Source: Clostridia bacterium (GTDB lineage Bacteria; Bacillota; Clostridia; Christensenellales; UBA1242). Taken from it: 34,540 nucleotides of DNA. The notes beneath the pieces are model-generated. The model saw only the letters and a program-made list of their open reading frames with translations, had not been told where the DNA came from and did not search any database. The position numbers were made by a program, and so were the translations under genes. Of this stretch, positions 1 to 34,540 are shown in pieces. The stretch lies in assembly GCA_017456465.1 (NCBI GenBank), contig JAFTJJ010000014.1, forward strand, positions 1 to 34,540. Direction: 5' to 3'. Positions within the stretch are counted from its first letter, which is position 1. Every line of letters starts with the position of its first letter.

Positions 1-230
1 CCCTCATAGATGAGTTTAATGCTGGTTCTGTTTTGAATGTTTTAATGAAAAGGGCGGTAAATATGCTGTGAATTGACTCTGCTTAGTGGAACAAGCGAAA
101 CAAAAAAGTTTAAGTTCGGTTATGGCACTTGAATAATATTTATATGGTGCCATCGCCAATTGGTAAGCACAGGGTGGTGGGTGGCCTTATCACCAGTTCA
201 AATTCTCTGGTGTAACCTTCAAAGACAAAA

Positions 231-268
231 GAACACAAAAAATTTTTGTTTTTTTGTGTTCGCTTTTA
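231..268 (+). terminator. Rho-independent terminator-like hairpin
   Basis: GAACACAAAAAA (231-242) pairs with TTTTTTGTGTTC (250-261) around a 7-nt loop, followed by a T-rich tail. The stem is AT-rich, so it is weak. Confidence 0.4.
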
Positions 269-288
269 TTATTTTTGTGTTTTTGATA

Positions 289-317
289 TTTACAAAGCTT
301 GCTTTTTGTGTTATCTT
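289..317 (+). promoter_or_regulatory. Putative sigma-A promoter of the 339 CDS
   Basis: TTTACA (289-294), 17-nt spacer, TGt-extended TATCTT (312-317). Confidence 0.35.
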
Positions 318-338
318 AAAAAAGTAAAGGAGATTTCT

Positions 339-731
339 ATGGTTATTAATTATGAAGTTCACGATCTTGAATCGTTCAAATCAAGACTTGATTGCACAAA
401 ATCATTGCTTTGTGATGCAAAACTTTGGAAACCATATTGTTATCTTCCATGTGGCTTCATCAGCAAAAATCAAGCAAAAAGAGCATATGAAGTCAACAAG
501 AAATATGATGACAAACAAAGACGCAAACACAAATTTATTGAACACTTTGTCGAAATTTCAACCTATTTGCCAACTGATGTCTTGTTTGAAACAATGGTTG
601 ACATGATGGACATCTTAGGAACAAACTCACTTACGCTTTATGATTTCAAGTTTATTGATGAGAACGTTCCTGCTTTTTATGAAAAGTATAAATCATTCAA
701 AGAAGAAACATCGGAATCTGAAAATGTGTAA
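339..731 (+). CDS. Hypothetical protein (130 aa)
   Basis: ORF-track 246..731 trimmed to ATG 339, which lies 6 nt after AAAGGAG (326-332). The upstream part of the ORF overlaps the promoter and terminator. No recognisable motifs. Confidence 0.6.
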   Translation: MVINYEVHDLESFKSRLDCTKSLLCDAKLWKPYCYLPCGFISKNQAKRAYEVNKKYDDKQRRKHKFIEHFVEISTYLPTDVLFETMVDMMDILGTNSLTLYDFKFIDENVPAFYEKYKSFKEETSESENV

Positions 732-744
732 AATATTTTTCAAG

Positions 745-768
745 AAAAACACCTTCGGGTGTTTTTTT
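745..768 (+). terminator. Rho-independent terminator
   Basis: AAAAACACC (745-753), loop TTCG, GGTGTTTTT (758-766), then a T-run. Confidence 0.7.
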
Positions 769-792
769 GTGGCAAAATTTGTCGTTTTATGT

Positions 793-821
793 TTGACAAA
801 ATTGAAAACCTTATTCATAAT
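793..821 (+). promoter_or_regulatory. Putative sigma-A promoter
   Basis: TTGACA (793-798), 17-nt spacer, CATAAT (816-821), about 30 nt upstream of ATG 852. Confidence 0.5.
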
Positions 822-851
822 TAAATAAATAATAAACTTGGAGCAAACATT

Positions 852-1643
852 ATGAAAGAATTTTTCGGATTTGGCGGCTACGAGCGCACACCAGAAGGTT
901 ATATGTCGTGGCAACATCTGCTTTTTGTTTCACTTTTGATGGCAGCAATGATCGCACTTGCTGTTGTTCTTGGAATAAAAAATAAAAATAAAGACATGAA
1001 AATCAAAAACAAAGTGCTCATTTGGGCTGCAATTTTGATTGATGGCTTTGAAATTTTCAAAATTATTATTTGTTGTGTGAGGTCTGGTGACATTTCTTCA
1101 ATTTTGCACATGCTTCCACTTTTCTTGTGCTCAATTCAACTCATCACAATTCCTCTTGCTGCGTTTGCAAAGGGCAGGGTGAAAGAGGCGGCTCTTGACT
1201 TTGTGTTCATCTTTGGAATCCTTGGTGCGGTGCTTGGAACATATGGTGCAGGTCAAAACTACAGTGCATATCCAGTTCTTTCATTTGACAATGTTGTTTC
1301 AGGAATCACTCACGCAATTTCAGGCTTTTCTTCTCTCTACATTGTGATTTCAGGAATGGCAAGCATGAAGCCAAAGAACATTTGGATTTCATTCTCAATT
1401 CTTTTTGCTTTCTGCATCATGGCAACCATTGCAAATTACACAATCCCATACAACTACATGTTCCTTGTTCGTGGTGATGGAACACCATATGACATTTTTT
1501 ATAACATGGTTGGAGGACACCCAGTTTTGTATCCAATGATCGTAATTTTGCTTTTTGTGCTTTACATGAGCATTTTCTATTTAATTTTCTTCCTTGTGAA
1601 AAAACATAGAGCAAAAAAATTGCAAACAATGGAAGAGCATTAA
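852..1643 (+). CDS. Polytopic membrane protein, YwaF/TMEM164-like (TIGR02206-type) family
   Basis: 263 aa with GGAG 8 nt upstream. Multiple hydrophobic spans. The LPLFLC motif and a downstream conserved His (GITHAISG) resemble the YwaF family. A paralogue lies at 13760..14557. Confidence 0.6.
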   Translation: MKEFFGFGGYERTPEGYMSWQHLLFVSLLMAAMIALAVVLGIKNKNKDMKIKNKVLIWAAILIDGFEIFKIIICCVRSGDISSILHMLPLFLCSIQLITIPLAAFAKGRVKEAALDFVFIFGILGAVLGTYGAGQNYSAYPVLSFDNVVSGITHAISGFSSLYIVISGMASMKPKNIWISFSILFAFCIMATIANYTIPYNYMFLVRGDGTPYDIFYNMVGGHPVLYPMIVILLFVLYMSIFYLIFFLVKKHRAKKLQTMEEH

Positions 1644-1653
1644 AACATAACAA

Positions 1654-1681
1654 AACACCTTGAAACACAGGTGTTTTTTTG
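1654..1681 (+). terminator. Rho-independent terminator
   Basis: AACACCT (1654-1660) pairs with AGGTGTT (1669-1675), followed by T7. Confidence 0.65.
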
Positions 1682-1691
1682 TTGCCTACTA

Positions 1692-1720
1692 TTTACATTT
1701 GAATAGAAAAATGATATAAT
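1692..1720 (+). promoter_or_regulatory. Extended -10 sigma-A promoter
   Basis: TTTACA (1692-1697), 17-nt spacer, TGaTATAAT (1712-1720). Confidence 0.6.
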
Positions 1721-1750
1721 ATTTGCATATGAAAAATGACATGAAAAAAT

Positions 1751-2710
1751 TTGAAAAAATGGCACACAAAAAAGCTTGTTTATGGCTTCAAACATAAGCT
1801 TGTTTTTCCATATCCGGATGGACTCTTTGACAGACTCAGACCATTTGCACTTGGTGGACTTCCTGCATCAATTTTGCTTTTTGAAAATGAACTTTGCAAC
1901 GGTCATTGCTATGACAGGGCAAGACTCATCAGTCTTGCACTCAAAGACGCGACAGTCGTGCACGCAGACATTGATTCACTGAGAGTTCAAGATGGCGTGG
2001 AAAATCCAGAACACGCTTTTGTTGAAACAACTGACTTTGGTGGCGGCAAAACTTGGGTGATTGACACATCGATTGGCTTGGTTTTTGACAAAGATTATTA
2101 TTACAAAATTGAAAGGCCAAAAGTCAATCATGTTTTCCCAAAAGATTTTTTAATGAAAGATCCAACCATTCATGAAATAATTGCAAGCAATTTTGAAAAT
2201 GACAAATATATGCTCACATCATACCTTCCTTTTGTTGAAGCTGCAATAAAAAACAGCAGACATCTTGGAACTGTGATGTACCGCAAAAAAATCCTTGAAG
2301 AACTTGAAGTTTTCAAAAAAGCAATCGGGTTTGATGAACTCAGGGCTGAAATCGATGCCGACATCAAACTTATGTTCAAAGATCCAGCCGCGCTTGATGC
2401 AAAGTTTGGAATTGTGAGAGACCAGTATGGCAGAGAAATGTCAAGAAATGGCGTTCCAAATCCATATTATAAGTCACGCGAAGAAATGGAACAAGAAAAT
2501 GCGTATTTGGAGAGCATCAAGGATGACCCTGACAAACTCAATGAGTTTTGGTCAAAGGTCATTGAGGAAACAACTGAAGAAATGCAAAGGGAATATCTTG
2601 CAACAGAAAAACTTGCAAACCAAAGACTTGAATTAATCTTAAAAAATCCAACCGCAAATTTTTATGAGTTGTTTGGTGAGTCAAGTTCTGATGTTGATGA
2701 AAAAATTTAG
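1751..2710 (+). CDS. Hypothetical protein with a papain/transglutaminase-like Cys-His-Asp N-terminal domain and an acidic helical C-terminus
   Basis: 319-aa ORF. Ordered motifs are GHCYDRA (Cys), EHAFVE (His) and WVIDTS (Asp). The only start after the in-frame stop at 1742 is TTG 1751, and it has no clear SD. Confidence 0.55.
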   Translation: MKKWHTKKLVYGFKHKLVFPYPDGLFDRLRPFALGGLPASILLFENELCNGHCYDRARLISLALKDATVVHADIDSLRVQDGVENPEHAFVETTDFGGGKTWVIDTSIGLVFDKDYYYKIERPKVNHVFPKDFLMKDPTIHEIIASNFENDKYMLTSYLPFVEAAIKNSRHLGTVMYRKKILEELEVFKKAIGFDELRAEIDADIKLMFKDPAALDAKFGIVRDQYGREMSRNGVPNPYYKSREEMEQENAYLESIKDDPDKLNEFWSKVIEETTEEMQREYLATEKLANQRLELILKNPTANFYELFGESSSDVDEKI

Positions 2711-2729
2711 AATAAAAGGGGAATGTTTA

Positions 2730-3053
2730 ATGGCAACAATCGGAAATAATGTGATGCAAGAATGTACAAACGCAAGGGAATCATTTTTTACAGAAGAAAT
2801 GAGAGAACACTACAAACACATCTTTGAGGCTTATAAGGACGAGAACTTCTACACTGAACTCAAAGAAAGAACGGCTGATGATCTTCACGAAGAAGCAATG
2901 AGGCTCATTGGGAGAGTTGAAGCGTGTGAATTTGATGAAAAGGGCATGGAGAAGGCAGAGCGAATTGTTGCACACTTGCTTGCAGCAATTGAAGATGCTC
3001 AAAAAACACAAGCAGACGAAAATGATCCAGATTCTTGTGAAATTGGACTTTAA
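2730..3053 (+). CDS. Small acidic hypothetical protein (107 aa)
   Basis: ORF 2664..3053 trimmed to ATG 2730, preceded by AAAGGGGA. The upstream portion overlaps the end of the previous CDS. Confidence 0.55.
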   Translation: MATIGNNVMQECTNARESFFTEEMREHYKHIFEAYKDENFYTELKERTADDLHEEAMRLIGRVEACEFDEKGMEKAERIVAHLLAAIEDAQKTQADENDPDSCEIGL

Positions 3054-3070
3054 AATTCACCAAAAAATCC

Positions 3071-3102
3071 GCCACATTATTTGACAAAATGTGGCACTTT
3101 TT
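3071..3102 (+). terminator. Rho-independent terminator
   Basis: GCCACAT (3071-3077) pairs with ATGTGGC (3089-3095), followed by ACTTTTT. Confidence 0.6.
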
Positions 3103-3142
3103 ATTATTATAAAATAAAAAGATACAAATTAAGGAGAAAACT

Positions 3143-3460
3143 ATGAGCGAAAACAAAAATGGAGCAAAAAATCTTTTGGATTGGCTTGGAGGTGTGGCAG
3201 CGTTCCTCACTGTTGCAGTCTATGCAGTGCTCCTCATTCATGCAAATTGGGCATTTTTGCCAGAAACACTTTTCAACATTCTTGTTGTTTGCAAAACTTG
3301 GGCACCACTTGTTGTTGTGGCGCTTGTTGGACTTGAGTTCACAAGAGGCAAGGGACTCATCACAAAGCTTCTCTTTTATGCATTGCTCGCTGCAGTTGTT
3401 GTGAACATGTTTTTCCCAGACACATGGAACGAGTTTGTTGGTGTTATTAATGGAAATTAA
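3143..3460 (+). CDS. Small membrane protein (105 aa, about 3 TM segments)
   Basis: AAGGAG lies 8 nt upstream. There are three long hydrophobic stretches and no recognisable family motif. Confidence 0.6.
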   Translation: MSENKNGAKNLLDWLGGVAAFLTVAVYAVLLIHANWAFLPETLFNILVVCKTWAPLVVVALVGLEFTRGKGLITKLLFYALLAAVVVNMFFPDTWNEFVGVINGN

Positions 3461-3484
3461 TCAATAAATATTTCGAGGTTGCAA

Positions 3485-4009
3485 ATGAAACAGATTCAAC
3501 TTGTGAGACCACAACTTGCTGATCTTTGGTTCAGACGAGATTGCATGTCTGATCCTCAAACGATGGCATACAATGCGGGCTATGATGTGTCCTATGATGG
3601 CTATCATTATGAGACGGGCTGCATTGATTTTTCTGAAGAAAAGTGGGGCGAGTGGTATGAAACAAAATTGAAAAACCCAAACTTCTTTTATGCCTACATT
3701 CAGGATGTTGACACTGGAGATTATGTTGGATATGTGAATTTCAACAAAGACAAAACAACAGGAAAAGCAACCATGGGAATTGTCATCAAGGCTGAGTTTC
3801 AAGGCAAAGGTTACATGAGGCCAGCAATGCAAAAACTCATTCTGGAAGCTGAGAAACTTGGTGTTGCAGCCCTCACTGACACTGTGCCAGAATCAAGAGA
3901 CCACGCCCTCAAGGTGTTTTATAGTCTTGGCTTTTTGAAGGTTGGTGAATTCACTGGCAAAAAATTCAACAAACCTGAGGTGGTTGCTGAAATCGAAAAA
4001 GAACTTTAA
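3485..4009 (+). CDS. GNAT family N-acetyltransferase (RimJ/RimL-like)
   Basis: Acetyl-CoA motif A is QGKGYMRPAMQKLILEAEKLG, within a GNAT-like beta-strand/helix pattern. ATG 3485 follows GAGG (3473-3476). TTG 3479 is an alternative start. Confidence 0.75.
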   Translation: MKQIQLVRPQLADLWFRRDCMSDPQTMAYNAGYDVSYDGYHYETGCIDFSEEKWGEWYETKLKNPNFFYAYIQDVDTGDYVGYVNFNKDKTTGKATMGIVIKAEFQGKGYMRPAMQKLILEAEKLGVAALTDTVPESRDHALKVFYSLGFLKVGEFTGKKFNKPEVVAEIEKEL

Positions 4010-4031
4010 TGAACAATTGTTTATATTCTTG

Positions 4032-4065
4032 CACTCAAATCTTTGATTGGTTTGGGTGTTTTTTT
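4032..4065 (+). terminator. Rho-independent terminator
   Basis: CACTCAAA (4032-4039) pairs with TTTGGGTG (4051-4058), with one G-U pair, followed by T7 (4059-4065). Confidence 0.55.
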
Positions 4066-4099
4066 GTTTCAAACAAACAAATATCATGTTGCCATGTTG

Positions 4100-4128
4100 T
4101 TGACATGATTTTCTTGTGAGTGTAAAAT
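4100..4128 (+). promoter_or_regulatory. Consensus sigma-A promoter of the ABC exporter operon
   Basis: TTGACA (4100-4105), exactly 17 nt, TAAAAT (4123-4128). It lies inside the 5' end of ORF-track 4116..5981, which argues against the GTG 4116 start. Confidence 0.7.
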
Positions 4129-4196
4129 TATCTAGTCACGAAAAATTAAATAAGATCATATATTTTTATGTTATGACTCAATCTCGGGGGAATGGT

Positions 4197-5981
4197 ATGT
4201 TTAAGCTTTTAAAGAATTTAAAATTTAAGGACTTTGTGCTTGTGATTGTCGCTGTTGCGCTCATTGTTTTGCAGGTTGCACTTGAACTCAAGATTCCAGA
4301 CTTCACTCGAAATCTCACCGAAATTGTTCAGTCTGGAACAATGACTGGCACTGCAAACATGTCAGATGTTTGGAAAAATGGTGGATTGATGCTTGCATGC
4401 GCAGCAGGGAGTCTTTTTTCGGCTGTAATTTGCACATTCTTGCTTTCAAGAGTTGCAAGCTCTTTTTCAAAAACGCTCAGAGACAAGCTTTATGAAAAAA
4501 TATCAACCTTTTCTGAGGCAGAAATGAAAAAGTTTTCTGTTCCAAGCTTGATCACCAGAACAACAAATGATGTTGTTCAAATGCAAAACTTCATGGCAAT
4601 GGGCATTCAACTTGTTTTCAAAGCTCCAATCATGGCTGTGTGGGCAATTTTGAAAATTTCCGAAACAAACATAAAGTGGACAATTGCTGTTGCTGTGAGT
4701 GTTGTTTTGATTGTTGTTGGCGTTGTGATTTTGACAAGGGTTGTTTTTCCAAGATTCAAAAGAATCCAAAAGCTCACGGACGAAATCAACACAGTGACCC
4801 GTGAAAGTGTTTCGGGCGTGAGAGTTGTGAGGGCTTTTGGGGCAGAAGATTTTCAAGAACAGAAGTTTGATGAAGTGAACAAAAAAATCACAAACAATCA
4901 TCTGGTCACATCAAGAACCCTTGGACTCATGAATCCAATGATGAACCTTGTGATGAATGGCCTCATGCTCGCCATTTATTGGATTGGTGCTGTTCTTGTG
5001 AATCAAATTGTGTTTTCTGGTGATGTGCAAGCAATGATCATTGAACGCGGTGCACTTGTTGGAAGCACAGCAGCTTTCACAAGCTATGCAATGCAGGTTG
5101 TGATGTCGTTCATGATGCTCATCATGATCTTTATTGTCCTTCCAAGAACTCTTGTGTCAGCAAAAAGAATTTTGGAAGTTCTTGAAACACAACCATCAAT
5201 TGTTGAGGGATGTTTTAATGGAGAACCTGAAAATCATGGAACAATCGAGTTCAAAAACGTCTCATTTTCTTATGCAGACTCCGAGAACGCAGAAAGAGCA
5301 ATTGCCGATGTTTCGTTCAAGGTTGCCACAGGTGAAACACTTGCAATCATCGGAGCGACTGGAAGCGCAAAAAGCACACTCATAAAGCTGATTCCAAGAT
5401 TCCATGATGCAACTCAAGGTACTGTTTTGGTTGACGGAGTTTGTGTGAAGGACTATAGAGAAGAAGTTCTAAACTCAAAAATCGCATTTGCTGCACAAAA
5501 AGCGGTGCTTTTCAAGGGAACAATAAGGGACAATATTGCTCTGGGGAGCGAAATTGTTGATGATGAAAAAATAAAAGAGGCTCTGAGAATCGCTCAGGCG
5601 GATTTTGTGTTTGAACTTGAAAAGGGGTTGGACAGTGAGGTTGCACAGGGTGGAACAAACTTTTCTGGCGGGCAAAAACAAAGATTGTCGATTGCGAGAG
5701 CTCTTTACAAAAACGCAGAAATAATCATTTTTGATGACACATTTTCTGCACTTGACTACAAAACCGACATGCTTGTTCGCTCAGCCATTCATGAAAATCT
5801 TGCGGGAAAAACAATTGTGATTGTCGCTCAACGCATTGGAACAATCAAGGATGCTGACCAAATTCTCGTTCTTGATGAAGGCAAAGTTGTTGGCAAGGGC
5901 ACTCACAAAGAACTTCTTGAAAACTGTGCTCTTTACAAAGAAATCGCACTTTCACAACTTTCAAAGGAGGAACTTGAATAA
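4197..5981 (+). CDS. ABC exporter permease/ATPase fusion, the subunit carrying the degenerate nucleotide-binding site
   Basis: N-terminal 6-TM exporter domain plus an NBD. Walker A is GATGSAKST, the signature is FSGGQ, Walker B is IIIFDD (Asp in place of the catalytic Glu), and the switch is IVAQR (Gln in place of His). ATG 4197 follows GGGGGA. Confidence 0.9.
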   Translation: MFKLLKNLKFKDFVLVIVAVALIVLQVALELKIPDFTRNLTEIVQSGTMTGTANMSDVWKNGGLMLACAAGSLFSAVICTFLLSRVASSFSKTLRDKLYEKISTFSEAEMKKFSVPSLITRTTNDVVQMQNFMAMGIQLVFKAPIMAVWAILKISETNIKWTIAVAVSVVLIVVGVVILTRVVFPRFKRIQKLTDEINTVTRESVSGVRVVRAFGAEDFQEQKFDEVNKKITNNHLVTSRTLGLMNPMMNLVMNGLMLAIYWIGAVLVNQIVFSGDVQAMIIERGALVGSTAAFTSYAMQVVMSFMMLIMIFIVLPRTLVSAKRILEVLETQPSIVEGCFNGEPENHGTIEFKNVSFSYADSENAERAIADVSFKVATGETLAIIGATGSAKSTLIKLIPRFHDATQGTVLVDGVCVKDYREEVLNSKIAFAAQKAVLFKGTIRDNIALGSEIVDDEKIKEALRIAQADFVFELEKGLDSEVAQGGTNFSGGQKQRLSIARALYKNAEIIIFDDTFSALDYKTDMLVRSAIHENLAGKTIVIVAQRIGTIKDADQILVLDEGKVVGKGTHKELLENCALYKEIALSQLSKEELE

Positions 5982-7792
5982 TGGCACCTTTTGGACATGG
6001 AAGACCACAGATCGGTGGCGGAAAACCACAAAAAACAGACTTCAAGTCACTCCTCAAGCTTGCAAAGTATTGCAAACCATTCATTCCATCAATTGTCACA
6101 GCTCTTGTTTTGGCTGTGCTTTCAGCGATTGCGTCGATTGTTGGACCAGACAAAATCAGCGAACTCATGAATGTGATAACTGCAGGTGTTGCAAGCATTT
6201 CTGGAATCGACATGACAGCATTCATGGATGTTGTTGTGTTTTTGATTTGCCTCTATGCTTTGGGTGCAGTTGCATCATATGTTCAGCAATTTTTGATGGC
6301 GGGAGTGACAGCAAAAGTCACCAAAAACCTCAGACATGATGTGAGCGCAAAAATCAACAAACTTCCGCTTTCATATTTTGATAAAATTGCGCGCGGTGAT
6401 TTGCTTTCAGTGATGACCAACGACATCGATGTCATTGCTCAAACACTGGGATCAACCATTGCAAACCTCGCAAGTTCAGTCACTCTTTTTGTCGGCGTTC
6501 TTGTGATGATGTTTGTGGTCAATTGGGTTTTGGCACTTGTGACAATTGCGTCTTCAGTTCTTGGATTTGTTTTGATGTTTTTGATTTTGGGAAAATCACA
6601 AAAATATTTTCATTTGCGTCAACAAAATCTTGCTGAACTTGGCGGCCATATTGAAGAAATTTACACAAACCACAGTGTCGTAAAATCTTATGGCGCTGCC
6701 TACAATGAAACTCAGAAATTTTCAAAAATAAATCACAATCTTTTCGCAAACAACTGGAAATCCCAGTCTCTTTCAGGACTCATGCATCCACTCATGGGAT
6801 TTGCAGGAAACATTTCATATGTCGCAATTTTTGTGGTTGGAATCGCACTCATTTTGAGTGGAAGCAGTGCTGTTTCATTTGGAACAATCATTTCATTCAC
6901 AATTTATGCAAGACTCTTTTCTCAACCATTGTCTTCAATTGCTCAGGCAATGAGTTCAATTCAGCAAGCGTCTGCAGCATCGGCTCGTGTCTTTGACATG
7001 CTCGGTGAAAAAGAAATTTCTGATGAGAAAGAAAAAGTGGCAAAAATTACGGACATTAAGGGAAATGTTGAATTCAAAAATGTTAAGTTTGGATACAATC
7101 CAAATGAACTCGTCATCAAAGACTTCACAGCATCAGTCAAAGCTGGTTCAAAAGTTGCAATTGTTGGGCCAACGGGTGCGGGAAAAACAACCCTTGTTAA
7201 CCTGCTCATGAGGTTTTATGAATTGGATTCAGGTGATATTTTTGTTGACGGGGTGTCAATCAAAGACATGAAACGCGAAGATGTTCGTGAAATGTTTGAC
7301 ATGATTTTGCAAGACACATGGCTTTTTGATGGCACAATCCGCGAAAACCTTGTTTACAACAAAACCGGTGTGACGGATGAAATGCTGGGGGAGGTTTGCT
7401 CAGCTGTCGGACTTTCTCACTTCATTGCAACTCTTGAACATGGCTATGACACAGTGCTTGACTCTGGTCTTGGCCTTTCAGAGGGACAAAAACAACAACT
7501 CACAATTGCAAGAGCAATGATCAAAAATTCACCAATGCTCATTTTGGATGAAGCAACATCAAGCGTTGACACAAGAACAGAACTTGTGATCCAAAACGCA
7601 ATGGACAAACTCACACATGGTCGAACATCATTTGTGATTGCTCACAGACTTTCAACCATCAAGAATGCCGATCTCATTTTGGTGCTCCGCGATGGTGACA
7701 TCAAAGAGCAGGGAACACATGATGAACTTCTTGCAAAAAATGGCTTTTATGCTGAACTTTATAACAGTCAGTTCCAAGATGTTGAGTCGTAA
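5981..7792 (+). CDS. ABC exporter permease/ATPase fusion, the subunit carrying the consensus site
   Basis: Walker A is GPTGAGKTT, Walker B is LILDEATS, the H-loop is IAHRLST and the signature is the non-canonical LSEGQ. Its start overlaps the upstream stop (TAATG at 5979-5983). Confidence 0.9.
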   Translation: MAPFGHGRPQIGGGKPQKTDFKSLLKLAKYCKPFIPSIVTALVLAVLSAIASIVGPDKISELMNVITAGVASISGIDMTAFMDVVVFLICLYALGAVASYVQQFLMAGVTAKVTKNLRHDVSAKINKLPLSYFDKIARGDLLSVMTNDIDVIAQTLGSTIANLASSVTLFVGVLVMMFVVNWVLALVTIASSVLGFVLMFLILGKSQKYFHLRQQNLAELGGHIEEIYTNHSVVKSYGAAYNETQKFSKINHNLFANNWKSQSLSGLMHPLMGFAGNISYVAIFVVGIALILSGSSAVSFGTIISFTIYARLFSQPLSSIAQAMSSIQQASAASARVFDMLGEKEISDEKEKVAKITDIKGNVEFKNVKFGYNPNELVIKDFTASVKAGSKVAIVGPTGAGKTTLVNLLMRFYELDSGDIFVDGVSIKDMKREDVREMFDMILQDTWLFDGTIRENLVYNKTGVTDEMLGEVCSAVGLSHFIATLEHGYDTVLDSGLGLSEGQKQQLTIARAMIKNSPMLILDEATSSVDTRTELVIQNAMDKLTHGRTSFVIAHRLSTIKNADLILVLRDGDIKEQGTHDELLAKNGFYAELYNSQFQDVES

Positions 7793-7902
7793 ATAATAAA
7801 AAACCACAAAACATTGTGTTATTTATTGATAAATGATTTTGAGTTGTGCTATTTTGCACTTTTTAAGTCAATAATACAAAAAAACATAAAGCATTGAAAA
7901 GC

Positions 7903-7935
7903 GTGGTGAGAATTTTCACCACCTTTTCTTTTTTA
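7903..7935 (+). terminator. Rho-independent terminator
   Basis: GTGGTGA (7903-7909) pairs with TCACCAC (7916-7922), followed by CTTTTCTTTTTT. Confidence 0.75.
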
Positions 7936-7942
7936 TCAATAT

Positions 7943-7971
7943 TGACTTTGATGCGCAAATTGGAGTATAAT
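7943..7971 (+). promoter_or_regulatory. Sigma-A promoter
   Basis: TTGACT (7943-7948), 17-nt spacer, TATAAT (7966-7971). Confidence 0.65.
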
Positions 7972-7988
7972 GTTCTCAAGGTGATTTT

Positions 7989-9023
7989 ATGTTTGTTATT
8001 AATGAAAAATTGAGAGAGGATGTCACATCCAACATCCCTGAAGTGTTCACACCAAGACAAAAACTTATTTGCGCTTACAAGAGACTATGTGAAAAACTTG
8101 AATATTCAATGCCAGCTTACATCAACACAGAAAGGCATGAAGGTTTTTACAGAAACCCATCAAAACTTGAACTAATTGATGGTGAAACACGACGCGACAT
8201 CATGTGTTATTCTTTTGCTGCAATTTTTTCTGAAATTGTTCGCGGAATGAATCTTCCACATGTCTTTACTTATCCTCCGAAGCTCGGCAAAAACAAGATT
8301 TTCGATCCAGACCACACATCTCTCAGGGTGTTTTTTGATGGCGATGAACTTGAGTTTGATCCACTCGGAGGAGTGATTGACAACAATGACATGAACAATG
8401 TCAAATTTGGACTCCCGGTTGCTGGAATTTCAGTGAACTATGCAAGAAAGGGAACAACCAAGAAAAAACTTGAAAAAGAAATCATGAACGACATTTCTGT
8501 TGTTTGCACAACAGAAAGATCACCAAAACATCACTTGGCGCTTGAATTTGAAAAAGTTGATGAATATGATTTTTCTGATCTTGACTTTGAAAGACGCCTT
8601 GCAATTTTCATGCGAAAATTGTCTGAAATTGATGAGCCAGTGTCGGCCGTCATGCTCAATTACATCATCAGACTCAAAAGAATGCTGTTTTTAAAAAGTG
8701 AAGATTGCGTGAACTTTGATCTTAAGTTTTTGAGCGATATCAAAAATGATCACAAACTTGTGTTCGTGAGCGCCAATCCAAAAGGTTATGAAAAGATAAA
8801 AGGCAAAGAAAATTTTGACTCATTGACTGTCACAATGTTTGATTTTTATTCACACAAAATCGTCACTTTTTCAAGAGATGAAGCACTGGAAATTGAGAAA
8901 AATCCAAACCTCTGCATTGACTCATCATCAAAATATTTAAAGTTTCACTTTTTGATGGCAAGCGATGGGCTGGAACGCGTTTCACAATCGGGCAATCAAC
9001 ACGTTCCAAGCGAAAGAATGTGA
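7989..9023 (+). CDS. Hypothetical protein with an N-terminal transglutaminase-like (papain-fold) Cys-His-Asp domain
   Basis: 344 aa with AAGGTGA upstream. The motif order is typical of transglutaminase-like cysteine proteases: TPRQKLICAYKRLCEKLEY, then DIMCYSFAAIFSEIVRGMNLP (Cys), DHTSLRVFF (His), EFDP (Asp). The C-terminal ~200 aa are unrecognised. Confidence 0.55.
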   Translation: MFVINEKLREDVTSNIPEVFTPRQKLICAYKRLCEKLEYSMPAYINTERHEGFYRNPSKLELIDGETRRDIMCYSFAAIFSEIVRGMNLPHVFTYPPKLGKNKIFDPDHTSLRVFFDGDELEFDPLGGVIDNNDMNNVKFGLPVAGISVNYARKGTTKKKLEKEIMNDISVVCTTERSPKHHLALEFEKVDEYDFSDLDFERRLAIFMRKLSEIDEPVSAVMLNYIIRLKRMLFLKSEDCVNFDLKFLSDIKNDHKLVFVSANPKGYEKIKGKENFDSLTVTMFDFYSHKIVTFSRDEALEIEKNPNLCIDSSSKYLKFHFLMASDGLERVSQSGNQHVPSERM

Positions 9024-9122
9024 TTTGGTTCAAATTGACCAATTAAAAACAAAATGTCTGATTGTGTTTGAAAACCTCACTTTTTGATGTAAAATATCAA
9101 GGAAAAGTGAGGATGGGTGCAA

Positions 9123-9536
9123 ATGAGAATCAATCAGTGTGGAAGTGCAATTTACAAATTCGGTGAAACACCAAAACTTGCTTGTGTGGTGTCTCAAGAA
9201 GTCGAAACCGAAGAGCCAAAATATTGGGACAGAACAATCACAATCGGCACTCTTTCAATGAAAAAGCTGCTGACTTTGCATGATTACAACATTCCTGAAA
9301 CGGGTGAACATCAAAAACAAAATGTGATTTGTTTTGAAAATTTTTTTGTTGTTGACACAACAAAAAGAAGTCAAAGTGCGGAAGAAGCCAGATTTTTTGA
9401 CACTTATTCATATGATGGAACACACCTTCTTTCATCAAACAAGCCTTGGGAAGATCAAGATCAAATCCAAACAGAACAAACTCTTGCAAAAATCGAAAAA
9501 GAAAAAGAGAGTTTTGAACAAACAGAAAAATTTTAA
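9123..9536 (+). CDS. Small hypothetical protein, paralogue 1 (137 aa)
   Basis: ATG 9123 lies downstream of GAGGATGGG. It shares FGxxPKL, CF(E/D)xFFVxD, FFxxYxY and a W(E/D)D-type motif (WEDQ here, WDDA in the paralogue) with the product of 9654..10061. Confidence 0.6.
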   Translation: MRINQCGSAIYKFGETPKLACVVSQEVETEEPKYWDRTITIGTLSMKKLLTLHDYNIPETGEHQKQNVICFENFFVVDTTKRSQSAEEARFFDTYSYDGTHLLSSNKPWEDQDQIQTEQTLAKIEKEKESFEQTEKF

Positions 9537-9550
9537 TTGCAAAGACACAA

Positions 9551-9584
9551 AAGCACAGGTTACAGACAGCCTGTGCTTTTGCTT
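9551..9584 (+). terminator. Rho-independent terminator
   Basis: AAGCACAGG (9551-9559) pairs with CCTGTGCTT (9570-9578), then a T-run. Confidence 0.75.
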
Positions 9585-9593
9585 GTTCACTAC

Positions 9594-9622
9594 TGTACAA
9601 ATCGTTGAATTTGTGATATAAT
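9594..9622 (+). promoter_or_regulatory. Extended -10 promoter (duplicated promoter module, copy 1)
   Basis: TGTACA (9594-9599), 17-nt spacer, TGaTATAAT (9614-9622). The context TTGTGATATAATATTTATAATAAAA recurs at 10120. Confidence 0.6.
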
Positions 9623-9653
9623 ATTTATAATAAAAATATTGGGAGAAATTGAA

Positions 9654-10061
9654 ATGCAAACATCTGTCCATGAGCAGGTTTATTTTTTCGGAAATTACCC
9701 AAAACTCAAGGCGAAAATCCAATTAACACAAAAAAGAGGTTGGGGATCGGATTTTGAGGCTGAAATTGAACTTTTTGACATGAAAGGCAACAAACTTTTT
9801 GAATTTGAAACCTATGATCTCAAAAGAAAAGGCAAGAGCCTTTTGAAAACCGCTCTGTGCTTTGATGATTTCTTTGTTCTTGATTCACATCTGGTGGACA
9901 AAACACGTGGAATCGATCGATGTTTTTTCAGGGCTTATGACTATAATGCAAATTTGATTTTGTCTGAGCAAAATTCATCATGGGATGATGCTGAGGGCTA
10001 CAAAAAAGTCAGATTGAAGCAAAAATATGATATGCTTGATGAAAGTGGAAGAATGTGGTAA
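9654..10061 (+). CDS. Small hypothetical protein, paralogue 2 (135 aa)
   Basis: ATG 9654 lies 8 nt after GGGAG (9641-9645); the ORF-track TTG 9639 overlaps the SD. It is a paralogue of 9123..9536. Confidence 0.6.
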   Translation: MQTSVHEQVYFFGNYPKLKAKIQLTQKRGWGSDFEAEIELFDMKGNKLFEFETYDLKRKGKSLLKTALCFDDFFVLDSHLVDKTRGIDRCFFRAYDYNANLILSEQNSSWDDAEGYKKVRLKQKYDMLDESGRMW

Positions 10062-10103
10062 AAGACAAGGCAGTCATCAATCAGCCATTAAAATCAATGG
10101 GAC

Positions 10104-10132
10104 TTGAAATATCTTACATTGTGTGATATAAT
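10104..10132 (+). promoter_or_regulatory. Extended -10 promoter (duplicated promoter module, copy 2)
   Basis: TTGAAA (10104-10109), 17-nt spacer, TGaTATAAT (10124-10132). Confidence 0.65.
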
Positions 10133-10170
10133 ATATAATAATAAAATTGTGATTCTTTTTGGGGGGAATT

Positions 10171-11229
10171 ATGATAAATTTAAACATGTTAACAGAAGAA
10201 AAACAAACAGCACTTCTTGAAAGAATTGATGCTCTTTCTGCTGAGATTGAATCTTTTCAAAGCTCTGGTGGAGACATTTATGATGAAAGAAGAAAATTGC
10301 CTTATTATGAACGCGTGCGTTCAATTGTGAGAAGTTTGAGAAAAGAACTTGGGGATGAAAATGTTTCATATGAGGATGTCTATGAACTTTGTGGGATCAA
10401 ATTCGACAGAGATTGGAACACTTTCATGACATGGATTGAAAGATTGGCGGAAACTGCCGATGAAGATGGGTTTGTTGATTCAATCAGGGATGACAAGGGT
10501 GCAAATGCGCTCTATAATGATCTTGCCTATTATGCCGAAAAATATGGAACAAGCAACTTCGATTTTCTTGTTTTGATGACACCGTTTTCATTGCGTGAAG
10601 CAATGGTGAACGTTGGTGACTATGATTCATACTTGAGGGGTCAACTTCGCGAGGCTTATTGCGACGGTGAGGCAGAAGGCATCAGACATGATGAACCTGC
10701 ACTATATGAAAAAATTCGACAGTCTCAAAAATACACACCGGGAGCAACTGGCAAAGACATGTTTGACAAATTTGATCTTGTGAATGAAAGAGTTCATGAA
10801 ACAAGAACGATTGACCAGCCAAAGCAAGCGTCAGAAATCATTGAAAGACTTGAACAGCTTTATCCATCGCATGTGGTTGGAAGACTCATTGAAGATGACA
10901 AAAAAACTTATTATGACGTTGTCAGAATCAGCAGAAATGAAGGGAAAAATCCAAAAGCTTGGCTTGAATCACATGGTTTTGATTATCCATCTGGAATCAC
11001 AAACACACATCCACAAACAAGAACAAAAATCGACACAGCAAAACGCGCTGAGATGCTTCGAGGAATGAAGGCTGAAATCATGAAAGAGTTCAATCTTGAA
11101 GGTGCTGATGACATTGACATCTATCACGCAAATCTTGAAGCGACAAAACGCGTGATTGAAAAAGTTAATCAAATGTATGCGACCAAGGAAAATTCGGAAA
11201 CATTGCAGGGGGAAGAAAAAAATGATTGA
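10171..11229 (+). CDS. Acidic hypothetical protein (352 aa)
   Basis: ATG 10171 follows GGGGGGA. The sequence looks helical and acidic and has no catalytic or NTP-binding motif. YYxxVR...G(F/I)(D/K)(Y/F) segments recur internally. Confidence 0.6.
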   Translation: MINLNMLTEEKQTALLERIDALSAEIESFQSSGGDIYDERRKLPYYERVRSIVRSLRKELGDENVSYEDVYELCGIKFDRDWNTFMTWIERLAETADEDGFVDSIRDDKGANALYNDLAYYAEKYGTSNFDFLVLMTPFSLREAMVNVGDYDSYLRGQLREAYCDGEAEGIRHDEPALYEKIRQSQKYTPGATGKDMFDKFDLVNERVHETRTIDQPKQASEIIERLEQLYPSHVVGRLIEDDKKTYYDVVRISRNEGKNPKAWLESHGFDYPSGITNTHPQTRTKIDTAKRAEMLRGMKAEIMKEFNLEGADDIDIYHANLEATKRVIEKVNQMYATKENSETLQGEEKND

Positions 11230-12304
11230 AATTCAAAGAGCACTTCCATCAAAATTTGGAAAGCGTGACCTCATGGGCAAAGACCACTGGCACACACTTG
11301 ACATTGATGAATACCGAATTGTTCAACCAACAATAATTTGCCTTGGCGGAAACGGAACAACTGATGACACACCTGAAACACAAGTTGGTGACAAACATCG
11401 TACAGGTTTGCAAAAAGCCAACGCGTTTTGCAAGCTTCTTGAGTCTCTTGTTGGACTCAAAATGGCTGGCAAAAACATATCTTCAACATACAGAGATGTT
11501 GAGGTTTTGGGTTTTTCTTATGGCAAAGATCGCATTTCTGACAGAACGGGCAATTTTTCAATCGGATATGTAAGAAAAATCGTAAACAATCTCTTGATGC
11601 CACTTTTCATGGATGAAAAACATGAACTTTTGCCTCCAATTGAATCGGCAAGAAATTTGTCACTCGTGACATTCTTCACTCATTGTCATGGATCAAGAGA
11701 ACTTGATCGAATCATGAAAATGCTTCATGATGAACTTGTCTACAAAGGATATTCTTCAGACACAGTGCAAGAAATTTTTTCTTACACCATGAACGTTGCT
11801 TATTGTCCACTTCCAGACGAAACATGGATTCCGACCATCAGGGTTGAAAGCATGACAGACAGTTTGAATGTTGGTCTTTCTGGCCTCTACAGAGATTATT
11901 ATGGCAAAAAGCTCAATGGAATTGATGTGAGATATGACAAGCCAAACTTCTCAAGAGGAAAGAAACTTCCTGATTGGATGAATCATCCTTACGCTGACAG
12001 AGTGACGATTTATACATCACGCATGGTCAACACAAAAGAAAACAGTGATCTAAGGAATCTCATTGATGAGCACACAGCATTCTTGCTTGGACGAAACGCA
12101 GATGACTGGTCAATCAAAACAAAAGCAACAAACCTTGATGCTGTGTCCCAAATGACAGCACTTGCTCTTGGTGAAAAAATTGCTTGCTCACTTCAAAATT
12201 ACAGAAAAGGCAGCGGTGATGTTATCAAAATTGAGGTGTCTCAAATTTATGACTATTGCAAAAACATTTTGGAGTGGTTTGATGAATCCGAACTCCAGTG
12301 TTAA
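11222..12304 (+). CDS. Hypothetical protein, possibly alpha/beta-hydrolase-like with a Cys nucleophile (360 aa)
   Basis: ATG 11222 follows GGGGGAAG and overlaps the upstream stop by 8 nt (ATGATTGA). Motif order is IICLGGNGT (oxyanion-loop-like), FFTHCHGS (small-x-Nu-x-small elbow with Cys), PLPDE, IDEHTAF. The functional call is speculative. Confidence 0.5.
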   Translation: MIEIQRALPSKFGKRDLMGKDHWHTLDIDEYRIVQPTIICLGGNGTTDDTPETQVGDKHRTGLQKANAFCKLLESLVGLKMAGKNISSTYRDVEVLGFSYGKDRISDRTGNFSIGYVRKIVNNLLMPLFMDEKHELLPPIESARNLSLVTFFTHCHGSRELDRIMKMLHDELVYKGYSSDTVQEIFSYTMNVAYCPLPDETWIPTIRVESMTDSLNVGLSGLYRDYYGKKLNGIDVRYDKPNFSRGKKLPDWMNHPYADRVTIYTSRMVNTKENSDLRNLIDEHTAFLLGRNADDWSIKTKATNLDAVSQMTALALGEKIACSLQNYRKGSGDVIKIEVSQIYDYCKNILEWFDESELQC

Positions 12305-12327
12305 AACAAACATAGGGAAATTTAGTT

Positions 12328-13431
12328 ATGCAACAAAAAAACATACAAGCGCTGCGTGCTGAACATGAACGCAGAGAAGTTGAATATGCAAGGTCAATGC
12401 AGAGGGTTTTCCCACCTGAACTTTTTGATGCAGTGAAGTCAAACATCGACAAACTTGAAAAACTGGGAGTTCAGGGTGAATTCAAAAGAGACTTTGAAAT
12501 CAAGGTTTCAGATCTCGAATGGGTCATGGGTGATTTTTTGACTCGCGCTGTGATCAATGAAGACTATGCAGGAAAACTTGGGAGCGTGCTCAATGGAACA
12601 AATCCAAACCTTGACATTGAAAGAATCACATCCATCAAACACCCTGAGTTTTCCAAAGCGGGATTGGATGAAAATCTGGCAACAAGGACAAATCCGAATG
12701 GAAAGGAAGAACTCATAAAACTTTCAAAAAGTCGTGTTGTGTTTCCACTTGCCAAAAGAAAACAAAAGGATGTTTTGACAACAAACTTTGAATGCCTTGC
12801 AATATCGATTCACGAAAGCGGACACGCGGTAGCAGAAAGAAACATTTCCGGAAAACCACTCCAAATGAAATGCGAAGAAATCGGTGAGATTGAAAGCATG
12901 GTGATTGAACGACTCTTTATGTTCCATATGTGCATGAGTCAAACAAACATGAACAGTCACTTCATGAACAAATGGCATCAACCATTTGCAGACGGGGCTG
13001 TGGGGGATGGCATTCTCAAAAAGGCATATTTGGATCATTTGCTTGAATCAAACAAAGGGCTTCTGCATCGCCTTGAAAAGATTACTGATGCAAATCATTG
13101 TTCTGTTTTTGGATCTGACCATGAAGCATCAAAACAATATGCCGCAAGGTATGTTTTTGGCGAAATTGTCTCAACATTGTTTTTGACTGAATATGTCTTG
13201 AATCCAAGTGAGGCGATGGAAAACCTTAACAATTTTGTCAAACACAATCATGAGATCACAAAATTTGGTGATGTGGCTGAAATGCTGCTTCCTCAAACTC
13301 TTGAAAAATTGAGAGCAAAACCTGAAAATCAGGGAAAAGGTTGGCATGAACTTGTCATCAAAAGATACATTGATCTTTCAAGCGTATTGGCTGATGAAAA
13401 AATCGTTGATGATTATGATGAAAAATTTTAA
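12328..13431 (+). CDS. Putative zinc metallopeptidase (HExxH...E, gluzincin-like), 367 aa
   Basis: AISIHESGHAVAE is followed about 25 residues later by GEIESMVIE. This spacing resembles M3/M32-type third-ligand Glu motifs. There is no signal peptide or TM segment. Confidence 0.6.
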   Translation: MQQKNIQALRAEHERREVEYARSMQRVFPPELFDAVKSNIDKLEKLGVQGEFKRDFEIKVSDLEWVMGDFLTRAVINEDYAGKLGSVLNGTNPNLDIERITSIKHPEFSKAGLDENLATRTNPNGKEELIKLSKSRVVFPLAKRKQKDVLTTNFECLAISIHESGHAVAERNISGKPLQMKCEEIGEIESMVIERLFMFHMCMSQTNMNSHFMNKWHQPFADGAVGDGILKKAYLDHLLESNKGLLHRLEKITDANHCSVFGSDHEASKQYAARYVFGEIVSTLFLTEYVLNPSEAMENLNNFVKHNHEITKFGDVAEMLLPQTLEKLRAKPENQGKGWHELVIKRYIDLSSVLADEKIVDDYDEKF

Positions 13432-13593
13432 ATCTTGCAAAATTGCAACAAGCAGATGAAATAAAAAAACAAGGGTCAACGATATTTTGTGGGAGTGAGT
13501 GATGAAGTTATTTAAAGCCCACCCAGCTTGTTGAAGTTGTTTCCCAGAGTTTGTCTGAAACAATGAAAAAATCAACTCTTAATCATTTGTGAA

Positions 13594-13622
13594 AACACCG
13601 ACAGAAATGCCGGTGTTTTTTT
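13594..13622 (+). terminator. Rho-independent terminator
   Basis: AACACCG (13594-13600) pairs with CGGTGTT (13611-13617), then a T-run to 13622. Confidence 0.75.
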
Positions 13623-13693
13623 GTGAGTAAATGCACATACTAGAAACAAAATAACAAATTAAAGTCAAAAAAAGACAAAAAGATGATTTTTGT

Positions 13694-13722
13694 TTGTCAA
13701 AAACAAAACAATGTGTTATGAT
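13694..13722 (+). promoter_or_regulatory. Extended -10 sigma-A promoter
   Basis: TTGTCA (13694-13699), 17-nt spacer, TGtTATGAT (13714-13722). Confidence 0.6.
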
Positions 13723-13759
13723 GTTTTGGTTAAATAACACAAAGGAGCAACATTAATCT

Positions 13760-14557
13760 ATGCTTTTCGACACGTTTCACATTTGTTACATAATTGTGTC
13801 AGCCTTGATAACAACTGGGCTTTTGATTGCATTCAAATATCTTTGCAAAACACAAAAAAGCAAAGATGTCACACTCAAAATCATTGCGATCTTTGTGGTT
13901 CTCATTCACTACAGTGAACTTTGGGTGAATTATCTTTCTAATGGTTACACAACAGTTGAGTCTCCGCTTTTGTTTCCGATTTATCCGTGCAATGTGATGA
14001 TGTGGCTCTTGCTTCTCACATCATACATTTCAAAAAAAGACACAATGTTTTATCGCATACTCACAGAGTTTGTTTCTCTTGCGGGAATTGTGTGCGCTGC
14101 CGCTGGAATTCTATTCAACTTCAATTACAACAACTGTGGGCTTGATTCATATGGAATCTTCAGTGGACTTTTTTCGCACAGTGTGATGTTTCTTGGCTGC
14201 ATTTATCTTTTAAGTGTTGCGAAAGTGAAAATCAGAATGTTCAATGTCGTCAGTGTTGTGTGTGGACTTCTGTTTTTCCTTGTTGATGGAGTGGTCATCA
14301 ACACAATTTTCAATCTTGCAGGACTCGATCCAGTGAACTCAATGTTTCTCATTGAGCCTCCGTTTGAGAACATGCCTTGGCTCAACACTTTGACCATCGG
14401 GATTGTTGCAATTGTTCTGGTTTTCATAATTGGAGCAATTGGTGAAGCTGTGTCACTTCCAAAAGAAGAAAGATGGCACCATAAACTTGCGGTTCGCTTC
14501 AAAGCCAAAAAAGAACAAACAAAAAATCAAAATATAAATCAAGAAACAAAAGAATAA
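13760..14557 (+). CDS. Polytopic membrane protein, YwaF/TMEM164-like family (paralogue of 852..1643)
   Basis: 265 aa with AAAGGAG upstream. It has a similar TM layout, with FPIYPCN at the position of LPLFLCS and a conserved His (LFSHSVMF compared with ITHAISGF). Confidence 0.6.
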   Translation: MLFDTFHICYIIVSALITTGLLIAFKYLCKTQKSKDVTLKIIAIFVVLIHYSELWVNYLSNGYTTVESPLLFPIYPCNVMMWLLLLTSYISKKDTMFYRILTEFVSLAGIVCAAAGILFNFNYNNCGLDSYGIFSGLFSHSVMFLGCIYLLSVAKVKIRMFNVVSVVCGLLFFLVDGVVINTIFNLAGLDPVNSMFLIEPPFENMPWLNTLTIGIVAIVLVFIIGAIGEAVSLPKEERWHHKLAVRFKAKKEQTKNQNINQETKE

Positions 14558-14581
14558 AAATCTGGGAACGGTGTTTGCAAA

Positions 14582-15163
14582 GTGTTCGAACTTCAAATTT
14601 TGGAATGGATCAACGCAAACCTTCATGGAGACAAGGTTTTGAATTTTCTCTTCGGTTTTGTCACAAACAGTGGCAACGCCGGATTGATTTGGATTGCTTT
14701 GTCTCTTATTTTTTTGATTCCAAAAAACACAAGAAAAGCTGGATTTGTGATGCTTGTCACACTGCTTTTGAGTTTCTTGCTTGTGGATGTGATTTTAAAG
14801 CCAACAATTTCAAGACCACGACCATATGAATTGAGCAAATCAATTTTTAACTTTTTGAAAACCGCTGGGATTGATATTCCGAGCTCACCGTCATTTCCAT
14901 CAGGGCATGCTTCAAGTGCATTTGCAACATCATTTGCAATGTATTTTCAAAACAAAAAATTCGGAAAACCACTTGTGATTTATGGCGTTATTGTGGCCAT
15001 CTCACGCATTTTCTTTTGTGTGCACTATGTTTCAGATGTGATCACTGGCGCAGTTATTGGCTTTTTAACTGCCTATTTCATTGTCGAAATTGTGAGAAAA
15101 TTCGATCGCAGACAAATCTCCAAGACTGGGGTTTTGAAAGTTCGAGATGACATAACTTTTTAG
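14582..15163 (+). CDS. PAP2-family lipid phosphatase (undecaprenyl-diphosphate/phosphatidate phosphatase type)
   Basis: All three PAP2 motifs are present: KPTISRPRP, PSGH and SRIFFCVHYVSDV. The GTG 14582 start is uncertain because the SD is poor. Confidence 0.85.
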   Translation: MFELQILEWINANLHGDKVLNFLFGFVTNSGNAGLIWIALSLIFLIPKNTRKAGFVMLVTLLLSFLLVDVILKPTISRPRPYELSKSIFNFLKTAGIDIPSSPSFPSGHASSAFATSFAMYFQNKKFGKPLVIYGVIVAISRIFFCVHYVSDVITGAVIGFLTAYFIVEIVRKFDRRQISKTGVLKVRDDITF

Positions 15164-15263
15164 CAATTTTGTATAAAGATAAAAAATTGCTACAAAATAT
15201 GTGCAAAAAGTACAAAAATGTGTATAATCATGCTTGAAAACACAATAACAGGAGATTTTTCTT

Positions 15264-16130
15264 ATGAAAAAAGTAGCGATTGTTACTGACAGCAATGCAG
15301 GAATCCATCAAAGTGAGGGTATTCAAGACCTTTTCATTGTTCCAATGCCATTCACAATCGATGGTGATGAGTTTTTTGAAGATGTGAACTTGTCTGCCAA
15401 TGAGTTCTATGCAGCACAAGACGCTGACAAAAGAATTTCCACATCGCAGCCTTCACCGGGTGATGTTCTTGAAATATGGAACAAAATCCTTGAAACCTAT
15501 GACGAACTTGTCTTCATTCCAATGTCAAGTGGACTTTCAAAAACATATGACACCGCAAAAATGCTGAGCGCAGATTTTGGTGGAAGAGTGCATGTTGCGG
15601 ATGCAAAAAGAATTTCTGTCACCATGCGTCATGCTGTGCTTGATGCTCTCAAACTTGCAGAACAGGGAATTGCTGCAAGCGAAATTTGTGAAATTCTTGA
15701 AAAACACGCTCTTGATGCAAGCATTTACATCATGGTTGACACATTGAAACACTTGAAACGCGGTGGAAGAATTACTCCAGTTGTTGCAGCATTTGGCACT
15801 CTTTTGCACATCAAACCAGTTCTCACCATTCAAGGTGACAAACTTGATTCTTATGCAAAAGTTATGAACATAAATCAGGGCAAAAAGAAAATGATTGATG
15901 CAATAAGAAAAGACATTGAAAACAGATTTTTGGATGATTTCAAAAACAAAAATCTTATAATTGATGTCGTTCATGCAAAGTGCAGAAACAAAGCCGAAGA
16001 ATTTGCTAGTGAAGTCAAATCTGCTTTCCCTGATGTTGAGTTTGGATGCATTGATGAACTTTCACTTTCTGTCGCAAGTCACATAGGTGCAGGTGCTCTC
16101 GCAATCACCATCACAAAAAAGTTGAGCTGA
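15264..16130 (+). CDS. DegV family fatty-acid-binding protein
   Basis: 288 aa. The N-terminus is VAIVTDSNAGI, followed by STSQPSPGD and the typical DegV length and layout. AGGAG lies 9 nt upstream. Confidence 0.85.
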   Translation: MKKVAIVTDSNAGIHQSEGIQDLFIVPMPFTIDGDEFFEDVNLSANEFYAAQDADKRISTSQPSPGDVLEIWNKILETYDELVFIPMSSGLSKTYDTAKMLSADFGGRVHVADAKRISVTMRHAVLDALKLAEQGIAASEICEILEKHALDASIYIMVDTLKHLKRGGRITPVVAAFGTLLHIKPVLTIQGDKLDSYAKVMNINQGKKKMIDAIRKDIENRFLDDFKNKNLIIDVVHAKCRNKAEEFASEVKSAFPDVEFGCIDELSLSVASHIGAGALAITITKKLS

Positions 16131-16152
16131 TTTGATTTTTGTTTTTTATTTA

Positions 16153-16182
16153 ACAGAGCCCGAAATGGGGTTCTGTTTTTTT
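16153..16182 (+). terminator. Rho-independent terminator
   Basis: ACAGAGCCC pairs with GGGTTCTGT (one G-U pair), followed by T7. Confidence 0.75.
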
Positions 16183-16219
16183 GTTTTCAATAAATTTGAT
16201 TAAATATGCTTAAATTTGT

Positions 16220-16248
16220 TTGACAATATGAATATTGGTTCATATACT
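16220..16248 (+). promoter_or_regulatory. Sigma-A promoter with an embedded ArsR/SmtB-type operator palindrome
   Basis: TTGACA (16220-16225), 17-nt spacer, TATACT (16243-16248). The spacer carries ATATGAA-TATTGG-TTCATAT (16226-16245), a 7-6-7 inverted repeat of the TGAA/TTCA type seen in CzrA/CadC operators. Confidence 0.6.
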
Positions 16249-16293
16249 ATAGTGTGTAAATTACTAAAAACCAAGCAAAATCGGAGGATGAAA

Positions 16294-16647
16294 ATGAATT
16301 ATAAGGCTATTGAAGAGAATATGAAAATTGAAAGGATGGATTTTTTAAAACAACTCATTTTGGATGAAAACATTTCAAAAAAACTTTCTGAGTTTTACAA
16401 GGTGATTGGTGATGGAACAAGACTTAAAATTTTGTATGCTCTTTCAATGCAGAGCCTGTGTGTGCACGAAATTGTTTCACTCATTGGAATTTCTCAGTCG
16501 CTTGCATCACACCAATTGTCTGTTCTCAAAAAACATCGCTTGGTTTCCGTGAAAAGACGAAAAAATGAAAGTGTTTATACGCTTGCTGATGCACATGTTG
16601 CAGAACTTTTGAATCTTGCGATTATTCACTTAATGGAGGAGAAATAA
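16294..16647 (+). CDS. ArsR/SmtB family metalloregulator with an intact alpha-5 (Zn-type) site
   Basis: The wHTH reads LCVHEIVSLIGISQSLASHQLSVLKKHRLV. The C-terminal DAHVAELLNLAIIHLME has D-x-H-x10-H-x2-E spacing, as in SmtB/CzrA alpha-5 sites. ATG 16294 lies 6 nt after GGAGG. Confidence 0.8.
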   Translation: MNYKAIEENMKIERMDFLKQLILDENISKKLSEFYKVIGDGTRLKILYALSMQSLCVHEIVSLIGISQSLASHQLSVLKKHRLVSVKRRKNESVYTLADAHVAELLNLAIIHLMEEK

Positions 16648-16653
16648 AGGGCC

Positions 16654-18786
16654 ATGAAACTTGAATATAAACTTGGGCGCATTCACTGCGCGGGCTGCGC
16701 GCAAGCTTTGGAAGAAATTCTCTCAAAAGTTGAAGGCGTGGAGTCCGTGAGTCTCAACTTCATTTCAAACATGGTGTGTTTCGAAATTCAAAGCAAAAAC
16801 CACAAAGAAATTGAAGAAAACATCAAAAAAGCAATCCACAAGTTTGATCACAACATTGAAATTTTGGATCCACATGCAGAAGAAAAAGCTCAAAAACGTG
16901 AAGAAATCAAAAAAGCATTACATTTTGTCAGCATTCTTGTGAGCGTTGCCATCATGGTTTGCTTGATTGCTCTCAAAATGAATTTTTATCTTGAGCTTGG
17001 TCTTGCAATCTTTGCCTATGCACTCGTCGGGTGGAACATCTGTCTGAACGCGGTTTTAAACATTTTCAAAGGCAAAGTTTTGGACGAAAATTTTTTGATG
17101 ACTGTTGCCACGATTGGGGCATTCGTTCTCGGCGAGTTTTCTGAAGCTGTGGGCGTTATGGTTTTTTACCAAATTGGTGAAATATTCCAAAATCTTGCTG
17201 TCAAAAACTCTGAGCGAGCAATCAAAAGCATTGCTTCTGTCAAGGAGTCGAGGGCTTGTTTGGTGCTTGACAACGCTGAAATGGATGTAACTCTTGACAA
17301 AGTGTCAGTTGGAGACATCATTCGAGTGAAAGTTGGCGAAAGAATTCCTCTTGATGGTGTCATTTGTGAGGGTGAAACTTATTTGAACACTTCGGCATTG
17401 ACAGGTGAGTCTCAGGAAAAATTTGTGAAAGTTGGCGATGATGTTTTGTCTGGATCAATAGTGACCAGTGCTGTTGTTTTGATTGAAGTGACAAAGCTTG
17501 AACATGAAAGCACAGTTTCCAAAATTGTCGAACTTGTCGAAAAATCAAGCATGAACAAATCAAAAACTGAAAAATTCATTTCAAAGTTCTCAAAATATTA
17601 CACACCAGTTGTGGTTGGTCTTGCACTTGTTCTAGGGTTTATTGTTCCTGCGTTTTGGGCTTATGCAAACTGGAATGAATGGTTGTACCGTGCACTTGTG
17701 TTCTTGGTGGTTTCTTGTCCTTGCGCGCTCGTAATCTCTGTTCCTCTTTCATTTTTTGCGGGAGTTGGGGCAGCAGCAAGAAATGGTGTGCTTGTCAAGG
17801 GTGCAAATTTCCTTGAAGCACTGAGCCAATCAAAAACCTTTGTGTTTGACAAAACAGGAACTTTGACTTATGGCTCATTCAAAGTTACAAATATTCATGC
17901 TGAAGACGACAAGACTGAGGATGAAATTTTGGAGTTTGTTGCTTACGCCGAGAATTTTTCGAATCACAGAATTGCAAAGTCAATTGTTGAAGAGTACAAA
18001 TCAAAAACGGGAAAAGACATCAATTTTGCTTGGATCAATGGAGCAAATGAAATCCCGGGTGAGGGTGTGTCTGCAAACATCTTCAGCATTGATTGTTTGG
18101 TTGGAAATGCAAAGCTGATGAAAGACAATGGAGTCAAGTTTGTTGAACATGACAGCCCGTTCACTGTGGTTTATCTTGCACAAAATGGAACATTCGCTGG
18201 CTGGGTTGAAATCCAAGATCAAATCAGAAAAGAAGCACCAAGCTCAATTCAGACGCTCAAAGAACTTGGGGCTGAAAACATTTCAATGTTCACGGGTGAC
18301 AGCGCAGCAGTTGCAAAAGTTGTTGCTGAAAAAATTGGCGTGGATTGTTATCACGCGGACTTGCTTCCTGAGGGGAAAGTTGAAAAACTCTATGAGCACA
18401 TTGAAAATGGCAAAAAACTTGTCTTTGTTGGCGATGGAATCAACGATGCGCCAATTCTTTCAACTGTTGATGTCGGAATTGCAATGGGTGGCATAGGGTC
18501 TGACATCGCTGTTGAATCTGCCGATGTTGTCATCATGGATGATGACTTGTCAAAAATTCCACTTGGGGTGATGATTGCAAAAAGGACAAAAAGAATTGTG
18601 ACAGAAAACATTGTCCTTTCTCTTGGGGTCAAGGTTGTTGTTTTGATTCTTGCAAGCCTTGGTCTTTCCAACATGTGGCTTGGCGTGTTTGCGGATGTTG
18701 GAGTTGCTCTTCTTGCAGTCTTGAATGCGATCCGTGCACTCATTGTTCCAAGAAAATATAAACATAAACTGGACAAACAAAAATAA
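16654..18786 (+). CDS. cadA: P1B-type heavy-metal translocating ATPase, Zn/Cd/Pb (P1B-2-like)
   Basis: HMA domain with CAGC, plus CPC in the TM segment, DKTGTLT, GDGINDAP, N-x7-K (ENIVLSLGVK) and the ADVG motif in the last TM segments. Confidence 0.9.
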   Translation: MKLEYKLGRIHCAGCAQALEEILSKVEGVESVSLNFISNMVCFEIQSKNHKEIEENIKKAIHKFDHNIEILDPHAEEKAQKREEIKKALHFVSILVSVAIMVCLIALKMNFYLELGLAIFAYALVGWNICLNAVLNIFKGKVLDENFLMTVATIGAFVLGEFSEAVGVMVFYQIGEIFQNLAVKNSERAIKSIASVKESRACLVLDNAEMDVTLDKVSVGDIIRVKVGERIPLDGVICEGETYLNTSALTGESQEKFVKVGDDVLSGSIVTSAVVLIEVTKLEHESTVSKIVELVEKSSMNKSKTEKFISKFSKYYTPVVVGLALVLGFIVPAFWAYANWNEWLYRALVFLVVSCPCALVISVPLSFFAGVGAAARNGVLVKGANFLEALSQSKTFVFDKTGTLTYGSFKVTNIHAEDDKTEDEILEFVAYAENFSNHRIAKSIVEEYKSKTGKDINFAWINGANEIPGEGVSANIFSIDCLVGNAKLMKDNGVKFVEHDSPFTVVYLAQNGTFAGWVEIQDQIRKEAPSSIQTLKELGAENISMFTGDSAAVAKVVAEKIGVDCYHADLLPEGKVEKLYEHIENGKKLVFVGDGINDAPILSTVDVGIAMGGIGSDIAVESADVVIMDDDLSKIPLGVMIAKRTKRIVTENIVLSLGVKVVVLILASLGLSNMWLGVFADVGVALLAVLNAIRALIVPRKYKHKLDKQK

Positions 18787-18798
18787 AACTGCTATAAT
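18770..18798 (+). promoter_or_regulatory. Putative extended -10 promoter for argS, embedded in the 3' end of the ATPase gene
   Basis: TGGACA (18770-18775), 17-nt spacer, TGcTATAAT (18790-18798). Confidence 0.5.
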
Positions 18799-18833
18799 CC
18801 TTTTGAAATAGTATTTTCAAGAGGATTTTTTTT
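18797..18833 (+). terminator. Rho-independent terminator of the metal-efflux operon
   Basis: A 12-bp stem, ATCCTTTTGAAA (18797-18808) pairing with TTTCAAGAGGAT (18815-18826), is followed by T8 running straight into ATG 18834. Confidence 0.7.
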
Positions 18834-20594
18834 ATGGATTTGGTTAGTGAAATTTTTGATGCAATAAGGCTTGGCTTCGACAAAACGGGCGTGAAAGAAA
18901 CAAAGGTTACAGTCGTTTATTCAGCTCGTCCTGAACTTGCGGATTTTCAATGCAACTCTGTTTTTCAAGCAGCAAAAGAGTTGGGGGCAAAGCCTCTTGA
19001 ACTTGCTGAAAAAATTGTTCAAAACATTCCTGCTGTGGATGGTTTTGAATTTTCTGTGTGCCCTCCAGCTTTCATCAATGTCAAAGTTTCAGACAAAAGA
19101 CTCTCAAGTGAACTCAACCGCAGAAACTCAGACATCCTTCTTGGACTCAAGCAAACACAAAACCCTCTCACTGTTGTCATGGATTATGGCGGGGCAAATG
19201 TCGCAAAAGAACTTCACATTGGACATTTGAGAAGCCCTCTCATTGGTGAAGCGCTTGCAAGACTTTATCGTTTGCATGGACACAAAGTCATCACCGACAC
19301 ACACCTTGGAGACTATGGTCTTCAGATGGGGTTGACTGTTGCTCAGCTTGAAGATGAGGGCTATTTAAATGGCTACTTTGATTCATCAAAACAAAACTTG
19401 GAAATTTCTCTTGAAGATTTGAATCGTGCATATCCCGCAGCATCAAAGAGGAAAGATGTTGAGCCTGAGTTCAGAAAAAAGGCAGAGGATTACACACTGT
19501 TCATTCAAAACAAAAAAGAACCATATTTCACCATCTACAAAGACATCAGAAACATTTCAATTGAAAAAATCAAAAAGAACTATGGCGAACTCAATTGCTT
19601 CTTTGATCTTTGGTATGGCGAAAGCACTGCAGCGCCTTACATTCCTGAAACAATCAATGCCTTTGTTTCACAAGGTCTTGCAAGAGAAAGTGATGGGGCA
19701 CTTGTGGTCGATGTTGCAGTTGATGGCGAAAACATCCCAACCGACAAACTTGACGAAAATGGCAAAGTTCTTTTCAAAAACCCAATGCCTCCAATGATTC
19801 TCAAGAAACATAACGGCGCAGATATGTATGCCACCAGTGATGTTGCTTGCATCATGCAACGAAACCGAGACTTTGCACCAGACAAGATCATTTACATTGT
19901 CGATTTCAGACAAAACAAACACTTCACACAGGTCTTCAGAGCTTCAAAACTTGCCGGAATTTCTCCAGAATCACAAGAACTCATTCATGTTGGTTTTGGA
20001 ACAATCAATGGCAAGGATGGCAAGGCGTTCAAAACTCGTGAGGGAACAACCATCAAACTTGAAGACATCATTTCAATGATCAAATCCAAGGCTGCCGAAA
20101 AACTTTCTGAAAATGGAATTGTCGGTGATGATGAACTTGCTCGTCAAATTGGCGTCGCAGCTTTGAAGTTTGGTGATCTTTCAAATGTGGTTTCAAAGGA
20201 TTATGTTTTTGATCTTGATCGCTTTGCGTCGTTTGAAGGAAAGACAGGGCCTTACATTCAGTACACATGCGCAAGAATCAATTCACTCCTTGAAAAAGCA
20301 AATGAAAAGCCATCTGAAATTGACATCACAACATCAGAAGAGCGAGGGGTTGCTTTTGCACTTTTAAAACTCACCGACAGTTATTACCTTGCACAAAATC
20401 AAAACTCCCTTCACACAGTTTGCGCATGCCTCTATGATCTTGCAAGTGCATTCTCTGTGCTTTACAACAACATCAAGATCAACAGTGCTGAAACCACAAA
20501 GAAAAGAAAATATCTCGCAATCACCCAGCTTGTTCACAAAGCGCTCGCACAAGGACTTTATGTTCTTGGAATGGACATGCCAAACAAAATGTAG
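18834..20594 (+). CDS. argS: Arginine--tRNA ligase
   Basis: 586 aa. Class I HIGH motif (AKELHIGHLRS), ArgRS N-terminal domain and a DALR-type C-terminus. Confidence 0.9.
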   Translation: MDLVSEIFDAIRLGFDKTGVKETKVTVVYSARPELADFQCNSVFQAAKELGAKPLELAEKIVQNIPAVDGFEFSVCPPAFINVKVSDKRLSSELNRRNSDILLGLKQTQNPLTVVMDYGGANVAKELHIGHLRSPLIGEALARLYRLHGHKVITDTHLGDYGLQMGLTVAQLEDEGYLNGYFDSSKQNLEISLEDLNRAYPAASKRKDVEPEFRKKAEDYTLFIQNKKEPYFTIYKDIRNISIEKIKKNYGELNCFFDLWYGESTAAPYIPETINAFVSQGLARESDGALVVDVAVDGENIPTDKLDENGKVLFKNPMPPMILKKHNGADMYATSDVACIMQRNRDFAPDKIIYIVDFRQNKHFTQVFRASKLAGISPESQELIHVGFGTINGKDGKAFKTREGTTIKLEDIISMIKSKAAEKLSENGIVGDDELARQIGVAALKFGDLSNVVSKDYVFDLDRFASFEGKTGPYIQYTCARINSLLEKANEKPSEIDITTSEERGVAFALLKLTDSYYLAQNQNSLHTVCACLYDLASAFSVLYNNIKINSAETTKKRKYLAITQLVHKALAQGLYVLGMDMPNKM

Positions 20595-20686
20595 TGTGGT
20601 TGAATGCTTTTCAATTAAAGAAACATTTGCATGAAAAACAAAGATTACAGATTTGAAAATAAATTGTTGTCAAATTGGGATAAATT

Positions 20687-21256
20687 ATGAAAAAATTATT
20701 ACTTCATTCATGTTGTGCGCCGTGCTCAACAGCTGTGATTGAAAGACTGCTTGCGGACATGCCTGACACTGAAATTTTGGTTTATTATTACAATCCAAAC
20801 ATTTATCCAGAAGCAGAATATCAAAAACGCAAAAATGAACAAATCAGATATATTGGACTTTTGAACTCACCGCGCGTCAAATTTGTTGACGCTGATTATG
20901 TCCCAGAGGATTATTTTCGCTCAGTTGAGGGTCTTGAAAATGAGAAAGAGGGTGGATCAAGGTGTGCAAAGTGCTTTTATTTGAGACTTCTTGAAACATG
21001 CTTCAAGGCAAAAGATGAGGGGGCTGACATGTTTGGAACAACTCTCACAGTGAGCCCACACAAAAATGCTGATCTCATCAATGCAATTGGATGCCAAATT
21101 TCCGCAATGTTCGGTGTTGAGTTTTTGGTTGCAGACTTCAAAAAGAAAGATGGTTACAAGCGCAGCGTAACCCTTTCAAAAGAAAACGACATTTACAGAC
21201 AAAATTATTGCGGATGCAAGTTTTCAATTTGGGATGGGGCGGTGCTTCCAGAATAA
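20687..21256 (+). CDS. queH: Epoxyqueuosine reductase QueH (DUF208)
   Basis: The N-terminal LLHSCCAPCS and C-terminal YCGC Cys clusters, and the ~190-aa length, are typical of QueH. Confidence 0.85.
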   Translation: MKKLLLHSCCAPCSTAVIERLLADMPDTEILVYYYNPNIYPEAEYQKRKNEQIRYIGLLNSPRVKFVDADYVPEDYFRSVEGLENEKEGGSRCAKCFYLRLLETCFKAKDEGADMFGTTLTVSPHKNADLINAIGCQISAMFGVEFLVADFKKKDGYKRSVTLSKENDIYRQNYCGCKFSIWDGAVLPE

Positions 21257-21276
21257 AATCAAGGAGGAACATTGAT

Positions 21277-21882
21277 GTGTCAAAAACCAAAACTATCTTA
21301 AAAAGAATATTTTGTGTTATGTTGTTTGTTGTTCTTCTTCCAATCATCCTTGTTCTCTTGATCATCAAGGCAATTTCCAAAAAATCACGACAAAAATTAT
21401 ATTTCAAAAACAAGATTTCAGGCAGAAAACTTGTGATGACAACAACAGTTGACACACTTGACAAAATGGAGGATTTTGAACTTGGTGATTTTTTCAAATA
21501 CCTCTTCTTTTATCAGGGGTTTTCAACAAAAAAATTGGACACCATCAAAAATTGTTTGGTGCTTGAGAAAAACAACCGCTTGTTCTTGATGATGCACTCC
21601 AAAAGCAAACAATCCAAACATGAAAAACTTGTTTCAAAACTTGCAGAGGCAATGGCTCAAAACAACATTCAAACGGGCATCTATGTCACTTCTGCAAACA
21701 TTGGTGAACAATTCAAAATCCAACAAAAGACAAATGGCATTGACATAATTGACAGACCAGCCTTGGCTCTTCTCATCCAAAATGTTTCAAAAGAACTTCA
21801 AAATGGATCGTTTGTGTTTGACCAAGACTCTGACAAACCAGTTGATGAACTTCTTGAAAAAATGTATCCAAACAGCATCTGA
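21277..21882 (+). CDS. Membrane-anchored protein with a restriction-endonuclease-like (Mrr_cat-type) C-terminal domain
   Basis: GTG 21277 lies 9 nt after AAGGAGG (21261-21267); the ORF-track start 21208 lies inside queH. There is one N-terminal TM segment (FCVMLFVVLLPIILVLLII). The pattern that follows is FELGDFFKYLFFYQGF...LVLEKNN...HSKSK...GIYVTSANIGEQF...IDIIDRPALALLI. Confidence 0.5.
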   Translation: MSKTKTILKRIFCVMLFVVLLPIILVLLIIKAISKKSRQKLYFKNKISGRKLVMTTTVDTLDKMEDFELGDFFKYLFFYQGFSTKKLDTIKNCLVLEKNNRLFLMMHSKSKQSKHEKLVSKLAEAMAQNNIQTGIYVTSANIGEQFKIQQKTNGIDIIDRPALALLIQNVSKELQNGSFVFDQDSDKPVDELLEKMYPNSI

Positions 21883-21900
21883 TGATGTTTTAATTTGCGA

Positions 21901-21936
21901 TTGCAGGCGATTTTGCCTGCAATTATTTGTTTTTTC
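21901..21936 (+). terminator. Rho-independent terminator
   Basis: TTGCAGGC (21901-21908) pairs with GCCTGCAA (21915-21922), followed by a T-rich tail. Confidence 0.7.
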
Positions 21937-22036
21937 TTGTGAAAACATGGCAAATGTTCGATGCTTTGTCAAAACTTTGTCATGGGCTGAGTAATTAATT
22001 TGTCCCTTGCATAAACTAGCACCATGGGAGAAATTT

Positions 22037-22792
22037 ATGTTTGAACTCACTATTGAATCCAATTACTTGCACGAGGATGCTGTTCTTGCTGCAAAAAACT
22101 TTCTTTTGCCAACTGTTCAAGATATGGGTGGTGTGATTGTTTGTGGCAACACACATGGACGAATTCAGATTGCTCTTGCTGTTCCGATTTCAAAGAAGCA
22201 TGTCATCAAAAGCATTGTTCTTGATGTGGCTGCAGACGCAATTGTTTCAATTTTCAAAAGACAACACTTGGATGACGCAATTCATGGCGCTTTTCTCTCT
22301 TCGGAAACCAGATCATCTCTCTTGTCTGCGCTTTCGGAGTTTGACAGGGAAACTGATGTCAACCTTGCAAAAAAACACTTGGTTTTTTCAAACTGCATTT
22401 TGCTTGACAGCACATACTTTTTTAAGATGCAAGAACTTCGTGACAGATGGGATGAAGTGGCAGTCCTTGTTTCAAACAACCTTCCAAATTTGATTGCGGG
22501 CGACGCAGTCATTGAAATGATGAAATTCTTAATCAAAACAACACCAAGCAAAACACCAGAGGTCTATTTGTCTCTTTTGGATGATGGAAAACTCTCGGTT
22601 GTTTCAAAAAACCCACAAAGATCATGCCTTCAACTTTTTGACAAAACATCTGAGGATTTTGAGGAAAAATTTATTTCATTTTTGATCTCGCTTGCTCCAA
22701 AACGGATTTTTGTAACTCACAAACTCAAAAGCTGTCTTTCTTGCATGGAAAAAATCCAAAATCTTTTTGAAGACAAAATATTCACAACATAA
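22037..22792 (+). CDS. ytxC: YtxC-like protein (call based on synteny)
   Basis: 251 aa. ATG 22037 lies 6 nt after GGGAG. It sits immediately upstream of the thrS T-box leader, as ytxC does in Bacillus and Clostridia. I cannot verify sequence similarity by eye. Confidence 0.45.
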   Translation: MFELTIESNYLHEDAVLAAKNFLLPTVQDMGGVIVCGNTHGRIQIALAVPISKKHVIKSIVLDVAADAIVSIFKRQHLDDAIHGAFLSSETRSSLLSALSEFDRETDVNLAKKHLVFSNCILLDSTYFFKMQELRDRWDEVAVLVSNNLPNLIAGDAVIEMMKFLIKTTPSKTPEVYLSLLDDGKLSVVSKNPQRSCLQLFDKTSEDFEEKFISFLISLAPKRIFVTHKLKSCLSCMEKIQNLFEDKIFTT

Positions 22793-22815
22793 AAATTTTA
22801 TTTTTATTTTTCCAA

Positions 22816-22844
22816 TTGACAAATAGAAAAAACAGTTATATAAT
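22816..22844 (+). promoter_or_regulatory. Consensus sigma-A promoter of the thrS leader
   Basis: TTGACA (22816-22821), 17-nt spacer, TATAAT (22839-22844). Confidence 0.75.
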
Positions 22845-22849
22845 GACTT

Positions 22850-23106
22850 CAGTAACATCTTTTCCATGTGGACAAGTAGTTCATGCAGCTATTCTATTAA
22901 ATTTTTCAAGAGAGTGTGGGTCCTGGGCTGGAAGCCTGCACATAGAGCGCATGAGTCGAAACCACCACGAATGGAAACTTGTGAAAATTCTGCTAAAGAG
23001 TGGCTGGAAAAAAATCCAGCAAGTAAGGTGGAACCACGGAAAACACAAATTTTCGTCCTTACGGCAAATCAGCAAAAAAGTCTGGTTGTCGTTTAAGGAC
23101 TTTTTT
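22850..23106 (+). promoter_or_regulatory. T-box riboswitch leader, Thr specifier (ACC)
   Basis: An AGTA-like box (~22879), an AGAGAG box (~22906) and a specifier context GAA-ACC-A (22958-22964). Stem III is GCTGGA/TCCAGC (23003-23020). The T-box sequence is AAGGTGGAACCACGG (23025-23039). The terminator is GTCCTTA (23055-23061) pairing with TAAGGAC (23094-23100), then T6. Confidence 0.85.
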
Positions 23107-23143
23107 ATTGCAAAAAACATAAATTAACAAAAGGGGAAAAGAC

Positions 23144-25075
23144 ATGAAAATTCAACTCAGAGACGAAACAAGAGAATTTGAAAAAGGAACAACAATCTTG
23201 GAAATTGCTTCAAGCATTTCAGAAGGGCTTGCACGCGTTGCAGTGGCTGGCCGTGTGGATGGCGTTCTTACTGATCTCAGTGTTGCACTGGAAGATGATT
23301 GTGCGCTTGAAATCGTGACACAAAAAGATCCTGAGGCAAAACAAATTTTGAGACACACAGCGGCTCATGTTTTGGCACAAGCAGTCAAAACAATTTATCC
23401 AACCGCAAAACTCTCAATTGGGCCAGCAACAGAAGACGGTTTTTATTATGACTTTGATTTCAAAACTCCAATCACAGTTGATGATCTTCCAAAGATTGAA
23501 GCTGAAATGAAAAAAATCATCAAAGCAAACTTCGAAATCAAGAGAAATGTTGTCACAAAAAAACAAGCATTGAAAAGAGCCAAGGATGAGGGCGAAACTT
23601 TCAAGATTCAACTCATTGGTGACATTCCTGATGATGAAACAGTGACTGAATATACTCAAGGCGACTTCACCGATGTGTGTCGTGGACCACACATGAGAAG
23701 CACAGGAATGGTTAAAGCGTTCAAGCTCACAAGAATTGCGGGTGCTTATTTCAAGGGCGACAGCAAAAACAAAATGCTCACACGTATTTATGGCGTTGCA
23801 TTTGACAAAAAGAGTGAGATGGACGAGTACTTCGTGCGACAAGAAGAGGCAATGAAGAGGGATCACAACAAACTCGGACGTGAACTTGAAATCTTCACAA
23901 CTGTGGATTACATCGGCCAAGGCCTCCCAATTCTTCTCCCAAAGGGCACAGCGATTGTTCAAACAATGCAAAGATTCGTTGAAGATGAAGAAGCAAAGCG
24001 CGGATGGGTGAGAACAAAAACACCACTCATGGCAAAAAGCGACCTTTACAAGATTTCTGGTCACTGGGATCACTACAAAGATGGAATGTTCGTTCTTGGT
24101 GATGAAAAAGAAGACAAAGAAGTGTTTGCGCTTCGCCCAATGACATGCCCATTCCAATATCAAGCATATTTGAACAGAGCAAGAAGCTACAAAGATCTTC
24201 CAATGCGTCTTGCAGAAACATCAACACTCTTCCGTAATGAATCAAGTGGTGAAATGCATGGACTCATTCGTGTTCGTCAGTTCACAATTTCTGAAGGTCA
24301 CTTGATGTGCACTCCAGAACAACTTGAAAGCGAGTTTAAGGGGTGCTTGGAACTTGCAATTTTCATGCTCAAAACAATGGGACTTTATGAAGATGCTTCT
24401 TACAGATTCTCTCAGTGGGATCCAAATGACAGAGACAAATACATTGGAACAGTTGAACAATGGGAAGAAGCTCAAGGCAAAATGAAAACAATTCTTGACA
24501 ATCTTGGAATCCCATATAAGGTTGGTGTGGGTGAAGCTGCATTCTATGGTCCAAAACTTGACATTCAAATCAAAAATGTTTGGGGCAAAGAGGACACATT
24601 GATCACAATCCAAATCGACCAAATGCTTGCTGAAAAGTTTGGCATGGAATACACCGACAAAGATGGCAACAAGAAAAATCCTTACATCATTCACAGAACA
24701 AGCATTGGTTGCTATGAAAGAACACTCGCATACCTCATTGAAAAATATGCCGGTGCATTCCCACTTTGGCTTGCTCCTGTGCAACTCAAAGTCATCAATG
24801 TCTCAGAAAAGAGTGAAGACTATGCAAGAGAAGTGTCTCAAAAACTTGCTCTTCATGGTTACAGAATTGAAAACGATTTCAGAAGTGAAAAAGTTGGTTA
24901 CAAAATCAGACAAGCTCAGCTTGAAAAAGTTCCATACATGATGGTTCTTGGAGAAAATGAAATTGCTGCTGGAACAGTAACTTTGAGAAAAAGAAATGGG
25001 GAAGAGATCAGAGACCTTTCAATTGAACAAGTCGTTGAAATCTTCAACAAGGAAATCGAAGAAAAAATTAAATAA
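23144..25075 (+). CDS. thrS: Threonine--tRNA ligase
   Basis: 643 aa. N-terminal TGS domain, an editing domain (HTAAHVLA), a class II core (FRNESSGEMHGLIRVRQF, HRTSIGCYER) and a C-terminal anticodon-binding domain. Confidence 0.95.
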   Translation: MKIQLRDETREFEKGTTILEIASSISEGLARVAVAGRVDGVLTDLSVALEDDCALEIVTQKDPEAKQILRHTAAHVLAQAVKTIYPTAKLSIGPATEDGFYYDFDFKTPITVDDLPKIEAEMKKIIKANFEIKRNVVTKKQALKRAKDEGETFKIQLIGDIPDDETVTEYTQGDFTDVCRGPHMRSTGMVKAFKLTRIAGAYFKGDSKNKMLTRIYGVAFDKKSEMDEYFVRQEEAMKRDHNKLGRELEIFTTVDYIGQGLPILLPKGTAIVQTMQRFVEDEEAKRGWVRTKTPLMAKSDLYKISGHWDHYKDGMFVLGDEKEDKEVFALRPMTCPFQYQAYLNRARSYKDLPMRLAETSTLFRNESSGEMHGLIRVRQFTISEGHLMCTPEQLESEFKGCLELAIFMLKTMGLYEDASYRFSQWDPNDRDKYIGTVEQWEEAQGKMKTILDNLGIPYKVGVGEAAFYGPKLDIQIKNVWGKEDTLITIQIDQMLAEKFGMEYTDKDGNKKNPYIIHRTSIGCYERTLAYLIEKYAGAFPLWLAPVQLKVINVSEKSEDYAREVSQKLALHGYRIENDFRSEKVGYKIRQAQLEKVPYMMVLGENEIAAGTVTLRKRNGEEIRDLSIEQVVEIFNKEIEEKIK

Positions 25076-25080
25076 AACAC

Positions 25081-25109
25081 TTGACAAACATGTGTTTGTG
25101 TTATAAAAT
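25081..25109 (+). promoter_or_regulatory. Sigma-A promoter of the infC-rpmI-rplT operon
   Basis: TTGACA (25081-25086), 17-nt spacer, TAAAAT (25104-25109). An alternative is TGtTATAAA with a 15-nt spacer. Confidence 0.65.
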
Positions 25110-25114
25110 AACAT

Positions 25115-25280
25115 CGCTAATGCAAGAGAAAGACCACTTTCCGCCAATCGAATGAAAGATTTTTATTGGTAAAATATCTGAACTTCACAACAGTGCGACG
25201 CTGAAAGTCCTGAATTTCAGTCGTGTGCTTTTGAGATTATAGATATGGTGAGTGGACAAGAGCGTTCACTCACTTTTTTT
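25115..25280 (+). promoter_or_regulatory. Ribosomal protein L20 leader (transcription attenuator) of the infC operon
   Basis: A ~230-nt untranslated leader ending in the strong hairpin GTGAGTGGAC/GTTCACTCAC (25248-25273) plus T7, upstream of infC. Position and architecture match the Firmicute L20 leader. I have not verified the fold. Confidence 0.6.
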
Positions 25281-25348
25281 GATTGCATGGCAAAACAAAA
25301 TGTATGAAGTCAAAAACGATAAAAATGACTTCAACCTAGGGGGATACG

Positions 25349-25870
25349 ATTATAAAACAAGAACATCAACTCAACCACGAAATCACTGACAGAGAAGTTA
25401 TGGTGATTTCAGCCACCGGAGAAAAACTTGGGATCATGAGCGCAGCAGAAGCCAACAGACTCGCAGACGAAGCTGAACTTGATCTTGTGAAAATTTCTCC
25501 AAATGCAAATCCTGCTGTTTGCAAGATCATGGATTATGGCAAATTCATGTTTGACAAAGCAAAACGTGAAAAAGAAGCAAAGAAAAACCAAAAGGTTGTT
25601 GAACTCAAAGAAGTTCAGCTTTCAATGACAATTGAACTTCATGACATGCAAATCAAGGCAAAAAATGCAAGCAAATTCTTGACTCAGGGCAACAAGGTCA
25701 AAGTTGCACTCAGAATGAGAGGACGCCAACAAGCTTACTTTAGCAAAGGCATTGAAATTGTGAAAGAATTTTGTGCAATGCTTGAAAATGAGGGAGTCAT
25801 GGACAAAGAACCAAAAGTTGAAGGCAGAAATGTTGTTGTTATTTTGAACCCAAAAGGAAATAAAAAATAG
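25349..25870 (+). CDS. infC: Translation initiation factor IF-3, non-ATG (ATT) start
   Basis: The frame is open from 25340. The conserved IF3 N-terminus (NHEITDREVMVISATGEKLGI) lies upstream of the first ATG (25400). ATT 25349 (or ATA 25352) follows AGGGGGA (25338-25344). Confidence 0.85.
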   Translation: MIKQEHQLNHEITDREVMVISATGEKLGIMSAAEANRLADEAELDLVKISPNANPAVCKIMDYGKFMFDKAKREKEAKKNQKVVELKEVQLSMTIELHDMQIKAKNASKFLTQGNKVKVALRMRGRQQAYFSKGIEIVKEFCAMLENEGVMDKEPKVEGRNVVVILNPKGNKK

Positions 25871-25881
25871 GAGAAAAGGTT

Positions 25882-26073
25882 ATGCCAAAACAAAGATCAA
25901 ACAGTGCCGCAAAGAAAAGATTCGTAGTGCTCAAGAGCGGCAAAATCAAAAGAGCAAAACAAAACAAAAGACACATTTTGACAAAGAAAGAGACTGGTAG
26001 GAAGAGAGGCCTCCGTAAGACTGCTTACGTTTCAGCAACTCAAGAAAAAACTATCAAGAAACTCGTAGGTTAA
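25882..26073 (+). CDS. rpmI: 50S ribosomal protein L35
   Basis: 63 aa, basic, starting [14 protein letters not shown]. It lies between infC and rplT. Confidence 0.9.
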
Positions 26074-26086
26074 GGGGGAGACGGTA

Positions 26087-26452
26087 ATGAGAATTAAAAG
26101 AGGCGTTAATGCGCACAAGAAAAGAGTAAAAGTTTTTAAAGCTGCCAAAGGTTACAGAGGCGCAAAGAGCAAACTCTTCAGAGTTGCTCGTGAAGCTGTG
26201 ATGAAAAGTGGCAACTACGCATACATTGGCCGCAGACTCAAAAAGCGTGATTTCAGACAACTTTGGATTGCAAGAATCAATGCAGGAGCAAGAGAATATG
26301 GCTTGTCTTACAGCAAGATGATGCATGGTTTGAAACTCGCTGGAATCGAACTCAACAGAAAAGTGCTTTCTGACATGGCAATTGCAGACAAAGCAGGATT
26401 TGAAAAAGTTGCACTTGCAGCAAAAGAAGCACTTGAAAAAGCTGCAAAGTAA
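26087..26452 (+). CDS. rplT: 50S ribosomal protein L20
   Basis: 121 aa, with [23 protein letters not shown] and [14 protein letters not shown]. Confidence 0.95.
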
Positions 26453-26469
26453 TTTGTTAAAATCATTAA

Positions 26470-26500
26470 AAAGATGTGAGAAATCGCATCTTTTTATTTT
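26470..26500 (+). terminator. Rho-independent terminator
   Basis: AAAGATGTG pairs with CGCATCTTT (one G-U pair), followed by TTTTTATTTTTT. Confidence 0.65.
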
Positions 26501-26573
26501 TTGATTTTATTCTTGATATTGTAATTGCTTTTGTGTTATTATATTGATGATAACATAAAAAGAGGGAATGTTC

Positions 26574-27824
26574 ATGAATTTTAAAGAAGCCTTGATTGAT
26601 TACGGATTTTCTCAGGAAGATGTGGATTACATTTGCACAAAAACGAACACGCGCGGGGTTGAAAGAGTTCAAAAAACACTTCGCGATTATGAAATTGAAC
26701 TTGGGATCAGCAAAAGTGAACTCAAAAAAATGGTGCTCGCTGCACCAGGACTTCTTGGCTTTGTTGTCATTCCAGAAAACCAAGACATCGCGAGCGACAC
26801 TTCAGTCAGAACCAAAATTGCAGATTACATGCAACTGTTGAACCTTTCAAAATTTGAAGTAATTAACATCATCAAAAAATTCCCACAATATTTGGGATTT
26901 GACACAAAATCAAATGCCCCAACATCATTAAAATCAAAAATTACAAATCTTCAATGCTTGCTTGGATTCAACAATGAAGAAGTTGTGAGATTTGTAAAAA
27001 AATATCCGCAAATATTGGCTCAAAGCATTGATCCGACTTCAAACTCGTCATTAAATTCAAAAATTGAAGCATATGCAAAACTCTTGAATGTTCCAATCAG
27101 TTCAGTTGTTGCAATGGTGCGAAAACTCCCACAAATGCTGACCCTTGACATAAATTCAACCTCAAAAACTGCTGTCAAAACAAAAATTGAAGATTATGCA
27201 AAATTGCTTGAAATTTCAAAATTCAAAGTCACAGCTCTCATTGCAAAAACTCCTGAAATGCTCACATATGACGTTTCTTCAAATGCAGAGACATCGATCA
27301 AAAGCAAACTTGAATTTTACAAAAGATCACTTGGTGTTGATTCAAGTGTTCTTGGACAAATGGTCGCAAAATGTCCAGTGCTGCTTGGACTTGACACATC
27401 CTCAAATTCAAAAACATCAGTGAGATCAAAACTTGAAGTTTTTGGAGATTTTTTAACAACTGAAGACATCATAAACAATCCAATAATTCTCACTTTCCCA
27501 GCCATGCGAACAAAACTTCGATTCATGATTCTTGCAAATTGTGGAATTGATCGAGACAAAATTGTTTCAAATCAAAACCTTATGACCTCAGAGCAGGTCA
27601 TGTGGGGCAAGGTGGGACTTTGCAAAGCAAAAGAAATTGATTTTAAATATGTAACATATCCAGGAAAGTTTTTCATGGACAGATATGGTTTTGCTTTGAG
27701 TGATCTTGCTGAATTGTTTCCACTTCAAAATGCAGATATTTCAAATATTGAAGCGGAATATAATTCAAGATTTAACAAAAAACTAAACATTACTCAAGCA
27801 GAAATCGAGGAAATTTTGAAGTAG
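26574..27824 (+). CDS. mTERF-like helical-repeat protein (416 aa)
   Basis: Six to seven ~41-residue repeats with a Pro-x-(I/L/M)-L core: AAPGLLGF, KKFPQYLGFD, KKYPQILAQS, RKLPQMLTLD, AKTPEMLTYD, AKCPVLLGLD, NNPIILTFP. Each is followed by SN..TS.K.K(I/L) and LLG/LLN turns. ATG 26574 lies 7 nt after GAGGG. ATG 26568 is an alternative start. Confidence 0.6.
   Translation: MNFKEALIDYGFSQEDVDYICTKTNTRGVERVQKTLRDYEIELGISKSELKKMVLAAPGLLGFVVIPENQDIASDTSVRTKIADYMQLLNLSKFEVINIIKKFPQYLGFDTKSNAPTSLKSKITNLQCLLGFNNEEVVRFVKKYPQILAQSIDPTSNSSLNSKIEAYAKLLNVPISSVVAMVRKLPQMLTLDINSTSKTAVKTKIEDYAKLLEISKFKVTALIAKTPEMLTYDVSSNAETSIKSKLEFYKRSLGVDSSVLGQMVAKCPVLLGLDTSSNSKTSVRSKLEVFGDFLTTEDIINNPIILTFPAMRTKLRFMILANCGIDRDKIVSNQNLMTSEQVMWGKVGLCKAKEIDFKYVTYPGKFFMDRYGFALSDLAELFPLQNADISNIEAEYNSRFNKKLNITQAEIEEILK
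26706..27455 (+). repeat. In-frame tandem ~123-bp (41-codon) diverged repeats inside the mTERF-like CDS
   Basis: One example is AAAATTGAAGCATATGCAAAACTCTTGAATGTTCC (~27060) against AAAATTGAAGATTATGCAAAATTGCTTGAAATTTC (~27183), 123 nt apart. The protein-level periodicity is described under the CDS. The boundaries are approximate. Confidence 0.6.
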
Positions 27825-27834
27825 GGAACAAAGA

Positions 27835-28119
27835 ATGGATTTGAAGTTGAAAAAGTTTTTAAAGAAATTAAATCTTGACGATGACGAAATAAACAATCTC
27901 ACCACTGTTTGTTCTGGACTTGAAATCACAAGCGAAGGCAGAGCAAAAGAAAACGTGAGAATATTGATCGACTCGGGTTTCCCGCTTTGTGACGTTTCTT
28001 TTGTCGTTTGTGCAAACCCTGCTTTTTTGTGTAATGATCCAATAGACACAAAAAGTTCGATTGAGTCCATTGATGGGGATGTTGAACAAGCAATCAAAAA
28101 TGATCCATATATTTTGTAA
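27835..28119 (+). CDS. Small mTERF-like repeat protein (94 aa)
   Basis: It starts 10 nt after the previous stop. The same repeat grammar appears: LKKLNLDDDEINNLTTVCSGLEITS, LIDSGFPLCDVSFVVCANPAFLCNDP. Confidence 0.5.
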   Translation: MDLKLKKFLKKLNLDDDEINNLTTVCSGLEITSEGRAKENVRILIDSGFPLCDVSFVVCANPAFLCNDPIDTKSSIESIDGDVEQAIKNDPYIL

Positions 28120-28134
28120 GGATGGGGAAATCAA

Positions 28135-28899
28135 ATGGAAAAAATCACAAGCTCAAACAACAATCGTGTTGTTATGTTTTCAAAACTAAACCAAAAAAAG
28201 TATAGAGATGAGTATGGCTTGTTTTTGCTTGAAAATTACAAACTCATTGCAGAGGTTGTAAAACGCGGTGATGAAATTGAACAACTCTTGATTGATGAAT
28301 CAAAACAAGACAAATTTGAGAAAATAATTCAAAAACTATATGAACAAACAATCATACTCCCATCCAATATTTTTGCAAAAATTAGTGAGACTGTAACAAG
28401 TCAGGGAATCATCGCTGTGATGAAAAAAAGAGACGAGACAAGCATTGCTTCGCTTTGTGGAAGAATTTTGGTTTTGGACAGAATTCAAGATGCTGGAAAT
28501 GTCGGAACACTGCTCAGATCTGCTCAAGGCTTTGGCTTTCAAAATGTGATCATGATTGACTCGGCTGATGAGTACAGCTCGAAGGTAATCAGAAGTTCAG
28601 GCGGAAGCATTTTTCATCTCAACATCGCACACACTTCAGAAAAAGAACTTTTGAATCTCATTAAACGCAGCGATTTGGCTGTTTTCACAGCTGACATGAA
28701 TGGATCATCACTTTATGAAACCCATGATTTTCCTCAAAATATGATGCTCATTGTTGGAAACGAGGGACAAGGCGTTTCAACTGCTTTGGAAGAAGCATCA
28801 ACAAACAACATCATGATCCCGATGGAAGAAGGACTCGAATCCTTGAATGCCGGAGTTTCAGGCTCAATCATCATGAGTTACATTCACTCGAAAAAATAA
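28135..28899 (+). CDS. TrmH/SpoU-family RNA 2'-O-methyltransferase (RlmB/YsgA-like)
   Basis: 254 aa. An N-terminal substrate-binding domain is followed by the SPOUT motifs LDRIQDAGNVGTLLRSA, LIVGNEGQGVS and IPMEEGLESLNAGVSGSI. Confidence 0.85.
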   Translation: MEKITSSNNNRVVMFSKLNQKKYRDEYGLFLLENYKLIAEVVKRGDEIEQLLIDESKQDKFEKIIQKLYEQTIILPSNIFAKISETVTSQGIIAVMKKRDETSIASLCGRILVLDRIQDAGNVGTLLRSAQGFGFQNVIMIDSADEYSSKVIRSSGGSIFHLNIAHTSEKELLNLIKRSDLAVFTADMNGSSLYETHDFPQNMMLIVGNEGQGVSTALEEASTNNIMIPMEEGLESLNAGVSGSIIMSYIHSKK

Positions 28900-28912
28900 T
28901 ATTTAAAAAGAT

Positions 28913-28942
28913 TTGCCAAGAGATGTCCTCTTGGTGTAAAAT
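28913..28942 (+). promoter_or_regulatory. Putative promoter with an inverted repeat in the spacer, upstream of yebC
   Basis: TTGCCA (28913-28918), 18-nt spacer, TAAAAT (28937-28942). CCAAGAG-atgtc-CTCTTGG (28916-28934) occupies the spacer. Confidence 0.45.
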
Positions 28943-28977
28943 ACAAAAGTAAATTAATTAAACAATAGGAGAAATTT

Positions 28978-29706
28978 ATGAGCGGACATTCAAAATGGCA
29001 CAATATTCAAGCAACAAAAAACAAGGCAGATGCAGCTCGTGGAAAAATATTCACAAAAATCGGACGCGAAATTGCTGTTGCTGTCAAACTTGGTGGCGCA
29101 GATCCAAACACAAACAGCAAACTTTATGATGTGATCCAAAAGGCAAAACAAAACAACATGCCAAATGACAACATTCAGCGTTCAATCAAAAAGGCAGCAG
29201 GTGAAACTGATGCAACAAACTATGCATTAATCACATATGAAGGTTATGGCGCACATGGCGTGGCATTCATTGTTGAGTGCCTCACAGACAACAAAAACAG
29301 AACAGCATCTGATGTTCGTCACCTTTTTGATAAATTCGGTGGGAGTTTGGGAACTACTGGAAGTGTGACATTCATGTTCAATTACAACGGTGTCATCGTT
29401 CTTCCAAAAAAAGATGGAATGACAGAAGATGATGTGATGATGGTGGCTCTAGACGCTGGCGCCGATGACATTCAAACTGAAGACGAGGCTTTTGTGGTTT
29501 ACACCGCACCTGACATGCTTCATGCTTGCGTGAAAGCGTTTGAAGATGCAGGATTTGAAATTGCTTCAAGCGGCCAAGAATACATTCCAACAAACACTGT
29601 GGAACTCGATGAGGCGGCTTCTGCATCGATTCAAAAACTCACAGACGCACTTGAAGATCTTGATGATGTTCAAAATGTTTATAACAACGCAGATTTGGCA
29701 GAATAA
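28978..29706 (+). CDS. yebC: YebC/PmpR family DNA-binding regulator / translation-associated factor
   Basis: The N-terminus is MSGHSKWHNIQATKNKADAARGKIFTKIGREI, at 242 aa. AGGAG lies upstream. Confidence 0.9.
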   Translation: MSGHSKWHNIQATKNKADAARGKIFTKIGREIAVAVKLGGADPNTNSKLYDVIQKAKQNNMPNDNIQRSIKKAAGETDATNYALITYEGYGAHGVAFIVECLTDNKNRTASDVRHLFDKFGGSLGTTGSVTFMFNYNGVIVLPKKDGMTEDDVMMVALDAGADDIQTEDEAFVVYTAPDMLHACVKAFEDAGFEIASSGQEYIPTNTVELDEAASASIQKLTDALEDLDDVQNVYNNADLAE

Positions 29707-29712
29707 TTTTTT

Positions 29713-29741
29713 TTAGCACGGCATTTTGCTGTGCTAATTTT
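29713..29741 (+). terminator. Weak terminator-like hairpin
   Basis: TTAGCAC (29713-29719) pairs with GTGCTAA (29731-29737), then TTTT. Confidence 0.4.
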
Positions 29742-29757
29742 AATAATTGGAGGGAAA

Positions 29758-30441
29758 ATGAAACTATTTTTATGTGGTGGTGGATGCGGCAATCAAATCA
29801 CAGAAGCTTTGCAACAATTTGAAAAATTGTTGGACAAAACAAAACCAGTGTTGTATGTTCCGCTTGCAATGGAAGAAAAAATGTATGACAGTTGCAGCGA
29901 GTGGTTTTCAGGTGAATGCAAGAATTTTGGGTGTGAAAAGTTTGAAATGGTGAGATCGTCCCTTGAACTTTCAGAGAAGAATTTTGACAAATACGCTGCA
30001 ATTTTCATTGGTGGTGGAAACACCTTCAAACTTTTGAATGAAATCAATCAAAATGGTAACCGCGAAAAAATTATGAATTATCTTGAAAATGGTGGAGTTG
30101 TCTTTGGCGGAAGTGCAGGTGCAATCATTTTTGGCAAAGACATCAACACTTGCTTGCTCGATGATGGCAATGAGGTGGGACTTGAATGCACTACTGGCTT
30201 AAATCTGCTAAATGACTATTCAATCTTGTGCCACTTGAATGAAAAGTCTCTCAAAGACAATATGGAACACTTAAACAATCTCTCAAACAATGACAAAGTA
30301 ATTTACATGCCAGAAGAGAATGTGATTTTTCTGGATAACAATTCCACATGTTTGATTGGAAAATCAGGTTGTGTAATCTTTGAAAAAGGTGAGCATTTTG
30401 CGCGCCGACCTGAAGATTTCAAAAATGATATCAAAAAGTAA
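29758..30441 (+). CDS. Peptidase S51 (dipeptidase E-like) / class I glutamine amidotransferase-like protein
   Basis: ATG 29758 follows GGAGGG. The motifs IFIGGGNTFKLL and FGGSAGAIIFG (nucleophile Ser) are typical of S51. Confidence 0.7.
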   Translation: MKLFLCGGGCGNQITEALQQFEKLLDKTKPVLYVPLAMEEKMYDSCSEWFSGECKNFGCEKFEMVRSSLELSEKNFDKYAAIFIGGGNTFKLLNEINQNGNREKIMNYLENGGVVFGGSAGAIIFGKDINTCLLDDGNEVGLECTTGLNLLNDYSILCHLNEKSLKDNMEHLNNLSNNDKVIYMPEENVIFLDNNSTCLIGKSGCVIFEKGEHFARRPEDFKNDIKK

Positions 30442-30451
30442 TGGAAGGACT

Positions 30452-30724
30452 ATGAACAAAAAACTCAAATATAGGTTCAAAATTTATTGCAGTGATGGAA
30501 CGTCAAAATTTATTGGTGGACGTGGTGCAACTCCAGAGTCTTTGAAGTATGATTTCGATGGAATGGTCTCATGGGATGAATATGAACGAATTTCTGATGA
30601 TGAAACAATGGGAACAGCAGAGATTCTGAACCTCGCAAAAACTCTTTATTCAAAAAAACACTCATTTTCAAGAATTGAAATTGTGAACACTGAGACTGGT
30701 GAAGTGGTGGATTTCATCAATTAA
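30452..30724 (+). CDS. Hypothetical protein (90 aa)
   Basis: ATG 30452 follows GGAAGGA. The ORF-track 30380 start overlaps the previous CDS. No motifs recognised. Confidence 0.5.
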   Translation: MNKKLKYRFKIYCSDGTSKFIGGRGATPESLKYDFDGMVSWDEYERISDDETMGTAEILNLAKTLYSKKHSFSRIEIVNTETGEVVDFIN

Positions 30725-30736
30725 AGCAAATCAATA

Positions 30737-30767
30737 AACGCGGAGCAAAACACTGCCCGCGTTTTTT
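30737..30767 (+). terminator. Rho-independent terminator
   Basis: AACGCGG (30737-30743) pairs with CCGCGTT (30757-30763), then a T-run. Confidence 0.75.
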
Positions 30768-30779
30768 AATTGTGGCATA

Positions 30780-30808
30780 TTGACATTTGAGATTTCATAA
30801 GATATAAT
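30780..30808 (+). promoter_or_regulatory. Consensus sigma-A promoter
   Basis: TTGACA (30780-30785), 17-nt spacer, TATAAT (30803-30808). Confidence 0.7.
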
Positions 30809-30840
30809 TATTTTCGCAAAAACAAAAGGAGACAAGTATT

Positions 30841-31362
30841 ATGGAATTAGATTATGGAAAAATTGAAGTAATTGAAGATTTGTTGTTTTCAAGTGATGAT
30901 ATTGATATGATTGATCTCGTAAAGACATATCTCAAACAATCAAAAAAAGCAACTGAAGAGCAAATTGAAACACTTGACCTTGAATGTGTTGATGATGAAA
31001 CTGGTTACATCATGTCAATTCAGGGTGAAAGAGATATTGAATTTTTGGGATTCTCAGATGAATTTGTCACAACATATGATGGACCAACCGGCGACACTGC
31101 AACGCTTGACCCAATTTGGATTAATATTGTTGCCAAAGAGCTTAACAAAATAAATGGCTTCAAGGCAAATCAATACCTTTTTGGTGTTTACAAATTGGTC
31201 GACGACATGGCTGCTGGGGCAGACGGTGCAAAAGTTTCAAGCGATCAAGCCAGTGCCATGAAGGAAAAACTCTTTGCAATTGAGGCAGGTTGTTTCACTC
31301 CAGATCATCAAATCATGACTGAAGCAGAGAAAATTGCATTCATGTGTCAAAATGGAGATTAG
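30841..31362 (+). CDS. Highly acidic hypothetical protein (173 aa)
   Basis: GGAG lies 9 nt upstream. It is very rich in D/E and forms a monocistronic unit with its own promoter and terminator. Confidence 0.6.
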   Translation: MELDYGKIEVIEDLLFSSDDIDMIDLVKTYLKQSKKATEEQIETLDLECVDDETGYIMSIQGERDIEFLGFSDEFVTTYDGPTGDTATLDPIWINIVAKELNKINGFKANQYLFGVYKLVDDMAAGADGAKVSSDQASAMKEKLFAIEAGCFTPDHQIMTEAEKIAFMCQNGD

Positions 31363-31386
31363 GTTTTGAAAAAAAAATAAATTTTG

Positions 31387-31414
31387 GTGTGGGGGATTTC
31401 CTCCACACTTTTTA
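31387..31414 (+). terminator. Rho-independent terminator
   Basis: GTGTGGGGG pairs with CCTCCACAC (9 bp, one G-U pair) around a 4-nt loop, followed by T5. Confidence 0.75.
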
Positions 31415-31430
31415 TTTTATCTTGATTTCA

Positions 31431-31459
31431 TTGACAAATTTTTAAATTAACCTTATGAT
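31431..31459 (+). promoter_or_regulatory. Sigma-A promoter of the ruvCAB-queA cluster
   Basis: TTGACA (31431-31436), 17-nt spacer, TATGAT (31454-31459). Confidence 0.65.
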
Positions 31460-31494
31460 ATATTATGTAAAATAATATAGGAGTGAAAGCAGGC

Positions 31495-32100
31495 GTGATT
31501 ATTCTTGGCATTGACCCAGGCTATGGAATTGTTGGTTACGGTGTGATTGAAAAAGACACGAGAGGCAAGTGCCACATGATTTCATATGGTGCAATCAAAA
31601 CACCAACTGATGAAACATTCCCAACAAGACTTGCAATTATTGAAGAGAGAATAAAATTTCTCATCGATAAATACAAACCTGATGCTGTTGCAGTTGAAGA
31701 ATTGTTTTTCAACACCAATATCACAACAGGAATCAAAGTTGCTGAGGCAAGAGGAGTCATCGTTTGCACAGCCGTCAAAGAGTGTGCAGGCCTTTTTGAA
31801 TATACTCCAAGTCAAATCAAACTTGCAATCACGGGGTCAGGAAAGGCAGAAAAACATCAAGTACAATACATGACAAAAATGATGCTTGGGCTTTCTGAAA
31901 TTCCAAAACCAGATGATGCAGCGGACGCACTTGCTGTCGCGCTCACTCACGCACAAACAAACAACCAAATCAAAAACAACAGCATGATGCAGTTTGAAAA
32001 GCTCAAATCTGGCAGAAAAAAGACAGTGAACAGTTTTGAAAAGCTCTTACTTGAACAAAATGCAAAGAAAAAATCTAACATAAACAATTGGAAGTCATAA
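31495..32100 (+). CDS. ruvC: Crossover junction endodeoxyribonuclease RuvC
   Basis: The motifs are ILGIDPGYG, AVEELFF and KPDDAADALAVALTHA. GTG 31495 is preferred because GTG 31483 overlaps the AGGAG SD. There is a Lys-rich C-terminal tail. Confidence 0.85.
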   Translation: MIILGIDPGYGIVGYGVIEKDTRGKCHMISYGAIKTPTDETFPTRLAIIEERIKFLIDKYKPDAVAVEELFFNTNITTGIKVAEARGVIVCTAVKECAGLFEYTPSQIKLAITGSGKAEKHQVQYMTKMMLGLSEIPKPDDAADALAVALTHAQTNNQIKNNSMMQFEKLKSGRKKTVNSFEKLLLEQNAKKKSNINNWKS

Positions 32101-32110
32101 GGGGAAAGAT

Positions 32111-32722
32111 ATGATATACAAAATAGTTGGGACAGTTGAACAAATTGATGAAAACACAGTTTCAGTGAGCACTGATGCAGGTGTTGGCTTTGAAGTGATT
32201 TGCACGCAGGCTGATGCAATCTCTCTTGCAAGCGAAAAGGGAAACCAGACGGTTTTCACATACCTTCAAGTTCGTGAGGACGCAATGGTACTTTATGGCT
32301 TCAAATCTCTCGAGGTTAAAGCAATGTTCTTGAAGCTCATCACAATTTCTGGAATTGGTCCAAAAATGGCAATTTCAATCCTTTCTGAAACAACGCCTGA
32401 GGATTTGTCTTACTCAATTGTGAACTCTGATGTGAAGGCACTCTCAAAGGTTAAGGGACTTGGAAAGAAAACAGCAGAGAGAATAATTTTGGAACTCAAA
32501 GAAAAGGTTTCTGCAATTGCCACAGACATCAAGAAAACAAACAAGACAGCCACTGTTGAGACTGGCAAACTTTCATCAGAGCAAGAAGACAGTTTGATTG
32601 CTCTTTGCAGTTTGGGACTTGGCAAAACTCAAGCCACAAAACTCGTGATGGAACTTTCAACTCCAGACATGAAGGCTGAAGATATTGTTGCAATTTGCAT
32701 CAAAAACATGGGGGCAAGATAA
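32111..32722 (+). CDS. ruvA: Holliday junction branch migration complex subunit RuvA
   Basis: 203 aa. OB-fold N-terminus, HhH motifs (LITISGIGPKMA, LSKVKGLGKKTAERI) and a C-terminal domain III. Confidence 0.9.
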   Translation: MIYKIVGTVEQIDENTVSVSTDAGVGFEVICTQADAISLASEKGNQTVFTYLQVREDAMVLYGFKSLEVKAMFLKLITISGIGPKMAISILSETTPEDLSYSIVNSDVKALSKVKGLGKKTAERIILELKEKVSAIATDIKKTNKTATVETGKLSSEQEDSLIALCSLGLGKTQATKLVMELSTPDMKAEDIVAICIKNMGAR

Positions 32723-32725
32723 TTT

Positions 32726-33757
32726 ATGTGGGAAGATTTTGACAACTCAGAGGAATTTGAACAGCGGTTCATATCAAGTGAAAGACTCACAGGTGAGTCA
32801 GAAGAAGAAAATATTCTTCGTCCAAAGACCATGGATGATTATGTTGGTCAAGAAAAAGTTAAGGAAAACCTCAAGGTTTACATTGGCGCAGCAAAAAAAC
32901 GCGGCGAAGCACTTGATCATGTCCTTTTGTATGGACCTCCTGGACTTGGAAAAACAACACTTTCAAGCATCATTGCAAATGAACTTGGTGTTGGACTCAA
33001 AATGACAAGTGGTCCAGCGATTGAAAAGGCAGGCGACCTTGCTGGACTTCTCACAAATCTTTCTGAAGGAGATGTGCTTTTCATTGATGAAATCCACAGA
33101 ATGAATCATTCAGTTGAAGAAATTTTGTATCCAGCAATGGAGGACTACGCACTTGACTTTTTGATTGGCAAAGGTCCATCTGCCCGAAGCATGAGACTCA
33201 CTCTTCCAAAGTTCACACTTGTTGGCGCAACAACAAAGGCGGGAATGCTGACTGGTCCTCTTCGCGATCGTTTTGGAGTCATTGCAAGACTTGAACTCTA
33301 TTCACCAGAAGAACTCGACAAAATTGTAAGGCGTTCTGCCAAACTTCTTGGAATGGACATTGATTCAGATGCTTCAATTGAAATTGCAAGCAGATCAAGA
33401 GGAACACCAAGAATCGCAAACAGAATTTTGAAGCGTGTTCGTGACTTTGCAGATGTTGAAAACAGTGGGGTCATTGACCTTAAAATCGCTCGTCACGCTC
33501 TTGCACGCATGGAAATTGATGAACTTGGACTTGACATGGTTGACCGCAGAATTTTGGAAACAATCATTGACAAATTTGGTGGTGGACCAGTTGGTCTTGA
33601 CACATTGGCAGCATCAACAGGAGAAGAAACCACAACAATTGAAGATGTTTATGAACCATATCTGTTGCAACTTGGTTTCATTCAAAGAACACCAAGGGGA
33701 AGAGTTGCCACCGCTGCGGCTTATGAACATTTGGACAGAAAATTCACAGGAAAATAA
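32726..33757 (+). CDS. ruvB: Holliday junction DNA helicase RuvB
   Basis: Walker A is GPPGLGKTT, Walker B is LFIDEIHR, with the sensor and Arg finger in [21 protein letters not shown]. Confidence 0.95.
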
Positions 33758-33758
33758 A

Positions 33759-34540
33759 ATGGAAAAACAAATTATTAAAAAATCTGACTTTTACTATGAT
33801 CTGCCTGAAGAACTCATCGCTCAAACACCAGTTGAGCCAAGAGATCACTCAAGGCTTTTGGTTGTGGACAAAGAAACAGGGAATCTTGAGCATAAACACT
33901 TTTATGACATTGTTGATTACTTGACCCCAAACGATGTTTTGGTGGTCAATAACACCCGTGTCATTCCTGCAAGACTTTATGGAAAGAAAAAGACTGGGGC
34001 AAACATTGAAGTTTTGATCATCAAAAGACCAAACCTTCTCACTGCTGAAGTTTTGGTGAGACCAGGAAAGAAAGCAAGAAAAGGCACTGAAATTTTCTTT
34101 AATGACAACTTTTCATGTGTTGTCACTGATGAAGTTCCTGAAACTGGTGGAAGAATTGTGGAGTTCAAAGTTCCAGAAAGATCAACACTCGAAGCTGAAC
34201 TTGACCGAGCTGGCACAATGCCGCTGCCACCATACATTCATGAAAAACTTGAAAATCAAGAGAGATATCAAACTGTTTATAACAAGCACAAAGGTTCTTC
34301 AGCTGCGCCAACAGCAGGTCTTCATTTCACAACCGAACTTCTTGAAAAAATCAAAGCGAAGGGCGTTGAAATCATTGATGTTCTTTTGGATGTTGGACTT
34401 GGAACTTTCAGACCCGTGTCTGAAGAGAATGTGCTTGATCACAAAATGCACTCTGAACACATGGTGATCACCAAAGAAACCGCAGAAAAACTCAACAATG
34501 CAAAAAGGACTGGCAAAAGAATAATTGCAGTTGGAACAAC
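33759..34540 (+). CDS. queA: S-adenosylmethionine:tRNA ribosyltransferase-isomerase (5' part; continues past the window end)
   Basis: It is absent from the ORF track because there is no stop in the window. My own translation from ATG 33759 gives MEKQIIKKSDFYYDLPEELIAQTPVEPRDHSRLLVV...GTMPLPPYIHEKL...RYQTVY...SSAAPTAGLHFT...HSEHMVI...IIAVGT with no stop. Confidence 0.9.
   Translation, partial: MEKQIIKKSDFYYDLPEELIAQTPVEPRDHSRLLVVDKETGNLEHKHFYDIVDYLTPNDVLVVNNTRVIPARLYGKKKTGANIEVLIIKRPNLLTAEVLVRPGKKARKGTEIFFNDNFSCVVTDEVPETGGRIVEFKVPERSTLEAELDRAGTMPLPPYIHEKLENQERYQTVYNKHKGSSAAPTAGLHFTTELLEKIKAKGVEIIDVLLDVGLGTFRPVSEENVLDHKMHSEHMVITKETAEKLNNAKRTGKRIIAVGT

Follow-up and report, generated by a model that had tools for sequence, protein, structure and literature searches.

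Organization of the locus

The window, a 34,540-nucleotide stretch of a Clostridia bacterium (GCA_017456465.1, JAFTJJ010000014.1:1-34540), belongs to a 1.1-Mb rumen Clostridia genome. Directly downstream of a pair of ABC exporter genes, it contains six co-directional ORFs, called g1 to g6 here, which are all found where the original prediction, made from the sequence, had placed them (Table 1). That prediction had also held that none of the products matches a recognized housekeeping family or carries a signal peptide or transmembrane segment. This is what we observed: Pfam, NCBIfam, PADLOC and PHROGs gave no meaningful E-value for any of the six, signal peptides and transmembrane segments were found in none, and all are soluble, with a maximum 19-residue hydropathy below 1.2.

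Table 1. Genes and candidate signals of the block (positions in the window)
Feature	Position	Strand	Basis
Terminator-like hairpin, end of upstream ABC exporter operon	7903..7935	+	Scan: 8-bp stem 7903-7922, then T-run
Sigma-70-like promoter 5' of g1	7942..7971	+	TTGACT-18-TATAAT, 11/12, consensus match only
g1, 344 aa	7989..9023	+	ORF
g2, 137 aa, acidic	9123..9536 (alternative start 9117)	+	ORF
Extended -10 promoter-like site 5' of g3	9594..9622	+	10/12 with TG
g3, 135 aa	9654..10061 (alternative start 9639)	+	ORF
Extended -10 promoter-like site 5' of g4	10104..10132	+	TTGAAA-17-TATAAT, 11/12 with TG
g4, 352 aa	10171..11229 (alternative start 10159)	+	ORF
g5, 360 aa	11222..12304 (alternative start 11156)	+	ORF
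g6, 367 aa	12328..13431	+	ORF
Probable intrinsic terminator, block end	13594..13622	+	By eye: ACACCG...CGGTGT, 6-bp GC-rich stem, loop about 10 nt, T7

The last three genes had been described as tightly coupled, and the measured distances agree: the reading frames of g4 and g5 share 8 nt, and a gap of 23 nt separates g5 from g6. The ATG starts retained for g4 and g5 agree with the conserved N-termini of their homologues. Both flanking terminators can be recovered, the upstream one by scanning and the downstream one by eye; the latter was missed by the scan because its loop is larger than the 8 nt allowed by the scan rules. The three promoters that had been proposed fare less well. The sites are present and score 10 to 11 out of 12, but such sites are abundant in the region (25 seen, versus 15.6 +/- 4.0 expected), and all three are therefore considered as consensus matches only.

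Three predicted enzymes

The catalytic motifs noticed earlier in g1, g5 and g6 are all kept among homologues. In g1, the Cys-His-Asp triad had been read from the single sequence, and it proves to be conserved in an alignment of 22 homologues: the invariant residues are Y30, C34, Y39, C73, H109 and G146, with D124 found in at least 90% of the sequences. The spacing of Cys73, His109 and Asp124 (about 36 to 40, then about 15 residues) fits enzymes of the arylamine N-acetyltransferase (NAT)/transglutaminase type. When the core profile was compared with the PDB, the sole match was GdmF, a NAT-family amide synthase. This match lies below threshold (E 0.7-1.7), and all three triad residues are aligned in it, the triad of GdmF being Cys73-His111-Asp126 [PMC11903869], nearly identical in spacing to that of g1. 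As in NAT and transglutaminase-like cysteine peptidases, enzymes of the papain-like Cys-His-Asp fold, a hydrophobic, helix-like segment follows the Cys. There are also differences: the (I/V)(P/A)FENL motif of NAT is not seen in g1, no member of the g1 family matches Pfam, including Acetyltransf_2 and Transglut_core, and the protein has an additional and variable C-terminal half of about 200 aa, to which some relatives add about 230 N-terminal residues. The triad itself is conserved, and g1 may be NAT/transglutaminase-like.

For g5, sequence searches of Pfam, NCBIfam and PDB gave no family match. The AlphaFold2 model (pLDDT 90.7) has the alpha/beta-hydrolase core, with helices on either side of a central beta-sheet, and retrieves almost exclusively alpha/beta hydrolases when searched with Foldseek against PDB and BFVD. 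Obc1 ranks first, with its C-terminal hydrolase domain (PDB 5iky; E 4.5e-7), ahead of cutinases, lipases and esterases; identity to these structural neighbours is 7 to 13%, with TM scores of at most 0.49. In the model, Cys155 sits between strand 149-154 and helix 156-175, within a small-x-Nu-x-Gly elbow, and C155, G157, D213 and H284 are invariant among 26 sequences. The Cys elbow of the original prediction is thus backed by model fold, structural search and conservation together, and g5 has, in its model, an alpha/beta-hydrolase fold in which Cys155, Asp213 and His284 succeed one another as nucleophile, acid and His, the order usual for such enzymes. As in the superfamily, a Gly-rich loop follows the strand at 37-41. 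One departure from the superfamily is that the nucleophile is an invariant Cys instead of a Ser. A second invariant Cys, in Cys40-x-x-Gly43, lies in a C-L-G-G-N-G loop just after the same strand; in alpha/beta hydrolases the oxyanion hole is usually sited in a loop of this kind, and the fold suggests the same place in g5. Dienelactone hydrolase is a known alpha/beta hydrolase with a Cys nucleophile. Membership of g5 in that family was considered and rejected: there is no Pfam DLH match at E <= 1, and the likeness is limited to the Cys nucleophile.

The third protein, g6, had been described as metallopeptidase-like from an HExxH...E motif. Among 68 homologues, H162, E163, H166, E187 and Y275 are invariant and E194 nearly so, and three comparisons relate the protein to the M3B enzyme oligoendopeptidase F (PepF). 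Its profile matches the PepF structures 3ce2 and 2qr4 over about 270 residues (E 3e-7). Alignment with hhalign to the 593-aa PepF encoded by the same genome gives a probability of 84% (E 7e-6). The best Foldseek matches are M3B, M32 and M3A enzymes, with marginal E-values (0.009-0.24) and TM scores of 0.37 to 0.42. The HExxH motif lies in helix 154-167 of the AlphaFold2 model (pLDDT 91.3), like the HExxH helix of the M3/M32/M2 'neurolysin-like' gluzincins. H162, H166 and E187 are putative zinc ligands and E163 the putative catalytic base; E187 aligns with the Glu of the PepF AEIAS/EIAS motif and, as in PepF (MEROPS M3B, clan MA(E)), is found 25 residues downstream in the next helix (GEIES in g6, AEIAS in PepF). 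Y275 belongs to an R-Y-x-x-G sequence that corresponds to the R/K-Y-x-x-G motif of PepF. By sequence and model, g6 corresponds to the half of an M3B/PepF-type gluzincin that carries the active site, with HExxH, Glu187 as putative third zinc ligand, and Tyr275.

PepF, however, is a two-domain protein of about 600 aa, whereas g6 matches only residues 297 to 569, approximately, and lacks the whole N-terminal half, including Peptidase_M3_N, the domain that closes the PepF substrate channel. Given this partial coverage, and since none of the 68 members scores with Pfam Peptidase_M3 or M3_N, we classify g6 as M3B-like rather than as a member of M3B. The canonical PepF is also kept in the genome, and g6 therefore represents an extra, divergent copy. 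Its family has 124 representatives worldwide, and g6 has paralogues.

The g2/g3 paralogues and g4

The two tandem proteins of about 135 aa had been proposed to be paralogues, and they are: g2 and g3 share 29% identity over 108 aa (E 6.5e-11). They have almost no homologues, and none was found beside g1, g5 or g6 homologues outside the genus. In a genome of the same genus, G001, an N-terminal fragment of the g2 orthologue follows g1, and a C-terminal fragment of the g3 orthologue precedes g4. As for g4, its acidic character is borne out by a pI of 4.8. Its family, with G33, G34, Y37, Y46, G75 and Y247 invariant, is present in 55 of the 401 genomes of the bacterial family (13 of 58 genera), and matches neither Pfam nor PDB. 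By sequence, it is a lineage-restricted family that resembles no recognizable relative.

Origin and distribution

It had been suggested that the block resembles toxin/immunity, effector or defence loci more than metabolism. Its genomic context does not support this. GC content and codon usage are native; no flanking repeats or Rfam elements were found at the block, and no phage or plasmid homologues of its proteins were matched. The search of defence-system models (PADLOC-DB 2.0) returned just two matches at noise level, with E-values of 0.003 and 0.017. In addition, the block occupies a syntenic chromosomal position in its relatives, and its families mostly stand alone elsewhere.

In the relative L009/L010, g1, a 77-aa gene, g5 and g6 are followed by TMEM164, DegV, ArsR, ArgRS, QueH and ThrRS, matching the window, and in G001 the order is g1, the g2 and g3 fragments, g4, g5, g6 and YwaF. 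The presence of g1 and a g5-g6 spacing of 5 to 23 nt are kept in three genomes of the clade, and the g4/g5 overlap in two genomes. The tight g5-g6 coupling and the presence of g1 are conserved throughout the clade; at the genus level, g4 and g2/g3 are added. Block proteins have diverged faster than their surroundings, with 36 to 53% identity to the relative, versus 62 to 85% for the flanking housekeeping proteins.

Whether the six genes co-occur as a unit receives a split answer: they do so within the genus, the only place where the complete set g1-g6 is found together, but outside the clade the families are single and weakly associated. At least two of them are clustered only in G000, G001, L009/L010 and G120, and their association at the genome level is weak (odds ratios 1.35-2.5). 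The g1, g4 and g5 families were found solely within this bacterial family, whose Clostridia have genomes of roughly 1 Mb. The g1 family is present in 56 of 401 genomes, and that of g5 in 101 of 401, frequently as several or tandem copies (up to 4 per genome), some of which carry C-terminal repeat extensions. In other genera, g1, g4 and g5 relatives occur singly among housekeeping genes such as acetate kinase/Pta, tRNA synthetases, BipA and epimerases. Two homologues of g6 traced outside the clade are likewise solitary, with housekeeping neighbours.

Possible functions of the block

The question arises as to what such a block does. The explanation we favour, with a probability of about one half, is that the block was inherited vertically as a native cluster specific to the clade, made up of five separate families (g1, g2/g3, g4, g5 and g6), and is not one dedicated multi-gene system. 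It would serve accessory peptide/amide turnover or deacylation. Four of these families evolve fast, and homologues of g2/g3 are too few to judge. On our best reading, g5-g6 is the conserved, tightly coupled core of a clade-specific cluster of cytosolic hydrolases or acyl-transfer enzymes. The g1, g5 and g6 proteins would act in the cytosol on acyl, amide or peptide bonds, which they would cleave or transfer. Like PepF, g6 may trim short peptides by means of a zinc-activated water, Glu163 acting as general base and Tyr275 stabilizing the intermediate, while g5 and g1 would proceed via acyl-thioenzyme intermediates on their own cysteines; g2, g3 and g4 could be non-catalytic partners or unrelated passengers. 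In a rumen bacterium with a reduced genome, the likeliest role would be accessory intracellular turnover of peptides and amides or deacylation of small molecules, and not inter-cellular conflict; we infer the role in peptide/amide turnover from the predicted folds alone. Two products of the block appear to fold as known hydrolases and a third keeps its catalytic triad; the family libraries searched return no match.

Alternatively, the block may encode a dedicated pathway, in which a single peptide or acyl-thioester substrate is processed successively by g1 (as a NAT/transglutaminase-like acyl-Cys enzyme), g5 (as a Cys alpha/beta hydrolase or thioesterase) and g6 (as an oligopeptidase), with g2, g3 and g4 as scaffolds or regulators. 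Such a pathway could mature or break down a peptide-derived product, possibly in connection with the upstream ABC exporter. The conserved g1...g5-g6 linkage and the translational coupling of g4, g5 and g6 could mean that the enzymes share one substrate: g1, g5 and g6 stay together, with the short g5-g6 gap, in three genomes that show 62 to 85% identity between their housekeeping proteins, and g4 overlaps g5 in two. The exporter pair lies directly upstream, and the sole, sub-threshold PDB match of g1 is an amide synthase. However, the families are unlinked outside the clade and co-occur weakly, and neither a gene for a precursor-like small peptide nor a biosynthetic core enzyme is present at the block. 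Moreover, between the ABC operon and g1 lie a terminator and a promoter-like site, and internal promoter-like sites divide the block. We consider this scenario possible but doubtful.

A toxin/immunity or effector locus seems unlikely. In such a locus, g1, g5 or g6 would be toxins or effectors destined for other cells or a eukaryotic host, with g2/g3, together with the acidic g4, as their cognate immunity proteins or inhibitors. Fast divergence, expansion of paralogues, tandem g5 copies and the duplication of a small protein next to a Cys enzyme are typical of conflict genes too, and the block displays them: 36 to 53% identity against 62 to 85% for neighbours, up to four g5 paralogues per genome, some with repeat extensions, paralogues of g6, and a tandem-duplicated small acidic protein right after the Cys-His-Asp enzyme. 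The genome is reduced, and its lineage has mTERF proteins of eukaryotic type. Yet the proteins lack signal peptides and transmembrane segments; LXG, WXG, Rhs and other delivery domains were not detected with Pfam; PADLOC and PHROG are unmatched, mobile-element hallmarks absent and composition native. In other genera, homologues of g1, g4, g5 and g6 stand alone by housekeeping genes, with no small partner of a shared family, and the relative that has g1, g5 and g6 is devoid of g2/g3. Assignment to the toxin-immunity or polymorphic toxin class is not supported, no delivery domain having been detected with Pfam and g2/g3 not travelling with g1, g5 and g6 outside the genus.

A variant, which we hold to be quite improbable, is that the families of g1, g5 and g6 are a repertoire of diversifying effectors or inter-cellular toxins, inhibited by g2/g3 or g4 and delivered by an unrecognized route from partner-dependent rumen Clostridia with reduced genomes. 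If this were true, the targets of the mini-PepF and of the Cys alpha/beta hydrolase would lie in another cell, and would not be the bacterium's own metabolites.

Finally, it is very improbable that the block is an undescribed kind of anti-phage defence system: a multi-gene block without functional annotation, with protease-like enzymes and four of five families lineage-restricted and fast-evolving, might suggest one, but PADLOC matches are noise only, nuclease, NTPase, sensor and effector-type modules are lacking from the block, it lies outside any defence island with no mobile elements adjoining, and in other genomes its components occur one by one at scattered places.

Organization of the block

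The simplest account of the six genes is a cluster of cytosolic enzymes confined to the clade, whose families are lineage-restricted, evolve fast and have known hydrolase folds. The block proposed in the original prediction is real: the ORF listing returns six co-directional ORFs flanked by an ABC exporter pair and a YwaF/TMEM164-like gene, and the ATG starts chosen for g4 and g5 coincide with the conserved N-termini of their homologues. All six products are soluble, with no transmembrane or signal-like segment found in any of them, and searches against Pfam, NCBIfam, PADLOC and PHROGs gave no match at a meaningful level. An 8-nt overlap joins g4 to g5, and a 23-nt gap separates g5 from g6. 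A signal scan picked up three promoter-like sites and the upstream terminator, and the downstream terminator is readable in the sequence; promoter-like sites are only mildly enriched in the region (25 observed versus 15.6 +/- 4 expected). Searches for Rfam elements and for flanking repeats at the block were both empty. The assembly to which the window belongs, as contig C101, totals 1.10 Mb in 144 contigs, with 38% GC and a completeness rating of 96%; genomes elsewhere in the taxonomic family measure 0.7 to 1.8 Mb, mostly near 1 Mb.

Features of the block and its surroundings in the window
Feature	Position	Length (aa)	Description
ABC exporter pair	4116-7792		upstream flank
Terminator	7903		signal scan
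Promoter-like site	7942		signal scan
g1	7989-9023	344	Cys-His-Asp protein
g2	9123-9536	137	paralogue of g3
Promoter-like site	9594		signal scan
g3	9654-10061	135	paralogue of g2
Promoter-like site	10104		signal scan
g4	10171-11229	352	acidic protein (pI 4.8)
g5	11222-12304	360	putative Cys alpha/beta hydrolase
g6	12328-13431	367	putative half-size PepF-like gluzincin
Terminator	13594-13622		read in sequence
YwaF/TMEM164-like gene	13760		downstream flank
YwaF gene, then PAP2 phosphatase gene	13760-15163		
Unannotated gene	21208-21882		between QueH and ThrRS
Unannotated gene	22007-22792		between QueH and ThrRS

Conservation and linkage

In the same-genus genome G001, identities to the window are 59% for g1, 64% for g4, 54 to 71% for g5 and 46% for g6, followed by YwaF at 67%. 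The assembly of this genome breaks exactly at the position of g2/g3: the contig ending after g1 carries an ORF that starts MEIKQCGRVIYRSGG (compared with MRINQCGSAIYKFGE in g2), and the contig beginning before g4 carries an ORF that ends RDQSWGDKAFAEFLKIRKYMQESNERYW before its stop (compared with EQNSSWDDAEGYKKVRLKQKYDMLDESGRMW in g3). Since g2- and g3-like pieces lie at the two contig ends, the genus has the full set of six, in an identical order.

A more distant relative, found on ENA metagenome contigs (L009/L010), carries the cluster at the same chromosomal site as the window, and the cluster is therefore vertically inherited. There, the order is g1 (36%), an unrelated 77-aa gene, g5 (53%) and g6 (37%), after which come two copies of TMEM164 and genes for DegV, ArsR, a P-type ATPase, ArgRS, QueH and ThrRS. 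The two TMEM164/YwaF genes are in tandem (L009:2911-4576); a single YwaF gene and then a PAP2 phosphatase gene stand in the window. The conserved core of the cluster is g1 plus g5 and g6, a tightly coupled pair with 5 to 23 nt between them; g4 and g2/g3 are genus-level content. The products of g5 and g6 would be co-expressed, and so, probably, would those of g4, g5 and g6 in this genus.

Taken as a unit, the six genes co-occur in the genus, and g1 and g5-g6 do so in the relative, but beyond the clade the block families are unlinked. Of the roughly 100 loci fetched, only those in genomes G000, G001 and G120 and in L009/L010 bring together at least two of the families; in G120, g4 and g5 homologues are convergent neighbours. 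Profiles of g1, g2/g3, g4 and g6 applied around at least 40 g5 and g1 loci found nothing outside the clade and G120. Elsewhere, homologues of g5, g1 and g6 adjoin genes for acetate kinase/Pta, an epimerase, an acyltransferase, MetRS, BipA, AsnRS/AspRS, TrpRS and glycosyltransferases. Association at the genome level is weak, with odds ratios, uncorrected for phylogeny, of 1.35 for g5-g1 (p 0.32), 2.05 for g5-g4 (p 0.03) and 2.5 for g1-g4 (p 0.01). With a core conserved inside the clade and families unlinked outside it, a pathway acting on a shared substrate is a real, though less likely, alternative reading of the cluster.

The original prediction had leaned towards a toxin/immunity, effector or defence-type locus. 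The GC content of the six genes (35 to 39%) and their codon usage lie inside the normal range of the genome; with g1, g5 and g6 as queries, tblastn was negative against 72,556 plasmids and 50,697 phages. The block proteins do change at about twice the rate of the proteins around them: compared with the L009/L010 relative they are 36 to 53% identical, versus 62 to 85% for YwaF, DegV, ArsR, the ATPase, ArgRS, QueH and ThrRS. A pair of unannotated genes lying between QueH and ThrRS (39% and 49%) diverge as much as the block. A toxin/immunity or effector locus, for which we found no positive evidence, is unlikely, and a defence system, equally without positive evidence and negative with PADLOC, is highly improbable. 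Adjacency of genes does not define a system here, and caution is advisable against hasty defence or toxin labels; the stakes for biology would become more than modest only if an activity or a role in conflict were demonstrated.

Predicted enzymes

As a cluster of cytosolic enzymes, what was a vague 'mystery island' becomes a set of concrete enzyme predictions open to test. Judging by fold and invariant residues, g5 and g1 would act through acyl-thioenzyme chemistry and g6 would hydrolyse peptides by way of a zinc-water mechanism. The three families, that of g5 (in about a quarter of the sampled genomes of the bacterial family), that of g6 (about 124 representative clusters worldwide) and the NAT/transglutaminase-like triad family of g1, have no entry in Pfam, NCBIfam, PHROGs or PADLOC.

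Homologues of g5 were found by six-frame search in 101 of 401 genomes and 17 of 58 genera of the taxonomic family; a genome may carry as many as four, tandem copies occur, and some members are 590 to 660 aa long. In an alignment of 26 sequences (27 to 54% identity to g5), C40, G43, C155, G157, D213 and H284 are invariant. The AlphaFold2 model, which is of high confidence (pLDDT 90.7, pTM 0.91), places C155 between strand 149-154 and helix 156-175, as a nucleophile elbow; D213 comes after strand 205-210 and H284 lies in a loop ahead of helix 286-289, the triad geometry being judged by secondary-structure positions only. With Foldseek, the Obc1 hydrolase domain comes first in the PDB (E 4.5e-7, TM 0.47 to 0.49), then cutinases, lipases and esterases, and a Tupanvirus ORFan comes first in BFVD (E 1.3e-8), with further alpha/beta hydrolases. 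Because the position of C155, the invariants and the structural matches agree, the earlier reading of an 'alpha/beta-hydrolase-like Cys elbow' is borne out, and g5 is, on the model, a predicted Cys-nucleophile alpha/beta hydrolase of an expanded, lineage-restricted family. Its sequence profile had no significant match in the PDB, its alignment found no relatives in JGI metagenomes, and a scan of genome contigs returned the same-genus MAG only.

The Tupanvirus deep ocean protein (A0A6N1NN29, a 661-aa 'ORFan') is the best structural neighbour of g5 across both libraries (TM 0.52). Long homologues of g5, at L046:9921-11891(-) in G407, L050:8566-10527(+) in G384 and L057:7476-9248(-) in G171, end in an extension of about 230 to 300 aa made of 60-70-aa helical repeats (for example S-F-E-E-I-x-x-I-L-x-x-x-x-Y-x-x-x-x-x-L-P) that has no match in Pfam. 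A Rosetta-stone link between g4 and g5 was rejected, the hhalign probability of the ~300-aa extension against the g4 family being 0.65%.

A single-sequence search detected g6 in the genus and one relative only; a six-sequence profile reached 124 representative clusters among 1.84 billion proteins. Across 68 members, none with a Pfam domain, H162, E163, H166, E187 and Y275 are invariant and E194, R274 and G278 nearly so. In the PDB the profile finds two structures of M3B oligoendopeptidase F, 3ce2 (E 3e-7) and 2qr4 (E 6e-7), over a stretch that starts N-terminal to HExxH and takes in the Glu helix and the Tyr motif. It also aligns with the canonical 593-aa PepF of the window genome (contig C47), at an hhalign probability of 84% and E 7e-6, HESGH pairing with HEMGH384. 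Foldseek on the AlphaFold2 model (pLDDT 91.3) ranks PepF 3sks, the M32 carboxypeptidases 3dwc and 3hq2, K-26 DCP and organellar oligopeptidase highest, with marginal scores (E 0.009 to 0.24, TM 0.36 to 0.42). Set against PepF, g6 corresponds to about residues 300-570 of that enzyme and lacks its N-terminal half; it is therefore predicted to work like an M3 enzyme, yet falls outside M3 by architecture and by domain model.

The genome has a second g6 copy at C6:2892-3938 (23% identity by tblastn, 26% by genome search), whose context is kept in both species of the genus (C6:2892-5943(-); L006:191-4205, on C47 of G001): a DUF6442 gene, an ABC ATPase and an ABC-2 permease upstream, a ~216-aa unannotated gene and a NUDIX gene downstream. 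On contig C69 of G001 (L007:4166-11547), a 2081-aa ORF with no Pfam domain ends in a 19-nt overlap with a 384-aa g6 paralogue, and NfeD and FloA genes come after it. A contig carrying a solo g6-family gene also encodes, at L127:13625-14800(-), a 391-aa protein matching Pfam mTERF, a eukaryote-type kind of protein.

The g1 family (340 to 620 aa) occurs in 56 of the 401 genomes and 18 of the 58 genera, and no member matches Pfam. Y30, C34, Y39, C73, H109 and G146 are invariant in 22 sequences, and D124, D134 and K139 nearly so. The only PDB match of the core profile, below threshold (E 0.7), is the NAT-family amide synthase GdmF, with Cys, His and Asp aligned together; the GdmF triad is Cys73-His111-Asp126 (PMC11903869), compared with Cys73-His109-Asp124 in g1. 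The triad fits the papain-like NAT/transglutaminase superfamily, in line with the transglutaminase/papain-like reading of the original prediction, and acyl transfer and proteolysis would be equally likely roles.

Genus-level genes

The paralogy of g2 and g3 is confirmed (29% identity, E 6.5e-11). A homologue search gave essentially nothing: one 128-aa ORF in genome G156 (E 1.8e-6), two other matches being noise. This ORF (contig C60, L113:1498-2606) has CFEDFF and YDY motifs in common with g2/g3 and is followed, after 77 nt, by a canonical pepF (Peptidase_M3_N, E 7e-21). A link of g2/g3 to M3 peptidases was rejected and the proximity treated as coincidence, because the pepF of the window genome (C47:1796-3577) has no such neighbour.

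The g4 family, mostly single-copy, is present in 55 of the 401 genomes and 13 of the 58 genera, with conserved GG-x-x-Y, LPYYE and DY-L-LMT motifs and no relatives in Pfam or the PDB. In genome G249 (contig C1, L097:1498-2481), the g4 homologue is interrupted by a single in-frame TAA that leaves ORFs of 129 and 178 aa; this copy is possibly a pseudogene and, if so, would suggest that the family is dispensable.

Follow-up and report, generated by a model that had tools for sequence, protein, structure and literature searches.

A self-contained pair of mTERF-fold genes between rplT and a SpoU methyltransferase gene in a ruminant-gut Clostridia genome

The window, a stretch of 34,540 nucleotides of Clostridia bacterium DNA, carries two adjacent open reading frames (ORFs) with mTERF-like repeats between rplT and a SpoU/TrmH-type RNA methyltransferase gene. 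The initial annotation proposed an mTERF-like adaptor for the neighboring enzyme, by analogy with MTERF4 and NSUN4. Are the three genes partners, or do the two repeat genes form a unit of their own? The ORFs and their spacings (10 nt between the large and the small ORF, 15 nt between the small ORF and the SpoU gene) are as first reported. The features of the locus are as follows.

26087..26452, + strand: rplT (ribosomal protein L20; Pfam: Ribosomal_L20), final gene of thrS-infC-rpmI-rplT; flanking, outside the module
26467..26496, + strand: terminator-like hairpin (13 pairs, GAAA loop, then a T-run), just 3' of the rplT stop codon, from a terminator scan
26480..28134, + strand: cassette of ~1.65 kb, standing where cassette-free relatives have a 62-nt rplT-SpoU spacer
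26513..26542, + strand: sigma-70-type promoter-like site, TTGATA-18 nt-TATTAT with an upstream TG (10/12 matches plus the TG extension)
26568/26574..27824, + strand: large ORF, encoding a basic mTERF-fold (pTERF-type) repeat protein of 416 amino acids (pI 8.8) from the preferred start at 26574
26697..27449, + strand: repeat array of the large gene (aa 42-292), six units, one of 46 and five of 41 residues
27564..27821, + strand: non-repeat C-terminal domain of the large protein (~85 residues, aa ~331-416), specific to the bacterial family (LMTSEQ...WxK...YPL...IExEY...)
27835..28119, + strand: small ORF, encoding a predicted acidic mini-mTERF of 94 amino acids (pI 4.4, net charge -7.5, ~2.5 mTERF motifs); starts 10 nt past the large-ORF stop codon
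28135..28899, + strand: SpoU gene; flanking, outside the module; starts 15 nt past the small-ORF stop codon

The large ORF is taken to start at 26574 because GAGGG lies 7 nt upstream of that codon and because the resulting product agrees with the 416-amino-acid NCBI call.

The period of about 41 residues first noticed in the large protein is real. The mean BLOSUM62 self-score is 1.09 at an offset of 41 and 0.83 at an offset of 82, against a highest maximum of -0.29 in 200 shuffles (mean -0.47, sd 0.07). The peptides quoted for the two products (KKFPQYLGFD, KKYPQILAQS, RKLPQMLTLD, AKTPEMLTYD, AKCPVLLGLD, NNPIILTFP and VCANPAFLCNDP) are all present. The description of the large product as built almost entirely from repeats holds for aa ~42-292 and for a degenerate terminal unit (aa ~293-330, NPIILTFPAMRTKLRFMIL), but not for the N-terminal cap (aa 1-41) or the C-terminal domain. 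The consensus of the array is (L/I)(L/F)xLsxEEvxKmIKxxPxLLxYDxxSxxxTSVKSKIxxYKx. Across 105 family units, L20, D23, T30, S31, K35 and Y39 are 70-80% conserved (75% for L20). Proline occupies unit position 17 in all six repeats of the window, and its invariance across the 105 units is by construction, because P17 was the search anchor. Sister subfamilies have a 36-residue unit, from which the 41-residue one differs by a loop expanded by 5 residues.

To which fold do these repeats belong? The Pfam mTERF profile (PF02536) matches the large protein with 81.6 bits (E-value 6.2E-23; gathering cut-off 23.1). In its AlphaFold (AF2) model (pLDDT 92.6, pTM 0.82), each unit consists of three helices of ~12, ~10 and ~5 residues (DSSP) and a 10-residue loop. 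The characteristic traits of the mTERF motif, i.e., three helices, a proline at the junction of helices 2 and 3 and leucine-rich positions, are found in it. The top 17 Foldseek hits in the PDB are all MTERF1, MTERF3, MTERF4 or mitoribosomal mTERF, and the best matches are DNA-bound MTERF1 and MTERF3 (lowest E-value 1.1E-6, highest TMt 0.66). Human MTERF1 (PDB 3MVA, 3MVB, 3N6S), which binds dsDNA sequence-specifically, and MTERF3 (3M66) match with E-values of 1E-6 to 1E-5, a probability of 1.00 and TM-scores of 0.50-0.66 normalised to the target; they share with the large protein the three-helix motif, the proline at the helix junction and the superhelical solenoid. However, sequence identity to them is 17-19%, there is no sign of the base-flipping residues of MTERF1, and the C-terminal domain is confined to the bacterial family. 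Eukaryotic mTERF units are ~30-35 residues long and interspersed, whereas those of the large protein are strictly tandem, 41 residues long and provided with the extra 10-residue loop; the 41-residue period is a length variant of the mTERF motif with the same fold. Unlike the nucleus-encoded, organelle-targeted mTERFs of eukaryotes, the large gene is bacterial and chromosomal, lies on a Clostridia MAG contig in a thrS-infC-rpmI-rplT context and has no organellar targeting.

The small protein has a repeat spacing of ~35 residues (CPGL26-29, NPAF61-64, DPYI90-93) rather than 41. Its own Pfam mTERF score is 12.6 bits (E-value 0.066), below the cut-off of 23.1, so that the Pfam check suggested at the outset succeeds for the large product and not for the small one. 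Nevertheless, mTERF is the top Pfam match in ten of 11 small homologs (best E-value 1.4E-4), and the small and large families align in hhalign with an E-value of 8.4E-5. The AF2 model (pLDDT 94.7) has the helix and proline pattern of the large protein, and mTERFs fill the first 17 ranks of its Foldseek search in the PDB (TMq 0.61-0.81, rmsd 2.1-3.6 Å). By predicted fold and by profile, then, the small ORF encodes a free-standing mini-mTERF, though below the Pfam cut-off, and the assignment of both products to the mTERF fold stands (Pfam for the large one; AlphaFold and Foldseek for both). Could the 94-amino-acid ORF be non-functional, or the mTERF match an artefact of composition or repeats? 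Apart from the sub-threshold Pfam score, everything speaks against this: ten of the 11 homologs are exactly 94 residues long and 15 alignment columns are invariant; dN is 0.20 where dS is saturated; the confident model of the small protein finds mTERFs consistently; and the large protein, itself with a high-confidence mTERF-fold model, lies far above the Pfam cut-off. We regard this explanation as ruled out by conservation and structure prediction, with practically no chance of being correct.

The view that such proteins are essentially uncharacterised in bacteria is out of date. Even so, mTERF proteins are commonly said to be missing from prokaryotes, for instance in a 2026 paper (PMC12977773). 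The pTERF proteins were named in 2024 from ruminant Clostridia MAGs and bind dsDNA sequence-specifically with nanomolar affinity (PMC11417379, Nucleic Acids Res). By EMSA, BLI and reporter assays, pTERF1 (MBQ3414883.1) binds ACTNNNAGTC with a Kd of 1.87 nM, and pTERF2 binds a different motif (PMC11417379). They consist of 3-11 tandem three-helix units with annotated Pfam/SMART mTERF motifs, and their homologs are MAG-derived only (PMC11417379). The period of pTERF1 is 35 residues (TR_35 class), and the screen covered periods of 15-35 with at least 6 units (PMC11417379); proteins with a 41-residue period therefore fall outside the primary screen. The window comes from the same kind of source, "Clostridia bacterium" MAGs from the ruminant gut in the dataset of Xie et al. 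2021 (XIEF21 in the contig name), and the large protein likewise has tandem three-helix mTERF-like units (six clean, one degenerate) in a high-confidence AF2 solenoid resembling MTERF1. It differs from pTERF1 in its period, 41 instead of 35, and its unit has the 5-residue loop expansion.

An exhaustive HMMER search found 325 relatives, and the best ~35 have the 41-residue period. An HMM of the C-terminal domain matches 94 of the best 151 library hits, with periods of 35/36, 39 and 41, and none of the eukaryote-type hits. The 35/36-period relatives share both the terminal unit and the C-terminal domain of the large protein. The named family hits without this domain are Symbiodinium mTERFs, and each named bacterial relative that we looked up comes from a Clostridia MAG. 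Family members have ~3 to ~10 units (277-574 amino acids) and a modest net charge, near neutral in two of them. Judged by the published description and the 35/36-period relatives, the large protein most likely belongs to the pTERF superfamily as a 41-period variant. A looser likeness is to TALE and TALE-like proteins, also bacterial tandem helical repeats of ~33-41 residues forming a DNA-wrapping solenoid, as proposed for the large protein, with specificity proposed to come from variable repeat positions. However, TALEs belong to another fold class (6JW4 ranks 18th for the large protein, E-value 0.05, TM-score 0.25) with two helices per unit instead of three, and the large protein has no known RVD-type code and no secretion or effector context.

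Are the two genes found together elsewhere? We compared ten distinct large-family loci. In eight of them, spread over five unrelated genomic contexts, a 94-amino-acid gene lies directly downstream of the large gene, at gaps of -16 to +19 nt; in the other two (L002 and L005-7) the large gene is alone. In the reverse search, every homolog of the small protein that we looked up lies downstream of a large-family gene. The divergences of large and small proteins are correlated (Spearman 0.63, p-value 3E-4), and the pairs have opposite charge: the pI of the large protein is mostly 8.3-9.3 and that of the small protein 4.05-4.5 in all pairs. At locus L001 the large gene is tandemly duplicated. The large basic protein has its conserved partner in a 94-amino-acid acidic protein, which appears to be undescribed. 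This partner is not required for DNA binding, since pTERF1 and pTERF2 bound DNA alone.

The neighbors of the pair, in contrast, are not conserved. SpoU homologs are absent near large-family genes in the nine other distinct loci and adjoin the pair only in the window and near-identical strains; among the ten loci, rplT is a neighbor in just one more, that of the closest relative (L008). Moreover, three relatives with an identical L35 protein (L022, L023 and L026) have rplT followed directly by SpoU and no mTERF genes. In blastn comparisons with the window, their homology stops at 26479 and restarts exactly at 28135, the SpoU ATG, so that they lack exactly 26480-28134; their SpoU ortholog is 77% identical and stands directly after rplT. 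The background synteny is therefore rplT-SpoU, as in these relatives. The pair is a cassette that can be present or absent, and its presence varies among lineages that are ~93-94% identical.

The cassette is separated from rplT by the hairpin at 26467..26496, an inverted repeat with 92% complementarity in an inverted-repeat scan; cassette-free relatives have another hairpin and T-run at the matching position. It carries its own conserved promoter, predicted at 26513..26542: the block 26506-26545 is nearly identical in L008, although the downstream coding region is 65% identical at the protein level. The terminator scan found no terminator-like site between the large, small and SpoU genes. With a gap of 15 nt and no terminator, the cassette and SpoU probably share a transcript in the window's genome only, the linkage not being conserved. 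The cassette junctions lack integrases, transposases and flanking repeats, and Rfam detected no RNA element in or near the cassette.

The module evolves fast. Its dN exceeds that of the flanks ~3- to 30-fold, and between near-identical strains all three SNPs (3/3) lie inside it. In two other assemblies the large gene has a nonsense allele at codon 21, with SpoU intact. Omega is ~0.19, and therefore selection on the module is still purifying. Within lineages the synteny is stable (dcw cluster in L003/L010, RNase R-SmpB in L001/L015). Phages, plasmids and viral contigs have no matches to the module; none of the large, small and SpoU proteins has a hit in PADLOC-DB, and PHROGs gave nothing significant. 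The pair is a self-contained, fast-evolving, dispensable two-gene cassette; the adjacency of SpoU is incidental, and SpoU and rplT are bystanders.

With moderate confidence we read the locus as an accessory two-gene cassette for a DNA-binding solenoid and a co-translated modulator, next to SpoU and rplT as bystanders. In this ruminant-gut Clostridia genome it occupies the rplT-SpoU spacer, either by insertion or by retention. The large protein, a basic all-alpha solenoid, most likely wraps dsDNA and reads a specific sequence, as pTERF1, pTERF2 and human MTERF1 suggest by analogy. The T-S-x-K-x-K element may make backbone contacts while the variable repeat positions provide specificity, and the protein may serve as a site-specific roadblock or transcription regulator. 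The small gene is translationally coupled to the large one; its strongly acidic product, without the basic loop, most likely binds the large protein stoichiometrically, caps or occludes the solenoid and modulates DNA binding. A possible but doubtful extension is an obligate two-component mTERF system, in which the small protein is a co-translated inhibitor or cap ("anti-pTERF") gating a fast-diversifying, sequence-reprogrammable DNA-binding solenoid; this would be a mobile or conflict-type accessory module of gut Clostridia and not a housekeeping regulator.

How do other explanations fare? In the one proposed at the outset, mTERF-like RNA-binding adaptors recruit or position the adjacent SpoU/TrmH rRNA methyltransferase in ribosome assembly, as an analogue of MTERF4-NSUN4 (PDB 4FP9, 4FZV, 7O9K). 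The mTERF fold is common to both systems, with MTERF4 at Foldseek ranks 10-17 for the large and 2-6 for the small protein; in the window's genome alone an RNA methyltransferase gene follows immediately, the three genes being close together with no intervening terminator. Several loci are translation-related (rplT/SpoU, RNase R-SmpB, IleRS), and RNA-metabolism GO terms are over-represented among the predicted targets of pTERFs (PMC11417379). However, the MTERF4-NSUN4 matches are weaker (E-values 6E-4 to 4E-2) than those to DNA-bound MTERF1 and MTERF3, and the enzymes belong to different methyltransferase classes. A partner of the NSUN (NOL1/NOP2/Sun) type would make m5C and lack an RNA-targeting domain, whereas the SpoU protein is a SPOUT-class, RlmB/YsgA-like RNA 2'-O-methyltransferase with an RNA-binding domain of its own (Pfam: MRM3-like substrate-binding domain and SpoU_methylase, as well as a SpoU substrate-binding domain; best NCBIfam match RlmB, below cut-off). 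Instead of an enzyme, the bacterial protein has a second mTERF-like protein as its conserved partner. Finally, SpoU is missing from all other pair loci, rplT-SpoU persists in close relatives that lack the pair, and the nonsense allele circulates beside an intact SpoU. The initial annotation had itself made the adaptor depend on conserved linkage to the methyltransferase or ribosomal genes; such linkage is not conserved across the ten loci, so the proposal fails. Contradicted by the synteny of these loci and of the cassette-free relatives, it is rejected as very improbable. An RNA-binding role independent of SpoU, in which the large protein acts on cellular RNAs with the small protein as co-factor, like the plant mTERFs involved in RNA maturation or the splicing of introns and like mitoribosome-bound mTERFs, seems to us quite unlikely. 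Many eukaryotic mTERFs do bind RNA; the mTERF fold does so in MTERF4 and several plant mTERFs (PMC4005652, PMC7913559), and mitoribosomal mTERF-like chains (6z1p_BY, 7o9k) are among the structural hits. On the other hand, the only bacterial members tested bind dsDNA sequence-specifically with nanomolar Kd (PMC11417379), MTERF1-DNA complexes are the best structural matches, and the cassette has no Rfam element.

A module of conflict or addiction type, akin to a toxin-antidote or defence system, would have a basic solenoid whose binding to DNA, or to a different polyanion, is harmful or defensive, and a co-translated acidic mini-mTERF that neutralises it until triggered. We consider this unlikely, though part of the evidence points that way: the presence/absence polymorphism, the five unrelated insertion contexts, the excess of dN over the flanks, the recurrent nonsense allele and the SNPs confined to the module, the tandem duplication in L001, and the overlapping, translationally coupled genes of opposite charge. 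Against it stand the lack of matches in PADLOC, PHROGs, phages, plasmids and viral contigs, the junctions bare of integrase, transposase or flanking repeats, the stable synteny within lineages, an omega of ordinary purifying selection and the large genes that lack a small gene. The large-first order and the gene sizes are also atypical for type II toxin-antitoxin systems.

The analogy to MTERF4-NSUN4, attractive but unsupported, is thereby removed from the interpretation of this locus. An accessory, fast-evolving cassette argues against a core role in ribosome biogenesis and for a specificity-diversifying or conflict-related one. The only study reporting bacterial homologs, in 2024, presents them as isolated DNA-binding repeat proteins and makes no mention of gene neighborhood, a small partner, cassette polymorphism or evolutionary rate (PMC11417379). 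The bacterial family is wider than that screen could see, with subfamilies of 36-, 39- and 41-residue period and one common C-terminal domain. The pairing of most members examined with a small acidic mini-mTERF gives a handle on the regulation and in vivo function that were left open in 2024. Those who engineer pTERFs into programmable DNA binders could find a natural modulator in the partner protein. If the "anti-pTERF" reading were true, it would be the first case in which a partner derived from mTERF regulates an mTERF protein, and a programmable DNA-binding scaffold would have its natural on/off switch.

The initial annotation placed two adjacent genes with mTERF-type repeats between rplT (26087-26452) and a SpoU-family gene, and ORF calls bear out its coordinates for all three genes:

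26513-26542, promoter-like site of the cassette: TTGATA, 18 nt, TG-extended TATTAT
26574-27824 (+), large gene, 416 amino acids
Residues ~42-292 of the large protein, repeat array: one 46-residue and five 41-residue units
Directly after the array, degenerate terminal unit (NPIILTFPAMRTKLRFMIL)
After the terminal unit, non-repeat C-terminal domain of ~85 residues
27835-28119 (+), small gene, 94 amino acids, beginning 10 nt past the large stop codon
28135-28899, SpoU-family gene, beginning 15 nt past the small stop codon

The large ORF has possible starts at 26568 and 26574; the latter has GAGGG 7 nt upstream and agrees with the 416 amino acid NCBI annotation ([quoted passage not shown]). The peptides quoted earlier are all found in the translated ORFs. 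The reported period of 41 residues gives a BLOSUM62 self-score far above the shuffled maximum (mean 1.09 at offset 41 and 0.83 at offset 82; top maximum of -0.29 among 200 shuffles). The repeat array is real, but calling the protein almost all repeat slightly overstates it, because the degenerate terminal unit and the C-terminal domain are also present.

The Pfam mTERF domain (PF02536) matches the large protein with 81.6 bits (cut-off 23.1). The AlphaFold2 model, computed from a family alignment of 27 sequences (pTM 0.82, pLDDT 92.6), predicts three helices per repeat unit (~12, ~10 and ~5 residues), after which comes a 10-residue loop. When this model is compared with the PDB by Foldseek, places 1-17 are all taken by mTERF proteins. 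The best matches are DNA-bound MTERF1 (3MVB, 3MVA, 3N6S) and MTERF3 (3M66), with E ~1e-6 to 1e-5, and MTERF4 and the mitoribosomal mTERFs rank below them. The first non-mTERF match is a TALE protein (E 0.05, TM 0.25); TPR, HEAT, PPR and TALE folds were rejected, as non-mTERF matches appear only at E >= 0.05. Eukaryotic contamination as the source of the mTERF genes was rejected too, the genomic context being a bacterial operon. It is nearly certain that the large protein is an mTERF-fold solenoid, in both fold and family. The earlier mTERF assignment of the two products is thus confirmed, by Pfam for the large protein and by AlphaFold2 and Foldseek for both.

A word-indexed protein search found almost nothing (three matches from the single large protein, five from a profile), so an exhaustive HMMER search was needed to recover the family. 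Among 1.84 billion representatives it returned 325 proteins at E <= 1e-3, of which 27 reached E <= 1e-30. The best ~35 matches are 280-440 residues long; a period of 41 residues is common to them, as is the C-terminal domain. Every named bacterial member that we checked comes from a “Clostridia bacterium” MAG. With an HMM built on the C-terminal domain alone, 94 of the best 151 proteins match, and they cover repeat periods of 35/36, 39 and 41 residues. The 36-residue unit (PxLLxxSEExIKxKxxFY) and the 41-residue unit (PxLLxYDxxSxxxTSxKxKxxFY) are plainly homologous, the longer one being a 5-residue loop expansion. The C-terminal domain is missing from the other 57 matches; these are long, most have a period of 36-37 residues, and the named ones are mTERFs of a dinoflagellate (Symbiodinium). 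The nearest relatives of this kind (P0039-P0141 of the search), where named, are Symbiodinium proteins labelled MTERF4 or MTERF6 (E ~1e-10 to 1e-22). A genome scan with the C-terminal alignment found two GTDB loci, a number that is bounded by the search pattern and therefore does not measure the abundance of the family. Scans of JGI metagenomes with the large C-terminus and with the small protein returned no matches.

Bacterial proteins of this kind have been published under the name “pTERF”, for prokaryotic mTERF-like proteins encoded in Clostridia MAGs of the ruminant gut (Nucleic Acids Res 2024; PMC11417379). The window's contig, whose name carries XIEF21, is from the same MAG dataset. In that study, pTERF1 (MBQ3414883.1) bound double-stranded DNA with ACTNNNAGTC at a Kd of 1.87 nM (EMSA, BLI and a reporter assay), and pTERF2 has a different target motif. 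Members have 3-11 three-helix units in tandem, and 19 NCBI and 27 MGnify homologs were given (PMC11417379). The primary screen of that study took in only periods of 15-35 residues with six or more units, and pTERF1 is in the 35-residue class; proteins with a 41-residue period therefore lie outside it. We infer that the large protein belongs to the pTERF superfamily, because it matches the published description and because relatives of 35/36-residue period share its C-terminal domain. Gene neighborhoods of pTERFs are not mentioned in PMC11417379. Our literature search found no further papers on pTERF, and a 2026 paper (PMC12977773) still calls mTERFs absent from prokaryotes.

The large protein has a conserved partner, the 94 amino acid protein. 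The Pfam mTERF score of the latter (12.6 bits) is under the cut-off. Its structure is confidently predicted (pLDDT 94.7), and the 17 best PDB matches of the model are all mTERFs over the whole length (TM 0.61-0.81). In hhalign it covers ~2.5 large-family repeats, and the prolines at the junctions line up (E 8.4e-5). Its motifs have the canonical spacing of ~35 residues, and the basic T-S-x-K-x-K loop seen in the large protein is missing. Among 11 homologs, 10 are exactly 94 residues long and 10 have mTERF as their top Pfam match; 15 alignment columns are invariant. On conservation and predicted structure, a spurious ORF was rejected. Each small homolog is preceded by a gene with a strong large-family match (E 1e-85 to 1e-217), and the small gene is present in 8 of the 10 distinct large-gene loci with the downstream region available. 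Large and small genes are separated by 3-19 nt or overlap by 1, 8 or 16 nt, which suggests that they are translationally coupled. Most large proteins have a basic pI of 8.3-9.3, and two are near neutral; the small ones are all acidic (pI 4.05-4.5), with net charges from -6.5 to -15.5. In pairwise comparisons the divergence of the large C-terminus correlates with that of the small protein (Spearman 0.63, p 3e-4). The large gene occurs without the small one in the loci L002 and L005-L007. In L005-L007 (P0015) it lies between an upstream PDDEXK_4 nuclease-family gene and a downstream HAD hydrolase gene, and in L002 (P0017) it is upstream of a 747 amino acid ORF.

Loci were gathered from both ends, with large-protein and small-protein homologs, and all their ORFs were classified with HMMs built in this analysis. 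The pair is found in five unrelated genomic contexts:

Between rplT and the SpoU gene: window, L018, L021 (the L008 contig ends before the small gene)
ftsW ... murA, dcw cluster: L003/4, L010/11
Upstream of RNase R-SmpB: L001, L015/16
After the Fe-ADH gene: L012/13
Between ACPS and IleRS: L014

This distribution bears on the proposal that the pair serves the neighboring SpoU enzyme as an adaptor, in analogy to MTERF4 and the rRNA methyltransferase NSUN4. By HMM classification, a SpoU homolog is absent from all examined large-family loci outside the window lineage, and rplT and infC recur only in the closest relative, L008, whose large protein is 65% identical. The decisive comparison is with three relatives whose L35 is identical (L022, L023, L026; 93.7-94.2% identity to the window across rpmI and rplT). 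There rplT is followed by a terminator hairpin and then, 91 nt past its stop codon, by the SpoU gene (protein 77% identical); mTERF genes are missing. The adjacency of rplT and SpoU is therefore background synteny. Linkage to the methyltransferase or ribosomal genes, whose absence the proposal had named as its refutation, was looked for across the loci and is not conserved; on that criterion the MTERF4-NSUN4 analogy lacks support. The SpoU protein has an MRM3-like/SpoU substrate-binding domain of its own and is of the SPOUT class, unlike NSUN4. The large and small proteins are thus very probably not SpoU adaptors.

The homology of the three relatives to the window stops at 26479 and restarts exactly at the SpoU ATG (28135). 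The pair is a ~1.65-kb cassette that some lineages have and others do not; the three lineages compared for gain versus loss are about equidistant. The promoter-like block is nearly invariant between the window and L008 despite the strongly diverged coding sequence. The only operator-like element that turned up near the cassette is an imperfect inverted repeat over the -10 element (26529-26560), with 14-nt arms of 86% complementarity and a 4-nt spacer; since L008 does not conserve its right arm, it is doubtful as an operator. No direct repeats or target-site duplications were found at the junctions, and no mobility genes at the cassette. The module had no match among PADLOC defence-system models, PHROGs phage protein families, two viral-contig scans, or phage genomes and plasmids searched by tblastn.

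The module diverges much faster than its neighbors. Between the window and L008, protein identity is 95% for L20, 98% for L35, 90% for IF3 and 65% for the large protein; dN is 0.007-0.067 in flanking genes versus 0.225 in the large gene, and omega 0.08-0.10 versus 0.19. Between L001 and L015, where dS is saturated and dN alone is informative, flanking proteins are 93% (Fer4_12), 90% (RNase R) and 96% (SmpB) identical, compared with 67% for the small protein and 45-48% for the large one. The range covers either of two tandem large paralogs in L001 (JAZOOJ010000007, a GTDB MAG; 4708-5718 and 5728-6717, 43% identical), which precede one 94 amino acid gene; the syntenic L015 has a single large gene. 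Gene-wide dN/dS gives no sign of positive selection, and an omega of ~0.19, well under 1, indicates purifying selection at the whole-gene level. The evolution of the large gene is rapid yet constrained. The near-identical L018 differs from the window at three of 5,953 nt (99.95% identity), all inside the module:

26505, just upstream of the -35 element
26636, TGC>TGA, Cys21 of the large gene to a stop codon
27959, missense in the small gene

The nonsense allele is also present in L021, an independent assembly, where gene callers restart at Met53 (364 amino acids). Since two assemblies share it, circulating strains can do without the large gene or tolerate its truncation. The observation on these three positions draws on L018, L020 and L021.

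The window has several other features. Between thrS and infC there are a strong terminator-like hairpin (25247-25274; 11 pairs and a T-run) and a promoter match of 11/12 (25081-25109). Neither a T-box before thrS nor an L20 leader before infC was found in 23144-26452 (Rfam, gathering threshold), and at the same threshold no RNA family was found across the whole window; the hairpin and promoter may be an unrecognized leader or attenuator variant. Six consecutive same-strand ORFs at 7989-13431 (344, 139, 140, 356, 382 and 367 amino acids; no Pfam match at E <= 1e-4) are flanked by a pair of ABC-transporter genes on one side and a TMEM164-family gene on the other. Two paralogs of this membrane protein family, named after a eukaryotic protein, lie less than 13 kb apart (852-1643 and 13760-14557). 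At 28978-33757 a YebC/TACO1-family gene is followed by peptidase S51, two small ORFs without a Pfam match (30380-30724 and 30841-31362, with a 12/12 match to the sigma-70 consensus preceding the second one at 30780-30808) and RuvC-RuvA-RuvB, a yebC-ruvCAB linkage that we take to resemble the E. coli operon.

What, then, might the pair do? A pTERF-type mTERF-fold solenoid is encoded with a coupled mini-mTERF partner of opposite charge, and both behave as an accessory cassette. On balance we lean towards a DNA-binding solenoid regulator with a modulating partner. By analogy with pTERF1, pTERF2 and MTERF1, DNA is the probable ligand: the large protein would bind a specific double-stranded sequence and serve as a regulator or roadblock at that site. 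Contacts to the DNA backbone would come from the conserved T30-S31-x-K33-x-K35 element together with other lysines, and variable positions of the repeat unit would set the specificity. More tentatively, the acidic partner, without the T-S-x-K-x-K element, could attach to the large protein, capping or occluding it and adjusting its activity.

A module of the conflict or addiction type would also be a two-gene accessory cassette that diverges rapidly; given the empty defence and phage searches, we consider it unlikely. That the large protein binds RNA independently of SpoU is improbable; mTERFs of the mitoribosome are among its structural matches, and DNA-bound MTERF1 ranks above them. The SpoU adaptor, with an adjacency confined to the window lineage, is very improbable, and an artefact has a negligible chance.

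Bacterial mTERF-like DNA binders as such are not new, having been published in 2024 (PMC11417379). What appears to be new is the 41-residue-period subfamily, the single C-terminal domain that unites subfamilies of differing period, and the conserved 94 amino acid mini-mTERF partner, along with a cassette that is polymorphic for presence and absence and diverges rapidly. The mTERF pair is a testable lead on the regulation of pTERFs and their role in vivo.
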